Assembly: GCA_033238685.1 (NCBI GenBank)
Contig: BRZM01000010.1
Coordinates: 3,760,405 to 3,824,404 of the forward strand
DNA length: 64,000 nt
Reading direction: 5' to 3'
Origin: Lates japonicus
Lineage: Eukaryota
Below, one piece after another: positions 1-64,000 of this stretch. Below the pieces are notes generated by a model. That model was not told where the DNA came from. It ran no database searches and worked only from the letters and a program-made list of their open reading frames with translations. The position numbers and the translations under genes were made by a program. How positions within the stretch are numbered: the stretch's first letter is position 1; every line of letters starts with the position of its first letter.

Positions 1-960
1 CAAAGCTGTAAAGCCCGGCTAAATACTTTATGTTTCTTGCTGGTAATGTTGTAGCATCAAGTTTCTGTCATAGAGCCACTCTGGAGCATTTGGCAGCTTT
101 AACAAGATGACTGTTATCTTTACTGGTATAAATCAAAAGTCAAGGTGGAGCTGTTTTCATACTTCAAGTGATATTGAAATGGGATGCAATTAACAATTCT
201 TTATGGAAGGTAAATCTACAGATCATGTCAAATGTCAGATATCAGTGAAAAATTATGACTTAACACCGACAAAGGACATTGTTCTGCAGAATGAGCACCT
301 TTACTTCTGATACTTGAGAACATTTTGTTGAGAATACGTCTGTACTAGTACTTAAATAGCTTCTTGAATGCAGGACGTTTATTCGTAATGGAGTATTTTT
401 ACATTGTTGATTTGATGTTTGCACTTCAGTAAAGTGAGTGCTTGTTCCACCACTGCTAGTAGAGCCATGTTGCGTTCACTGCAACACGTTAACAGTGAGT
501 AAACACCATTAACTGCACCAACAAGGTATTTACCAGGTACAAACAGTACACAAAGGCGAGCGCAGAAAGGCTGAGATACCCATCAAGAATTTGTTACCAA
601 CAAACTGTATCCAACTGCCATTAAATAAATTCAAGGGCAAATACATAATGTGTAAAAGCCGCTCGGTGGATCTGGATCACAGCTACGTTTGCAGACACTG
701 TCAACATATGGCGCTGGATTACAAAGCCACCTGCAACTTTTTAGTTTTTCTTTAGGCGATAATGACGATAATTTGTCGATATTTGGGACCCAGGACAGAG
801 GTCCCACTAAGCACATAAGCTAACCACACAGAGAGGGCGAGAGAGACAGAGAGAGAGAAGGGGGTCCCGGTGCCAAAGCGGTGCCGTTTTTAAACCGGAA
901 CAAACCGCACTAAAGTCAGTAACATGTAAATGAATGTAAAGACGTAATGTCATCACTTAC

Positions 961-1024
961 TGTCCAATAATTCGTCCAGTTCTGCGTCGTGTCCAGCGGA
1001 CGACTCTCCTGTTCCTGACGCCAT
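961..1024 (-). CDS. Orphan first coding exon of an unidentified minus-strand gene (MASGTGESSAGHDAELDELLD...); the gene body continues beyond the window start
   Basis: ATG at 1024-1022 in a GC-rich context (gacgccATGa). The ORF ends at a GTAAGTG donor (GGACA|GTAAGTG) at 961. An upstream CpG-rich segment 1025-1140 is plausibly a promoter or 5'UTR. Confidence 0.3.
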
Positions 1025-1858
1025 GATGCTACCTTCACCGAACACCCACCGAGCAACACCGTCTCCGAAAATTGACGAAAAACGTCGCGGAAATTAGATC
1101 GTCATAGCTACGAATGACTTTAAAACTGGCGCCATCTGGTGGCAGCAGTGAGAAATACACAGAAAAAACCCCCAAAACAAACCGTAAAATAACATTTGTC
1201 CAGCTGCTGATATCTTAATTTTGACATCTTGATAACACTTAACTTTATCGTGCTACTTAGCATTTATAACTAATATATACGCATTTAATAAAAGACAGAT
1301 TTAGAGTGATTTAAGGTAAAATGGGACAGTTATTGCCAAGTCTCTCTTCAGATTTTAATTATTACATTCTATCTTTTTTTCATTCAAATAAGTCCTCATT
1401 AACTCTTTTGTGTAATTTTCTGTTTAGGTGGGACAGCTCTGTTGGTAAAGTGGGACACTTTGTTTAGCATTAAAACCTACTTACTTAACTGTGCATGTGA
1501 GCAAACAATCCATATTTATTCAGACATTTCTGTTTGAGAAGTCTGAAAGCCTTAATAATGTGGATTTGGACAATACACCTTCTCGTCTTGTTCTCTCACA
1601 GCTTGTGTTACTGTCTGTCATGCACAGACATCTTACATTTCCTTGGTGCCTCTTCTCTTCTGTTTCACTTCTCTTTTCTTCTGTCTCCCTGGCAGCGTAA
1701 ATGTTATTTCATGTAGGGTAATTAATATAAAATAAGAACTACCACTGCAGCTTCATATACTTGTATAAAGTTATATATTTACTCATGTCATTATGAACAA
1801 CTAATTGACACATCATTACTTTCAGTGTTTTGATAAACTGACTCATTGCTATGAGCGT

Positions 1859-1878
1859 TTTTTTTTTTTTTTTTTTTT
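1859..1878. repeat. (T)20 homopolymer
   Basis: Read directly from the sequence. Confidence 0.9.
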
Positions 1879-3743
1879 CCCCCTCTCAACCTGAAATCCC
1901 CTGTCCCACATTAGATAACACTATCAGACTGTGTGGGAGATTGTTTTGAATCTGTTTTCCCTCAAGTCTGTTCTGTGGCCTAATCGTTTGGTATGTTTAA
2001 AGACATGAACAACTAGAGGAGTGTTTAAAAGTAGAATTTAGATTATTGTTTAATAATTGTTTTAATGTTTTAATGCCAGCCTCATCAAAACCTTTGTCAG
2101 TATACTCACCCTGAGCCTTCCTGGGTGAGGCAGTTTTAAAAGTGGCACCACAGCTGCAACATTTCACCAATCAAGACCTCTGTTTATTGTCCACATGGCA
2201 TTCAGCAATAACACAAGAGCAGTTGTTGTGACCGGCGATCAACACTCACACAGTGAACTATCCGTAAACTTAAGTGTCCCACTCAACCTGAACCCACCGT
2301 AAGTGTTTAATAACATATTTGTTGACAGCTTTAACTCTTCCTGAGGCCAGTATGGAGAGATATATAGAGACATAGTTGCAGTTTCCCTTATGTAATTAAG
2401 TACAGTAAAGTTTGTACTTCGGAAATGGATATTTGTTTTGTAATATAATATATGCAATTTGCAGTGCCTTTACTTTGACTTCGGTCCACACCAACGGTCT
2501 ACAACAGAGGGCCTAAAAAGTGGCCTAAAATAGCACAAATAGTACAAAATAGTGGCCTGTGTAATTATGTATTACACCAATAGAGGGCATTTATCCATAT
2601 CAAGGATATTCACTTGCTGCTTTTGATACTTTGAGTAAACTTTGGTTCCTGAGGGAGGGATTGATGGAAAAATTACAGATTAAAGATCTGTAATTCTAAA
2701 TGCACAAAGATGATATCAAGTTTCATGTACTACAATAAGATTTTGATGGTGGGTTTAGTGTATGGCACACTGTTGGATAACAATAAATTAATAACTTTCC
2801 TTTCAGGTAAATTGAATATTATCATATTATATTATTATATTGAATGCTTGAATACTTCCTCCACCCCTGCACTTATCTTTACCAAAGCTTTTTTTTCTAA
2901 CATCTTTTTTTTTCAAGAAAAAAAGTTCTGTTTTTCAAGAATAAAAGGCCTGTAGATGTCATTTTCATAGGGTTCTGTTATAGTGTAAAATAAAGTACAC
3001 TAGAACATCATGACAGTTTGTTTAAATAAAGTTTTTAAATAGTAAATGTGAATGATGAATAAGATGGAATAGAGCAGAATAGAATAAATCTTATTATTCT
3101 TACACACAAACACAGCCAGACATTATAGACCGCCTATAGATTGTAAATGTGGAATGAGATGTGAGCAGTTTCAGCAAATTAAAGCAATCTTGTAAGAATG
3201 TGCATGTAATGGCACATTTCTCTCTCGGTCCGTCCCCCTCCTCCTCTTAACATTCAGGAAACGCGTCGATTTACAACTCTCGGTAAATAAAGGTGGTTGT
3301 CAGGGGTTACTGCTGCGGTTGCTGAGCAACACATACAAATAATGCAAGAGAGCAGTGTTTCAGACTGTAGCGTCGATAAATATTTAGCTTATCCGACCCG
3401 TGTCGATAGTAACGCTGATGGAGAAGCGTTAAAATAAACAATGACAACATTTTCATTACTAATACTGACATAATATTATAATCGTAATACATCTCTCTTT
3501 TCATCAGCAGCCAGTCAGAAACTTCAAGATTTACATGATTTTTTCAGTCATTATGGTCTCATGAATTTGGAAAACAAATTTTTATTTTATTTTAATTTTT
3601 TAAATAACGTATAGCCTATTTCCAGGTAAACATTTCCATGAAAAAAGATAGAAATAGACGTGCAGATAACCCTATATCTCAATTAATAGGGTGTCATGCA
3701 AAAATCATCCTCACTGGAAAAATATCTTCGCATACAAGAGACA

Positions 3744-3812
3744 TATATACATCAAAACATGAATTATATACATCAAAACATGAATTATATACATCAAAAC
3801 ATGAATTTAACC
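3744..3812. repeat. Tandem repeat, ~23-bp unit (atacatcaaaacatgaattatat) x3
   Basis: Three near-identical consecutive units, read directly from the sequence. Confidence 0.85.
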
Positions 3813-4140
3813 TTGCATTTTTTGTTTTTCACTGCAAGTAACGGGTAAGGAAATAAAAATGGGTGTAAAACCAACCCCGAAGTGTAATTTTAAAGGAGGG
3901 TAATGGGTGTGTTGTAGGCAGCAGAGTCCCGCGTTGCAGGGAGGAGGTGGAGAATTCAGACAGATGTGAATAACGGTGCAGACATTTGATTCCTACTTTG
4001 GTTTGCTGGGCGGGGAGCTGCCTGATCTGCTAGTAGATCCAGTCAGGGAGCTGAGGAGGTGCAATTTCTACGCGTCTCTATCGCTGGACGTCCTGGAGAA
4101 CAGGCAGCAGGCGAGCACACAAGGTAACCAACTTTTAGAT

Positions 4141-4156
4141 TTAAAAAAAAAAAAAA
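4141..4156. repeat. (A)16 homopolymer
   Basis: Read directly from the sequence. Confidence 0.85.
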
Positions 4157-5303
4157 AACATGTAATTTGGTGGGGTTTTGCGGGAGGGGAAAGTGTTTCC
4201 TCGGCTGGAACTTGTTGCAACTTTTTTATCTACATGAATCATGGGCAAAGTGTTATATTATCACCAGCTAAGGTGCTTTTATTTTTTACGTTAGAGGGAA
4301 TTTTCACGGTTTAAAAAGAAAAAGAAGCTTTTATTCTGACATGCACACTTGGAAAGGTGCCTATATGAAAAACAAAGCTGAAACTTGGAGGAAAACTTAT
4401 AAAGGACTAACTTAACTAAGTTGCTCCGTGGTGAGTTTATAGCAACATTGTCACACACAGGATTTTCTTCTTTAGTATTTTTGTTATTTGTAACTTTCAG
4501 ACATTCAAGAATAGCATGATGTTTTCACAAGGTGATTTTCTTTACCTGAATATTTAGCAAAATGCTATGTTTGTCCATATTTATCTATGTTTTTGTGTCT
4601 GTTTGTGTTTAGTACGCTGTAGTGTGGTGTGTGTGTGGTGGAAGCTGGGTGCGGCAGGCGGCACACCCACCCTCACTGTCAATGAATGAACCTCTGCATG
4701 AACCTAAAACACAGCAGCGAAAAAACTACCCTCTACTTTCTTTTACTCTCTCTTTTTGCCTCGTGGCTGCTATGATTTAAGACACTGATTCAGATTTCTC
4801 ACTGACAAGTCCCTCATTGTTCTGCGCTTAAAACAAGCAGCTGTATCCAGAAGATGGTGGGTCAGTCTGCCTTGAAGAAAAGATGACGACCTTTAAAAAA
4901 TAATCAGAGAGATATAGTCACTCATGATGGTGTAAATACAGGGTGTTTTCCGGGCTGATAAGGACAGAATGCTGAATATTTGGGATTTCTTTTGCTTTGA
5001 AAAAAGGTTTTAAAAAAAGGTGAAAATGGTCTATTTTGCCTCAGCCTTCGACACACATGCAATGGTCTAACCTTAATAAACTAATATACTTAGATTGAGC
5101 TGTTACATATACGTACGTACACACACATTGGGTTGGTCTGCCAACAGAGCTCATCTTGTGCTTCGACCCACGGATCCTCTGTAAGTGGATTATGGGTGAA
5201 ATAGAGTTAGTGATATTGTGTCATGACAACCAAACAAGCAGCACACATGACCTCTCAGCCTGAGACAAACACTTGTTTCCTGAACATCTCTGCCTTATGA
5301 TAC

Positions 5304-5325
5304 GTGTGTGTGTGTGTGTGTGTGC
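5304..5325. repeat. (GT)n microsatellite
   Basis: cgtgtgtgtgtgtgtgtgtgtg. Confidence 0.9.
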
Positions 5326-5689
5326 AGAACACCCTCCCCTCCTGCTTGACTGTACAGAGGACCATGATGGTGTCACATCCTGTTTGCTGTCCTGTTGCAA
5401 GCCTGATGCGTGAACCTATTTCCAGCACCTCTTCCATTTGGGGAAGTGCCCCCCCGTTTGTGTGATCCTGTCGTGTTTTCCATGCTGTGCTCTGAAAAGG
5501 CACTTTTTCCACACTGAGCTCGTTTCTTTTTTTTTCCTCCTTTCCTCTGCCATTTTCCTCTCCCATTTCTTTCCTGACTTGATTCCATAAGCAGCAAAGT
5601 AATGGCGGCAGGAGTGGCAGGATTGATTTTTCCATTACGACCCTCTGTATACGTTTTATTTTGAGTGGTTTACACGAAGCATAATTGGT

Positions 5690-6000
5690 ACCCTGACTTT
5701 AAAGCTAGAGTGGGAGTATTGAGCTAGGAGGGAGAGAGGGGACAACTGATGGAAAAGAGAGGGAGTTGTCGCCCAATGAGATTGTGAGGAGGGAGAGGAG
5801 GGAGAGGAAAAGAGAGAAAAAGGAGAGAACTTGGCAAATATGACAAAGTTACCAGTTGTTCAGCAGCAGCCAGACTGCAGCACATCTGGAACACATCATT
5901 AAGTTGGAAAATGTTACAAGAAATAAGGGTGGAGGGGGGGTAAGAGAAAGAGGGAGAGAAAGGAGTGGTGAAAGAGAGGGGCCCGGTGGTGACTCACTCT
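5690..6000. repeat. Purine-rich (GA/GGA) low-complexity tract flanking the myadm-like promoter
   Basis: Long runs such as gagggagagaggggacaactgatggaaaagagagggag...gagagaaaaaggagagaa...gggtggaggggggggtaagagaaagagggagagaaagg. Confidence 0.7.
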
Positions 6001-6117
6001 TTTGCTATTCCACTCCATCACGGTGTTTAAACTATGTGTCCTTCTGCGGCCGAGGCACAGGGCTTCCCCCGTGTTCCTCCCTCCTTTTACTCCCCTCCCC
6101 TCCCTCTTGGCTTCAAG
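5990..6117 (+). other. Putative non-coding first exon / promoter region of myadm-like gene (donor cttcaag|GTAAGTC at 6117 pairs with acceptor at ~8079)
   Basis: A GC-rich, purine/pyrimidine-tract-rich segment 5.3-6.2 kb ends in a consensus GTAAGT donor. The only strong acceptor before the myadm ATG is at 8069-8079. The exon start is not determinable. Confidence 0.3.
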
Positions 6118-8204
6118 TAAGTCATCCTGCAGGATTTTAAGGGTTTCTTTTTCCATTTCTGTCTCTTTTTGCCTCCTTTTTTAAAATTTCATACCTCACC
6201 ACAGTTCAGCTTTTCCCCTCCCCAGCCTCAACTGTGTCATAGATGTTTAATAGTACTAATGTAAACAGGCCCTCTCTCCTTGTTTATAACTGTCTCTCTG
6301 TGTAAACTGGGAACATGCAGTACAGTGCCTGTGGAGCCAAGTGGGCAACGGGCGTTGGGAGGGATGGGAGGGAGGACGGCCGCTGTGGTCAGAGTGTCTA
6401 TGCACTGTAAAAATGTCTATCTTGTCTTGTTGTGAACTCTCGTGTGTGGATTTTAAAATCTTGGAATTTGAAAGCCTCCAATCCTTATCAGCTGGTTTCA
6501 AGACTTTTCAGAAATATTAAATATCAGAAAACAAACATCAGCTTTCCTCAGGATCAGTCCCTGAGAATCAAAAAGCAAGAGCTTCTTTATATAGACGCCA
6601 TTAAATCCCAACATTCAATACAAATCCACTGTAGAGGAGCAAGAGGATATCGGCTGTACCGTATTAATGACAGGCAGCATCATAAGGTCCCAGTGCAGTG
6701 CAGTGCAGCTGCGGAACGGGTTGTGGTTTGAGTAATTTGTCTCAACTGGAAATACCCTCCACTGCCTTTGCAACAGCTGATGCAACCATTTCACACTTAA
6801 TTGTTCACCTTCAGAGCCTGTTGAAAGCATGACGTCACTTGAGTCTGGCGCCGTTTTGTTGTTGCTAAGCAGTGACGAAATCCAACTTTGAGAGTATACA
6901 GCAAACCAAATCAAGCGAGCAGCAAAAAATGTTTTATCCTGATCAACACTGGTTGTGATGTGCCAGACCTCGTGATCTCAAGCCCTAGTCAAGACATATT
7001 CCCATGAAAGCTTTTAAGTGAGACTGTGCAACTTTAGAAATAAGTAATGGCACGTTCATTTGGTCACAACAGAGAGGCTGAACTCATAGGCAATAAAACA
7101 CGTCACTATTCAATTCAACAGACTCAGTGTTTTCATTGGTTTGACTAGTAGCTTATTTGGCTATTGTTAGCAAACTTAAGTTAACTTAATGTAAGATATT
7201 GCTGTGTAACTTTATAATCCTTCTCTACTGATATTCTCGATTGTGGCTATAGTGACCACTTTTCAGCAAAATATACATATTCTTCCTTTTGAACACATAC
7301 TGTATCTTCTACTGAAGCAATCATTTACAAAATTGACATTAAATGGAATGACAATAAATCAATGTACAACTTTTGTCGTAAGTGATGTGCTAACCCTAAC
7401 CCAAGCCTAATAACACAAGGTACTTTGACGCTTTTACCTTTAATTCTAACAGTTATAGTAAGAAACTGGTGGCGAAAATTGGTTTTCAGTGCCTTTAAGA
7501 TGCAGTTTTCATCAACAGAGTTCAGGATTAAAGACTAAGCTGCCTCACAGTTAAGATCTCAGATTCTTTTGCAGTGTAGATAAAGTGTCCGGGAGTGGAA
7601 CAAGTGAGGAGGGTCATGTTTAGAGCACGATGACAGACACATCGTGGGGTCGGTGGAGGTTGCGGTGCCACGCCCGTCACAGAGGACATAAGCATGAAGG
7701 AACGTCATAGTGAGACAGTCTGCACTCTGGACAGGAATGCTGTTGAGAAAACAGTCTAGAGTTTGATAGGAGGCAGAAAAACTGTGTTTACCAGATATTT
7801 TGACCAGATGTAAATGTGCTGTGACGAGTGTGACCACAGTGCAGTCATTATTTGGGGTCTGAAATTGTGTTTTCATGGTTTTACTTGTTTCAACCATTCA
7901 TAACACAATAGCAGCATTGTGTGTCTAAGAATGTGTCTACATGGTATGTAGGAGTACACAGCCTGTTTAAGGGGAATTGCAAACTGTTGCCCTCATGTGG
8001 TCGTATCTTGTACTTCATCTAAAGGTCATGAAAAATTACGTAAAAACCTAAAATCTCTTTATTGTCTTTTCTTCTTGCAGTTCTCTCTGTCTGAGTGGCT
8101 GATGGTAAAAATCTGAGGAAGGGACTTCCAAAAAAAAAACAAAGAAGAGTCACATCTCACAGGAACCTTTTTAGCTTCACTCATCACCAACTACATCTCT
8201 CATC

Positions 8205-9089
8205 ATGGCTATTGTCCTCCACTCCAGCCCTCTCCTATGGACACGGTTGGCAGCCCTGGTCTTCTCCTGTGTGGCGTTCTCCGTGGCGGTGCATGGCGCC
8301 AGGGTAAACCACGGCACCGGAGACTGGTGCATCTTCTGCTGGGCCTTCAGCTTTGCTGGGACTCTGCTCGTCATCCTGGTGGAGCTGTTTGGCCTTCAGA
8401 CCAGAGCCCCTGTCTCCTGGAAAAACTTCCCCATCACATTCGCCTGCTACGCCGCCCTGCTCTGCCTGTCCGCCTCCATCATCTTCCCCCTCTACTTCCT
8501 CAAGGGATCCTGGGGCCAGAATGAGGTTTACAACTACCGCATCGTATCAACTGTCTTCTCCTGTCTAGCCACCATCGCTTACATGAGCGAGGTGAGCATC
8601 AGCAAGGCGCGTCCCGGCGAGGTGGCTGGCTACATGGCCACAGCCCCTGGCCTGCTGAAAGTCTGCGAGACCTTTGTGGCCTGCATCATCTTTGTGTTCG
8701 TCAGCGACCCTGTGGTGTACGACCGTCACGATGCACTCAAGTATTGCATGTCTGTCTACTGCATCTGCTTCATCCTGTCGGCGGCCATCATCGTGCTCTG
8801 CATAGGCGAGTGCACCGGCTGCCTCCCCTTCCCGTTTGCCCGCTTCCTGTCCGCCTACGCCCTGCTGGCTGTGGTCCTCTATCTGTCAGCGACCATCATC
8901 TGGCCCATCTTCAACTTCGACCCCAAGCACGGTGGAACAAAACAAAGGCCGTACAACTGCACCAGCGCTCAGGGGCTGTGTGTGTGGGATAAGCTTGTGG
9001 CAGTGGCTGTGCTCACTGGTGTCAACTTCATCCTCTACCTGGCCGACCTGATCTACTCCACCCGCCTAGTGTTTGTCAGTGCTTGAGGG
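8205..9089 (+). CDS. myadm-like: Myeloid-associated differentiation marker-like protein (MYADM family, multi-MARVEL domain), single coding exon, 293 aa
   Basis: 293-aa ORF with ATG at 8205 and TGA at 9087-9089. It aligns along its full length to human MYADM, for example [21 protein letters not shown] and [27 protein letters not shown] strong acceptor (tcttcttgcag) at ~8079 upstream suggests a spliced 5'UTR. Confidence 0.85.
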
Positions 9090-9125
9090 AAGAGAAAGAG
9101 GATGTTAGGCCAGCAGTATGCTCTG

Positions 9126-9131
9126 AATAAA
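9126..9131 (+). terminator. AATAAA poly(A) signal, probable myadm-like 3' end
   Basis: AATAAA lies 37 nt after the stop codon. Confidence 0.5.
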
Positions 9132-10904
9132 ATTGAATTTGGCATGTTTTTAAAGGCTGTCAAACTGCTGTCAAATATATTGCTGTAAGCAAATGCGAGT
9201 GTACTCACTGGGTCTGTTTCTTTAATGGTGTTCACACCAGCTACAGGAGCTTGTGAGTCATGACTGGAACAGGCAGTTAAGTTATACCACAAATGGTAGA
9301 ACAAAACAGCATGAGAACAAGAAGTGACCCACAGCACTTGTATAATGGTTGAGGTCAGATGAAGGTGTATTAGAGGAAGTGAAAATGTCTTTTCAAAGAA
9401 GGTGACAAGTTCATCTAGTCAACTTGCGTCATCAAACCCATGTCTTATGCTTTTTCGGCCCCAAAACTCACTTGCAAACCTGCCAAATTTTATTTTGTGT
9501 GAAGTATACTGCCAGCCTTAGGACCTTAGAGACAGAGAAGGGGAAGAAAAGAGGAAGGGGTTGAGGTCAGTGGCTATGTTTACACGTACAACAATATTCC
9601 TTTAAATTACTGAAGCTTTCTGTTCATGTGTTGGAGCATGTAAATGTCAAACATTGCTTCCAGTGACCTGAATAGACTCTTACTTTGATTATGAAAGACC
9701 TGAATGTGATTGCTGGAACATGCTGATATTACCCAAGATATTAAAATACCTTTTTATCCATTAGAATGGCAGATCAGTGCCCATTATAATACTCAAAATA
9801 CACAATTTTTTTATGTATACAGGAATGTTTGTGATGGATATGAGTAAGCTATTAACAGAATCTCCCAAACAAGACTCTAACAAGGACACAAGCTAACACA
9901 CAAAATACTATGTGCATGTAAACATAGTCTATAATGACTCATGATGAAAAACCAAAGTAAACGGTGGCTTCTTATTGTGTTTGTTTGATTTTTTTGCATA
10001 AAGTATATGTCAATGCTCTGCCTTAAGTTTGTTTTAAATTTGATTCCAATTATAAAAAGACTGCCGAGCAGTATTTCTGTTTTAACTGCTAAAGGACAAA
10101 ACGTAGGAAGAAATTTAGTACTAGCTATACGAAGTCAAGAGAATGACATGAAATTGGAAATCAAGGACTTCAAAGAAAGTGAAATTTTTGTTTTGTTTTT
10201 CAATGGTTTCGTTAAAATGATAGATTGTTTCGGGTTCCCAGAAGTACGCAGTGCAGCTGTTCAGGTTGTATTCTTCATTAGTACTTTTACACGGCTCCAA
10301 TGTTTTAAGACTTGAAGTAGTGCAAAAATAGTTTACAAGATGTTAACATGAATGCTAGGCTAGCTTTTTGCTCCTGTTATGAGATATTTGTATCTGTATC
10401 TGCAAGCTACAATCATATGGCAAGAATATATATGTGGAAAGAACATATGCAAGATTGTGGATTTAAAAGAAAACAAGTATGGTTAAAGTGCACTTAATAT
10501 TAGTATTTTCTGTGTGTTTAAAGTCCTGGTGTCTCTAAATATCAAATCATCAATTAAAACCAAATTCACACACATTTTTGTTGATTAGGTGTATTGGTTT
10601 AGTACTGCTGTAAAAAAAAAAATTTATATACTCAGAGAAAGAGACCAAAGAAGATGATCCTCTCTCTAGATGTTGTTATATTCTCTAACTTTTTCTATAT
10701 TTCACTGTTCATGTTTCAAGTGTGCTTACCACATCAGTGTTGTAGGAAAAGATAATCCAGGATTTCAATAAAACCACATGGTAAACAGATGTTTGTGTGT
10801 GTGGTTGTATTATTTGATGCTTTAGTTTGATTAAATGTGTCATATGATGCACTTATATGAATATTCTTTTATAGTTTTTAACCACAGTAGAGGTGTGGTT
10901 CTAG

Positions 10905-11110
10905 GCATGTCATGGAAAGTAACTAAGTACATTTACCCAAGTACTCTTCTTACTCCTCTCTTACTCTTCTAACTCTATCTTATGTATGATATTGAGGTAC
11001 TTATACTTTACTTGAGTATTTCCATTTAATGCTACTTTATGCATCCACAACATTTCAGAGGGAAACATTCTACTTTTTACTCCACTACATTTATTTGACA
11101 GCTTAAATTA
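10905..11110. mobile_element. Interspersed repeat / non-autonomous DNA-transposon-like fragment (aaagtaactaagtacatttacccaagtac...ttgagtatttccatttaatgctactttatgcatccacaacatttcag)
   Basis: The family motif (taagtac / tacttgagta / gtaatggagtattttt) recurs at 370-430, 11590-11660 and 44430-45080 in this window. This is typical teleost repeat sequence, with no ORF. Confidence 0.4.
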
Positions 11111-14100
11111 CTAGTTACTTTTAAGATGTTACACAATGGATAATATAACAAACTTTTAAAATACAACACATTAGTAAAAATTAAACCAGTGGTGTACAAA
11201 GGTAGTGTGTAGTCGGGACACATGTCTGGGAGTTGCTACCACCAAATAGTTTTAGATTTTTTCTCTCCAAACTTCTCACATGGTTTTATTTCAATAAATG
11301 TTCAAATGATCTCACCATCAAAGATTAGAGAAAAAGTCCAAAAACTGAAAACAGATGTGTGAATCAGAGGTTTCCTCTCCGATTAATCAGCTCAAGACCC
11401 CTCACACCAAACTGGTTTATAACACTGTGGTTAAAATAGTTCAAACCAGCTCCACCTGCAGCAGCTACAACAGTAACATACTGCTATGTATTAATCAGCA
11501 TTAGTCATCTAATTATGTAAATAATAAATCAGACAGAGGGACCAAACCAGAAATTTTACTCTGACTGCACATTTTACTGCTAATACCTAAGTTTTATGTA
11601 GGTGGGATTTTTCGTGCAGGACTTGTAATGGAGTATTTTTGCTGTATTGGCACTCTTAGTCCATCACTTTAACATGGACTGAAATACCTCAACAACTATT
11701 GGACGGATTTTCATTTTGTCAAACACTTTGGGTTATGACCAAATATAGGCATTGACACTCCCATCACAAATGTTTGCATGCTAACATGCTAAACTAAGAG
11801 TGATCATGGTAAAGATAACCTGCTGAACATTAGTATGTTGGCACTGCCATTGTGATGTTAGCAAACTGACAATACCTTAGGTGACTTGCACTTCTACAAT
11901 AAAAAGCTAAAATGAATATAAAACATAATCAATGATTTAAAAAGACATGCACAGGCTCTAACACAGGCTAACTGTAAACCACTTTCCCATGAGATTTAAC
12001 AACAGTGATTTGAAAACTGTCTTTAATTGGTCTGTATATAAATTAATTCACATAAAAAAGAGCGAGCTGGCTGTTTGAACTAAAAGTAAACTGACTATAA
12101 TCAGCATCTGCTCAATACACACTATTAACAGTACACTCCACTGTTTACTTTATCTCTCACCACATTTTTTACTTTCCCCACCTCCGCCCTTCCCTGACAG
12201 ATTCAGACAACTCACAGGGGCCTCAGTGTGCCAGGTCTGTGACAGTCAGAATCAGAGTCCACTGTGGTTCAGATCAACTTTAAAGGTTTGACTGCTGGTG
12301 GCTACTTCAGGGGGCGGAGAGGAACACCATCAACATTTCACTCACCTATAAATCTATGGCCAGGAAAAGAGGCGTCAGTGGCGCCCAGTTCTGACACAAT
12401 GACATGTCATGGAGTTTAGTTTGTTTAAGGAAGGGTCGTACCCTCAGGCATGGGAACCTGGCTACTACAATAGCAAGTCCAGCTGCTGGCAAATTAAGGA
12501 GTTAGTGTCCCTGGAACACAAGGCAGGAACTTCATGACTCAACTTCATAACTATCCATGTGCACAGAGCGATGGAGGAAGTATTCATGTCTTTTACTTTA
12601 ATAAAAACAATAATACCACACTGTAAAATTAGTTATAAACTTTTAAGAATACCGTAATCAGGAAAATGTAAGGTATAGCTATTTGTAACTGTTTAGTATA
12701 GGACTTCAACTAATGGATCTAATCATGGATTAACCTGATGATTGCTTTTCAATTAACTTTAAAAAATCACAATTACCTAGAGCCCAAAGTGACATCTTCA
12801 TGATGCGTGATTTCTCCAACCGAAAGGCCAAACCTCACAATTAAATTGAAATTATCGAAATAACTAAAAAAGAAAGCAGCAAATCCTCAGCATCCAGCAG
12901 CTAGAACTATGACCAATAATTTCAGCTCTACTTGATTTAACTGTTTAGTAGTTTAATTTATGCAAGCTTTTCATACTTTATGTAATTTAAAAAATCTTAA
13001 TCTTATTTCTCTACAGTGGGCTATTTGTGCTCAGTTAGTCCCAGAGGAAAGCAGTCTTTGGGATTTTGATGAGGTTGAGAATTAAATTTAATTAAATTTC
13101 TCATTATCTTCAAATTCAGTTTTATATTTTCTGAAAATGTCTGTTGGAAATCCATGTTTTTGTTGAATGTAGCTTATAGATACAAGGCGTTTTAAAGACT
13201 TAATATAAACATGTGGGGGTTGCTGCTCAGCTGGTCAAGGTGACTGGGGTGCAGAGAGCTCAGCCTCAAGACATTTATTATGAAAGGGTCATCAGTAAGG
13301 CCCAAATGACTCTTAACTGTCCAGATCACGTCACCTCCTTTCTTCAGGCTGATGCTACAGGATGGTGAAGATAAAGACCCTGTGTTTTATCACTGTAGGC
13401 ACCGAAAGACTGTCACACCTGCACTTTATCTCACCAAAAATCTGATAGCAAAATGGAGGACAGTATGACTCTGAGTATAACATAATATCCTGTTTCCCAT
13501 TTTTCTTAATTCTGATCATGTGCCATGAAATGCAGATGTGCAAAATGTGATTTAAATGTCTTTTGTGGTTCATAACTTATCGTAAATGTCATCCAAAACA
13601 TGTGATATAACACCATGTATCTTTTATTTTTTATTATAAACATTATTCACATACTGCAGACCCCTGGAGAGAAAATGCTAAAGATTTGAGACTGAATCCC
13701 AGCTTTTCCCTTAAATCTCTTGTTTTTCTCTTCTCCTTCATAACATTTACTGTCTTTTATATCTCCTTGGCCACTTAAAAGTACATTTTGGCAACATTCA
13801 ATCTTGGCTGACATGAGTCTGCACTGTGCATGTTGTTTTAAACCATCTCCCATATGCTTTGCTACTGTTATATACAGCACAAAGTGCTGTGGGGAGTGGT
13901 CTTCCTTCTCTCCTCAAGTAACTAAATTAATTCTTGGCCTTCCCACTCTGACCCATAAAAAGAACAAAGAGTTTAAGTCATCAGCACTACAATAGCGTGA
14001 TACAATCTCAAATAAAAGAGGCCACAGAAAGAACTCTGCCTCAAACACAGCATCGTGTTTCCACTCTTAAAGCGGATGTGTTGTTCTTGACGCAGCCAAG

Positions 14101-17100
14101 AGTAAAGTGTGGAACAACAGGCACTTGAATGACAATACAAAACACACAGCTAATTACAATAGACACACAGATGTGCCGAGTGCTCGAAAAGGCCAAACAT
14201 TCCTCCAGTGCCGAGGCTCGTGTATCCTCACTCTCCCACAGAAACAGCTTGTAGTTTTTCTGTTTGGCCCGACTTTGATTTCTAACCTCGTCCCTTTCCA
14301 AGCCATGAGTCTCAATGGCAAACAGCTGTGCAAGCTGTGTGTAAGTAACAAATGAAGTAATTTTGTTGGGTTATTTCCTAATATTCTCATTTTATTTCAA
14401 CACATTTGTGTCCTTTTGGCCCTTTGACCCTTGACTGTATGGTCATATGCTGCCTCCAGTACAGAATCTCCCAATTTCTACATTTTTTAAAGAGGAACTC
14501 CACCATTTCTACAGATAAAGGTTAGTTTATTCATCATGGGAAGATCTGCTGAGTTTGCAAAGAAACAAGCTGTGGTTTTAATGGTGTAGGGGGCTGGAGG
14601 GGGTTGTCACTACTCCTGTCCAAGAAAAAGCCCCACACATGATACCATATAAAACCACAACTTGCACAACTTGGTCTTTTTACAATATGATTTTTGTACA
14701 GAAGATATAATATGGTATATAGTGAGCTTCAGGGGTGGATTTTGTTACCGTTTGACAGAGCCAGGTTAGTCATCTCCCCCTTTTTTCAATCTGTTGTGAC
14801 ACAATCAGGCAGACATGAATATAAAAATGACTGTTAGATTGTCTCTTTGGCGGCTGTGGCCAAATAATAATTTGCATAGGAAAAGGTTTAGCCTAGTTGT
14901 AATGAAATGAAATCAGTTATCAGTCATTGGATGTCAAGCCCAGCCTTCTGAACTTAGTACCCCGTCACTGTTTTTTTTAGGTGGGAACTGCCCAGATGGT
15001 ATAAAAAGCAACCCATATTATCAACAACAGTTTTCACTCAGTCAAATAAAAAGAATGCCAATCCACCCAATGTGGCAACACTGACAACACAAGAATTACA
15101 TTCACCTCCACTGTGTTATGGTACTGACCAAAGTCTAAAAGATAAGTTTCTTAAAACGGGCAAACCTGCAATTTGTGTGAACTGACCCTTTAATAACTGA
15201 TGTTAAACTGATATACTTTTTTTTATTAGTGTAAATACCATTGGTATTCTTGATGATAATATAATTAGTGTTATATACTGTTTATTTGAATTTCTATTAT
15301 TAGTATGAGCTCGCATATCAGAGTCAGTATTAGAGTTAACACCAGTATTATTGGGGCGAATAAGAAGCAGTAACACAGCAGCATTATCACCATTGTTGTG
15401 GTAAAACAATCTGTACACTGTATTAAGTCACATTAACAGCAGGCAACAGCCCGACAGCTATGTCCTGCTTCCACATACCTCAGTTATCCTATAGTTAGCT
15501 CGTCTGTTGGGACTCTGGCTTTCCAGTGACTGCAGCTCGGTTTAGATGTAATGATCTTTAACCTCCTTATCTAATGAAGGCCTTTCCATTAGGGGTCCGT
15601 TTGGCAGCTGTTGTATGAACCTGCATGTGTCAGTCAGGCCTGGCTCAATGAATTCACTGAGTGATGTTTGAGATTATATCTCCCCCTGGTGAAACTCTGA
15701 GTGATTTCATGTAACAAGAGGTGTGGATAGAGGAGTAGGCCTACCATATGTCACCAAATACCAATACAACAAATTACAGTATAAGAAACAAGTGGGAATC
15801 TTCAGGCAGGATAAAGTCTATTTTTATCACTGTATCGAATTCTCCAATCCAGGAATGAAACCATTTGAAGCAGCACCATTTCCTGGCGCAGCAAATCTCT
15901 TCATTGAATTTTAGTAGGTTGTTTTGCAGTTTAAAGTCAGGGTGACCTTGCTTGTCTATTCATAGCCTGAGAAACTATGCTATACAGATAATAAAAAAGA
16001 CTAAGCAAAGTTCCCAAAATAACAAGAAGAGAGTCAGCCAAGGGGTCAATCAACTATCAGTTTGTTCCAGGTATTAGTAAGTAGTATATGAGAGAATATC
16101 ATGGTTCTAAAGTACACTTCAGTAAATGGCCAAAATTATGTAGACAAGTATATAAGACTTCATTGTTTGGGGTAGGGCCTTTAGTTTCAATTAGCAGAAA
16201 ACTTTACAGGGTACAATGATACTTTAGAAAACAGCGTGCCTCCAACTTTAAAGCAACAATGTTGGGAACATCCCTTTCTGTTTGATAATACCCCTGTGCA
16301 CAAATCCAGGTCCTTACAGCCCTGAACAGAACCCAATGCAACAACTTTGGGGTGAACTGAGATGAGATGTTTTCTAACCAGATCCATCACCTACCATCAG
16401 TGGCCGCCAACGCTCTTGTCGAAAAATCCTTGATCCCGGTTCCAAAATCTCGTGGAAAGCTTTCCCAGAGGAGTAGAGGCTGGTAGAGCAGTACATCAAT
16501 GCCCGTGGTTTTGGAAAGAGATGTTCAACAATCACACGTGGACGTAACGCTCCGAGGCCTGTAGTACGAAGCAGGATTTACGGTTAGCGAGATAACTTCA
16601 GGTTTAACTCTGGGTTTTCTTAGCGGGGTAAGTCGCCATGGTAACTAATGCTAAACGGCTAACCTGTTCTAGGACAGGTAAACTTCAGCGGATTGGATCA
16701 AAACCTGTCAACAGCCAAACTACTGACCAATCAGACCACTGGAAAACTAGAGTCATTGTTCCTACAGGATCTCGACATGGACAAAAAGGTTTGCTATAAA
16801 GTGAATCGATTTGCTGTTCCAGTCATATATCCACAACAGAGCGTCTAACAAACGGAGGGAGAGTTTATCACACTAAATGATTATACACAGCTTCATTTTA
16901 ACCGAATATGCACTGTTGAATATTTCCCACGATTTTAAAAGAACATTTCAGTCAGATTGACCTCAACATCAGTTTTCTCCTCTTCCCTCTGCTTTGGCAC
17001 CAGAAACACTCTGCATTACATATTCAGAATAACTCAGAATACATCACCATCAGAAAAAAGAGCAAAAACGCTTATCCAGTAAGAAACAATAAAGTTTAAA

Positions 17101-20011
17101 AAAGATATATATCATGGGTACGTTGAACTTGCTTCGAAGCACAGGCCTCAGGTAAAGCAGGGGGCATTTAACAACATAATGCATGTAAACAATACTCCCA
17201 TGTATAAATTTATTATATACAACTAGCATATGTCCTTAAAAAGCTGTCTGCCCTAAATGTGAATAAATAAACGAGTCTTACGTCGCCCTTCACTGTTGGG
17301 TGTATTTCAGTAAAGGGTCTTTCCATTCCATTATTTTCGCCACATTCACCTCTTATGAACTTTCCATGTGTAACTACCTTTCCTGAGCTGCAGCCAGAGA
17401 GAAAAAAGTAGGAGCTGGAACTGGAAAAGTCAATGTCATGAAGGAGTTATGGCTCCAGATTCCAACGTTAAGTCCATCTTAAAAGATGTTCAGAGCTCCA
17501 CACCAGCTATATCTATCCCTTACCATTAAGGCTTTTTTGGTCTCAAACTTCCAACATGCCCATTTATGGCTGTGCTGAACCATATAGACCCATAAAACTG
17601 TCAAGAAAACATATAATGCTGCTTTAGTGTCTTTTTGTTAGGTTGGTGCATTTTTATGGCCTGTTTTTGTAATAGTGAAAAACTTTTGTTTATTGCCACG
17701 GTCTTTTTAGTGGAGAAAGTACAAACAGAAGAAAATAAAACCTGTGAAGTTCTACAGCAGAATGAGTAATCTCTCAACACAGATGCTGGTTTAGGGCCGA
17801 TAAGGCGTTCTGGTCCTGAGTCCCCCCAGGTGGCACTGTTCTTCAAGACAAACCTGCTCTGTTTGGAGAGGATCTAACAAACTATTCCTCATACAAACCT
17901 GTCAAACAGCTATAACAGTCACAGCCCGGTCACATTGTCCTTTGATGAGGTCAAATTTACAGAGCCATCCTCCAACATTAACCTTTACACCAGCCACAGA
18001 ACATCTGCTGAGATAAGGCAAACTTTTAGCAACATATTGATCTCTAAGGTCTTTCTTTACAACAGCTGTTTTTAGTTGTTAGTTTTTGACATTTAGACAG
18101 TCAGAAATAATTGCCACTATTTGGCAACACAGGATCCTAAATCCAGTTGCCATTACTGAGAAAGTTTCCATCACATCCAGGAACTGAGCAGAGAAATGTG
18201 TACTTATTGCAGGATGGATGACGTGTCTGCTTGTGCAATCTTAAAATAAAGACACTTTGAGGAAAAAGAAATAATTGCGTCTTTTTAAAACAAAGGAAAG
18301 ATATTTGTATAGTTAGGTGGGATTGTAGAAAACACTTCGTCTTATATAATATCTTATTAAATCATTTAATTTTCCGCGGGTTTAAGCCTTTTTCCCCTCG
18401 GTCCCTTTGTCCTCCTCTATTCTAGATTCATTTTCCACAAGAAAAACACATAATCAAAGCAGTTTCTTGTATAATTTATATTGAAAACATGTTAAAAACA
18501 TTAGTTTCCCTTTATAAAACCATAGCAGTTACCTGTGGCCATAATTACAACAGTGTCCTGGTAATCAAAAATCCCCTGTCAATATCACATGTAACTGGAG
18601 AGAGGCATCTTAATACCAAGTGCATATGGGATTTAAAAGGATGCTGAATATCAAACGGCTGCTCTGAGCTCAGTTTGGCTGGTTGTCCATGTGTGAGTCT
18701 GACTGGTAAGACTGGATGTCCTCTCCAATGAACTCTGATACTGTGGAGGGACAAGAGGAGAAAATCACAATCCTGTTAATCAGTCCTGCCTTTCATACAC
18801 CTACCCACATCATATACTCATGTCACTGGTACACTTTAGACTTATGCATTGCTACAATAAAACCTGTACATAATAATAAACACTGTATCTGTATCCTCCT
18901 ACAGAAATCTATGCTATGATGTCCTGATACAAATAATGCAGCAACATTTTCAGAGTAGCTCAAATATCACTAGGAAAAAAGTACAATGTTTTGCATTGTC
19001 GTTGGCTCATGCCACAATTTTTCAGCAGGGATGAAATTTATAGAGTGTGCTTCGAAACTTCAAAGATAATAATATGACCTGATATTTTGGCTGGTATTAG
19101 ATTATCACCAATTATGTCCACTGTATATGTCAGCCAATAAGTAACAAGAAACTGCTGTAAGCTACAGAGAAGTCAAAAAAATGTTTGAGGTAGCTTAGAA
19201 ACAGCATATCTCTGTAGAGAACCACAAATTACAATTATTATCACTTTAAAAAGAATGATAAGTCACTGAGAGATGGTCACATTCATTAACAACATTTAAG
19301 AGGAGCATAATCCATTGAGCACTTGAAATCTCAGCCCACTTCATATCCACTCATGCTTCACACTGTCGTCCATATTAGGATTTTCTGACCCCTGTAACTA
19401 GCAAAAATGATGGAGAGTGTTTCCCAAACTACAGGATTAAAACTGACATCTGTTAAATTTCAATGCATTTAAACTTTAACTACAGTGATGGAGCATTCGG
19501 TGTTTCATTTAGTTGTAACTGTAACTGACCAAGCAGGTAATGTGAACCAGAAAATATAATTTGTGATTAATTTTAATGCCACTGGTACTGACCACAATGA
19601 TGGGTATGACCTGGACTAAAGAACAGTATGGAGAGCATCTCCAACCATGGTATATCCCATCAACGAACAGAAAAATAATAATTCAGTATCAACAAAAAAA
19701 CCCAAAATGATATATCCTAGTTTAGTGTGGTTAAGGCACAAACCTTATTTCCTTCCTCTAGATTATCAACCATAAAATAAAGGCAAAATGCAAAAACCAT
19801 CATCTTTTTAAAAAAGTTCTGCAAATACAGTAACCTTTTATTCCCTTTACTATCCATCTACACACCCATTTATCCATGTAACACTTGACACATGACACTC
19901 AGACTACTAACTAACAGAACACTGATGAATCCACTCACTTCAGTTTTTATCATCTTTGTTTCTCCATGTCCTCTATCTATCTCTGCAATGAAGCCACCTA
20001 ATTCAATGTTT

Positions 20012-20781
20012 CTACATATTTACACTCCTTAATATAAAGTTCAAAAAGTGTAGCTCACCTTCCTCAAAGGTAATGTGGTGCATAGACACTGAGCTGGTAA
20101 ACTCCAAGGGGCACTCCTGGATCTTGGCATCCCTCTCTCCCCCGTGTCCCATCCCCAGCACCCTTCCCTGGGGGTCCCAGCCCTCATAATGGGAGTAAGG
20201 TGCCGGGCAGATGTCCTGATAGGGGCTTGGGTTGGAGGGAGGGGAGGGACACACCTCCTGAGGATAAGCAGAGTACTGGGGGTAAGGAGAGGTGGGGATA
20301 GGAGGCAGGGGAGAGGTCGAGATAGGACTGCCGGCAGGGAACGGGCTGAGAGAGGAGGAGTGGGAGGGAGAGGGTGAGGAGGACAGGTAGGGTGAGTCCA
20401 ACCACGGAGAAGGGGAAGGGGATGGAGGCTGCGGGCCACGGGGGTACAGAGGGGGGAGGAGCTCGGTGAAGCCCAGCTCCAGGTTCTCGAAGCTGGGGTG
20501 ACGCTCGGACAGGGCTGCTCTGGACCCGCCAGGCTCCTCCACCGCAGCATCGGGTTTAGAGCAGTACTCGTCCTGGTAGCTCATGGTGGGGCAGGGTGGA
20601 GAGTAGGTGGAGGGGTAAGGGGGCAGGTGGAAACCAATGCCTCGGTCATCAGCCATTGGGTCACCTCTCACATGGAAGCCTCTGTCCATCCTGGGTTGAC
20701 CACCCACAGGACACACAGTCCCTCTGTCCAGAGGCAGCACAGAAGGCCGGGACAGCAGAGGGTCCTCCTCTTTAAACATAA
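20012..20781 (-). CDS. nfatc4: nfatc4 terminal coding exon (C-terminal Pro/Ser-rich transactivation region; stop at 20012-20014)
   Basis: Acceptor ccttaag|TT at 20783/20782. The translation ...KYLP|IMFKEEDPLLSRPSVLPLD... aligns to human NFATC4 ...FRFLPVICKEEPLPDSS... A minus-strand AATAAA equivalent lies at ~19830. Confidence 0.75.
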
Positions 20782-20879
20782 CTTAAGGTAGAAACAGAAA
20801 AACAGAGTCACTGCACATGTAGAATAGTAGTTATTAATAATATATAATATATAATTAACACACTGTCCTCCTAATAGAG

Positions 20880-21300
20880 AATTTGAATACAGTTTGAATA
20901 TTGTTTATATTGCGGCTTTTTATGCCTCAGCGCTGGTGACAGCCATGGCCTTCCCATTCTAGTAAACGCAATAGCTCAGTAACCCCCAAAGGGAATTCCT
21001 TCCATTTTGGCACAGACATTCACTTGGGCTCAAGGATGATGGTCAAAGGTCAAAGGTCAAGGTCACTAAGACTTCAAATAACAAGTCAGTAGCTTCTTGG
21101 ATGTGATATCTCAAGACTGCCTTGAAGGATTTTTTTCAAATTTGCCACAAACATTCACCTGGAGGTGATGAATTGATTATGTTTTGGTGGTCAAAGGTCA
21201 AAGGTCGGTGTGACTGCACAAAACACATTTTAGGCCATAACTCAAGAATTCACACACTAATGAAGTGCAGTTGGCGGAGGCATAAAACTGTGAGGCGGTA
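20880..21300. mobile_element. Composite repeat with two internally duplicated ~170-bp units carrying (gtcaaag)n-like cores (ggtcaaaggtcaaaggtcaaggtcac / ggtcaaaggtcaaaggtcggtgtgac), probable SINE/MITE-like insertion just 3' of nfatc4
   Basis: ttggcacagacattcacttgggctcaaggatgatggtcaaaggtcaaagg... is repeated as ttgccacaaacattcacctggaggtgatgaatt...ggtcaaaggtcaaagg... ~170 bp later. Confidence 0.45.
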
Positions 21301-21618
21301 ATTCTAGTTTTCCATGAGCTCAGAAAGATAACACCAGATGACTTATTTGTCTAATCTCTAAAAAAAAAGTGTTTAGGTATTTCAGATGTTTTCAAAACAC
21401 CACTGCATTTAAAAGCATAACAGATTTTGCTGTGGAATCCTCCAACTGAACTTAATGATTACGAGAAATTCATCCATCATCAGCAGAGTCCACACATCTC
21501 CAGATAGGTAAGTAAGGCTATGTATTATTTAAAATGTTTTGATATAACAAATAAAATTCACCATGAAACAAAAGAGAGGACAGAGACAGAGGTGAATAAG
21601 GTGGGGATGGACACTCAC

Positions 21619-21745
21619 TGGGGAGATACTTGAAGCAGTGAGTGCTGCTTCTTTTCCTCTTCCCGTTGGAGACATAAAGACTGACTGACACAGGCCGACT
21701 GACGGACAGGTCGCTGTAGGCAGGAACTCTCACACACAGCAAACA
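21619..21745 (-). CDS. nfatc4: nfatc4 exon (C-terminal IPT/TIG portion: CLLCVRVPAYSDLSVSRPVSVSLYVSNGKRKRSSTHCFKYLP)
   Basis: Aligns to human TLTVPEYSNKRVSRPVQVYFYVSNGRRKRSPTQSFRFLP. Bounded by acceptor cctcacag and donor A|GTGAGT. Confidence 0.8.
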
Positions 21746-21846
21746 CTGTGAGGTAAAAAAAAAAACAAAACAAGGTGTAAATGTAAAATATTACAGATCG
21801 GAAGAGATTCATCAGATGCTTTAGCTGTATCTGCTGTAAAAAATTA

Positions 21847-21902
21847 CCTCATTGCTGTTGTCACGGTCGACATGAGCCTCCTCCTCCCACTGTAATTTAC
21901 CA
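21847..21902 (-). CDS. nfatc4: nfatc4 exon (DGKLQWEEEAHVDRDNSNE)
   Basis: Aligns to human DGKLQWEEEATVNRLQSNE. Bounded by acceptor tctattag and donor GAG|GTAATT, and phase-consistent with its neighbours. Confidence 0.8.
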
Positions 21903-22114
21903 TCTAATAGATAAAGACATAAGGCAGAATTAAAGGCAAGTGTAACCTAGATGCACACACAGAGAGACACACACAGTCACACTAAAGCTTCAGTGCCCAC
22001 TTAACTTCAATTGAGAATATCAAAGTACCTTTACATCAGAAACTCAGAAAAACCATAAAAACACAAGCTCAGGAATCATATTATTAGTATTTTGTCTCCT
22101 CTGTGGACATTTAC

Positions 22115-22255
22115 CTGTCCCTCTCTCCATAAAAAGGACTCTAGAGATTGGCAGGAAGTTGGTGCCACTCAGCAGAAGTTCCTCTCCGCCCTCCACAGAG
22201 CAGGAAGTGAGACTGACGGACTCGATAACAGGCAGCTCCTGGGCCGAACGCTGGG
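22115..22255 (-). CDS. nfatc4: nfatc4 exon (RHD C-terminal/IPT: [47 protein letters not shown])
   Basis: Aligns to human [45 protein letters not shown]. Bounded by acceptor ctgctgcag and donor ACAG|GTAAAT. Confidence 0.85.
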
Positions 22256-22547
22256 CTGCAGCAGGGATAAAAGAGTCAGGCAAATCAATTGTGATCTTCA
22301 GTACCAGTAAATATTTCCCACTTTTGCGCACAAGCCTGAAAATAATGATCTCAAAGTAAAAAGATTACTGTTCTGTTTATATTAATTATCATTATAGTTT
22401 ATTAATTAATTATCATACATGATCAAATTGTCAAAGACTGACTCTGGTACAGACCAAACTACACCTAAATTAGCGCTACCAAGACCATCCAAGTGCATGC
22501 TCAGTGATACCTAGTTTCTCTAAAACTACATGTAACCAGCAACTCAC

Positions 22548-22735
22548 AGCATTCGATGGGCAGCGAGGCGACCTGCAGAGCCAGGACCCGGCCAGGCGGG
22601 GCTACAGGGGGCGCTAGAGGGAGGTGGGTACGAAACACCAAACGAACACGCGTGTTCTTCCTGCCAACGTCCGTTTCTCCTTTTCTCAGCTCGATGTCCG
22701 AGTTCCTCAGCTTCAGGATCCCAGCACAGTCGATG
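22548..22735 (-). CDS. nfatc4: nfatc4 exon (Rel-homology DNA-binding core: [35 protein letters not shown]...[10 protein letters not shown])
   Basis: Near-identical to the human NFAT RHD motif [35 protein letters not shown]. Bounded by acceptor tcgtag and donor TGCT|GTGAGT. Confidence 0.9.
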
Positions 22736-22812
22736 CTACGACATAACAGTACAGGTTCTGTCAGCATGTGCAGGTTATTCAGCCTTGTACTCCAATTCTC
22801 CCTTCCACTCAC

Positions 22813-22914
22813 AGTGCAGTCATGTTGTTCTCTGGGCTGAGGGGGATGTCCAGCAGTTTGGTCCCAGCCTGAACGCTCTCATGACTGGCAGTACCCACCA
22901 TCTTCCCTGTCACC
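22813..22914 (-). CDS. nfatc4: nfatc4 exon ([35 protein letters not shown])
   Basis: Aligns to human [36 protein letters not shown]. Bounded by acceptor cttcag and donor CT|GTGAGT. Confidence 0.85.
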
Positions 22915-23568
22915 CTGAAGGGGGAGAAAAAGCTCAATATAACAGCCCTTCATTTACAGTTGTTGTGATAGACCAGTGATCCATCAGAGGTGAACAGTGT
23001 CTTTCTCAAGGTGCATGCTCCAGCAACTATCAACTCTGCTTTTCTCTGTTAAATATAATTGTAAACTGAACAGCCTCTGGACTGGTGGTCAGACAAAACA
23101 AGTTTGCTGTGCTGGTGTTTGGAAATTTGTGAGAACACATTTTCTCAATCAAATTATATCAATCGATCTATCAAGCAAGTTGATAAAGGGAATTAAGGAT
23201 AAATTAAATATTTTCAAATACAGACAAATCATATGCTTTTGATGTTCCAAAATATCCCACAAATGCCCCAAGATATAAGGAGTTGAGAAGAGTAATAACA
23301 AAGTAAGACAATCTAGTGTCTTTCCTCCTGATGCACCTCTCCTTCTAATATTCAAACATTTTCCCTGAAGCTCTCATTAGGAACAAGCTACACTGACAAT
23401 GACTGTTGCAAAAAAAAAAAAATTCCTAGACCAACACAACAAGCAGCTGGTGGTAGATTATGCAAGAATTAAAGCCACAGTGATTACACAATGTTTTCCA
23501 TGAGTATACAGTGTGACCTGCCCCTTGAATGCTTAGTAATAAGGTTAAATAGAAATACAGTCCAGTAC

Positions 23569-23669
23569 CTGTGTATCTGATAGAACGGATGTGGTCTGAT
23601 GGATCTGTCGTCAGCTGTTCCTACGAAAACCTGAAGTGAGAGTGGTTTCCTCTCTGAGTATCCACACAG
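23569..23669 (-). CDS. nfatc4: nfatc4 exon ([34 protein letters not shown])
   Basis: Aligns to human [33 protein letters not shown]. Bounded by acceptor ctctacag and donor CAG|GTACTG. Confidence 0.85.
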
Positions 23670-23968
23670 CTGTAGAGAGAGAGAGAGACACAGTGTGAGA
23701 GGTGGAATCAAGCTGTGATGAGGCCAGTGGCAACACGTGTCCCGAGACTTTGTTTCAGTATACACACAAACCTTTCACACCAATTCGTACCTCAGTTTGA
23801 TTAGAAATTACGCTAAACGTAACATTAGTCAGAGACGGATGTTAAAATAATCTTATTGTAGAGGCAACATTACAATGAATATATGAATATATAAGTTTAA
23901 TCGGACAAATCTCTATTGTCACTAAAAGTGTATCATAACATATGTAAATCTGCAGGTTTGTGCTTCAC

Positions 23969-24131
23969 CTTGACGACAGGATGTCCCGTCGGCGCGGCCT
24001 TGACGGCTCCTCTGCTGCCCTCTGTCTCATAGTGGGCTCTGTGGTGTGGGCGGGGTTGCACCTCAATCCGCAGCTCATACTGGTCGAACTGGGACGGCAG
24101 CGGCCAGTCAAGTGGCGGCAGAGCATTAGAC
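23969..24131 (-). CDS. nfatc4: nfatc4 exon ([54 protein letters not shown]; start of RHD)
   Basis: Aligns to human [54 protein letters not shown]. Bounded by acceptor cacag and donor AAG|GTGAAG. Confidence 0.9.
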
Positions 24132-24387
24132 CTGTGTTGGGTCAGAAAATCATTAGACTGACAGGTTTACTTATGAGCGGTGAACACAGTCAAGGGAGAG
24201 ATGGACAACGGGTGTAGATGAATAACTATTTAGTGGAGCAACTAATGAGATCTACATAGAATTTACACATGCAAATATGACAGGCGCAAAACAGCATAAA
24301 GTAAGTGAGAAGAACTTTGATTTTCTGGCAACTGATGATTTCCCTCTGAGATTATACTACTGTATATATGTGTGTGTGTGTCCTTGC

Positions 24388-24563
24388 CTGAACAGAGGGC
24401 TATGGGCGCTGGCTCGGGTCCTGCCCCAGGCCAGAGCAGGGGGCACAGAGAGGTAGTCCATGACCGGCGAGGGGGGCTCTCTCCTGGTCTGCTGGGTCTC
24501 TGGGAGGGGGCAGGGGGAGCTGTGGCCTGGAGCCTGCTCCTGATCCACCTCCCTGGGAGACAA
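24388..24563 (-). CDS. nfatc4: nfatc4 exon (regulatory domain: LSPREVDQEQ...SPVMDYLSVPPALAWGRTRASAHSPLFR); uses an apparent GC donor (CAG|GCAAGG)
   Basis: Aligns to human ...VAGMDYLAVPSPLAWSKARIGGHSPIFR. It follows an 85-nt intron (24564..24648) and ends on a GC-AG intron. The alternative GT donor would delete the conserved FR residues. Confidence 0.7.
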
Positions 24564-24648
24564 CTGGGGGACAAAAGTTTTGCAGAGTGATCCACATTTT
24601 ATAAAATGTGTAATATTTTACCACAAAACAAAAAACTGACATCTCTAC

Positions 24649-25161
24649 CTGTTCCAAAGATGTCTTCCTGGTTTTCTGTGGGATGCTGAGCTCACAGCTG
24701 CTGGGTGGAGCTTGTGACTGAGGGATGGAGTCTCCACCCTCCAGGTTGCACCCCTGCAATTCCTCTGAATAACTGCCCCTCCGAGAGGTACAGGGGGAGG
24801 CCAGGGGGGAGTTTCTGCGCTTTTTACCTCCGGGGGAAGTGGGCCTTGATGACGGCGAAAGCCCAAAATTGATGGCACCCTCGTTGAGCTCCTCCTCCTC
24901 CACCAGGAGGGAGTCGCAGCTGGAGGCGGGACTCAGCCAGCCGCGGGAGGAGGGGCTGGAGGCAGGACTGGGACTGAGGGAGCCGGGGCATCTGTCACGG
25001 TAGGTAAAGGGATCCAGCAGGGGGAGGTAGAGGCGCTCTCGGTCCCACCCACCCCCACCTCCCATGTCCCAGTAGCTGGAAATGGTGGGTGCTGGGTCAT
25101 CCTCAGGGGAGATGGTGGTTATCTGGATGCTGGGACACTCGACCACACGAGACTCTGAAAC
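24649..25161 (-). CDS. nfatc4: nfatc4 exon (calcineurin-docking PxIxIT-like motif ECPSIQITTISP, SP-repeat / serine-rich regulatory region, NLS KKRRNSP, ...ESIPQKTRKTSLEQ)
   Basis: 171 in-frame codons. PSIQIT matches the NFATc3/c4-type docking motif. It also aligns to human ASPCGKRRYS and ESIPQKTRRTSSEQ. Bounded by acceptor tctgttcag and donor CAG|GTAGAG. Confidence 0.85.
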
Positions 25162-26114
25162 CTGAACAGAAGATGAATGCAAGGGAGAGATACTTTATTT
25201 TCTTAGTTCTGTCTCTTAGTCAGCTGACAGAAATTGATAAATATTTAACAATCAACAAGTTATTTATCAAAAAAAAAAGCCAAATGTTTATTTTTCCAAC
25301 TTCTCAAATGTGAAGCTGCCTTAATATTTTGTGACAGTTACATTATCATCATGAAGTCATGCAGCTGAGAACAGGAACTGTTTTGAAACTGTTTTCGCCA
25401 TGAGTCACCTCTGCTCAAGGGATCATCTTTGTCTGCAAAGTTTTATTTCACGTCAACACAACATTGTTTTTTAGCAGCTGACTCACACACTAGATAGTGA
25501 AGGAGCTAAATGCAACAACAAAGAGTGGATTTTCCTGCTTCTAACTGCATTCAAGCAATAATGCAACACTGACTAACTCAACTAAATATTCAGTGGAATA
25601 GATTATTTTAAGTAAGTTTCAAGACTTTGGAAGTTTAAATTAAAGCAACAAAATGTAACTTTGCTGAAGAAAAGCGCCCTCTGCAGCCAAAAGAGGTCAT
25701 TAATTTTGCTGGTTTCCTTGTCAGAGCAGTTATGCAGTTTTCATGCAGAAAACAAAGCCTGTCAATCAGTTGACCAGAGCTCTGACTGTGAAGTCCCCTT
25801 CACTGAACTGAAACACAGCTGAACAGTGCATATTCTTCATGATCCTCGGCTTCCAGAGCCTGAGGGCTGTCACTGTAACAAACGCACCAAACTCTGTTTA
25901 TATTTCTCAATATTTTAGAAGTTTCTTAGTTTCTTATTTTGCTTTTGACCTGTGTTTGGATTAAGTAAAACCACTGGCTATTTAGAAGAAAGGAATTTCT
26001 GCTATTAGAATCAGACTGTGTTAACAGTTCCCACAGTCTCTAAAAATGATTAAAGTCTAAGTTTACCTTCACAGTTTACCATCAGTGCAGAGAAGCTGCA
26101 ATAACTTGTCTCAC

Positions 26115-26281
26115 CTGCACAGAGCGCGCTGGCAGGCTCTCATAGGTCCCGCTGAACTCTCTGGCCGGGGCCCGTCGTGGAGGCGGGGAATGCATCCCAG
26201 CCCGCTGACTGGCTGAGGGTGGCGGGCTGGGAATGCTGATGGAGTGTCCTGCATGAGTGGCAGCCAAGTGGTTGTCTGTAA
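26115..26281 (-). CDS. nfatc4: nfatc4 exon (TDNHLAATHAGHSISIPSPPPSASQRAGMHSPPPRRAPAREFSGTYESLPARSVQ)
   Basis: Aligns to the human NFATC4 exon1/2 junction region ...RPPPPRPGMHSPPPRPAPSPGTWESQPARSVR. Bounded by acceptor tatttgcag and donor CAG|GTGAGA. The exon starts in phase 1, so at least one more 5' coding exon exists. Confidence 0.8.
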
Positions 26282-29200
26282 CTGCAAATAAATAATCATC
26301 AGACTGAATGTGAGGAACTGTGGCAAAACAAAGACACCAAATATATGATTTAGAAAATGAAGAAAATGAACACTGCAAGTTCAAACCACAGACACTTGAG
26401 AGCGTCATCAGTGTGAAGTTGCATTGCAGCTGTGGGAAAAAAGTTGGTCTAATTTGCTTTTAAAATGCTGATAATCAGCTGCTGCTAATAGAGTTTAAAG
26501 TGTGTTCATTTCCCTAATATTCACCTTTGCTTCCACATGGCAACAATTTATTTTCTGGCTGCTCTCTGTTTACTTTTTCCTCCTTGTTCAAACAAACTTT
26601 TTATATCACATGTTATGGGTTTCAGGGGTCATGTGACCTCCCATTAATCTTAATTCAGAACCACATGATGTCAGTTTGCTCTGAAAATCTCCTGTTCTTT
26701 CACATCTGGCACGAGAAAGACTCATTTGATGTCAATCAAAATATTGTAAACAGTTTGTGGTATAAGTAAAGATTCATTTTTTTTTATCATCAACATGCCT
26801 GCATCATTCATTACACATCAATTTTCCTTGATTTACTGCACTATAATTGTTGCCATATGGAAAATGCATGCAACTGGGACCTTTTCTCAGGAAGTGTACA
26901 GCTTTAAAACAAGTTAGTTTGACCTTTTTGGGAAATGGTTAGATGAGATGATCAATACCACTCAATGTCTGTACTGTAAATATGAAGCTGGAGCCAGGAG
27001 ATGGTTAGCTTAGCTTAGCACAAAGGCTGGAAACAGGGGGATACAGTTAGCCTGGCTCTATCTACTGGTAATAGTCTGTCTACCAGCTCCTCAAAAAAAT
27101 TATAAAACACACACTGTGGTTTTGGGGCAGAGGCATAACTACCATATATGCAGGTAAAGCAGCTGTACTGGGGCATGCACAGAACACGACATCTTCTTTA
27201 TCAATTCATATCTTGCCAATATCGTATCAAGGTAGCACAAGCATCTCTAGCACTGAGTCCACACTAGTCATGGGGCAACTGCATGTGCATGGTAAACACA
27301 AAGTATTTATAGAACTCTGTGAGTCTAAGGTTTAGTCTAAGGTTTACTGACACACACCTCTATGCTACATTTCTAAATTAAGTGTAAATAAGGATTAATG
27401 GGTGATATATTTGTGATGGGCAGGGCTCGCTTTGAACATCTCGTACTGAGGCCCAGTGCTGACTCATTATGCCACTGGGTGGTTATGTGCCACATTTTGA
27501 ATTATAAGAATATTAAGTCTATTTATATTGTTATTCTTTGGTCTTAATCTTTTTATTGTCATTCATGTTCATCTAAAAAGTATAAATATGTTTTTTTTCT
27601 GGCAAGACAGAATATTTTATTGAAAAAATGCTAACTTCCTAAAATCTGTTCACAAATATCAGAAGTTTATCATAGGAATACAATTACAGATATCTGCAGG
27701 ACTAAGGTGACAATGCAGCTTCATATGACTTATCCTGATATATAATAAACTCAATACGTAAAGTAGATTTTGGCTTTATTCTCCACAATCTCCCAGTCAT
27801 ATGGCAACAATTTACTTCATGCTCCCCACTCTACTTTGAGTGTGAAGAACAATTTTAATCCATGTATTCCATTTATTCGAATCACAAATTATGCAGGAAG
27901 GGGTGAGGTGGGAATTTTAACCAAACCATGAAGATTACATTTGTCTCACTGATCCGAATCTTACACCGCTCAGAATCACAAACCCAACTCTGCTGCTAAT
28001 CTTAACAGTTATGAAGACAATTTGGGGCTTTTCAACACTTCCTTCTTAAACATTTCAGAAAACATTCTCAGTAAAACTTCTCGGACTCTGCCAAACAACC
28101 AATCCACATGAGGACACGACCCCTCAAACCCACAATCCTCACCACAACATTTCCCCAGTGTGGTGCGGTCGGCCTCCACACACAGCCAAACAGTAGTTAC
28201 TCTGTAATGAGCGAGGCTCCAACTGATCACTGTTGCAATGTAGTGGCGGTGGGCCATACAGGCAATTTTTTGGGCAACATGGACACACAACAGCAACTGC
28301 CAACAAATTAAGACTTGGGGTGAAAAAATCTCTTCAAATGTTTCCTGGCAACAAAAATATTTCCAAGTGATTAAAGCTGCAGTGCTGAGGCAACTCTTCT
28401 GCTGGTGGATTTTTTCACATGAAACAAAGATTTAGATGTTTGTGTACCGACCAGCAGAGGAGTTTATGAGCCAAGAAAACTCAACGGCACTTATATTGAA
28501 CACACAATAAAGCTTAATTCAGTCTAACAGATCGACTATACAGTAATATATTTTACTGTGTCCTGACTTGGAACCCTGTAAAACAGTGATGTTTCAATCA
28601 AAGTTCTAGGCTCCATAAAGAGGTGGGAAGAATTTGAGGACAGAGAAGGGCAGAATTCGATCATTCAATTCTACCAGTCCCTCATACGGGCACTTCTGGG
28701 ACTTTAAAAGAAATTAAAGGATACTTGCAGTCATTTTAAACCTGGGCCTTTATTTTCTCCTACGATTTTGATGTAAATGATTGCTAGAGCCAAAATCTTT
28801 GTAATCGCGACAATAACACAAACAAACCAATAGTGGTATTCCAGCAGCCCTGTGTTCTGCTTGCAGTAAAATTGTTGTTTTTGTCAATGGAGTCTGGTAG
28901 TGATATAACCACGCTTGGTCAAACAAAAATATCTTGCTGTTTAATAAAAAGGCCTTATCTATAGGAATCCTCTCTCCACATAATGTTGTCAGACACTTAC
29001 AATAACAATCTGAGCCTGTGGCAGAAACAAGTGACCTTTAGTGGACGATTTTGACACAGACTACGTCTACCTCTCTGGATTATATTCCAGCAGCTATTCA
29101 CTGTTCTGCACAATACTGCACCGATTCCAAAAATGCCCCTACCAATCATTTAATACCTAAAAAACGTGAAATGGGGTTCAAAAATATGGAGGAATTCCTC

Positions 29201-30689
29201 AGACATCATCAAAAAGGAATGAGAGTTGAATTTGTTTTCTTCAGTTTGCCCGGGGTCATGAGGGATCTCAGTCCATTAGCGATTAATTCACCGGTTCAGA
29301 GTATGTCACAGTTCACGCATCATGTCAACACGGTGTTGTGGTCAGACCTAAAACAGCCAATAAACAAATTTTATTCTTTTGGGAAAGTTTCATCTGACAC
29401 ATGTTTAATATAATTTAATACTTCATCCTGTGTCTCGAGTTGAACCCCTCACAAGGATGAGCATAATTAGATCTTCCTGATTTGGAGATCAAGACCCCAC
29501 AAGGATCGCTAACATGAAAACTGAAGAGTTGTGAGATAATTAGCAGGTTAGAAACCAGCTGTCGTTGCTTGTTTTCTTGTGACCTTCGCTAATTTCAATT
29601 TCTTTGTCTTTTTTAAATTTTCCCTTTTTTTCTTGGAAATAATACCCACCTTAGAAACCAATTGAGTTTTAACCGCAACACATCTCGACTACATGAAATC
29701 CTTTATTTGGTCACTGTTGGTTTCAAAGTGTTTGCTACAAATTACATTCATTAAGACAAGGGCATCACAATAGCTGGGTTTCTTGTAGCCAACAAGTCAA
29801 TCTCTGGCCCGCCATAGCGTTACCTTTAAATTATTCCAGTGATGCAGCAAGACATACACATTCTTTTAAAAGTAACTCTATAAAATTTTGGTTAGAGCAG
29901 TAAAACAGCTGCAAATAGTTATTACAGGATCGGAGTTCACAAGCAGGATACACTCTGCAGTTGTACAGTCATGTACAGAAAACAAGCTTATCAACGCTGA
30001 GGCAACAAGCTCAAAATTCATCAAAGGGCTGATAAATAAAAAAAGAATTACTGAGCTAGCTTTCCTGTGTAGACGAAATGAAGTGAGATCGTGGTGAAAC
30101 AGGTGTGTCTAGGCATGAGATGGGGATGAAAGAGGCACCATTCTTCCTATTACAAGACAGCAGGTCGTCAAAATGATTCCTAATAGTATTTTAAATGAAA
30201 TAGTTGTACAAAGTTGTTTAAACACAGGGAAATGTAGCACTGGTATCCATCAGTGCTCTGTATTGGCAGATTGTGACAAGGTATCATGAAAGAAAATGTG
30301 GGATTCCTAACTTTGACCTCCTCAACACCTACCAGTAGAAAATTAAATCACTGTTTAGTTTAACTGGTTACAACTGGTAGACACATGTTAGGACCAGGGG
30401 TTGGTAAGTCATTACTTTGTTTTATGTGTCAAGGTACAAAACGGTATCCCACTGGTTTGCATGTTACATCAGATGGGGACATAAATCTGAATATCAGGAG
30501 TGACATCAAAGTGTCAGGAGCGACCAACTCCTGTGAAGGTTTACACTCTGAAAAGTACAAATTAATCACCTAGAGTGAAGAATTAATCTCTTGTTTCTCT
30601 TGTAGTTCACTTTCATGCCTTGGGTGTGGTAATATAACTGTATGCCAGTGTGGGCGGGAAACAAATGAGAGAGTGGATGTGAGGATATG

Positions 30690-30696
<7 letters not shown>

Positions 30697-30729
<33 letters not shown>
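30697..30729. repeat. (GT)16 microsatellite
   Basis: gtgtgtgtgtgtgtgtgtgtgtgtgtgtgtgtg. Confidence 0.9.
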
Positions 30730-30731
<2 letters not shown>

Positions 30732-30879
30732 AGTGAAAAATGGGGGAGATGGAGGTTGAGTGAAAGAGGGAGGGAGTGGTGTATGTGGTGCGCGTTCAGT
30801 ACACAGAGGTTGAGGTTCCTTCCCAGATGGGCTGTTAACTCCAATTAATGCTATTGTAGCTGATTAGAAACACATTGAG

Positions 30880-31160
30880 TCTGGGGCTGCACGCACACAT
30901 GCACAAACACACAAATGTACGCACGCAAATGCACTAATCCGGAATACAGAATATGCACACACACTCAGATGCATACCACACACAAAACAAACACACACTA
31001 AAAATATACTCGTGCTTCACATGCTTACAGAAACAGGCACGCACACATCACATGCGAGTTCAAACACACACAACACTTCACCACATACACACAGACGTGC
31101 AGAGATGCAGGTCCTCACTGGCAGCACATGCAATACACAAACACACACACATGGGTTACA
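30880..31160. repeat. CA/ACAC-rich low-complexity tract (degenerate (CA)n) bordering the nfatc4 CpG island
   Basis: gcacgcacacatgcacaaacacacaaatgtacgcacgcaaatgcac...cacacacaacacttcaccacatacacacag. Confidence 0.7.
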
Positions 31161-31166
31161 GAGGTT

Positions 31167-31520
31167 CTATGCATTTGAAGCCCGTCTGTCACACAGTCTA
31201 TATCTACCGTGCCTCTTCACCTGCCTTTCACATTCAACCATATCCGCAAATGACTCTAACCCAGGTTGCCGCCGCCGCCGCCGGAGTCCAGCAGCAGGCG
31301 CCTTCACTTTCTCCCTGGGACCGGCTTCGCCACTGGCGCAAAATGTGAGTGCCCCGCTCTGCCTTCGGCGGCGGGTCCTCTCAAACACCAACTTATGAAC
31401 TCGAACTCGCCCTCCTCCCAGCCTGGGAGGAGCCCGGCGTGCGGCCCCTCATCGCCTCCGGCAAGTATAGATACAGTGATACACCCATCTCCCTGCATCG
31501 GGCGGCGATGGCGACTTTTA
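31167..31520 (-). CDS. nfatc4: Candidate nfatc4 5' coding exon within a CpG island (encodes ...LLPGWEEGEFEF then, after a 2-nt frame break, KLVFERT...); boundaries unresolved
   Basis: This is the only CpG island upstream of nfatc4 exon 2. Minus-strand translation contains EEGEFEF followed, out of frame by 2 nt, by KLVFE, which matches the conserved NFAT N-terminal motif DEELEFKLVFGEE. The ATG and donor are not confidently assigned. Confidence 0.25.
31250..31520. promoter_or_regulatory. CpG island (gccgccgccgccgg..., very high CpG density), probable nfatc4 promoter/first exon
   Basis: Observed dense CpG and GC content, unlike the surrounding AT-rich DNA. It is flanked by a CA-rich tract (30880-31160). 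Confidence 0.55.
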
Positions 31521-32389
31521 ACTGTTCCTTGGTGCCTGAAAAAAACTTTCCTGGAGATATTCCCAAAATCAAATTTTCCCATGTGCGTACCATAATATGC
31601 AAATATCTCGTTTCTTGAGGGTTTCGTGTCACTTCAGCAACTTTCCACGCCGTTTCCACTGATGAGGGCTGTTTGCTCGGATCTTTAGCAACTTTTTTTC
31701 AGACTTGATGCCTTATGTCCAAATTAAATCTTCACTGGATATTCACAGTCTTTTCCGAAACATACTCCCGAGATAGTCGGTTTTCATTCTAGCTCCATCG
31801 CTATCCTGTGTTTCTCCCTCTTCTCCCTGTTCAAGACAGAGAGAAGGAAAAGTTTATCAAATATTTTTGTCCTTTTACCCTTAATTGCCTTTGCGGGTTT
31901 CCCAGCTCCAGTTGGTTACCCATTCCCCATAGGATCTTATGCCTGTCAGTCATGAACTTCTGCCCAACCTCCAGCCTCCCTCCTCCCTCCCCACTCACTG
32001 GAGGTTTCTTTAGTCAAACTCACTTAACATTACTTAATACCCAATACACTGCAGATTTGGCTTTTCTCTGCTGATTCCATCTCATTTTGCATCATCCCAA
32101 CATACTTCTGACATGCTTCTGACTGAATCAGGTTTATTCCACATCATCCTCTTTCAGCATCAGTAAGGCAGAGTGATACATTAAGCCCAAAACAATATTA
32201 TGATTATTATTCAACTGGCGAGCGGACTGATGGCAAGCCACTGTCTTGCAACCTGCCATTGTAGGCCGGCTGCACGCCACCAGGGTTGTGATGTTAACTG
32301 TCAGTTACTGTACATGCGGCCTATTTCCCGTGGCGAAGGAACACGACAGTCCCCCTCACTCCCTTCTCTTAGAAGCTGTCACCTCCTCC

Positions 32390-32700
32390 CTTTCTTCTTT
32401 CTTTTTTCCTTTTGCACTTCACTCCTTCCTCCTCTCTCTTCTCTCCCCACCAACCTCCTTGTCCCTCCTTCTCTCTTGAGAGTCTCCTCCCTCCTTCTTC
32501 CTCTCCACCACAGATCTGTTTCTCATTATCTCCAGAATTGCTCTCTGTCTGAGTCAGGAGACTTAAAAACTTAAATAAACACTCTCTCCCTCTCTCTCTC
32601 TCTGGCCCTCTCCGCCTCAGCCCAGCTCCTTATTCCTCCTCCTCTTCCCCCTCCTCCTCCTCCTCTCTGTCTCTCCCCCTCTGTCCTCCTTCCTCGCCCT
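32390..32700. repeat. Long polypyrimidine (CT-rich) low-complexity tract on the plus strand
   Basis: ttcttctttcttttttccttttgcacttcactccttcctcctctctcttctctcccc...ctctctctctctctggccctctccgcctc...cctcctcctcctcctctctgtctctccccctctgtcctccttcctcgccctcctc. Confidence 0.8.
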
Positions 32701-35700
32701 CCTCTGGTTCTCACAATCATCAGGCGCATGTTATACTGGAGAGTAACTGGGGGCTTGTTTCACTCTCCCTGTCATCCTCTTGGGGTTGTGTGGGCAGGCC
32801 TTGGATCCTGGACTGCTCTCAAGATGTTACAGTCTGGTTGGGGAGAGGAATAAGCACTACCAGCAGGGCAGACTCAGGACTTTTTGAGGCCGTATTCAAG
32901 ACTTGACAAACCCTTCAACACCATCATCATGTAATTATTAAATACCAGTGGTTTAAAAAAAAGAACTGAGTTTGATTGGAGGCCCTGTGATAGCTGAAGG
33001 TTCCTATACGCAGCCATTTAGTTTGCCATTGGCTGTGACTATTAGCCTAGAAGCTTACAGCCAAGACTACGTATGTCCAAACTGAAAGTATCAGTGTGCT
33101 TCAAACAAATCATCAAACTTCTCCAACACCTTTCTAATGACAGAACTACTGCATCTGACAATATATAGCAACTCACTGAAACCAACAACCTGACACTGGG
33201 TGTACAGAGGTGGGAAAATGTGCAGGGTTTGAACTTCACAAAACTTGCATTTGGTTGCATTTGAAAGGATGCATGTGGTGTGACATCAGGAAGGCTGGTC
33301 TGAGCAGTAGTTACGTATTTTTAAGGCTTCTCAGACACTATAGCGTTTGCCATGAGACAGAATTTTACAACTCTGGAAAGTTATCATGAAATTTTTCCTC
33401 CATCTTCACAATTGCAAGGAAAAGTGTACAGCTGTACAGCTGGCATGCATCATACAGCAATATGCTCTTGCATGTTGCTGGATTACATCACACTGTGTTG
33501 TGGCCCGCGTTGAACCAGGTTCAAGTCTTTGTGCCTCAGCTCTCTCTAACCTGGGGATGAATCTACAGTCTCACTGAAATGAAATAAGGAGGTTGTGTTT
33601 TTTGATTTAGAGCTAATGTTGATCTGAAAACCTCCCATAAGCAATCTAGATGAGAAAAACACAACTAATGCGTGAAAATAACTTTTCAGTCTCCAATTAG
33701 TAATTTTGAAGAGAAAAAATCAGTGAAAGCCAAATAGAAAAAAAGGAAATGATGTAATCTTTTCCTTATTTAATTGTTAGCAAACAAAAATGTATATTGC
33801 AACCTGGTGACTTTCTGAGTATAGACAGTTAGAGGTGACAGAAGGTTGGATTGCCAGTATCACAGCCCTTAGCTTTGTATGAGCAGACATACACCATTGT
33901 TCTGGAAAAGTCCAGTTTCCTCGTCTACACTTTAACATGGAGTTTGGAGTTTAGGTGTAAATAATGTTGGCTTAGTTGGGATTGAAGGCCAAAATAAAGA
34001 GAAAGAGATGCAGATGCGTTTGACTTGAAGTCGCCATCAACTGTACAGTAATCCTACTGTAACTTGGTCTGCCAAAGTGCAAAATGAATTGTTAGAGTTT
34101 TGTAAGTGCCAGTGAATCTTTATGTAAAAAGTTGAAGTTGAACTTAAATCTGAGAAACAAAGTACATGCTTGTACTGTATGCACGTTTTCAGCAGTTCAG
34201 ATACAGAGCAATTCTAGAAATGGAAAGTTTTTGGGGGGGTTGTGAAACTGTAGCGCTGAATGGCTAGTAAATTGTTTAAAGGACTGCTGCAATGTGATGG
34301 ATGAGTGCAACACACAGGAGGAACTGCTGAGTGTCAAGTTTATGGGAGCAGGAGAAGAGGAAGATATTCTTGTGGTAGTGTTGCCCTCGTGTGGTGAAAG
34401 ATAGAATAGCTGTAACTTTCCACAAATGTCATTTCTACTTTTATAGCCTGAGGACACAGATTACTGTTATCAGTGGAAAACTTTTTGTGACTTTATTCCT
34501 GACAGATTTACGTTCTAAAACAGAGGGAGAGACACCTAAATGATTTATTATATAGCCCATGGGTTCAACTAAAGTACATATTGTGATGTTATGATGAATA
34601 TATACTTGAATTACTCTATCTTCATATAATTACAATATATTCAGATATTGTATATTCAGGCAAGCTGGTACAGGAAAGTATTGATTTGAGCATTTTTTGC
34701 TCAATAATTGTTTAATTTCTATTATAACACGCACATTAAAAAACATATATTCACTATAAAAGGTTCTTGACTTCTTGACTTGATTTGAAAATGAATGCAA
34801 CTTGTGGTACTGTTTTCAAAATACTAAAATAAATGAGATGAATATATGACCTATAGAATTCACACTATCCAGAGATATTTCAAAACATAAAATGTTTAAA
34901 GTGTTACTTCCTAATTCTATATATACATATTTACCTGCTTATATTATAGAATGTGAGTCCAAGCCATTTTCTCTGATATCAAGTATTTGCAACTAACTGA
35001 CACAAATAGTCTATCAGGAACTACAGCTAAAACCGATGGGAATGTCATTAGTTTTGCAGATATTTAGTCATAAAACAAAGAACCGGACAATTATAATATT
35101 ATATATATTTGACCTAATGATTGCAGTAGGTGAAAAGTTAGAGGATCTACAAAGTTTTTACAGTTTATCCTCAGGGGAACATGAATGTCAGCACCAAATG
35201 TCATGGCAATCCATCCAGTACATCACACTGTGAACCTCCTAGTGGTGCTGAAGAAAAAGTCAGAGGATCATAAAAGTGACTAGGGTTCATCCCCTGGGCA
35301 CAACGAATGCGTGCACCAAATTTCATGACAACCTTTACAATACTTGTCTAGATATTTCAGGAAAAGCAGACCAACAACATGGTCATCCCACAAATCCCAC
35401 AAGTCTTATCAGAGCACTAAAATATACAGAGACGGTATCTATAGAACCTTAAAGACAAATGGGTGACAGCTGTTAGACACAGGGACATTTACCTGACCGG
35501 TTTCAGGTCAAAGTTGAACAGTTTGTAACATACATTATACAGTATATGATGAGTAAACAGACGCCACCCTGGACTAAGGAAAGGGAGCCACATCCTTCCC
35601 TTTCTCTAAGAAACAATGTGGCAATGAGTGAGATATGTGTGTACAAAGAAAAGTCTTACAGAAGATAAATAAAACATTACAATGAAAGATATTCTTGAAA

Positions 35701-36905
35701 GCAAAGTTTTTAGATTTGTTCTGAGTCAGTTTCCTTGGTCATTTTCAGATCACCTTTCAGTCTTAAAATTCTTTCAGTATCAGGAGTGTTGAAACTAGAA
35801 ATTAAACCTTAATATTAACTCAAACTTTGGTAATGTGTGTGAGAAACATCAGGCTAATTACACTTAGGTGTGTTCTTGAATATTTCCTCTGACCATGTAG
35901 ATAGGTTCTACAAAGGAAGTTCTCTTTTTTTCCCCCCAAACCTTAGTTATTTTAAGATGACCTTTTCTTTACCAATTTAACACTGAAGTCCTGTAACACC
36001 ATTGGACCGTTTAAAAAACAAGTATTAACTTGATACAGCAGAACCAAAAATCTGGCACCTGCACCACCCACAGTGCATCTATTTGGGTGTGTTATTCTGG
36101 TAGAAGATGAACAACCTCAACCTGCTAGCCCCAGGCAGAGATGAGGAGCAGGCTACAGAGGTCTGGTAACATTTCTGTCTTCACACCCTCAGTTTTTTCC
36201 TTTTTTAGACTTGTAGTCTTCAGATTCAGCCAGCACTGACTCAAGTGGTATCACTTTATCAGGTTTAGCACATTTAGATCCAGAGCGACATCAAGTTTTT
36301 TCTCACTTACTTGGTAGCACTCTTTCACACCACTTTAAAACTGTGGTTATGTGGTGTTTCCCCTCTAAACCTGTACTCTGATGAGATTAAATAGATATAG
36401 TATATGTATAGTATCTCGAAGTGATTAAAGTGTTAGGTGTTTGTTCAGGCCGTTGTGAACACATGCACATTTAGTTGCTTCTCCATTTAAGTGGCACAGA
36501 TCACAGATAACTCTCAGATAAAGCCATCTGTTTAGAGTGTAGGTGTGAAACTGTATTAACACATGACATCATTGAATAAGCACACACATGTTTATCTGTA
36601 TGCTGGTGTTAAGAGGCCTGAATATTCTTGTACGTTATCTTTATCTGCACATTTTTCTATTCACCTCTTCGCTGTGTATTTATTATTACTAGTATTAATG
36701 GTATATATATTACCTTTTTACTTCCTTTGTCCTAGTAACTATTTCCATTTAGGGATCATGAAAGTTTTTCTGATTCTGATTCAAGCTTTTCTCAGAAGGA
36801 AGGTGTAACAAACTTCAGCTTCAGGCTTCTCCTCATTTCTGCAGAAACCATAATTCCTGTTAGTGTCAGAGACTTGTATGAACTAGTGAGTGTGAGTTTT
36901 TATGA

Positions 36906-36922
36906 GTGTGTGTGTGTGTGTG
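36906..36922. repeat. (TG)n microsatellite
   Basis: gtgtgtgtgtgtgtgtg. Confidence 0.85.
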
Positions 36923-39477
36923 TGCTCTCTGTAAGTGTAGGTGCCCCCACTATGCCCACAAGACAGCGAGGGAGCTTGCGCAAACATTTGATTCACCTGT
37001 CTGTTCAGTCACATTACGTAACAATTACTGAATCACACAGAGAGAAAAGTGCCTCCGGGCACATTTATGTTGATACGTGACATGTTTTCAAGAAGAATGC
37101 ACATTTGTTTACAAAAAAGAACATTATGTAAAGAGTGTTATAGCACAGATATTTGAGATACATTCCACAGATGTTCATATATCTGGGGAAGAAAATAGTA
37201 GAATCTTTAAGACAGTGAGAATTTTAAGGAAGTACACACCTCTGTGCCTCCTTCTCTTAAACCACAACATGTTGCAGCATGTGAGGCAGGACATGATTCA
37301 GTTTATCATGGACTGAGGTAACAGAGACGACTCAAAAGAGAGAGAGACGCTGTAAGAGCCGGACAGAGCAGACAGCAGCAGTGGGATATTAGAATCTGAG
37401 ACACATCACAGAGAGAGACATCACAAAGGAAAAGGTCAGTCATTCTTGAATGTTGACAGGAAAACTCTCAACTTTTTGTTTTTCCAACCTCTCATTAACA
37501 TGTCTCTCTGCTGGATTTTACTAACATCTGCCTCTTTCCTGTTCTCTTTTTCCATCTTAAAATAATAATTTACTTCTCTTGACTTCATTATTTACACCAG
37601 CAAGTTTTTTTTTCTTTTTATGATTCATTATTTTAACACTTGTGGACTACAAGCTAATCGATTTTTATTACTTTACTGGCAAACACAGTTTCTGGCAGGA
37701 ACATGTGATTTACAGAGTTGTGGTGATTTTCAGACTTTTCCAAAAGTGCCTTAGGTTTTGTTTTGTTGATTTTGTACTTGAATAATTGTCAAAAAAAACT
37801 TTGCTGTACATCACAGTAAAAGTGTCTTTACTTCATTCCCATTTACCAGTTTCTCATGGAAATGTTTGTGTATTTTGTGTATATTTTCTGATCTGACAAT
37901 TCGTTCGCAGTCGTCTTGGAAAAGTCTAATGACACCTGATTTTATTGAAAAGAGTTTTCTTGTAAAAAGTTGTAATGTCAGAGCTCTCACCCAACACCCA
38001 ACAATCAGTGTGTTGCTTAGACTGAGCTTTCTGTTGCATTTCTTACTCGTGATGTAAGTCTGGCATTAATTCACTCTGTTTACTCATTCACTCTCATATA
38101 AAGCTCTTAGGGGAAAATAAACAGTTGACTTTGGTGGGACCAGAGCAGTGAAATTAGGACTTAATCACGAAATAAGGACTTAATTTTCTTGTTCTCACGT
38201 GGCTTAAATGCTGTTTTGCACAGATTATATTGTGATATGATCAGTTTCTGAACCAATGATCTTCTCTCTGTGTCACTCAAGTTTGATGTTTCTACTATGA
38301 TCGGCATATACAAGTCAGAGATAGATACAGGGATGTGTTATTCCTTAAAGGTCAACCTTCTGTGGCCTCTGCACTCTGTGGGACCAGTTTCCATGTGAAA
38401 GGACAGTGAGAAAGAATCTACAGAAGAGAGACAAATGAGGGCAGAAAAAAGAGAGTGATTCAAAGACCGTGTTGAAATACTGCTCTTGTTTGATGCAGTA
38501 CTGCTAATGTTTGGCGTGTTTTAGCATGCTGCCTCTACGTTTGAAACACAATGTTGGCTACAAGGTCTAATGTGAATATTTTAGAGGCTGCGTCAGGGTG
38601 GTTGCCATCCTCTAGGTTTGCTTGTGTGCTGCTTGTGAACAAATATTTTCTTTATCTTCAATTACTTGCGCACTTATTTTCCACAGAATATATCCATCTT
38701 TGACAAGCAGGTGTGCTCAGAAATCAACAGTCAAGCCCCCAACTTGTCAATAAGTAAAATATTAGGTGAAAGAACCAAATCATTGGTACAATATTGTGAT
38801 TGTGTATTTTCTATCACTATTTCCCTCTTTTTCTGCGATGTTTCATCACTGACAGTTAGAATTGATTTCCTTGTTCCTGTTCCATGTTCCTGTTAACTTT
38901 AAAGAAGAGAGACATAATGGCAATCCACATCACGCACACATATAGACATTTTAATCAAGGGTTGTCCAACACGTAACTGAACATTTTTGAGGAACAAAAG
39001 AGATGAGAGGACAGTTTATCAGTCTCAAACTAGCCTTTTTTTAAACCATCAGGACAGAAAACTTCAAAAGTTAGAACATCTGCTTCCTTAGTTTTAATGA
39101 TAAGGGTGGGGACTGTGGTACAGTGGAAAAAGCAAGCCTGCATCTGCCATCATACACCAGTGATGGTGAGGTGAGATATGTGACAAGTTATGCAGAAAAG
39201 GAAGGAGATATACTGTCATGCTATGAGCAGAGATTTCTATCTATCAGTCTACTTATCTCTTCCATACGGCAGTGGTATACAGCTTGCTAACAGTGACATA
39301 AAACTGGTTTCATATAGAGGCCCATTTCTTCCACTTGAGAAAAAAAGTTTGTGTTTTTTAGTTTCAGAATGACAAAATAGGAGTTAGAAAGAAATATCAC
39401 CACAACAATGATATTACTGTCTGAATAGAAGAACAGAAATAAACCTTTTAGTTCTAACTTTGTCTCTTGCCCTCAGG

Positions 39478-40081
39478 ATGAAAACTTCTGTAAGCATGAC
39501 AAACTTCAGTACTCCCCCCCCCACATTCACCTGTCAATGCCACAACCATACAACCAGAGGATAACAGTGTTGTGAGCAATGACTTCTCCACAGCCTTGGG
39601 CGCCCTCATCCTCGGCTTGGTCTTCCTCCTGGGCGTCCCTGGCAACTTCTTCATCGTCTGGAGCATCCTGGCACGCATCCGACGACGCTCAGTCACCGCC
39701 ATCCTCATCCTCAACCTGGCATTTGCCGATGGCTTCCTCATGATCCTCACCATCTTCTTCATCGTCTACCTCGCCAGGCAGACGTGGGACTTTGGCAACG
39801 CCATGTGCAAAGGCCTGTTCTACCTGTGCAACGCCAACATGTACGCATCCATCTTTCTCATCACACTGATGAGTGTGCACAGGCTGGTGGTTGTGGTGCT
39901 TCCAAGAAGAGTGAGCAGGATGGCCAACAGGAAGCTTGTGAGGAGGGTGCTCGTAGGCATGTGGGTGCTGGTGATGGTCATTGCTATCCCCTCGCTTGTT
40001 TTTCGGAACGTGAGAGAGGACAATGCTGAAATGAACACCGACAGACTGGTGTGTGCGCCCAATCACACCGAGGCTCGACAT
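39478..40081 (+). CDS. ltb4r: ltb4r coding exon 1 (leukotriene B4 receptor, TM1-TM4/ECL2); ATG 39478 is in frame 1 but the receptor body is in frame 2, because of a C9 tract at 39514-39522
   Basis: Translation from 39572 onwards, ...GVPGNFFIVWSILARIRRRSVTAILILNLAFADGF...MYASIFLITLMSVHRL..., aligns to human LTB4R [36 protein letters not shown]...SMYASVLLITAMSLDRS. A textbook acceptor (tttgtctcttgccctcag) lies immediately before ATG 39478. The exon ends at CAT|GTAAGT. The start-codon frame is inconsistent as assembled. Confidence 0.75.
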
Positions 40082-40924
40082 GTAAGTAGGCTTAAAAACT
40101 CTTTGTTTAAAAACCCCTCACAGTTTCCTGAAGCCCATCAAATCATTTGCTTTGTCCGACCAAATGCACAAAAACCCCAGAAGATAACTGAACCTCTGGA
40201 GCTCTCTGCCAGCATAGACGAAGAGTTTGATGAATTTGAACTTCTTAACTCATGATTTGAACTACAATTCAACAACAAGTCTGTGTGCTGATGATGATCA
40301 TTAGATATAATCAGAAGCTCCAGAAGAGGTAGAAAACTGACCTTACGTTGAGACTCTTTTCATAAACCTGCAGTGGTAGCCTAAAGGTTAGAGATGCAAA
40401 TTTGTCAGTCCAATCCCCAGACCAGCAGGGTAAATCTGGGGTGGGGAAAGTTACCACCACTGAAGTTGCTTTGAGCAAGGACCTTAAACCCAATCGCTTC
40501 AGTGAAACTGTCTGCTCTGTACTGGGAAGCTTCCATGTGTCAATGTGTCACGTACAAATGTGATCAGGGCGCTCCTGCAAAAGAAAGACTTCCTCTTAGT
40601 AAAACTACCATGAATAAATAAAGGTTTAAAAATAGGAAGAAGAAGAAACAAGTTGTGATCACACTGACAAATCATCACTGTTTAAGTCGATATTTAAATA
40701 GCTATTTATTTACACATCCTGAACTTAATGCAGAGCAACATTAGGCTGGGCTAGCATCCAAACCCTTCCAGATTGTCTCATTTAAAACCATCTACAACCA
40801 CTAATTTCAGCTCTACTCTTGTCTTGTCCTGCCTTGTTTTGACAGATCCATTCATACCTACTGAAGCCCACGCAATCATTACACATCTGTTTTTTTTTTT
40901 TTTTTGTTATCCTCCCACATGCAG

Positions 40925-41125
40925 GTACGTTTTCAGTATGCCTTTGAGACAGTGGTGGGATTCATTCTTCCTTATGCAATCATCATAACCAGTTACATCC
41001 TCATCCTGAGACGCCTGAGGCAAACCAAGTTCCGGCGAAATGTCCGCAGTGAGAAACTCATCCTGGCCATTGTGGTGATGTTCGGCGCTTTCTGGTTGCC
41101 GTACCACATCATCAACATGATACAG
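40925..41125 (+). CDS. ltb4r: ltb4r coding exon 2 (TM5-TM6: VRFQYAFETVVGFILPYAIIITSYILILRRLRQTKFRRNVRSEKLILAIVVMFGAFWLPYHIINMIQ)
   Basis: Aligns to human HLIFEAVTGFLLPFLAVVASYSDIGRRLQARRFRRSRRTGRLVVLIILTFAAFWLPYHVVNLAE. Bounded by acceptor cacatgcag and donor CAG|GTGTGT, phase 0 at both ends. Confidence 0.85.
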
Positions 41126-41618
41126 GTGTGTGGGGGCATGTTGATGGTATTATTTATGATCACATGGAATCTGCTCACATTTCTGCTTTTAGATCAATGA
41201 TGTGACCTTTTGAACGAACACAGTGTTTTGTTTTGTCCAAGGTTGCGGCTGAGTGGTACTCAGAAGGATCAGACACAAAACGAATGTGAGTAAGAAAAGA
41301 TTTTCTCACAAAAATCTCAAACACAAATATTTTCACTGACATTTGGTAGCTTTAATTTACCAAAGATTCACAAAACAATGCTCTGAAAGGTTGTGACATT
41401 AGGTTTTACCCAGTGGTTTTACCTAATGTCACATATGGAGGAAACTGATGGATTTCCACGCATTGGTTGAGACTGACATGCACTGTTATTGAACAATTTT
41501 TTTTTCTTATAAATACAAATGCAGACAAGATTATCCTTCTTAGATGAAATACCGAGATGTTTGAATATAACTTTAATTTCATGTTTTGCAATCCCTAAAT
41601 GTAACACGTTAGTTATAG

Positions 41619-41915
41619 CTGTGGTCTAAAATGTCTAGTCGTCTGTTTATCTGCAGATTGGACAAGATCTCTACATCCAGTCGTGCAGTGACCTCAGCTC
41701 TGGCCTTCATCAGCAGCTGTGCCAATCCTGTCCTCTACACCTTCGCTGGAAAGTCCTACATAAAGCAGAATGGCTTCGCCTTCATGGCTAAGCTCTTTGA
41801 GGGCATATCAGTGGACCAAACAGGAAACAAAAAGAGTCGGGGCATCAGTAAAGACAATGTGGGAACCAGTCTTGTTGACTCCGCAAACAGCACTGGACAA
41901 AATGGGAGATGAACA
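41619..41915 (+). CDS. ltb4r: ltb4r coding exon 3 (TM7 with NPxxY motif ANPVLY and the C-terminal tail; stop TGA 41913-41915)
   Basis: LWSKMSSRLFICRLDKISTSSRAVTSALAFISSCANPVLYTFAGKSYIKQNGFAFMAKLFEG... aligns to human ...RNVLIALAFLSSSVNPVLYACAGGGLLRSAGVGFVAKLLEG. The acceptor gttagttatag at 41618 gives exactly the 26-residue spacing seen in human between NLAE and ALAF. Confidence 0.8.
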
Positions 41916-43185
41916 TCGAATGAAACATGCCAAACTACATGTGGCATGTGTAACTTTTGGTTGAAGCAACATTTGAACCTGACTTTTCTGTTCTTAAAAA
42001 AAAAAACAAACTCAAAGCACCAGCTTAGAGCTGAACATTAAGTATTTTGTTTTGTAGATAGAATGTGCTGAAATATAAGTTTGACTGGAAGTCAGTGGTA
42101 CAACCACAAGAAATGATATTGTTTGTTCCTGACCTGTAAATACTCTCTTGTACATTTATATTTTATTACATTTCATGGCAGTTAAAAAGAACACACAATT
42201 TACAATTATTAATAACTACAAAATAATGACAACATACAGTACTGTATCTACTTGCGGAGAAATTCCACTGTGAGAAAAACACAAACTTTAATTCTTTATC
42301 GGGTAACTACTTACTTCAAGCCTCCTTATACATTATCTAGAAGCAGTACATAAACATTTCATAAAAGCTTTATAGCACACTATAATGTTGTTTTACACAG
42401 CTGTTATCTGTTTTAGGGATTTATTCATGTACAGTATTTGTCCACGGTTCTGTTTTCATTACAACTATGTTTTACTTTGTTATTTTCTGTTCATGCAGCA
42501 GTCTCCAACTTAAAGGTAGTTGACAAATACATTAATGAACACTTAAACTGGCTCATTACATGTGTTCTAAAACACTAAATTATGCACTGCTAAAAAATTT
42601 TAAGGAGCTCAACTGCATCATCTGTGTAAATTCCCATTTAAGGCTGAAGAGATTACTGAACCACATTTATCCATGCTTATCCAGTTTGCAGTATTGCATC
42701 ATAAACACACTCTAAATACATCAGTATGAACAGGGGACTTTATATGGAAAACTTAAATCCACTCTATTTGTTTAGAGCAGACCACTTTACCCTCTTTGAA
42801 ATGTCTGGAGCTGGACTCTTGACTTGTAAAAGCTCTGAACCAACTTTATGGACAGACTGCTCCCAGTTTTCTTCTAAACTGGGCTAGTGTTCAAAACAAG
42901 AACATAAATGAAACCATGTAGCTCAAACTCTTAACCGTTTTATTTACATTTTAGTTTGTCAATTACATTTTTAAGTTTGATCACATATCAATTTGATTTT
43001 GTTTCACTTTTTGTAGTGTGGGATTTTTGAAAATACAATGACAACATTTTGAATTTGCACAATGTAAATCTCAGCTTCAGCTTCCAGTCAGTTTTAACAG
43101 TTATCCACTGATGCATTGTACTATAAAAAGTTGTAACATCTTTTTAAATATTTTATATTTTTGAATGCATGTTATTTTATTGCTG

Positions 43186-43191
43186 AATAAA
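43186..43191 (+). terminator. AATAAA poly(A) signal, probable ltb4r 3' end (3'UTR ~1.3 kb)
   Basis: gctgAATAAAggc. No other plus-strand gene lies nearby. Confidence 0.4.
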
Positions 43192-44429
43192 GGCAGACAT
43201 TTAGTGGTAGTTGTGATTTTTTTTTAAAAGAAAAAAAAAGTCAAAGTCTCACTGCGCCATTTCTTTGACTTTGTAACCAATATCCAAATATTGATGAACA
43301 TATATTCTGCACTCAACTTTACAACCTCTACATTGACAAAAAACAGAAAAAGGACACATTGTACACACTTTAACACCTTTATTATTTGGCTTTATTAACA
43401 GTGTATCACAGTTCACTCCATGTCACAAGACGACACTACAGTGGCCACTTCAGGTACACCTGTGCCAGCTCCACGGTAATATCTACCTTTAAAAAGTTTC
43501 AAACATTGATCATAAAAGCAGAACAGCTGTGCCTTAATTGGACAGTGTATTTAAAAAAGAAATTTAGACTTCAAACATGTACATAGATTATAAAGACTAT
43601 GGGTTTTAAACTGACATCTGTGAACAAGGTAATAAAAATTAATTTTCAACTTTAACCTTTTAATTTACCAAATCCCAAACTGGGGACGATCCAGCAGTGG
43701 TCTCAGTTTGAGCTGTGATCCCATTACCTGTAAAAAGTAAACAAGGTGAAACCTCAGTAAACCTATAAGTATAATTCACCACAATTTACCAGAACCACAA
43801 ACTACAGCCTGCAAACATTTTACTAAAACAGTCATGAAGGGAGGATTTATTTATATATGTAGAAAACATGAATACATAGACTTAATAAACTTAAAGCTGA
43901 TTGTACAGTGTTGGATATTGTGACCTGATCAAGAAGACAGATACTGACCTCATTTTGTTAAGCTATATCCAGGCCAGGCTCTGAAATAAAGAAAACATGA
44001 CCAGTTAGTTTAAACTTGCAACATGATAAGCACTTCACTAGTATCGGTTATGTCAAACCCATCAGTGCAGTGAAAGAATAATCATGAGGTTCAGGTGAAA
44101 CACGGACTCACATGCAACTCATCATTGAGGTTTGACTGTATAAATGTGACTTTATGTTCTTAACAGAACTTTCAAAAAGGTTGATCTGCATCAGAGGAGA
44201 TGTAGGTTTAAAACAGGTGTAAATTATGCTGGGAAATATCACAAAGATTGCACTCAATTGCCAGTTTATTAGGTACACCAGCAAAAACAAATGCAGTCTA
44301 ATAGCTGTACCTAATAAACTGGCAAGTGTAAAATGATTGTTCTAAAACGTGCATTAGAATTGAGGCCTGTGAGCTGTGCATATAACTTATTTAATAATAA
44401 ACCATTTCTAATCACAATTCATGCATAAA

Positions 44430-45080
44430 TGCAAGTGTATTTACTCAAAAACTAATGGGGTATTATTGAGGTACCTGTACTTTACTGGAGTATTTTCTTT
44501 TTCTTCTGCTTTATACTTACTCTACTAGTAAGAGTATTTTTTACTCTTTATTCCATTCTTTGATAACTTGCAAATTCAGATTAATAAAATGTCACTTAAA
44601 TTATGGTGCATCATTATTGTTATGAGTTAACTTTATTGATCCCCATTGAAGGAATTTATAAGCTTTCCAGCAGTATATAAAGTAAAACTTAAGGATAAAT
44701 CAAAATAGTCTGATTTTTCTGATTGAAAAGGGATTTAATTCTCAAATGGTCCATATTCTGCAGCCATGATACTACAACCACAGCTGCCAATTACTCTGCA
44801 GAAACAATGTGCTGCACCAGTGGTTTGGCTTGCAACCCCCTTCAGTTTGGGGCCTTTGTCACATGTTTCAGATGCCTGTGAGTTAATACTCCACTACAGA
44901 GACATTTCTGCTCAACTTCTCTAATCGTTTTAAGATCCAAAGAGGAGGTGAAATTCTCCCATTATCGTAACAAATGCAAATAAAAGTACCTAAAATTGTA
45001 CTTGAGTGCAGCAGCTGAGTAAATGTTTTAGTCTTTTTCCACGAGTGAAAGTAAATTATTTTTTAAAAAGGGAGCTTATA
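44430..45080. mobile_element. Interspersed repeat copy of the same family (gaggtacctgtactttactggagtattttc ... aaagtacctaaaattgtacttgagtgcagcagctgagtaaatgtttt)
   Basis: Shares 12-20-nt motifs with the 10905-11110 copy. Located in the ltb4r-sdr39u1 intergenic region. Confidence 0.35.
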
Positions 45081-45330
45081 AAGCCAACACACCTGGGGGT
45101 GCATTAAGATACTAATTTCAATCCAAATGCACCGTTCACTCGGACGCAGCCTTTTAATTTCCAGCTGTAAGCAGCTCATTTGTTAGTCACCATGAGGTCG
45201 CTGCAGCAGCGGAGCTAACAATGATAATCTGTGCGGAAACAACCGCAACAAACAACAGCCACCGGCAGGCACATAACTACACCAGCTGCATGTTAACAAT
45301 GTAATCTGATACAAAACCGTAAACACGTAC

Positions 45331-45395
45331 CGTGGATGTGGGGTAAAAACACGTGGTGGCTTTCGTCTCTCCGCCGAAACACGACCGACCTCCAT
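45331..45395 (-). CDS. Orphan first-exon-like ORF in a CpG-rich segment (MEVGRVSAERRKPPRVFTPHPR|GTACGT), unassigned
   Basis: gcggtgATGG Kozak context. The ORF terminates at a consensus donor CACG|GTACGT. The surrounding region 45300-45520 is CpG-rich. No downstream exons identified. Confidence 0.2.
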
Positions 45396-46229
45396 CACCG
45401 CAACAAGGAAGAAAGAGGCCGTTAATGAGACTGAGGCGCAATTTATCTCTTTATCAAAACCACGTGTTTGCTGCTGTCCGCCGTCACTAAACAGCTTCCA
45501 GAAAGCTTCCGGGTCTGACTGCTGCAGAATAAATGAGCTAATATAACACTGAGGAATAAACATGCAGCAGAAACTGCATCTGATTGTCAGAGCATTTTAA
45601 TTCCAGTCTCTATGGAGGTATTAGTAAATAATTATAAAAGTTACATCGACAAATTCACGGGCATCATTCAGCAGCCAGTGGAGCATCGTTGTGCATTCAG
45701 ACTACACTAATAAATAATAAAATAAAACAATAATATAACAAAATTTATCAAATAAAACATAAAATAAACAGAAATTACACGATTGTTCCGGGGACCCTGA
45801 CTGTTCTGTTATTGTCCTCTATATTCACCCTTTTTTGAATTTATTTATTTTTGCTGTTCCTCCTCCGCCTTTTATATTTGTCGTATATCTCGTTTGTAAC
45901 GTTTTGTTTGGTTCTGACATTAAATTAGCAGCTGAATTTAACAAATGTAATTGCTTTTTTATTCATGTATTGAAACCAATAAACAAATGGGACATAAATG
46001 TATCATTGTATATGTGAAAATAACCCATTTAAATGATTGGATATACAAAAAAAAAAAACATTGAGATAAACCATTATTAAAACCACTATTCTCTAAATGC
46101 ACACTCATGACTTAAATAAGTAAATAATAACAGATAACTGTATAGATAACGGCTGCTGTGTTTAAATAAACCCGTGATTGAACGCCACCTGTAAAACAGG
46201 TTCCCACAGACAGAGCTCCGTTTGAACTA

Positions 46230-46396
46230 CAAAATGACGTAACTGCTGGATGAAGTACGGAACGCCGATTGGTCCAAAAATGCTCAAACCAACTCATTGA
46301 CAGACACAAGACAGAGCGGTGCAGTCAGAGACAAACGTTGTAACGTGCTGCGACGTTCAGTTATTTAATTCAGAAGTGGACTGAAATTTGGTAACC
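46230..46396 (+). promoter_or_regulatory. sdr39u1 core promoter: CRE-like TGACGTAA (~46235) and inverted CCAAT box ccgATTGGtcc (~46265) upstream of ATG 46397
   Basis: These motifs were read directly from the sequence, 130-160 nt upstream of the start codon. Confidence 0.4.
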
Positions 46397-46412
46397 ATGA
46401 GAGTCCTGATAG
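46397..46412 (+). CDS. sdr39u1: sdr39u1 coding exon 1 (MRVLI + first nt of G)
   Basis: ATG AGA GTC CTG ATA G|GTATGT. Human SDR39U1 begins MRVLVGGG. Confidence 0.75.
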
Positions 46413-46924
46413 GTATGTACGGTTTTAAAGAATTATATGTTTTTCTTTAAATGCTCGGAAAGGTCAATGTGACATAACGCTACCAGCTAGCTGTTAGCTG
46501 CCGTAGTTATAAAGGCATAAACTAAGTCAAGTTACGTGTGCATTATGTTCGTCCAGAAAATTACAAAAAGGTCGCGTGTCCGCTGTGTGATTAAACCTAG
46601 GAAACTGTCACTGTGTGGTTTAATTGTTACACAAAAACAAGTTTGCTCAACTAATGCACAGGAGTCCTGTTTTGTAAGCATGCATACTACGCATGCGCAC
46701 TACTCTGGCTATCCTGTGCCTTCAATGTGACAACACTTAAAGTTTATTCACATTTAATTATATACTGATGGGTATTTCTGTGATAATAGCCATTCCGTTT
46801 ATACCAGTGAGGATAGGTTTAGTAACAGAAACACCTCTCTGTTAAATGCAGTTTTACAGCACTGCTAGATTCTCTGTGGTTCATCTGTTTATTTGTTTAT
46901 TTTTCTATATTGTCTTCCTTGTAG

Positions 46925-47031
46925 GAGGGGGATCTGGGTTTGTGGGCCGTGAGCTGACTCGCCTGCTCAGAGACAAAGGTCACGAGGTTACAGTAATATC
47001 TCGCCAGTCTGGTCCAGGGAAAATAACATGG
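46925..47031 (+). CDS. sdr39u1: sdr39u1 exon 2 (Rossmann GxxGxxG: GGGSGFVGRELTRLLRDKGHEVTVISRQSGPGKITW)
   Basis: Aligns to human GGGTGFIGTALTQLLNARGHEVTLVSRKPGPGRITW. Bounded by acceptor ccttgtag and donor TGG|GTATGA. Confidence 0.9.
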
Positions 47032-47250
47032 GTATGATCTTTGTTTAAGTCAGAGGAATAGTAAAGGGTGGGGAACAGGGTTGGTTTAAGAGCACCTGAT
47101 TCATCTCAGCTACCGGTTACCATTATGCTGAAACACTGTGATTTTAACTGACTCTCCCCTTTCCACCATATTGCAAATCACTGTGCTTGTCTCTAAAAAT
47201 CTAATATCATGAATTAACTCCTGTACTTTTCCTTTTCTGTGCTTCTGCAG

Positions 47251-47333
47251 AGTGAGTTGGAGTCTTGTGGCCTCCCACCATGTGAGGGCGCAGTAAACTT
47301 GGCTGGAGAGAATCTCATGAACCCGCTACGATG
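47251..47333 (+). CDS. sdr39u1: sdr39u1 exon 3 (SELESCGLPPCEGAVNLAGENLMNPLRW)
   Basis: Aligns to human DELAASGLPSCDAAVNLAGENILNPLRRW. Bounded by acceptor ttctgcag and donor TG|GTAAGC. Confidence 0.85.
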
Positions 47334-47566
47334 GTAAGCAGCGAATAAACTAAGTCAACAACTGACAATCTTTGTATCATTTTCTCAGCTTATCAATTAA
47401 TCTTCTTATTTATAAAATTTCAGAAAATAGTGAAAAATGTCCATTGTAACTAACACAAATAAACCAAATGTAGTGGTCAATTAACTGTGCAGCTGTGGGT
47501 ACTTTGCCAGCTGTTTTAACGAAGCTGGAGCTTAACCTATTGATCTGTTTTTATTTGTGGTTTCAG

Positions 47567-47688
47567 GTGGAACGAAAGCTACAAAAAAGATTTGTTCTCC
47601 AGTCGCATTGACACGACAAAAGCTCTGGCTCAAGCCATTGCTGCATCCCCCAGTCCCCCTCACTCCTGGGTGCTGGTATCAGGTGTAG
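47567..47688 (+). CDS. sdr39u1: sdr39u1 exon 4 (WNESYKKDLFSSRIDTTKALAQAIAASPSPPHSWVLVSGV)
   Basis: Aligns to human WNETFQKEVIGSRLETTQLLAKAITKAPQPPKAWVLVTGV. Bounded by acceptor tttcag and donor G|GTAAGT. Confidence 0.85.
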
Positions 47689-47808
47689 GTAAGTCTCTGC
47701 CCAATGTCAAAACTTTAAAATTCTCATATGCTGCTTGGGTTGAGGCTTATTATATGAATATACAGATAGACAAAATATATTTCTTTTCTTTGCTTTTCAT
47801 GTCCACAG

Positions 47809-47961
47809 CTTGTTACAAACCCAGTCTGACAGCTGAGTATACAGAAGACAGTGAATGGACACCATTTGACCTCCTTTCCAAACTCGTCAAAGAGTGGGAG
47901 GCCTCAGCACTTCTTCCTGAGAATGTGGTGAAAACCACCAAACAAGTCGTCATCAGGCCTG
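47809..47961 (+). CDS. sdr39u1: sdr39u1 exon 5 (ACYKPSLTAEYTEDSEWTPFDLLSKLVKEWEASALLPENVVKTTKQVVIRPG)
   Basis: Aligns to human AYYQPSLTAEYDEDSPGGDFDFFSNLVTKWEAAARLPGDSTRQVVVRSG. Bounded by acceptor gtccacag and donor G|GTACGT. Confidence 0.85.
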
Positions 47962-48263
47962 GTACGTAAAACTGCATATTTCACCTTAAATTACAGACAA
48001 AAATTCTGCAATTTGAGGAGGTAAAAATTGCCCAGACTTCCTGCCGGACAGTAAGACTTGGTTTTGATCAGTACATACAAATAATTTTACTGTATCTTGC
48101 AAAAAGTAGGGATTAAAAAAATAAAAATTATGTGATAAAATGCAGTTTGTATCATATAGTGAAATAAATTCAGCTGAAATAAATTGTTATAGTTGATAGT
48201 ATGAGCACCCAAACACAATCACATCCCTTTTTTGACATTCCCTGTTCTTCCTCCCTCCACCAG

Positions 48264-48694
48264 GGGCAGTGCTGGGTCGCGATGGTGGTGCCATGAAGCA
48301 AATGCTGCTGCCCTTCTGGCTCGGCCTCGGGGGCACTCTGGGGTCAGGCAGACAGCCTTTCCCTTGGATCCACGTCTCGGACCTGGCAGGGATCATTGCC
48401 CAGGCCTTGGAGCCACCTACCGACACTCCGTCCCCTTCACAGCAAGTGTTTAATGGGGTTGCTCCTGCGCTGAACACCAACTATGAGTTCACTAAAGAAT
48501 TGGGCCGGGTTCTGAGGCGGCCCACCATTTTACCTGTGCCAGGCTTTGTCATGAACACCCTGATGGGCTCTGAGAGGGCTGTGGTCCTCACACAGGGTCA
48601 GAAAGTCATACCAAAGAGGACTTTAGAGGCTGGATTTCAGTACAAGTACCCGGACTTGACCTCAGCCCTGAAGGAGATTGCTGGGAATTAACAG
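48264..48694 (+). CDS. sdr39u1: sdr39u1 terminal exon (AVLGRDGGAMKQMLLPFWLGLGG...QKVIPKRTLEAGFQYKYPDLTSALKEIAGN; stop TAA 48692-48694)
   Basis: Aligns to human [36 protein letters not shown]...EGQKVIPQRTLATGYQYSFPELGAALKEIVA. Acceptor ctccaccag. Confidence 0.9.
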
Positions 48695-49328
48695 ATTTTG
48701 GAAGAATGTGTGCTGGCCTTCATATGTACTGTATCATGTATGGAATCATTAGTGTCAAAAATAACAACTGAACAAGAACTCAGGATCATAAACAGGTAGA
48801 TGACACATTGCTGTAAATCCCATTCTTCAGATCTGTGGACTGCTTGGAAGATGTTTATGAATCAGGTTTTACAAACTGCTTCTCTAAACTTTGATCAGTA
48901 CACCCATAGTGTAATCATTCCTCCATAAACACATTGATTTAAACAACAGGAAGTAACTATGACAATTAGTGGTTCTTTTGAATTTTGAAGTCCCTCACTA
49001 AAAGAATGATATTTATTCAGATGGTCTCTTGGGTTGACTTTTTCAAGTTCACATTAAGATCCAAAACTGCAGCATGTTTTTTTTAGATAAAAAAACTGAC
49101 TATGGTTTATTGAAGGTGGGGCACAGTAAGCTGGGTAAAGTACAGCAAAAAACAACTATGACTTTTTATTGAAGTAATCTCGGTAACCACTCAATGAGTC
49201 AGTCCTTTATCAGTTCCCTTAAGGAAATGCTGAACTAACAGCTGATGAGTCCTTGGACGGCCGTGTTATTTCAGTTTCATGGGAGTATTTCATTAATCTG
49301 AAAAATGTGTCTCTTCCCGGCTGAATCA

Positions 49329-49431
49329 TCACTCTGAACCACTCTGCTCATCCTCCTCCTCTTCCTCGACTTTCTGAATGATCGGCAGTCGATCTCCCCA
49401 GTTGCTGCTTCGAGCACAGCGGTAAATGTCT
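49329..49431 (-). CDS. mettl17: mettl17 terminal exon (DIYRCARSSNWGDRLPIIQKVEEEEEDEQSGSE; stop at 49329-49331)
   Basis: Aligns to human METTL17 C-terminus DLYRCARVSSWGDLLPV. Acceptor tttcatcag. A minus-strand AATAAA equivalent lies at ~49163-49169. Confidence 0.8.
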
Positions 49432-49665
49432 CTGATGAAAGAAAATGAAACACAATGTGTGAGTAGGGAGCTAAAATACCCTCCCCCGCCTTCCCAAAAT
49501 ATTTCAGACTTCCCTCCAACCCTCCTGTCCCTTTTCTGACCCCTCATCACCAGTAATGTTCATACTGTCCCTTAGCAGTTCTGGAACAACATAAATGAAA
49601 CCCAAGCTTTAAAAATGATGCTGCTGCTGATGGGTTTGACAGGATGTGTGATGCAGGACTTGTAC

Positions 49666-49862
49666 CTGCTGTGTTTCCGAGCAGTCACCACCATGTGTTG
49701 CAGCTGTCCATCAGGACAGCACATCTGACAGTGGACATGTCGCGTTCTGCGCAGCACCGGTGAGATCAGCCGGGCCCAGTCCAAACCTTCTGTTTCTGCC
49801 TCCACTTGTCCATTCCGAGTCAGAATCAAGTAGCTGAACTTCTCCGTCTGACAGTTATTGTG
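49666..49862 (-). CDS. mettl17: mettl17 exon (HNNCQTEKFSYLILTRNGQVEAETEGLDWARLISPVLRRTRHVHCQMCCPDGQLQHMVVTARKHS)
   Basis: Aligns to human ...[36 protein letters not shown]. Bounded by acceptor ttttttttcag and donor AG|GTACAA. Coordinates are +/-1. Confidence 0.8.
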
Positions 49863-50329
49863 CTGAAAAAAAAAGCTTGATATGAAATCTGTCTTTTTAA
49901 AAGTTAATAACATATTCATAGAATTAGTTTTTATTTTCTGCCTTCTGTCAGTAACTGATATAAAACAAATGCTCTTGTGTACAGTAAATAATGTGTTTTA
50001 CACAGAAAGGTCAGCATAAGCAGTGATGATAACATGGCTGAGCAAAGAAAACTGCTCTACCTACAGATGCTTTACACTGACTGACTACTTGACAAATTTA
50101 AGTACGAAAGTAAGAGAAGAATGTCATGCTATAATCCTAATTCAAGTTTAAAAAGCTCAATAAACTGATGTGACACAATATATCACATCTATAATATTTT
50201 TCAGGTGGGTATATCAGCTATTCTGTCAAACTTTTATTTTCCAGGGTCAAGAATGAACTTTCATGCTTGAGTAACTAATATTTGCTTTTAAAAAGTGACA
50301 CATGGCTGTGATCCAGAGTTGAGTCTTAC

Positions 50330-50422
50330 CCCGGGCAGAGGCAGAGGGTGGTACTGCTGCTGGAAGTTGCAGGGAACGGTCAGCCATCCAGCCAGTTTAG
50401 GACAAGTCAGCTCATGTGGACA
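50330..50422 (-). CDS. mettl17: mettl17 exon (CPHELTCPKLAGWLTVPCNFQQQYHPLPLPG)
   Basis: Aligns to human [28 protein letters not shown]. Bounded by acceptor tttttag and donor GGG|GTAAGA. Confidence 0.75.
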
Positions 50423-50523
50423 CTAAAAAACCCAAACAAAAAAGAGAAAAGATCCAATAAATCTGTGACACTCGACTGGAGTTACGGCATGATATTTTAA
50501 AACTAGCTGGGATTTAAACGTAC

Positions 50524-50574
50524 TGGAGCAAACACTGAAGCAGGTCTGGAGTCGTGGACTATCCTCTCTTGTTT
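50524..50574 (-). CDS. mettl17: mettl17 exon (KQERIVHDSRPASVFAP)
   Basis: Aligns to human GKEKSPLDPRPGFVFAP. Bounded by acceptor ttctctatctccag and donor CCA|GTACGT. Confidence 0.65.
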
Positions 50575-50703
50575 CTGGAGATAGAGAACTAAAAGTTATC
50601 AGTCTGCTTCCAGTGTCAAATCATCTGCACAGCAGCACTTAGACTTACCAAAGTCCCCTACGAGGATTTTAAAAGTGCTATTTCACCAGCTGAATTTGAA
50701 TAC

Positions 50704-50772
50704 CTTTAATAAAGTGTCTCTGGCTTCCATAAGAATCTGATGGCCCTCTTTGGTCCCATTTTCCACCAACAC
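50704..50772 (-). CDS. mettl17: mettl17 exon ([23 protein letters not shown])
   Basis: Aligns to human [23 protein letters not shown]. Bounded by acceptor tttcttag and donor AAG|GTATTC. Confidence 0.8.
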
Positions 50773-50943
50773 CTAAGAAAAAATTAAAAGACTCAATAAA
50801 ATATTATTAAATAAGATTGATACCAGAAAAGTTGCAATTTACACACAAAATGATGACAACAGGACCACACATACAGTCCAAAGGATCACAGAAAACTGAC
50901 AGTAAAGTACACATCACATTATCTAAACGGGAAGTTAACAAAC

Positions 50944-51051
50944 CAGATATGAGTTTGTCTTTCTCCACAGAGTGAACACTGCCTCTTCTCGCTCCTTAGT
51001 GTTGGGAAGCTCTGACAGGGTAAAAGCTGCGACTACCAAATCAAACTGCAC
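50944..51051 (-). CDS. mettl17: mettl17 exon ([36 protein letters not shown])
   Basis: Aligns to human [36 protein letters not shown]. Bounded by acceptor ctctcag and donor CTG|GTTTGT. Confidence 0.8.
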
Positions 51052-51412
51052 CTGAGAGGAGAGACACAGCACTATCAGGACTCTTCATCATAAAGCTATG
51101 GAAACTCACATTAATTATTTTATTTATTTAAAAAATTAATTCATAAAAATGTGGTTGGAAGCAGATTTTTGTTGAGAAAGATCACCACTGCATAATCAGA
51201 AATAGAAACAAAAGAATAAAAGTTTCTTAGCACACATCTGGGTAATAGTGGTTGTAGACAAATTATTCATGTGCCATGGTGTGAGGAAGAAAATGTCTCT
51301 TTTTTTGTCACATATACAGCAAGAATCAGAATTTTAATCTTCCTTTTGGAGCTCAAAATTTAATGCTATAATATTTCTGTGCTGCTGAACTAAAAACAGA
51401 GTCTGGTCTTAC

Positions 51413-51483
51413 CGTAGGCGAGACGGGGAGGAACTGTCTGAAATAGACTTGCTTGATGTGAGGTTGAGCTTGTTCGTCATCAC
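51413..51483 (-). CDS. mettl17: mettl17 exon ([24 protein letters not shown])
   Basis: Aligns to human [23 protein letters not shown]. Bounded by acceptor ttgctgagcag and donor ACG|GTAAGA. Confidence 0.8.
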
Positions 51484-51595
51484 CTGCTCAGCAAAACACA
51501 AAAATGCTTAGAATGTCTGATGAGCTATTTGACAAAAGCCCAAACAAAAAATGTATCAAATCTAAATCGAATCACTAAAACGTGTGTGTGTGCAC

Positions 51596-51690
51596 CTTTG
51601 AGAAGTCGCTCTGCCAGAATGTTCATTGGTCCAGAGCTGTCCACACACACCATCTCCTTCAAAGAGTCGGCCCAGTACGAGTGTGATGCC
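51596..51690 (-). CDS. mettl17: mettl17 exon ([32 protein letters not shown])
   Basis: Aligns to human [32 protein letters not shown]. Bounded by acceptor ctctgcag and donor G|GTGCAC. Confidence 0.85.
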
Positions 51691-51771
51691 CTGCAGAGAC
51701 AGTGACTGGATTTGTAGTCTTGTAATTTACATGAAAACTCTCTTTGTGTTGCAGTTGTATTATGCACTAAC

Positions 51772-51845
51772 CAGACAACTGTTCCCAGCCCAGAACCAAA
51801 ATCCAGGAGAGACTGAGGGGCAAAGGAGGGATCTCTCTTCTTTAT
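51772..51845 (-). CDS. mettl17: mettl17 exon (SAM-binding motif I region: [25 protein letters not shown])
   Basis: Aligns to human [25 protein letters not shown]. Bounded by acceptor cattccag and donor TG|GTTAGT. Confidence 0.85.
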
Positions 51846-52064
51846 CTGGAATGATGGGAAAAAAAGACAATCAGTCATTTAGGACATGTAATAGCAGAAA
51901 TTTGATAATCTTAGGTAATAAGGCATTTATTCTGTCATTATCATAAGCTTTACCACTGTAAGTCTATAAAAAATGTTGTAGGTGATGTGGATGAACTGAC
52001 TTTTTAAGGGAAATCCTGTTGTCATCATGTGAATTAACCTGTGATCTCCACTATTTTCTCATAC

Positions 52065-52146
52065 CTCATTTAGAGCTCTCCTCGCTGCCGCATAGCCCCC
52101 GGCCAGCCGAGCCGCCATGTACACCACACTGAACTCTTCATCATAC
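52065..52146 (-). CDS. mettl17: mettl17 exon (KYDEEFSVVYMAARLAGGYAAARRALNE)
   Basis: Aligns to human [29 protein letters not shown]. Bounded by acceptor ttgtcag and donor GAG|GTATGA. Confidence 0.8.
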
Positions 52147-52454
52147 CTGACAACACAAGACAGTGAGCTGTGTATAAACTCATCAACATCTCAGGCTCAA
52201 GCAGGACAAAATGATAGATTTAAAAAAACAGTTTCCAATCTACCTTAAAGGTTTAAAGTTTAAATATTTATCTGAACTTGCATTTATCAGACCTAAATCT
52301 TGTGTAGCTGTTGAGTAAAGGATGCTCTCTCTCTCTACTTTGAAATTAGTTAAATTAACTGGAGCATTTCTGAACACACCCTTAAATAAAAAAAATCCAA
52401 CAAATTCAATAATAGTGTTTTATAAAAGAACATGTAGGTAAAAGGAACTCTTAC

Positions 52455-52542
52455 TTCATGGAAGTCCAATGATATGTTGTTCTTCTGAGCTCTGAAAACA
52501 CTTTCCTCCTGATGCGGTCTGCAAGTGCTTCCTCATCTATAT
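52455..52542 (-). CDS. mettl17: mettl17 exon (DIDEEALADRIRRKVFSELRRTTYHWTSMK)
   Basis: Aligns to human ...RGAVLHALRKTTYHWQELS. Bounded by acceptor attgcag and donor AA|GTAAGA. Coordinates are +/-1. Confidence 0.75.
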
Positions 52543-52652
52543 CTGCAATACAAAGCACATTTTTCTCCAGCTGCTTCACCATATAACCTCTTTACAGTTA
52601 ATATACCTGTGCACCCTCTTTCATTTTTGTATTTATACAGTGTATCACCGAC

Positions 52653-52802
52653 CTCCTCTCTTCTGCATCGCTTTCTCCCAGAGTTCTTTCTCCAGGCCTA
52701 TAGCTTTCTTTCGCAGAGTTGAGTCCTCGACTTTTCGTTTCCTGCTCCACAGGAAGTTAGTGAGTTTATGAGCGCGGTCAGTCAGCTGAGGCACCTGAGC
52801 TC
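52653..52802 (-). CDS. mettl17: mettl17 exon (AQVPQLTDRAHKLTNFLWSRKRKVEDSTLRKKAIGLEKELWEKAMQKRGG)
   Basis: Aligns to human [29 protein letters not shown]. Bounded by acceptor cctgtag and donor G|GTCGGT. Confidence 0.75.
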
Positions 52803-53028
52803 CTACAGGTGGAGAGATTCGAGAGGCAGCACAGCATTTTGACATTTAATTTCAGGACCAGTGAAGCTACAGAAATATCTGGCATGTCAGCTGACAGTCA
52901 CAATCATAACTGAACATACTGAGAATAATTGACTGTGCAGCCATCTGAAGTTCCACAGGTAGGCGCAGAGTTTTCAGGTTGGTCACACCTGGATGCTTCC
53001 TGTGTGGTTCTCCTTTTAGGAAATCTAC

Positions 53029-53061
53029 CTGGGGCTGTGGTTGGGCAGCTGTGCTTATTCC
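53029..53061 (-). CDS. mettl17: Possible small 5' mettl17 exon (33 nt, cctcag|GGAATAAGCACAGCTGCCCAACCACAGCCCCAG|GTAGAT); its phase relative to flanking exons is unresolved
   Basis: A good acceptor and donor pair sits between exon 1 and the AQVP exon. The N-terminal mitochondrial-targeting region is poorly conserved, so homology cannot confirm it. Confidence 0.2.
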
Positions 53062-53410
53062 CTGAGGAGGAAAAAATACTCTCTTTAAATTCTAGTGAGG
53101 CACCAGTACCTAACTTCATTCTGTTATAAGATTACAAGTAAGAAACACAAGAGAAATTCCATTAGTTTCAGACCCAAGACTGATTTTAAATCTGCCGTCC
53201 CTCTTTTATTTATCCCTCGTCCATATTTTATCCCTGATTTCTCCACTGATTAACTTAGATGTATAGTCAATTTATCTATACATAGTTTTTAAAAGTTTTT
53301 TACGGGAGTTCACAAGGTTTTATCCTGTGAATATAGCAAACTGTTGAACTCAGTCAAGTTTCAATGAGTCTGACCTTTATAGCAAAGATGCTGCGTTCAA
53401 TGACACTCAC

Positions 53411-53479
53411 CCTGTACATCATCTTCACGACCCCTGCTCTCTGACAGAGGATATGGGCACTGCAGCTCCGTGTTGCCAT
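53411..53479 (-). CDS. mettl17: mettl17 coding exon 1 (MATRSCSAHILCQRAGVVKMMYR)
   Basis: ATG at 53479-53477. Donor AGG|GTGAGT at 53411. Human METTL17 begins MAAALKCLLTLGRWCPG (a mitochondrial presequence). A CpG-rich promoter lies immediately upstream. Confidence 0.6.
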
Positions 53480-54043
53480 ATTTTCGCAGTTATTACGGTA
53501 TTTCTTAAGGTTTCTTTTTTTATTTTGACTTTCAGTCACACCCCGCGACAAGCACGGGGTACCACATTAGCTCGTTTCCAATCCTTCAACAAAATAACTC
53601 CGACTACTGGTTAAGGCGGAACCTTTGGGACCGAAGTTGTGTTCCCCCCGTATAAGGGCACATTCAGAGCGCTCACTCTGCGCTTATTTGCGGGTCCGAC
53701 TTGTGACTTACTTTACATAGATTTCATATGAGTATTATAAGAAGAAGTTAAAGTATATGTGATTAAATACATTTTCACGCTCAATTGTGCATCAGGTTTA
53801 TGATAAAATTGCTGCCACGGTACCGGCTATGCCTTCGCGCCCTATTTGATGAGAGTGTAGAGCGCATGCGTGACAAGTTATTTTTCCAACTGCCGAGTGA
53901 TTCATCTTCGCACCAGACGATCTTTAGCGGCACCGGCCAGGAAACGGCGGTGAGGAAAGTTTTAAGTCTGTCTCCTTGTCTGTTGTTGCTGTGGCCCATT
54001 TATTACTGTAACTAGCCAATTATAATTTTTTACATAAACCACC
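53480..54043. promoter_or_regulatory. Bidirectional promoter between mettl17 (-, ATG 53479) and parp2 (+, ATG 54044); contains TATAAGGG (~53655), GCGCATGCGTGA NRF1-like palindrome (~53855) and CCAAT (agCCAATtat ~54015)
   Basis: The two start codons face outward, 565 bp apart. The interval is CpG-enriched (ccccgcgacaagcacgggg, ttcgcgccc, agagcgcatgcgtgac). Confidence 0.6.
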
Positions 54044-54116
54044 ATGAGGCGAACAAGAGGGTCGAGGAATAAAAGTCAGGGTGCAGCCGAAAACGAAGAG
54101 GTCCAGTCAAAAACAG
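54044..54116 (+). CDS. parp2: parp2 coding exon 1 (basic N-terminus MRRTRGSRNKSQGAAENEEVQSKT)
   Basis: ATG at 54044, donor ACAG|GTTTGT. The basic N-terminus resembles human PARP2 MAARRRRSTGGGRARALNESKRV. Confidence 0.7.
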
Positions 54117-55102
54117 GTTTGTTTGATGCTGGAAGGAAGAGTTAGCTAGCTGCTGTGTTGTGACTACGTCACTTCTGCACCCGGGACATGTCTGAACATT
54201 ATATATCTGAGCCATGTACAGTCTGAACAGAGAAGGGAAAAATTAATGAGACCTAATTTATTGTCCATGTAGCCTTTATTGTAGTTGCAAAGCTTTCACG
54301 GAACAGTGAAATCCATAAGGTGATATCTAACACGCTGGTAGTGTAGTAAAAAATATTAACAATTGTAATGTTCAGTATAGATTTATTTATTTAACAGTAA
54401 AATGCTGCATGTTTTATTGATCTATTTGTATTAACAATCAAATGTCACTTAATGTCGTTTAAATCAGCAAATTAAATCTGCACCTCCACTACTTTTACTT
54501 CTGATACTTTCAGCACATTTTGCTTATGACACTAATGCACTTTAACTGAAGTAGGATATTAAATGCACAACACTTAATTGTAATGGATTTTACACTGTTG
54601 TATATGCCAGCCCTGAAATAAATGTTACATTGAAGACACTTATAATGGGAACAGATTAAGAGAGATGTTGAGGTCATACTTTTCCGACAAGGAGTCTAAA
54701 GGCAACATATAAGTGATGAGTTGAGTGATTCAAAAGATAAATAAGTGTATTGTGTTGATAATTTTATAGCTGTTTTCAAGTGACTAGTATAACAGGACAA
54801 GAGATGTTTTCACAATCATACATTCAGCAGTAAAAAAATATGTTGATACAGCAGATATCATATCATACAATATTAGTGACTTCACTTTGTTCCAGTTATG
54901 CAAAACCCTTGCCTGGATGATTAATTATTTGATTATTGATTAAGACATCAATCATTTACTCTTTACAATGCAAAATAAAGACAAATGGCAGGTACAAGTT
55001 ACCAGAGTCTAAAGTGCAGTCTTGAAATGTAAGGATTCATTATTCATTATTGCACAAAGTTACAAACAACTCTACTCTCTCTCCCTCTCTCTGTGCGATC
55101 AG

Positions 55103-55312
55103 TGTGGCAGTGGAAGGGAGATGAAGGACAGTGGGAACTGTACTCGCCCTCAGCCTGCGCTGTGTTGGACTCTGCCGTCTCCTCAGGAAAAACCACCGTC
55201 ACTCTGACTCTGGGCTCTGGGACAGCCTATGAAGTTGACCTGAAGAAGATGGTCCAGATTAATCCTGTCACAAAATACAAGAGGAAGATTCGCTCTCAGA
55301 TGGTAAAGTCAG
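55103..55312 (+). CDS. parp2: parp2 exon 2, encoding a complete WWE domain (VWQWKGDEGQWELYSPSACAVLDSAVSSGKTTVTLTLGSGTAYEVDLKKMVQINPVTKYKRKIRSQMVKSG); an alternative donor at 55302 is possible
   Basis: Bounded by acceptor ctgtgcgatcag and donor TCAG|GTGTGT (or ATG|GTAAAG). In frame with exon 1 (phase 1) and exon 3. The W-x-W...G-x-W-x-x-Y...Y-x-V-D-L-x-x-M-x-Q-x-N...R-K-I-R pattern matches the WWE domains of RNF146, PARP11 and Deltex. Confidence 0.7.
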
Positions 55313-55465
55313 GTGTGTGTTTGTGTTTTGATTTCTGTCATCTCCACTGCTGGAAGTAGTATTATATGAAATGTATAGTTTTTGTTCATATGATAGCTTT
55401 TTAAATAAAGAAATACAAATTACTAAATGTGTTTAAAATGTTTCTTCTGTTCTCCTTTTGTCCAG

Positions 55466-55627
55466 AGAGTTTGGATGAAGCCGGTGACTCGACTGCCTCT
55501 TCTACAGTTCAAGTTAAAAAGGAAGAGGAGGAGACGGAGGAGCCACCTGTAGCTAAGAGAAGGAGAGGGCAAAGCAAGAGTCAGACAAAAACTGAGGACA
55601 TGCCCAAAGATGAAATAAAAAGTGAAG
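55466..55627 (+). CDS. parp2: parp2 exon 3 (acidic/basic linker with NLS: ESLDEAGDSTASSTVQVKKEEEETEEPPVAKRRRGQSKSQTKTEDMPKDEIKSE)
   Basis: Bounded by acceptor tccttttgtccag and donor G|GTAACA. Phase-consistent with exons 2 and 4. Confidence 0.7.
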
Positions 55628-55879
55628 GTAACATGCTTCTATTTGTTGTATGTTGTATGGGTAATACAATTCTAAAGTGAAATGTAATTTTGAAGTTGTT
55701 GAGGGACTGGTGACAAACAAAGCGCAGTAACTTTGCCAACATCATGAAGTGGTTTCTGTTTTGTTTCTAAAACACATCAGTTTATACAAGTTAACAGGAC
55801 ATGATATTACCTGTGGTTAATACTATATTGTCAGATTACCTCATCAATGTTTTGTCTCTGATCTTTGGATGTTGGACAG

Positions 55880-55950
55880 AGGTTGTGAAGACGGTGGTCA
55901 TGAAGGGCAAAGCTCCAGTGGACACTGAATGTAAAGCCAAACTGGGAAAG
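55880..55950 (+). CDS. parp2: parp2 exon 4 (EVVKTVVMKGKAPVDTECKAKLGK)
   Basis: Aligns to human PARP2 SESVKALLLKGKAPVDPECTAKVGK. Bounded by acceptor gttggacag and donor AAG|GTACTG. Confidence 0.85.
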
Positions 55951-56241
55951 GTACTGAAGACATGAGAATCATGATTGGCATCTGTTCTGTTTGTGGTTTA
56001 ACACCTGTTAGAAGTTTTTCTAAAGTTTTCAGTTACAGTTCCCCTTGTTAAAAAGCTGCTATTTATGGTTTATTATACATGAGTGTGTGAGACCGAGTGA
56101 TGAGACTTGTCTAGAAGGAGTTTGGTTAGCACTTTTTAGATGATTGTTGTCTTAAACCACATTAAACAACACAGGCATCATAAAGGATGCTGATCAAGTG
56201 CAGTTACTTTTTATTAATATATTCTTTATTTCCTCTTTCAG

Positions 56242-56292
56242 GCTCATGTTTACAGTGAAGGGAATGATGTTTACGATGTGATGTTGAACCAG
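56242..56292 (+). CDS. parp2: parp2 exon 5 (WGR domain start: AHVYSEGNDVYDVMLNQ)
   Basis: Aligns to human AHVYCEGNDVYDVMLNQ. Bounded by acceptor cctctttcag and donor CAG|GTAAAA. Confidence 0.9.
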
Positions 56293-56447
56293 GTAAAATA
56301 TTTAGTAACATTTATTTTCAAATTGACTTAAATGGATCTGCTTTTTTAAATTATCGTGTGGATTATGTTTTCATTTCACATTTTGATCTGTGGGAAAGTG
56401 AATAGATTTTTAGGCTTGCGACAAACATTTCCTGTATTACTTTGCAG

Positions 56448-56544
56448 ACAAATCTTCAGTTTAACAACAACAAATACTACCTGATCCAGCTGCTGGAAGA
56501 TGACAGCTCCAAAGCTTACAGTGTGTGGATGAGATGGGGCAGAG
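56448..56544 (+). CDS. parp2: parp2 exon 6 (WGR: TNLQFNNNKYYLIQLLEDDSSKAYSVWMRWGR)
   Basis: Aligns to human TNLQFNNNKYYLIQLLEDDAQRNFSVWMRWGR. Bounded by acceptor ctttgcag and donor G|GTGAGT. Confidence 0.9.
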
Positions 56545-56681
56545 GTGAGTTTACTGTGTATGTACTGGTGATTCTTTGCATATTTTATATGTTTATATTT
56601 ATGCAGGAAATGAACACAAATTAGTTCTGAAATTACTCAGTTTTGTATTGTATTGGGTGGTGTCTCCTTATGTGTCATCAG

Positions 56682-56757
56682 TGGGCAAAGTGGGTCAAAA
56701 CAGCCTTACAGCCTGTGGTGGAGATCTGCTGAAAGCCAAGAATATCTTCAAGAAAAA
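56682..56757 (+). CDS. parp2: parp2 exon 7 (VGKVGQNSLTACGGDLLKAKNIFKK)
   Basis: Aligns to human VGKMGQHSLVACSGNLNKAKEIFQKK. Bounded by acceptor tgtcatcag and donor AA|GTGAGA. Confidence 0.85.
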
Positions 56758-56847
56758 GTGAGATTGCGCCTTTGAAAAAAATAGTTTCACATGTCTCACA
56801 TGGAAGTGGGCTCAGTGAAATTCTGAAACTTGCTTGCTTTGCCACAG

Positions 56848-56950
56848 GTTTTTAGACAAGACCAAGAACGAGTGGGAACAGCGCATGAGTTTTGAGAAAG
56901 TAGCTGGAAAATATGACATGGTGTTCATGGACTACAGCACAAATGAAAAG
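56848..56950 (+). CDS. parp2: parp2 exon 8 (KFLDKTKNEWEQRMSFEKVAGKYDMVFMDYSTNEK)
   Basis: Aligns to human KFLDKTKNNWEDREKFEKVPGKYDMLQMDYATNTQ. Bounded by acceptor tttgccacag and donor AAG|GTAGTG. Confidence 0.85.
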
Positions 56951-57087
56951 GTAGTGCTTAAAAATAAAAGAACTACTATCTCCTCAGTATTTTTATGATT
57001 ATTACTTGACAGTCCGGTGACAGGAATTCCCACTGAATCGAAGATGGGGTCTATTATTATGTACATACATGTATTTCACTGTTCTAG

Positions 57088-57241
57088 GATGAGAACCAGA
57101 CTACAGTGGACACTGTACCCAAAAAGAAGACCTCCAAGCTGGATGTGAAGATCCAGTCTCTCCTAGAGCTCATCTGTGACCTTAAAGCCATGGAGGAGTG
57201 TGTGCTGGAGATGAAGTTTGACACCCGCAAAGCTCCTCTTG
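57088..57241 (+). CDS. parp2: parp2 exon 9 (regulatory helical domain start: DENQTTVDTVPKKKTSKLDVKIQSLLELICDLKAMEECVLEMKFDTRKAPL)
   Basis: Aligns to human ...ESQLDLRVQELIKLICNVQAMEEMMMEMKYNTKKAPL. Bounded by acceptor gttctag and donor G|GTGAGT. Confidence 0.85.
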
Positions 57242-57349
57242 GTGAGTGTGACAGAATCGATCAAAACAACACAACATCTGAATGAGTAGTCAGACAAGTG
57301 ATCAGTGTTTTCAAGCCTTTCATTGTTGTGCTTCATATTTCAAATGCAG

Positions 57350-57488
57350 GCAAACTAACCTCAGAGCAGATCAGTGCAGGCTACACTGCACTAAAGAGGA
57401 TTGAGGAGTGTTTGAAGAAGAAGGGCAGCAATCGTGAGCTGCTGGAAGCATGCAACCAGTTCTATACCCGTATCCCTCATGACTTTGG
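57350..57488 (+). CDS. parp2: parp2 exon 10 (GKLTSEQISAGYTALKRIEECLKKKGSNRELLEACNQFYTRIPHDFG)
   Basis: Aligns to human GKLTVAQIKAGYQSLKKIEDCIRAGQHGRALMEACNEFYTRIPHDFG. Bounded by acceptor caaatgcag and donor GG|GTAAGG. Confidence 0.9.
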
Positions 57489-57596
57489 GTAAGGAATGTG
57501 TGGCTGTACAGTTAGAGGGATCCAATAAAGGTGTTGGAAAATTGATCAGAGCCGTTGGTCTCTATTTTATTGTAATTAAAAGTTGTAATTCTCCAG

Positions 57597-57660
57597 GTTG
57601 AAAACTCCCCCAATCATCCGCACAGAGGATGAGCTGAAGGAGAAAATTGCACTGCTGGAG
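57597..57660 (+). CDS. parp2: parp2 exon 11 (LKTPPIIRTEDELKEKIALLE)
   Basis: Aligns to human LRTPPLIRTQKELSEKIQLLE. Bounded by acceptor ttctccag and donor GAG|GTAAAC. Confidence 0.85.
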
Positions 57661-57786
57661 GTAAACAGGTTCTCCATTAACTTAAAGATTTTAGCATTTC
57701 AATGTGGTCTACCATTATTCAGCTTATTTCTTCACTTAAATCTGTGGTCCTTGCTATGATAACTATGTATATATGTCTTTTTTTAG

Positions 57787-57921
57787 GCATTGAGTGATAT
57801 CCAGATAGCAGTGAAAATGGTCCAGTCCAGTGAAGGAAGTGACGAACATCCTCTGGACAGACAATACCGCTCCCTCCAGTGCAACCTGCAGCCTCTGGAC
57901 TCTGGCAGTCAAGAGTACAAG
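57787..57921 (+). CDS. parp2: parp2 exon 12 (ALSDIQIAVKMVQSSEGSDEHPLDRQYRSLQCNLQPLDSGSQEYK)
   Basis: Aligns to human ALGDIEIAIKLVKTELQSPEHPLDQHYRNLHCALRPLDHESYEFK. Bounded by acceptor tttttag and donor AAG|GTCTCT. Confidence 0.85.
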
Positions 57922-58076
57922 GTCTCTCTGTTGTAAATAAGTACTGTCCCATCAGACAAGGAGAGGAATCCATTGTAGAACTATAAACTCCTGGGTTTCC
58001 TTGCTCTGTTTATTTGTCTGCAAGCAACAAGTTCATGGAAAACTCTGTAAACTCCCCTGATCTCTATGTTTTGAAG

Positions 58077-58204
58077 GTGATAGAAAAGTATCTGCAGTCC
58101 ACTCACGCTCCCACCCATTGTGACTACTCTATGACCATCCTTGACATCTTCTCAGTGGACAGAGACGGGGAGAGCAACAACTTCCTCTCACAGTTACACA
58201 ACAG
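58077..58204 (+). CDS. parp2: parp2 exon 13 (catalytic domain: VIEKYLQSTHAPTHCDYSMTILDIFSVDRDGESNNFLSQLHNR)
   Basis: Aligns to human VISQYLQSTHAPTHSDYTMTLLDLFEVEKDGEKEAFREDLHNR. Bounded by acceptor gttttgaag and donor AG|GTAATA. Confidence 0.9.
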
Positions 58205-58366
58205 GTAATACAGACTGGATACAGTTGTCAGTTTATTTTGCCTCAGATGTCATATGTTGTGTTGGAACACATTCTGTGAAATCTGCTTTGTTAAGCTCCA
58301 TATTTACCTGTGTAAAGTCTGAAAATTATTAGTTTGTGTGTGTGTGTCTGTTTGTCTGACTACCAG

Positions 58367-58466
58367 GACTCTGCTGTGGCATGGTTCCCGTCTGTCTAAC
58401 TGGGTCGGCATCCTCAGTAAGGGACTCAGAGTGGCCCCACCTGAAGCTCCCGTCACTGGCTACATG
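58367..58466 (+). CDS. parp2: parp2 exon 14 (catalytic H-G-S: [33 protein letters not shown])
   Basis: Aligns to human [33 protein letters not shown]. Bounded by acceptor gactaccag and donor ATG|GTAGGA. Confidence 0.9.
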
Positions 58467-58565
58467 GTAGGATGGCTAGAAAAATACATGCATGTGCTGT
58501 TTTTCACTTGAACTTGAACCAACTAATCACACTGACAGTTATTTCCCTGTTCTTCTTTCATCTAG

Positions 58566-58664
58566 TTTGGTAAAGGTATCTACTTTGCTGACATGTCTTC
58601 AAAGAGCGCCAACTACTGTTTTGCCAATCAGCACAATCATGTTGGACTGCTGCTACTGTGTGAG
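58566..58664 (+). CDS. parp2: parp2 exon 15 ([33 protein letters not shown])
   Basis: Aligns to human [33 protein letters not shown]. Bounded by acceptor tcatctag and donor GAG|GTGAGT. Confidence 0.9.
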
Positions 58665-59116
58665 GTGAGTTGACAGTTTTCTGTGGCGAGATTAAAGTTT
58701 TGTTTCACCTGCCAGTGGCAATGAAAATGTAGGTAGTTTTGTGCACATGGCACGTCACCCCATATCCGGGCAGGTGCAGGACAACAGATTGATGATTGAT
58801 GAATATTTTAAAGAGTGTGCACACTGGGCTTTAACTCCCAAAAACTATATCTCATTGAGAGAATCAACGTTTTGACTCTTAATCATATTTGGAATATTTT
58901 CCAATTTGTTGAAGTGTTTTTTCTTTTCTCATTTATAGAGTTGATTTTCATTTTGCAGGTCTCACACCTGCTCATTGTTGTCTGTGGAAGGTAACAGGAG
59001 AAACCTCTTGACTTATCCTCAAAAGACAAACTGTGGTGCTTAGAGGCTGTTTATTTCAGACCCTATAGACTTGTCAACACAAGACCACAACTCATGTGTC
59101 TGTGCGTGGCTGCAGG

Positions 59117-59241
59117 TCGCTCTGGGAGACTGTAATGAGCTGCTAGACGCCGACTACGAGGCCAACAAGCTGCCTGCTGGTAAACACAGTACCAAGGGCC
59201 TCGGACAGACTGGACCTGACCCCAAAAACTCTGTCACACTG
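59117..59241 (+). CDS. parp2: parp2 exon 16 (VALGDCNELLDADYEANKLPAGKHSTKGLGQTGPDPKNSVTL)
   Basis: Aligns to human VALGQCNELLEANPKAEGLLQGKHSTKGLGKMAPSSAHFVTL. Bounded by acceptor ggctgcag and donor CT|GTGAGT. Confidence 0.85.
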
Positions 59242-59465
59242 TGAGTCTGTCTCATTGCACTGATACATTTCATACAGGCCAAACATTGATTTAATCGCAC
59301 TCAACTGTTACACAACAAAAATCAGTAAATTATCTGAGGGGTTGATCATCTATCTAAAAACTTGGTATATTCTGATAGTTAAAAGTAAAGTAAAGGCAAT
59401 GCCATTTGTACTTAAATGTGTTAAAATCATCTGAATGAGAATATGTCCACCTCTCTCTATCTCAG

Positions 59466-59628
59466 GGATGGTGTCACAGTGCCAATGGGGCCTGGGGTGA
59501 AGACGGGGGTGGGTAAAAACAGCGGTTACTCCCTCCTCTACAATGAGTTCATCGTTTACAACCCTGCCCAGACCCGCATGAGGTACCTGCTTCGGATCAA
59601 GTTCAACTACTCTTCACTGTGGTGAGGC
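59466..59628 (+). CDS. parp2: parp2 terminal exon (catalytic Glu in YNEF: DGVTVPMGPGVKTGVGKNSGYSLLYNEFIVYNPAQTRMRYLLRIKFNYSSLW; stop 59626-59628)
   Basis: Aligns to human NGSTVPLGPASDTGILNPDGYTLNYNEYIVYNPNQVRMRYLLKVQFNFLQLW. Acceptor tctatctcag. Confidence 0.9.
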
Positions 59629-59783
59629 TGTACAGAAACTGCAGTTTATCAGGGGGTTTTTCTTTCCACAAAGCAGGGATGATATATCACTTACTCATTC
59701 TTCATATACAGGTAGATACTGTTAAGCTCTCATTTTTGGTCATAGGCTGTTAAACCTGAAAACACTGGTTTTACTGGGTGGAT

Positions 59784-59789
59784 AATAAA
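59784..59789 (+). terminator. AATAAA poly(A) signal, probable parp2 3' end
   Basis: ggatAATAAAaacg lies ~155 nt after the stop codon. Confidence 0.45.
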
Positions 59790-60611
59790 AACGTTTACTT
59801 TCTCAGTGAGATATGACAGAAAATTAATCAACAACTTTTAGACATTTTTCAACAAAATGCCAAATTTTTTTTGATTGCAGCCTCTCGAATGTGAGTATTT
59901 GTTGGTTTTCTTTTTCATATCTGATATCAAACTGACTGTCTTTTAGATTTAAACTGTTGGTCACGTAAAACAAGCAATTTTTATACATTACACTAGGCTG
60001 TTGACGCCCTACAGATATGTTAACAGTCTGTGTTTGGCAGATTCAAAGTTTATACATCTCACCCAATGTGTAAATGGTCATGTGAGTATATAATTCAAGT
60101 TATAAAAACACCAACAAAACTGTTTCTACTTTTTCTAAAAGGTGAGGATGGATCTATGTGATATGAAGAAAATACGCACAACATTGAGCACTACTTTTTT
60201 CTATTTTGCTTTATATTGCGAATGTCCTCTTATCAATATAAGGTGTATTCCATGTTGCATTTTGGTTTTCTGCTTTGGTGCTTTATGTGGCACAAACAAA
60301 ATGAGTTTTTAGGAATGTGTCTTAAAAAAATAATAAATTGATTATTTTTTGTTCCAATAGTTGCTGGGTCAGATGGGGTAACATGCAATCCAAAACAACT
60401 AATTCAGTACAAAAATGTCTTATATTATTTTTTATTTATGTAAAAACTGAGACAAAGACAAGATCATTCAGAGTTTTGTCACTTAAAACAGGATTCAGAT
60501 ACATTATATACAGTGCATGGTGATAATAATAATGATAATAAAGGACATTTTCATTATTGGTACATTTTGTCTGTCTGTGTGTGCGTGTACATGTTAGTTG
60601 TGTGTACAGTT

Positions 60612-60746
60612 TCACCTCCTCCCCAGCAGGTAGAGGAAGATGAGGACTATGTCGAGGTAGATCATGAGAGCAGCGTTGATGTATTCCTCAGGATCCAGGC
60701 GGAAGCTCATCATCCCCATCATCAGCTGACAGTCGATCATCAGAAA
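60612..60746 (-). CDS. grina-like: GRINA/TMBIM3-like terminal exon (FLMIDCQLMMGMMSFRLDPEEYINAALMIYLDIVLIFLYLLGRR; stop at 60612-60614)
   Basis: Aligns to human GRINA [49 protein letters not shown]. Acceptor ctgtctcag. Confidence 0.8.
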   Translation of the reverse strand, partial: FLMIDCQLMMGMMSFRLDPEEYINAALMIYLDIVLIFLYLLGRR

Positions 60747-61631
60747 CTGAGACAGGGAGGGAGAGGAGGAGACGATGATTTAGGACAGGGTGAGAGATTA
60801 CCACCAGATAACTGCTAGTTAACGCTGACATATTTTAACACACTGCAGTAGGAGAAGTACAGTTGTCAATAATAGATTTAATGATGGCTAAAGTCTGGTA
60901 TCAATAAAATGGATGTTTCTGGTTTAACAAAAAGGATCTTACTCTTTAACAAGAAAGTGTATCTCTGTAGGAATCTTGTCACTTTAGTGGATGTACTGCA
61001 GTTGTTTAGCTGTTCTGGGTTCACCACTCTTGCTCAAATGTGGACCAATTGCAAGGATTTTTGTCCCTATCAGTCATTTACACCCATGGTAAAATAAGGC
61101 CCAGGTTTAAAAATACCTTAGTCGTCACAGTCAGTTAATCACATGGTTAAATTTTTAAAAGGGTATCGTAAATGAAGTGAAACTGTGCTTTGACATCAGA
61201 GTCAACCTCACACTGAACTTCCTTTTCTCACAAAGGAACAAGCTTTGGCACCCCCAGACCACTGGGACTTCAGTGTGAGGGCAGTAACTGTAAAGCTTAA
61301 TAAGCACTAAATTCAGTTCCCTTCTTCTTTTTCTTGCCTGTCATTGACAGTAAAATCACTCATAACTGTTTCTCCTACCCCTGACCCTAAAGGATAAGCA
61401 GTATAGATAGAGGATGGATGGATTTTTATCCTAGCTACAGTGGTTCTAAACTACTCTTAAAGGCCAAGTGTAAATTGTAGCCAAAAAAAAGTCAGGACAA
61501 CAAAAATGCCTGTATTTTGTATGAATGTGTTCCTTCTGTTTTATCATAAGGGAAGTCCAGTTTAGGTGTTTGTACATCCCTTTAGATAGTAGTAGTATTA
61601 TTATGATATTTGTTGTTGTTCTTCCCCATAC

Positions 61632-61775
61632 CAGTGAATACAGCAGAGCTCCCAGACATCCGTAAGCGATATCAGTGATGTAGGAGTAGTAGAAGGTGCA
61701 GAAGAACCCAAACATGATCAGATCCATGGCCAGAACCAGAAGAATACCATAAAAAATAGTGAAATCATAACGAGT
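61632..61775 (-). CDS. grina-like: GRINA/TMBIM3-like exon (TRYDFTIFYGILLVLAMDLIMFGFFCTFYYSYITDIAYGCLGALLYSL)
   Basis: Aligns to human GRINA [30 protein letters not shown]...EIVYASLGALLFTC. Bounded by acceptor ttttgcag and donor CTG|GTATGG. Confidence 0.85.
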
Positions 61776-61912
61776 CTGCAAAATAACACAGAAAAAACAG
61801 AGTTTGAGTGCCATAACTTCAAAACTGATACATAAGGCAGCTGAAAAGTCTGCACATTACCGATCTATCATCATGATAGGTTTACACAGGAGACATTTTC
61901 AGCTCGACTAAC

Positions 61913-62041
61913 CTGTGCTGAGAAAGCGATGATTGCCAGAGAAATAGCCAGCGTTGCTCCCATAGTAATGACCACAGCAGTGGTGTTGTGGAAGGAGGCA
62001 ATGGTTCCCACCATGTACGACAAACTCAGGGTTACCACAAC
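61913..62041 (-). CDS. grina-like: GRINA/TMBIM3-like exon (VVVTLSLSYMVGTIASFHNTTAVVITMGATLAISLAIIAFSAQ)
   Basis: Aligns to human GRINA [47 protein letters not shown]. Bounded by acceptor gcctacag and donor CAG|GTTAGT. Confidence 0.9.
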
Positions 62042-62706
62042 CTGTAGGCACAAAGTTAAGTGTATTAAACATCACCATATCATTTGAACATGCCTCTGAT
62101 ATGACCCATGTCATTTATGTTTTAAGTAATTATAGTCTTCACTGAAAACCACATCCAGGTACAGTTTGAAGTGTTTGTGCCATGTTCTGCACAATATATT
62201 TCCAAAACAGGAAGAGTCTGTCTTACTTTTAACATACTGACAAAAGCTCAGCGGCTCAGTGTGAATATGTGGCCCTGTGGTAGGAGGAAGGTTTTCATTT
62301 GGAAATAATAAAACTACTAAATAATGTACCAGCTTCTCTCAAATCCATTTAGATGTCTAAGAGAGGTCTAAATGTTGAGCAAAACCAAGCAGTGAGATTG
62401 GCCAAAATGCCTTAGCATTGCTACTTTTATGTCCTGACTGTGCTGGAATAGATGCTTTTCATGTACAGATATTTTTTTTATAAAGAAGGTGTAATACTTT
62501 TACTCCCACTTGGGTGTTTTTTTTCCCCAGAACTTTATTGAGCAACATTTATCTGTGACAGGGGCATGTCTACTTGACCAGCATATTTCACTTCTCTTTC
62601 CACGATGTGACTGTGTGAAGTGACAGTTTTCACATCAAATATATTTTTAAAGTTCAAAGTTATTTTTATTATTATTATTTTTGTGGCTCTTGTATTTCTA
62701 ACCCAC

Positions 62707-62907
62707 CAGTCCCACAATGTTCCAGGGGTGACGGCGGCTGAAGGACTTGCAGTAGCTGAGGGTGATGGCGACCACAGCAAAGATGATGAAGGAGCTGATG
62801 TAGGCCCACAGGTTGATATGCACCGCCTTTTTGACCACAGTGGAGAAGGTGAACACACACACTACACTGAAGGTGAACAGCAACTGGAGTGTCAGGATGC
62901 TGAACAC
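62707..62907 (-). CDS. grina-like: GRINA/TMBIM3-like exon (VFSILTLQLLFTFSVVCVFTFSTVVKKAVHINLWAYISSFIIFAVVAITLSYCKSFSRRHPWNIVGL)
   Basis: Aligns to human GRINA [67 protein letters not shown]. Bounded by acceptor cctgtgcag and donor CTG|GTGGGT. Confidence 0.9.
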
Positions 62908-63146
62908 CTGCACAGGGGGAGAAAAATTATTTTAATAATTTTTTGGTGCAGAAATATTATTCTGTTAATCACATTACAATCCCTGAAATTTCTCCGGCAA
63001 CCTCGAGGAGGTTCCCGACCCCAGGTTGGGAAATTCTGAATACTGAATACTGTTCATCAGTATTCACAAAGATTATTTGTCATTGGTCAGAGTTTGATTT
63101 TTGAATAAATGCAGATATTCCTTAAATCAGTGGCCAGACTACAAAC

Positions 63147-63437
63147 CTTTCTAACAAACCCTCTTCTCACTGTCTTGTCGTCAAAAGATGACGAGGCTGT
63201 GAGGGGAGTCGTATCTGACTGGGCGTCTGGGATAATGTCACGAAACGACTCATATCCAGTGCAAGGCTGATGGATGCAAGTTGTCTCAGTTTTGGGTGGA
63301 GAGTACATATCTGGGGTTGCAGAGTAGGGTGGAGGTTGCTGCCCATGGTAGGGGTACGCTGGTGGTGGTGAGGACATATCAGAGCCAGCAGCGTCCTGTG
63401 CCTCTTTGGATGTGATGGGGTCAGCTGTATCTGACAT
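63147..63437 (-). CDS. grina-like: GRINA/TMBIM3-like coding exon 1 (Pro/Tyr-rich N-terminus MSDTADPITSKEAQDAAGSDMSSPPPAYPYHGQQPPPYSATPDMYSPP...SSFDDKTVRRGFVRK)
   Basis: ATG at 63437. Donor AAG|GTTTGT at 63147. FDDKTVRRGFVRKV matches the TMBIM-family junction (WDDKSIRQAFIRKV in GRINA). PPxY motifs are present. Confidence 0.8.
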
Positions 63438-64000
63438 TGTGGTGGGAAATGGGGACCAAAGACAATGTTCAGTCAGTCAAAGGTGATGGATACATAATGT
63501 AGAGAAACGGAACTGGGTAGTTCCTGGTTTACGTAACTGTGGGTAGGGCTGCAACTTCTTGTTACAAAACCCACGGAAATTCAGTTATTAAACAGAGAAA
63601 AGCAGGTAACTCTCAGATTGGAGAAGCTGGGGTAAGAGAATATTTGGCAATTATTGCTTGGTTAAATTTACTTTTACAATTAAATGATTATCAAAATTCT
63701 CATTTTCTCTTGATTAGTTCAACAACTAATGGTTACAGCTCTAATTACAGTAAATATATGATTTGCTCATTAACTTTGTTACCTGAACCACTGACAAGGT
63801 AGTTCCCACTGGTGCATTTTGGCCAGTGTTTTTAATGCCCTATAAGGCTGGAAATTGTGAGACCATGTTGAAGATTCATTCAGTCACTAATGGTCAAACG
63901 CTGGCAAGAAAAGAAACTAGAGGGAGAACAAAAGAGCTGGAGTTTCCTGCCTTTTATTGTCAGTTTAACATTTTCAGTGACCACCCTACCAGCATGTACA

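Follow-up and report, generated by a model that had tools for sequence, protein, structure and literature searches.

A single-base C-tract difference that puts the start codon of akame ltb4r2b out of frame is probably a homopolymer artefact of the assembly

Zebrafish Blt2b acts as a receptor for 12-HHT and LTB4, and the fish BLTs form a clade of their own, sharing only 29-34% identity with the receptors of mammals (Okuno et al. 2015, PMC4349892). The window that we analysed here, a 64-kb stretch of DNA from the akame, Lates japonicus, contains a gene that resembles teleost ltb4r2b of the zebrafish Blt2b type in being a class A GPCR of the 7tm_1 family. It sits between nfatc4 and sdr39u1, two genes that also appear by name in the legend to the figure on blt synteny in zebrafish (PMC4349892). 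The best solved relatives of the window protein are human and guinea-pig BLT1 (LTB4R; PDB 7VKT, 7K15, 5X33), against which residues 35-344 align with all seven helices. Unlike the teleost ltb4r2b orthologues, however, the gene in the window has a start codon that is out of frame by one C.

A second described system bears on this difference. Homopolymer indel errors fragment genes in long-read and hybrid assemblies (Kastor, PMC12007338; ILRA, 10.1101/2021.07.30.454413). The C9 tract in the window is like errors of the Kastor/ILRA type in that a single-base error in homopolymer length would produce a false frameshift 'pseudogene', in that it is exposed by close relatives, and in that the assembly has other indel-biased errors. 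It is unlike them in that the sequence holding the tract otherwise looks as accurate as short-read data, and in that the case is known from assemblies alone.

Read with eight Cs rather than nine, the gene has four coding exons on the forward strand, all with canonical splice sites. Coding exon 1 runs from the N-terminus to the border of ECL2 and TM5 (39496-40081, with the donor CAT/gtaagt, and in frame only with C8), exon 2 covers TM5-TM6 (40925-41125), exon 3 is a 44-nt exon in ECL3 (41242-41285), and exon 4 holds TM7 with its NPVLY motif, the C-tail, and the stop codon TGA at 41910-41912 (41657-41912). A preliminary description of this DNA had placed the receptor in three exons, overlooking the 44-nt exon, which is required for an exact match to the annotated L. 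japonicus protein. The four-exon structure of fish ltb4r2b differs from that of human BLT1, in which the coding sequence is intronless. We also noted a candidate non-coding 5' exon of ltb4r2b at about 37260-37436 (forward strand), which ends in AAAAG/gtcagt and precedes the coding acceptor by about 2 kb, and a T16 run at 40874-40889 that forms the polypyrimidine tract of the exon-2 acceptor.

The C8-corrected protein matches Pfam 7tm_1 over residues 55-310 (E = 3.5e-48) and is 100% identical to the 361-aa protein 'leukotriene B4 receptor 1-like [Lates japonicus]', which starts MTNFSTPPPHSPVNATT; exon 1 in the C8 reading is likewise 100% identical to that annotated protein. The ltb4r2b protein of L. 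calcarifer, which starts MTNVSTPPPHLPVNATT, has 93% identity to it, and a database search returned more than 100 percomorph and teleost orthologues with 69-93% identity, mostly annotated as leukotriene B4 receptor 2b. All named database matches are LTB4 receptors. In a search of the PDB, human BLT1 (7VKT) was the best match with E = 1.5e-72, and the next family was C5aR1 with 7e-37. These similarities identify the gene as the akame orthologue of teleost ltb4r2b, encoding a BLT-type class A GPCR, and its family membership predicts a receptor for 12-HHT and/or LTB4. Most teleost annotations read ltb4r2b rather than the plain ltb4r used earlier for this gene, and the L. japonicus protein is labelled 'LTB4 receptor 1-like'. 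The neighbouring genes in the window are pex19, a MARVEL-domain ORF, nfatc4 (minus strand), sdr39u1, and an Rsm22/mettl17-like gene, and both Lates loci have an RHD gene (nfatc4-like) upstream of ltb4r2b and an Epimerase/DUF1731 gene (sdr39u1-like) downstream. No second BLT paralogue was found by tblastn within the window.

The C homopolymer at 39514-39522 (forward strand) is exactly 9 nt long when read directly from the window, and it is the sole G/C homopolymer of at least 9 nt in the 64 kb. Upstream of it lies the 3' splice acceptor of the first coding exon, a polypyrimidine tract followed by AG (39459-39476, forward strand), which is identical in L. calcarifer and in a contig from a second akame, from Miyazaki. 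The acceptor, ...tttgtctcttgccctcag/G, directly abuts an ATG at 39478-39480, as the preliminary description had stated. This is the first in-frame ATG of the exon (MKTSVS...), and it is not conserved, being ATC in L. calcarifer. The conserved initiator in an alignment of 10 orthologues is the ATG at 39496-39498 (MTNFS..., with an N-x-S sequon), which shares its frame with ATG 39478 and is the annotated start in both L. japonicus and L. calcarifer. The initiator and the sequon are conserved at this second ATG, and the PPP segment that the poly-C encodes is specific to Lates. Both annotated Lates proteins read Pro-Pro-Pro-His (STPPPH) here, which is the C8 reading, so that their annotated N-termini (MTNFSTPPPH in akame) begin at the counterpart of ATG 39496. 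The earlier proposal of ATG 39478 as the initiator is thus correct in that an in-frame ATG is present, but the conserved start is the one at 39496.

Translation from ATG 39478 gives MKTSVSMTNFSTPPPTFTCQCHNHTTRG, which is 28 codons long and is followed by TAA at 39562-39564; from ATG 39496 there are 22 codons before the same TAA. This premature stop is reached from both ATGs by way of the extra C, because the C9 tract, one base longer than the C8 of Miyazaki akame and L. calcarifer, shifts the frame of the start codons off that of the receptor. The 7TM body lies entirely in the +1 frame relative to both ATGs. The receptor frame has stops at 39479, 39491 and 39497, is open only from 39500, and has its first Met in TM2 (GFLMILT). 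When one C is deleted, a continuous 7TM protein is obtained, of 367 aa from ATG 39478 or 361 aa from ATG 39496. An uninterrupted ORF from a start codon is therefore absent with C9 and present after removal of one C, as it is in Miyazaki akame and in L. calcarifer. On all of these points, namely that ATG 39478 is out of frame with the receptor owing to C9, that the receptor frame has no ATG before TM2, and that deleting one C restores the frame, our reading agrees with the preliminary description. We do not agree that an antisense ORF fixes the tract at 9 nt. That ORF (39454-39762, minus strand, 102 aa) is no gene but a side effect of codon bias, and with C8 it is still open and indeed longer (115 versus 102 aa), so it is no constraint on the length of the C tract.

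The Miyazaki contig, BAABXA010000316.1 (GCA_041154345.1), encodes the annotated protein and has C8, and it is otherwise identical to the window around the tract; across the ltb4r2b exons, the two akame sequences are identical apart from C9 versus C8. L. calcarifer chromosome CM044655.1 also has C8, as does the independent Logan read assembly DRR004449, which is of L. calcarifer type and reads ...STPPPH.... DRR004449 was the sole match when Logan run assemblies were searched with the exon-1 ORF and its intron read-through, a search that returned no akame fragment. Since Miyazaki akame and L. calcarifer share C8, the comparison identifies C8 as the ancestral state and as present in akame, and C9, which occurs in the window alone, as a derived +1 insertion. 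The preliminary description had offered a homopolymer indel of this assembly or haplotype as one explanation and had proposed looking for C8 in the assembly of another individual; C8 and an intact annotated protein in the Miyazaki fish, together with C8 in L. calcarifer, favour that explanation.

Two akame assemblies have been published. The Miyazaki assembly (BAABXA01) was made with Supernova from Illumina linked reads only, while the Kochi assembly (BRZM01) combined Supernova linked reads, Nanopore scaffolding, gap filling from Nanopore reads with LR_Gapcloser, and Pilon (PMC11346364). The reads with which LR_Gapcloser closes gaps may be uncorrected, and the authors of the tool advise polishing afterwards. 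We infer that the window belongs to the Kochi hybrid assembly and not to the Miyazaki assembly. We compared the window with the BAABXA contig over 22.4 kb and 18.6 kb, with positions 19-29.5 kb and 52-64 kb falling outside the comparison. Outside one noisy block, the two differ by about 4e-4 SNPs per bp. The published heterozygosity of akame is 3.3-3.4e-4 (PMC11346364), and because the SNP density matches it, the window represents the same species and a different individual or assembly. The genome paper itself analysed only SNVs, and neither leukotriene receptors nor frameshifts are mentioned in it (PMC11346364).

The noisy block looks like a raw long read. Against the Miyazaki contig it extends at least from 29572 to 32590, and it terminates at a (CT)n repeat. 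Within these limits the window has 155 substitutions, 117 deletions and 66 insertions (338 differences). When the block is aligned with L. calcarifer, the Miyazaki sequence shows 94.9% identity and 19 gap openings, and the window only 84.5% and 213 gap openings; polarised substitutions are window-derived in 147 cases versus 2. Coding exon 1 of nfatc4 falls inside the block. Its 65-aa ORF has 98.5% identity in a comparison of Miyazaki akame with L. calcarifer. What remains of the exon in the window (31252-31459, minus strand) has 13 substitutions as well as 33 gap columns in 226, and no match to the ORF was found in the window by tblastn. By this pattern of differences, the block at 29572-32590 is raw-read noise and not biology, and it fits the filling of a gap from a raw, unpolished Nanopore read, a step that belongs to the pipeline published for Kochi. 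Beside the block, at 33054-35084, SNP-type differences are about 10 times denser (11 in 2 kb) than in the remaining clean sequence, and they have no consistent polarity: 4 are window-derived, 2 are Miyazaki-derived and 4 are uninformative. Either residual error adjoining the noisy block or high local diversity could explain them.

In the clean sequence alone, we polarised differences between the two akame assemblies with L. calcarifer as the outgroup. SNPs were divided almost evenly, with 10 window-derived and 9 Miyazaki-derived, a balance that would be expected of real polymorphism between two fish. The polarisable indels, in contrast, were window-derived in 8 of 8 cases (binomial p = 0.004; Fisher test against the SNPs p = 0.02), although this sample is small (n=8) and several of the indels are at hypermutable repeats. 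The eight are a 21-bp duplication that gives a third copy of a 21-bp unit at 3744, a C7 tract at 5449-5455 that is C6 in Miyazaki akame and L. calcarifer, a 453-bp deletion at 13436 of bases that are present in Miyazaki akame and L. calcarifer, a TT deletion at 15158, a CTCT indel at 32590, a T insertion at 33162, a GT -2 change at 36906, and C9 versus C8 at 39514. The absence of the 453 bp may be either a real deletion or an assembly collapse. Six G/C runs of at least 6 nt were comparable; two of them differ, and both are +1 in the window. Indels at 8:0 while SNPs are at 10:9 point to an assembly-specific indel process, from residual long-read error and/or polishing, and not to polymorphism.

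Several other observations were made along the way. The 21-bp unit, TATATACATCAAAACATGAAT, occupies about 3723-3785, with three copies in the window and two in both Miyazaki akame and L. calcarifer. None of the long ORFs listed for the window includes the C7 tract at 5449-5455. The GT microsatellite at 36906 differs in length between the two akame assemblies, and so do several long A/T runs: T21/T22 (1858), T16/T18 (40890), A12/A11 (46047), and T9A4/T8A5 (43225). The MARVEL-domain gene is a single-exon 293-aa ORF at 8205-9086 (forward strand; MARVEL domain E = 8.5e-26), and its protein has the same sequence in Miyazaki akame as in L. calcarifer, although the window shows two synonymous differences.

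We think it likely that C9 is a sequencing or assembly homopolymer artefact, with the consensus of a hybrid assembly in error by one base. The true akame ltb4r2b would then have a C8 tract encoding ...S-T-P-P-P-H... and be an intact, functional gene, and one extra C would have been written into the consensus of the window assembly. It is this extra C that makes ATG 39478 and ATG 39496 run into TAA 39562 and leaves the receptor body seemingly without a start. In the real mRNA, translation would proceed from the conserved AUG at 39496 through CCC CCC CCA CAU, and no unusual biology would be needed for ltb4r2b. It is mainly because the derived indels are one-sided in the window assembly that we infer the extra C to be one of its artefacts rather than a true allele. 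There is no second lesion in the gene: dN/dS against L. calcarifer is 0.50, with dS of 0.068, and the lineage-specific amino-acid changes in the Lates comparison (7 versus 3) are conservative. Against an artefact, the tract is about 7 kb from the noisy block, and about 4 kb around it is otherwise identical to the Miyazaki contig; and if the sequence here is Illumina-derived and was polished by Pilon at about 200x, a consensus error in a 9-mer is not very likely a priori.

The strongest competing explanation is that C9 is a real and very young +1 allele, heterozygous or homozygous in the sequenced akame, which would make it a natural, segregating loss of function of ltb4r2b. Homopolymers are indel hot spots in general, and mononucleotide G/C runs of 8-9 nt are genuine hot spots of mutation. 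The difference between C9 and C8 separates two individuals whose SNPs, in both their 10:9 polarity and their density of about 4e-4, resemble true polymorphism, and the sequence near the tract is otherwise clean. Akame are also reported to have a raised proportion of high-impact and deleterious variants owing to their very small Ne (PMC11346364), a load to which such an allele would belong. However, a real allele does not account for 8 of 8 polarisable indels being window-derived while the SNPs are balanced, nor for the second poly-C tract (5449-5455) also being +1, and the same assembly has raw-read noise in a conserved nfatc4 exon. The more than 100 intact percomorph orthologues and the dN/dS of 0.5 likewise speak against loss of the gene. 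Taken together, we consider a true allele a minority possibility, and an unlikely one.

The preliminary description had also raised the possibility of a very recent unitary pseudogene. Fixation of such a pseudogene in Lates japonicus has nothing in its favour except the frameshift itself, and at the species level it is contradicted by the Miyazaki individual, which has C8 and a complete ORF. The four exons have no further stops or frameshifts and retain canonical splice sites, and a single lesion with dN/dS of 0.50 is not what loss would predict, so that we regard a fixed pseudogene as extremely improbable.

Hardly more credible is the suggestion, also made earlier, that the C9 allele is translated from an unseen upstream coding exon that joins at the weak acceptor aaacttcag/T (39509/39510). 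The receptor frame is open from 39500 and there is an AG at 39508-39509, as such an exon would need, but the frame has three stops between the main acceptor and 39500, and the orthologues start at the ATG equivalent to 39496. Where extended isoforms exist, in Sparus, Pungitius, Perca and Nelusetta, they use the main acceptor and read the ATG-39478 frame (IKTSLSM, FKTPSSM; an xKTSxSM pattern), as in ...GSRIKTSLSMDNN from Sparus and ...QGFKTPSSMSNS from Pungitius. The Lates-specific STPPPH is translated in the ATG frame in both annotated Lates proteins, and C8 alleles need no upstream exon.

Equally remote is a recoding site, in which the ATG and receptor frames, which overlap across the tract, would be joined either by ribosomes shifting +1 on CCC CCC CCC or by C8 transcripts arising from polymerase slippage: runs of identical bases do permit tRNA re-pairing or transcript slippage in known systems, but the out-of-frame layout is not conserved, Miyazaki akame and L. 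calcarifer being in frame with C8, the tract has no positioned stop or rare codon, and folding of the downstream sequence (39523-39640) gave no unusual stimulatory RNA structure (MFE z-score -0.97).

Taken at face value, the frameshift would imply that an endangered fish has lost a conserved inflammatory lipid receptor. Our preferred reading, a one-base error in the consensus, says nothing new about the ltb4r2b gene or its mechanism, and its consequences are for annotation: the annotation of ltb4r2b in the window should read as an intact gene, any gene model or 'pseudogene' call from this assembly needs a frameshift-aware check, and the block at 29.6-32.6 kb, with nfatc4 exon 1 inside it, is to be handled as unpolished sequence. 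If C9 were true, it would be a modestly interesting allele that one akame (perhaps from the Kochi population) carries and the Miyazaki fish lacks. It would then provide a concrete example of high-impact load in an endangered fish of low diversity, and a natural knockout of a 12-HHT/LTB4 receptor.

Follow-up and report, generated by a model that had tools for sequence, protein, structure and literature searches.

Mammalian PARP2 has no WWE domain, and a 210-nt exon in a PARP2-like gene of Lates japonicus appears to encode one. This raises the question of whether the exon is a regular part of the fish gene, what its product would bind, and whether the arrangement is old or new. We addressed these points in a 64,000-nt stretch of genomic DNA that contains the gene, referred to here as the window. 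With a probability of about 0.85, we read the feature from sequence comparison as an exon that a PARP2 orthologue uses constitutively to encode a WWE domain, and as an ancestral feature of that gene.

A parp2 gene model was built with the full-length cDNA of another fish as a guide. It comprises 17 exons on the plus strand (54044-59625), all introns are GT-AG, and the ORF runs without interruption for 648 aa (Table 1). The domain order of the predicted protein is WWE-linker-WGR-PARP_reg-PARP. The catalytic H-Y-E triad falls at His493, Tyr527 and Glu623 and is predicted to be compatible with poly-ADP-ribosylation. When the 500-residue body was compared with the human paralogues, it aligned with PARP2 end to end at 775 bits and scored 451 bits against PARP1 and 205 bits against PARP3. 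By this comparison the gene is a PARP2 orthologue, because its score for PARP2 exceeds those for PARP1 and PARP3.

The initial annotation had described the gene as PARP2-like with an H-Y-E catalytic domain, and the bit scores, Pfam domains and triad bear this out. The first exon (54044-54116) and the GKAPVDTECKAKLGK exon (55880-55950) were also recovered as described. Its length estimate of ~649 aa differs slightly from the 648 aa of the rebuilt model. The splice chain that it proposed, from exon 1 through the WWE exon to the exon at 55880, was right in its order; it left unmentioned the 162-nt linker exon at 55466-55627, and the chain in the rebuilt model is exon 1-WWE-linker-55880. The length estimate implies that this linker exon had been counted, though it is absent from the text of that annotation.

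Table 1. Features of the window and of the predicted PARP2 protein. Positions are window coordinates unless given as protein residues.
Feature	Position	Strand	Description
parp2 exon 1	54044-54116	+	ATG (caccATGa context), basic N-terminus MRRTRGSRNKSQGAAENEEVQSKT; ends in phase 1
parp2 exon 2	55103-55312	+	210 nt, phase 1-1, one complete WWE domain; protein residues 25-94
parp2 exon 3	55466-55627	+	162 nt, phase 1-1; codes for residues 95-148, an acidic/basic linker predicted to be disordered and carrying an NLS-like AKRRRG motif
parp2 exon 4	55880-55950	+	EVVKTVVMKGKAPVDTECKAKLGK; alignment to human PARP2 from residue 88 onward begins here
parp2 exons 5-8	56242-56292, 56448-56544, 56682-56757, 56848-56950	+	WGR domain, all GT-AG
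parp2 exons 9-12	57088-57241, 57350-57488, 57597-57660, 57787-57921	+	PARP_reg, helical regulatory domain
parp2 exons 13-17	58077-58204, 58367-58466, 58566-58664, 59116-59240, 59466-59625	+	ART catalytic domain; last exon includes TGA stop
WGR	residues 183-262		86.5 bits (Pfam)
PARP_reg	residues 297-427		157.9 bits (Pfam)
PARP (ART catalytic)	residues 441-642		263.9 bits (Pfam)
Predicted ligand-contact codons	55111-55284	+	alignment to HUWE1, TRIP12, DTX1, RNF146
Trp28	55111-55113	+	adenine-stacking position
Asp31	55120-55122	+	RNF146 Arg110 position
Trp35	55132-55134	+	in the list of predicted ligand-contact codons
Tyr67	55228-55230	+	predicted proximal-phosphate contact
Gln76	55255-55257	+	predicted adenine contact
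Arg85	55282-55284	+	predicted proximal-phosphate contact
MARVEL-domain ORF	8175-9083	+	single exon, 303 aa
NFAT-like exons	20015-25194	-	
Rhodopsin-family GPCR	39500-41909	+	
DUF1731/SDR39U1-like exon	47544-48688	+	
Rsm22/METTL17-like exon	51528-51878	-	
Multi-pass membrane protein	60444-63476	-	Pro/Tyr-rich N-terminus

Exon 2 is preceded by ...ctgtgcgatcag, a polypyrimidine tract ending in cag, and followed by gtgtgtgttt, giving an AG/GT-bounded exon. Its phase-1 translation over 55103-55312 is VWQWKGDEGQWELYSPSACAVLDSAVSSGKTTVTLTLGSGTAYEVDLKKMVQINPVTKYKRKIRSQMVKS. Joined to the last G of exon 1 (54116), which supplies base 1 of the Val codon at the junction, the exon translates as V-WQWKGDEGQWELYSPSACAVLDSAVSSGKTTVTLTLGSGTAYEVDLKKMVQINPVTKYKRKIRSQMVKS-(E). 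Against the Pfam WWE profile PF02825 the exon peptide scored 64.2 bits (E 1.4e-17) and covered profile positions 2-66 of 67; a search of the whole 648-aa product called the domain at residues 25-88 with 60.3 bits. The gathering score of this profile is 21.1 bits, and a match so far above the cut-off is not due to chance. Of the WWE signature, Trp26/Trp28, Trp35, Tyr67, Gln76 and Arg85 are present in the window, and the Glu position is occupied by Asp47, as in HUWE1. The earlier proposal of a 210-nt exon with good splice sites, correct phases and a WWE product was verified at the AG/GT borders, in the 1-1 phase and in the PF02825 search.

The splice chain in the Lates japonicus window rests on orthologous cDNA and comparative conservation. 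Logan contig L001 (SRR11928275, 2593 nt) is a spliced PARP2 cDNA of another fish. It is colinear with all 17 exons of the model, and consecutive HSPs meet end to end along the cDNA where the junctions are predicted. This heterologous cDNA matches 54037-54058 in exon 1 and 55100-55300 over exon 2, and in a single frame it reads MRRARS...KT-VWSWKGDDDQW...-linker-...KGKAPVDAECKA-stop-LGKAHVY...NYSSLW. A genomic contig of a further fish, L003, aligns only in five blocks that correspond exactly to exons 1-5 in the same order (54035-54122, 55099-55320, 55432-55631, 55841-55953 and 56208-56298), the first of them supporting exon 1, and it keeps the cag and gt that border the WWE exon. Similarity in the ORFs through the WWE exon of five further fish contigs ends exactly at both exon borders. 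Because the dN/dS of the WWE exon is 0.17 (window versus L003), the exon is judged to evolve under purifying selection. Over 54044-56300, where a cDNA alignment had been suggested as a check, the chain from exon 1 through WWE and linker to WGR is supported, the cDNA being that of another fish (L001).

Two observations were made on these contigs. At nt ~575-585 of L001 (SRR11928275_349), an in-frame TAA replaces the Lys codon of the invariant CKAKLGK motif and splits the called ORF in two. An error of sequencing or assembly is the simplest explanation, though it may be a real nonsense allele. Upstream of the parp2 ATG, a 65-nt block at 53900-53964 (+) shares 74% identity with L003 while the flanking non-coding DNA is unalignable; the block is possibly a promoter or 5'UTR element.

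Constitutive use of the exon had to be weighed against the idea of an alternative cassette, in which the main mRNA would run from exon 1 straight into the linker or the exon at 55880, yielding a mammal-like protein of 578 aa, and the WWE form would be minor or condition-specific. Since exon 2 and exon 3 each have phase 1-1, skipping either preserves the frame; the WWE-skipped product would indeed be in frame at 578 aa. A catfish model predicted as 'isoform X2' (P0012) begins just ahead of WGR and has no WWE, but P0012 has a different first exon and does not represent exon 2 skipping. The WWE exon is present in the sole full-length transcript contig recovered (L001), and the domain is found in all recovered teleost gene models that reach the N-terminus (P0001-P0004 and P0006). 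The low dN/dS also argues against a cassette of minor use, and we consider this reading improbable; a minor WWE-less isoform may occur. It is very improbable that the WWE stretch comes from a separate overlapping gene or that the WWE-PARP2 fusion is an artefact of gene prediction. Chimeric public models do exist at the locus, P0004 joining a PARP2 N-terminus to a GPCR. However, one cDNA contig (L001) spans the WWE and the whole PARP2 body, the WWE exon lies on the same strand between exons 1 and 3 with matching phases, and the exon order is likewise conserved in L003. WWE and WGR are also linked on two short intron-free contigs, P0027 (818 nt) and P0028 (964 nt), from distant organisms.

The layout of these N-terminal internal exons is modular: exon 2 holds exactly one WWE domain, and both it and exon 3 have phase 1-1. 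Such modularity would permit in-frame loss of the WWE exon, which is consistent with the one-WWE form of teleosts and the zero-WWE form of mammals.

Relatives of the window protein were examined for the same arrangement. With the N-terminal region as query, WWE followed by WGR was found in teleost gene models from Champsocephalus, Prochilodus, Albula and Liparis, which match the window at 61-80% in the WWE, and in the chimeric model from Pungitius. Two tandem WWEs precede WGR in Polyodon spathula (paddlefish), Mobula birostris (ray), Chelydra serpentina (turtle) and Solemya velum (bivalve). A JGI sequence (290 aa) also carries two tandem WWEs before WGR; its contig is 964 nt long and must be intron-free. 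An N-terminally cut ENA sequence (224 aa on an 818-nt contig) likewise joins WWE to WGR. In the naked mole-rat N-terminus (P0014) only WGR was called, and the sequence aligns only with exon 1 and the linker. This result, together with the alignment of human PARP2 from residue 88, agrees with the earlier statement that mammalian PARP2 has no WWE.

Because paddlefish, ray, turtle and bivalve carry two WWEs before WGR, the architecture is, by this comparison, ancestral and reduced in teleosts, with one WWE left there and none in mammals; as an ancestral feature it would be no teleost invention. A lineage-specific, teleost architecture, as the initial annotation had suggested, is rejected by the tandem WWE and WGR of Polyodon, Mobula, Chelydra and Solemya.

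The window WWE is probably the survivor of an ancestral tandem pair. In a joint MAFFT alignment the one WWE of teleosts falls opposite the second member of that pair. Its position, this alignment and the comparison with paddlefish favour correspondence to WWE2; against this assignment, teleost WWE scored higher in BLAST against ray WWE1 than against ray WWE2. The window gene does not have a Deltex-type tandem of two adjacent WWE domains with a short linker; two WWEs are present in the relatives P0005, P0007, P0008 and P0010. By tblastn there is one WWE-coding stretch within the 64-kb window. When the two WWEs of paddlefish, ray, turtle and bivalve (WWE1 and WWE2) served as tblastn queries against the whole window, the search found no relic of a first WWE (other matches E > 0.1), and none was found in intron 1 of parp2.

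The feature is already known as an ordinary, previously described part of non-mammalian PARP2, its architecture having been published in 2014. Perina et al. 2014 (DNA Repair 23:4; PMC4245714) stated explicitly that a WWE lies at the N-terminus of non-mammalian PARP2. The order given there is the same, N-terminal WWE followed by WGR, regulatory and catalytic domains, and the window gene is a plain member of this group. No substantive difference separates the two, teleosts having one WWE versus two in paddlefish, ray, turtle and bivalve. The PF02825 call is also present in the public protein records of these PARP2 proteins, and the earlier remark that the architecture is rarely noted does not hold. 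The family survey of Citarelli et al. 2010 listed WWE only in clades 2 and 3. Sections 3.1.1 and 4 of PMC4245714 cite 'bird' among the species with a WWE-bearing PARP2, a point on which that survey is internally inconsistent. A literature search for experimental work on a PARP2 WWE found only the 2014 survey (PMC4245714).

To characterize the predicted domain, an AlphaFold2 model of the WWE was built from 18 orthologous sequences. The model (mean pLDDT 91.6) shows the canonical WWE fold, with six strands (2-4, 10-12, 31-36, 40-45, 50-52 and 59-63) and one helix (15-26). In a Foldseek search of the PDB, all 24 of the 24 best matches were WWE domains, and the top match was HUWE1 6pfl (TM 0.88, rmsd 1.1 A). 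The closest solved structures are the WWEs of HUWE1 and TRIP12 (PDB 6pfl, 8rd7 and 9bks; TM 0.80-0.88, rmsd ~1 A, 31-39% identity). By sequence, the best PDB match was WWE2 of DTX1 (E 1.6e-9), with HUWE1 and TRIP12 also among the best. DTX1 WWE2 belongs to the tandem WWE of the Deltex proteins (DTX1/2/4); non-teleost PARP2 relatives carry a Deltex-like pair, in contrast to the window gene, which retains only one WWE.

Residue roles in the pocket were taken from PMC11269756 and PMC10877565. The RNF146 sequence in the pocket alignment was checked only against published residue numbers and the PDB matches. In liganded WWE structures, a Gln forms a double hydrogen bond with adenine (Munzker et al. 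2024, PMC11269756), the aromatic residue that stacks on adenine is Trp except for Tyr107 of RNF146, and the proximal phosphate is held by Tyr and Arg (PMC11269756). The preference of RNF146 for iso-ADP-ribose has been ascribed to the Tyr107 hydroxyl, which contacts the distal ribose, and to the basic Arg110 loop, which contacts the distal phosphate (PMC11269756). At the Tyr107 and Arg110 positions, Trp and acidic residues are found in HUWE1 and TRIP12, whose WWEs bind ADPr/ADP and PAR with no iso-ADPr preference (PMC11269756).

The aligned window domain has each of the four ligand contacts that are strictly conserved (Trp28, Tyr67, Gln76 and Arg85), and they are invariant or nearly so across PARP2 WWE orthologues. 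The window WWE shares the fold of RNF146 (PDB 3v3l; TM 0.82-0.85) and has equivalents of its Gln153, Tyr144 and Arg163. In contrast, Tyr107 of RNF146 corresponds to Trp28 and its Arg110 to Asp31. Because Trp28 and Asp31/Glu32 occupy these positions, the pocket is predicted to be of the HUWE1/TRIP12/Deltex type and would recognise the ADP(-ribose) unit of PAR, not to be of the RNF146 type. The stacking Trp, the Tyr/Gln/Arg contacts and the acidic beta-loop-beta region are all common to HUWE1, TRIP12 and the window WWE; they differ in setting, the former lying within HECT ubiquitin ligases and the window WWE being fused to a PAR polymerase. An iso-ADPr-specific WWE of RNF146 type was rejected, since Trp28 and Asp31/Glu32 replace Tyr107 and the basic loop. 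The iso-ADP-ribose reading put forward initially does not fit residues that are those of HUWE1/TRIP12 and are not RNF146 features.

Quite probably, the PARP2 WWE does bind PAR or ADPr. It is conceivable that the fold has been retained without such binding, as a structural module or for protein-protein interaction, as proposed for some PARP-family WWEs. In line with this, acidic residues (Asp31, Glu32) make up the window counterpart of the RNF146 loop that holds the distal phosphate, and the eponymous Glu position is Asp47. HUWE1 and TRIP12, however, share the acidic loop (HUWE1 also has the Asp) yet bind ADPr/ADP and PAR, and the nearest structures to the window model are ligand-bound HUWE1 and TRIP12. 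Moreover, the residues that touch adenine and the proximal phosphate in all liganded WWE structures (Trp, Tyr, Gln and Arg) are present and conserved. A domain without ligand binding thus seems unlikely.

An AF2 model of residues 1-281 was used to view the WWE in relation to WGR. Both domains were confident (WWE pLDDT 84-93), with a pTM of 0.45, whereas residues 95-157, in a linker rich in Glu, Lys, Ser and Thr, had pLDDT < 50. No fixed WWE-WGR interface was supported in this model, a PAE-free and weak negative. The picture suggested by the model is of a predicted PAR-binding head on a flexible, NLS-bearing tether. Packing of the WWE against WGR, for which an AlphaFold check had been proposed, is not seen with any confidence at this linker pLDDT and pTM.

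These features suggest how a PAR-binding WWE could act in fish PARP2. The pocket would bind ADP-ribose units of PAR laid at DNA lesions by PARP1 or by PARP2 itself, and this binding could concentrate or retain PARP2 on chromatin that is already PARylated. There, the retained enzyme may extend or branch the polymer. A disordered acidic/basic linker of ~60 residues would tether the WWE to the DNA-break-sensing WGR and the H-Y-E catalytic domain. The initial annotation had spoken of a PAR reader coupled to a PAR writer, a fair description of the predicted functions of a WWE joined to H-Y-E PARP2 domains.

Human PARP2 (PDB 6x0l and others) resembles the window protein in its WGR-HD-ART body, in its H-Y-E triad, and in a basic N-terminal start with a KR-rich, NLS-like stretch in the N-terminal region. 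It differs in having no WWE; the only fish counterparts of the mammalian N-terminus of ~87 residues are exon 1 and the linker exon. The response of the human enzyme to PAR has been ascribed instead to the disordered N-terminus (PMC6089979) and to XRCC1 (PMC11838041). Chen et al. 2018 (PMC6089979) described PAR binding by the disordered human N-terminus, which promotes branched-chain synthesis, and Lin et al. 2025 (PMC11838041) described PAR-dependent recruitment of PARP2 in human cells via XRCC1. The WWE route would be a folded-domain version of mammalian PARP2 recruitment and activation through the disordered N-terminus and XRCC1.

A broader evolutionary reading is tentative, and we hold it at somewhat less than even odds. 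The ancestral bilaterian PARP2 might have been a self-reading PAR polymerase with a Deltex-like tandem WWE, of which teleosts kept one domain and mammals lost both. The fish WWE would then provide direct, high-affinity PAR-dependent recruitment and activation, replaced in mammals by XRCC1 bridging and a disordered PAR-binding N-terminus. If this is true, fish parp2 would be a natural system in which PAR reading could be separated from PAR branching by point mutations in a structured pocket. Whether PAR recruits mammalian PARP2 through the enzyme's own N-terminus or through XRCC1 is a matter of continuing debate, and a fish PARP2 with a folded, mutable, predicted PAR-binding pocket would offer a clean comparison. 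In domain content, parp2 models of zebrafish or medaka are not equivalent to the human protein. As a finding of a genome scan the feature carries little weight, being a normally annotated domain of a well-known gene with an architecture found in the literature and in domain databases. That architecture is already published, and only the account of functional and evolutionary replacement would be new.

The remainder of the window was surveyed for neighbouring genes (Table 1), which would fit conserved synteny with the human PARP2 region at 14q11-q12. Three fragments of the NFAT-like exons and two ORF fragments of the minus-strand membrane-protein gene (60444-63476) gave no Pfam match. In mammals, PARP2 and the RNase P RNA gene RPPH1 are arranged head to head. 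Scanning the whole window (1-64000) with Rfam at gathering thresholds found no family, and thus no RNase P RNA gene beside parp2. Long ORFs on both strands at ~30570-31400 were rejected as genes; they are artefacts of (CA)n/(TG)n-type microsatellite and low-complexity sequence with HTHTHT runs.

The chimeric stickleback model P0004 (Pungitius pungitius LOC134105232, 274 aa) begins as PARP2, with the WWE, the linker and the first part of WGR, and continues as the C-terminal half of a 7TM receptor. The receptor half matches exons of the window GPCR at 40865-41909 (+), including AIVVMFGAFWLPYHIINM... and SSRAVTSALAFISSCANPVLYT. Although the chimera is an artefact of annotation, it shows parp2 and the GPCR gene to be neighbours in stickleback.
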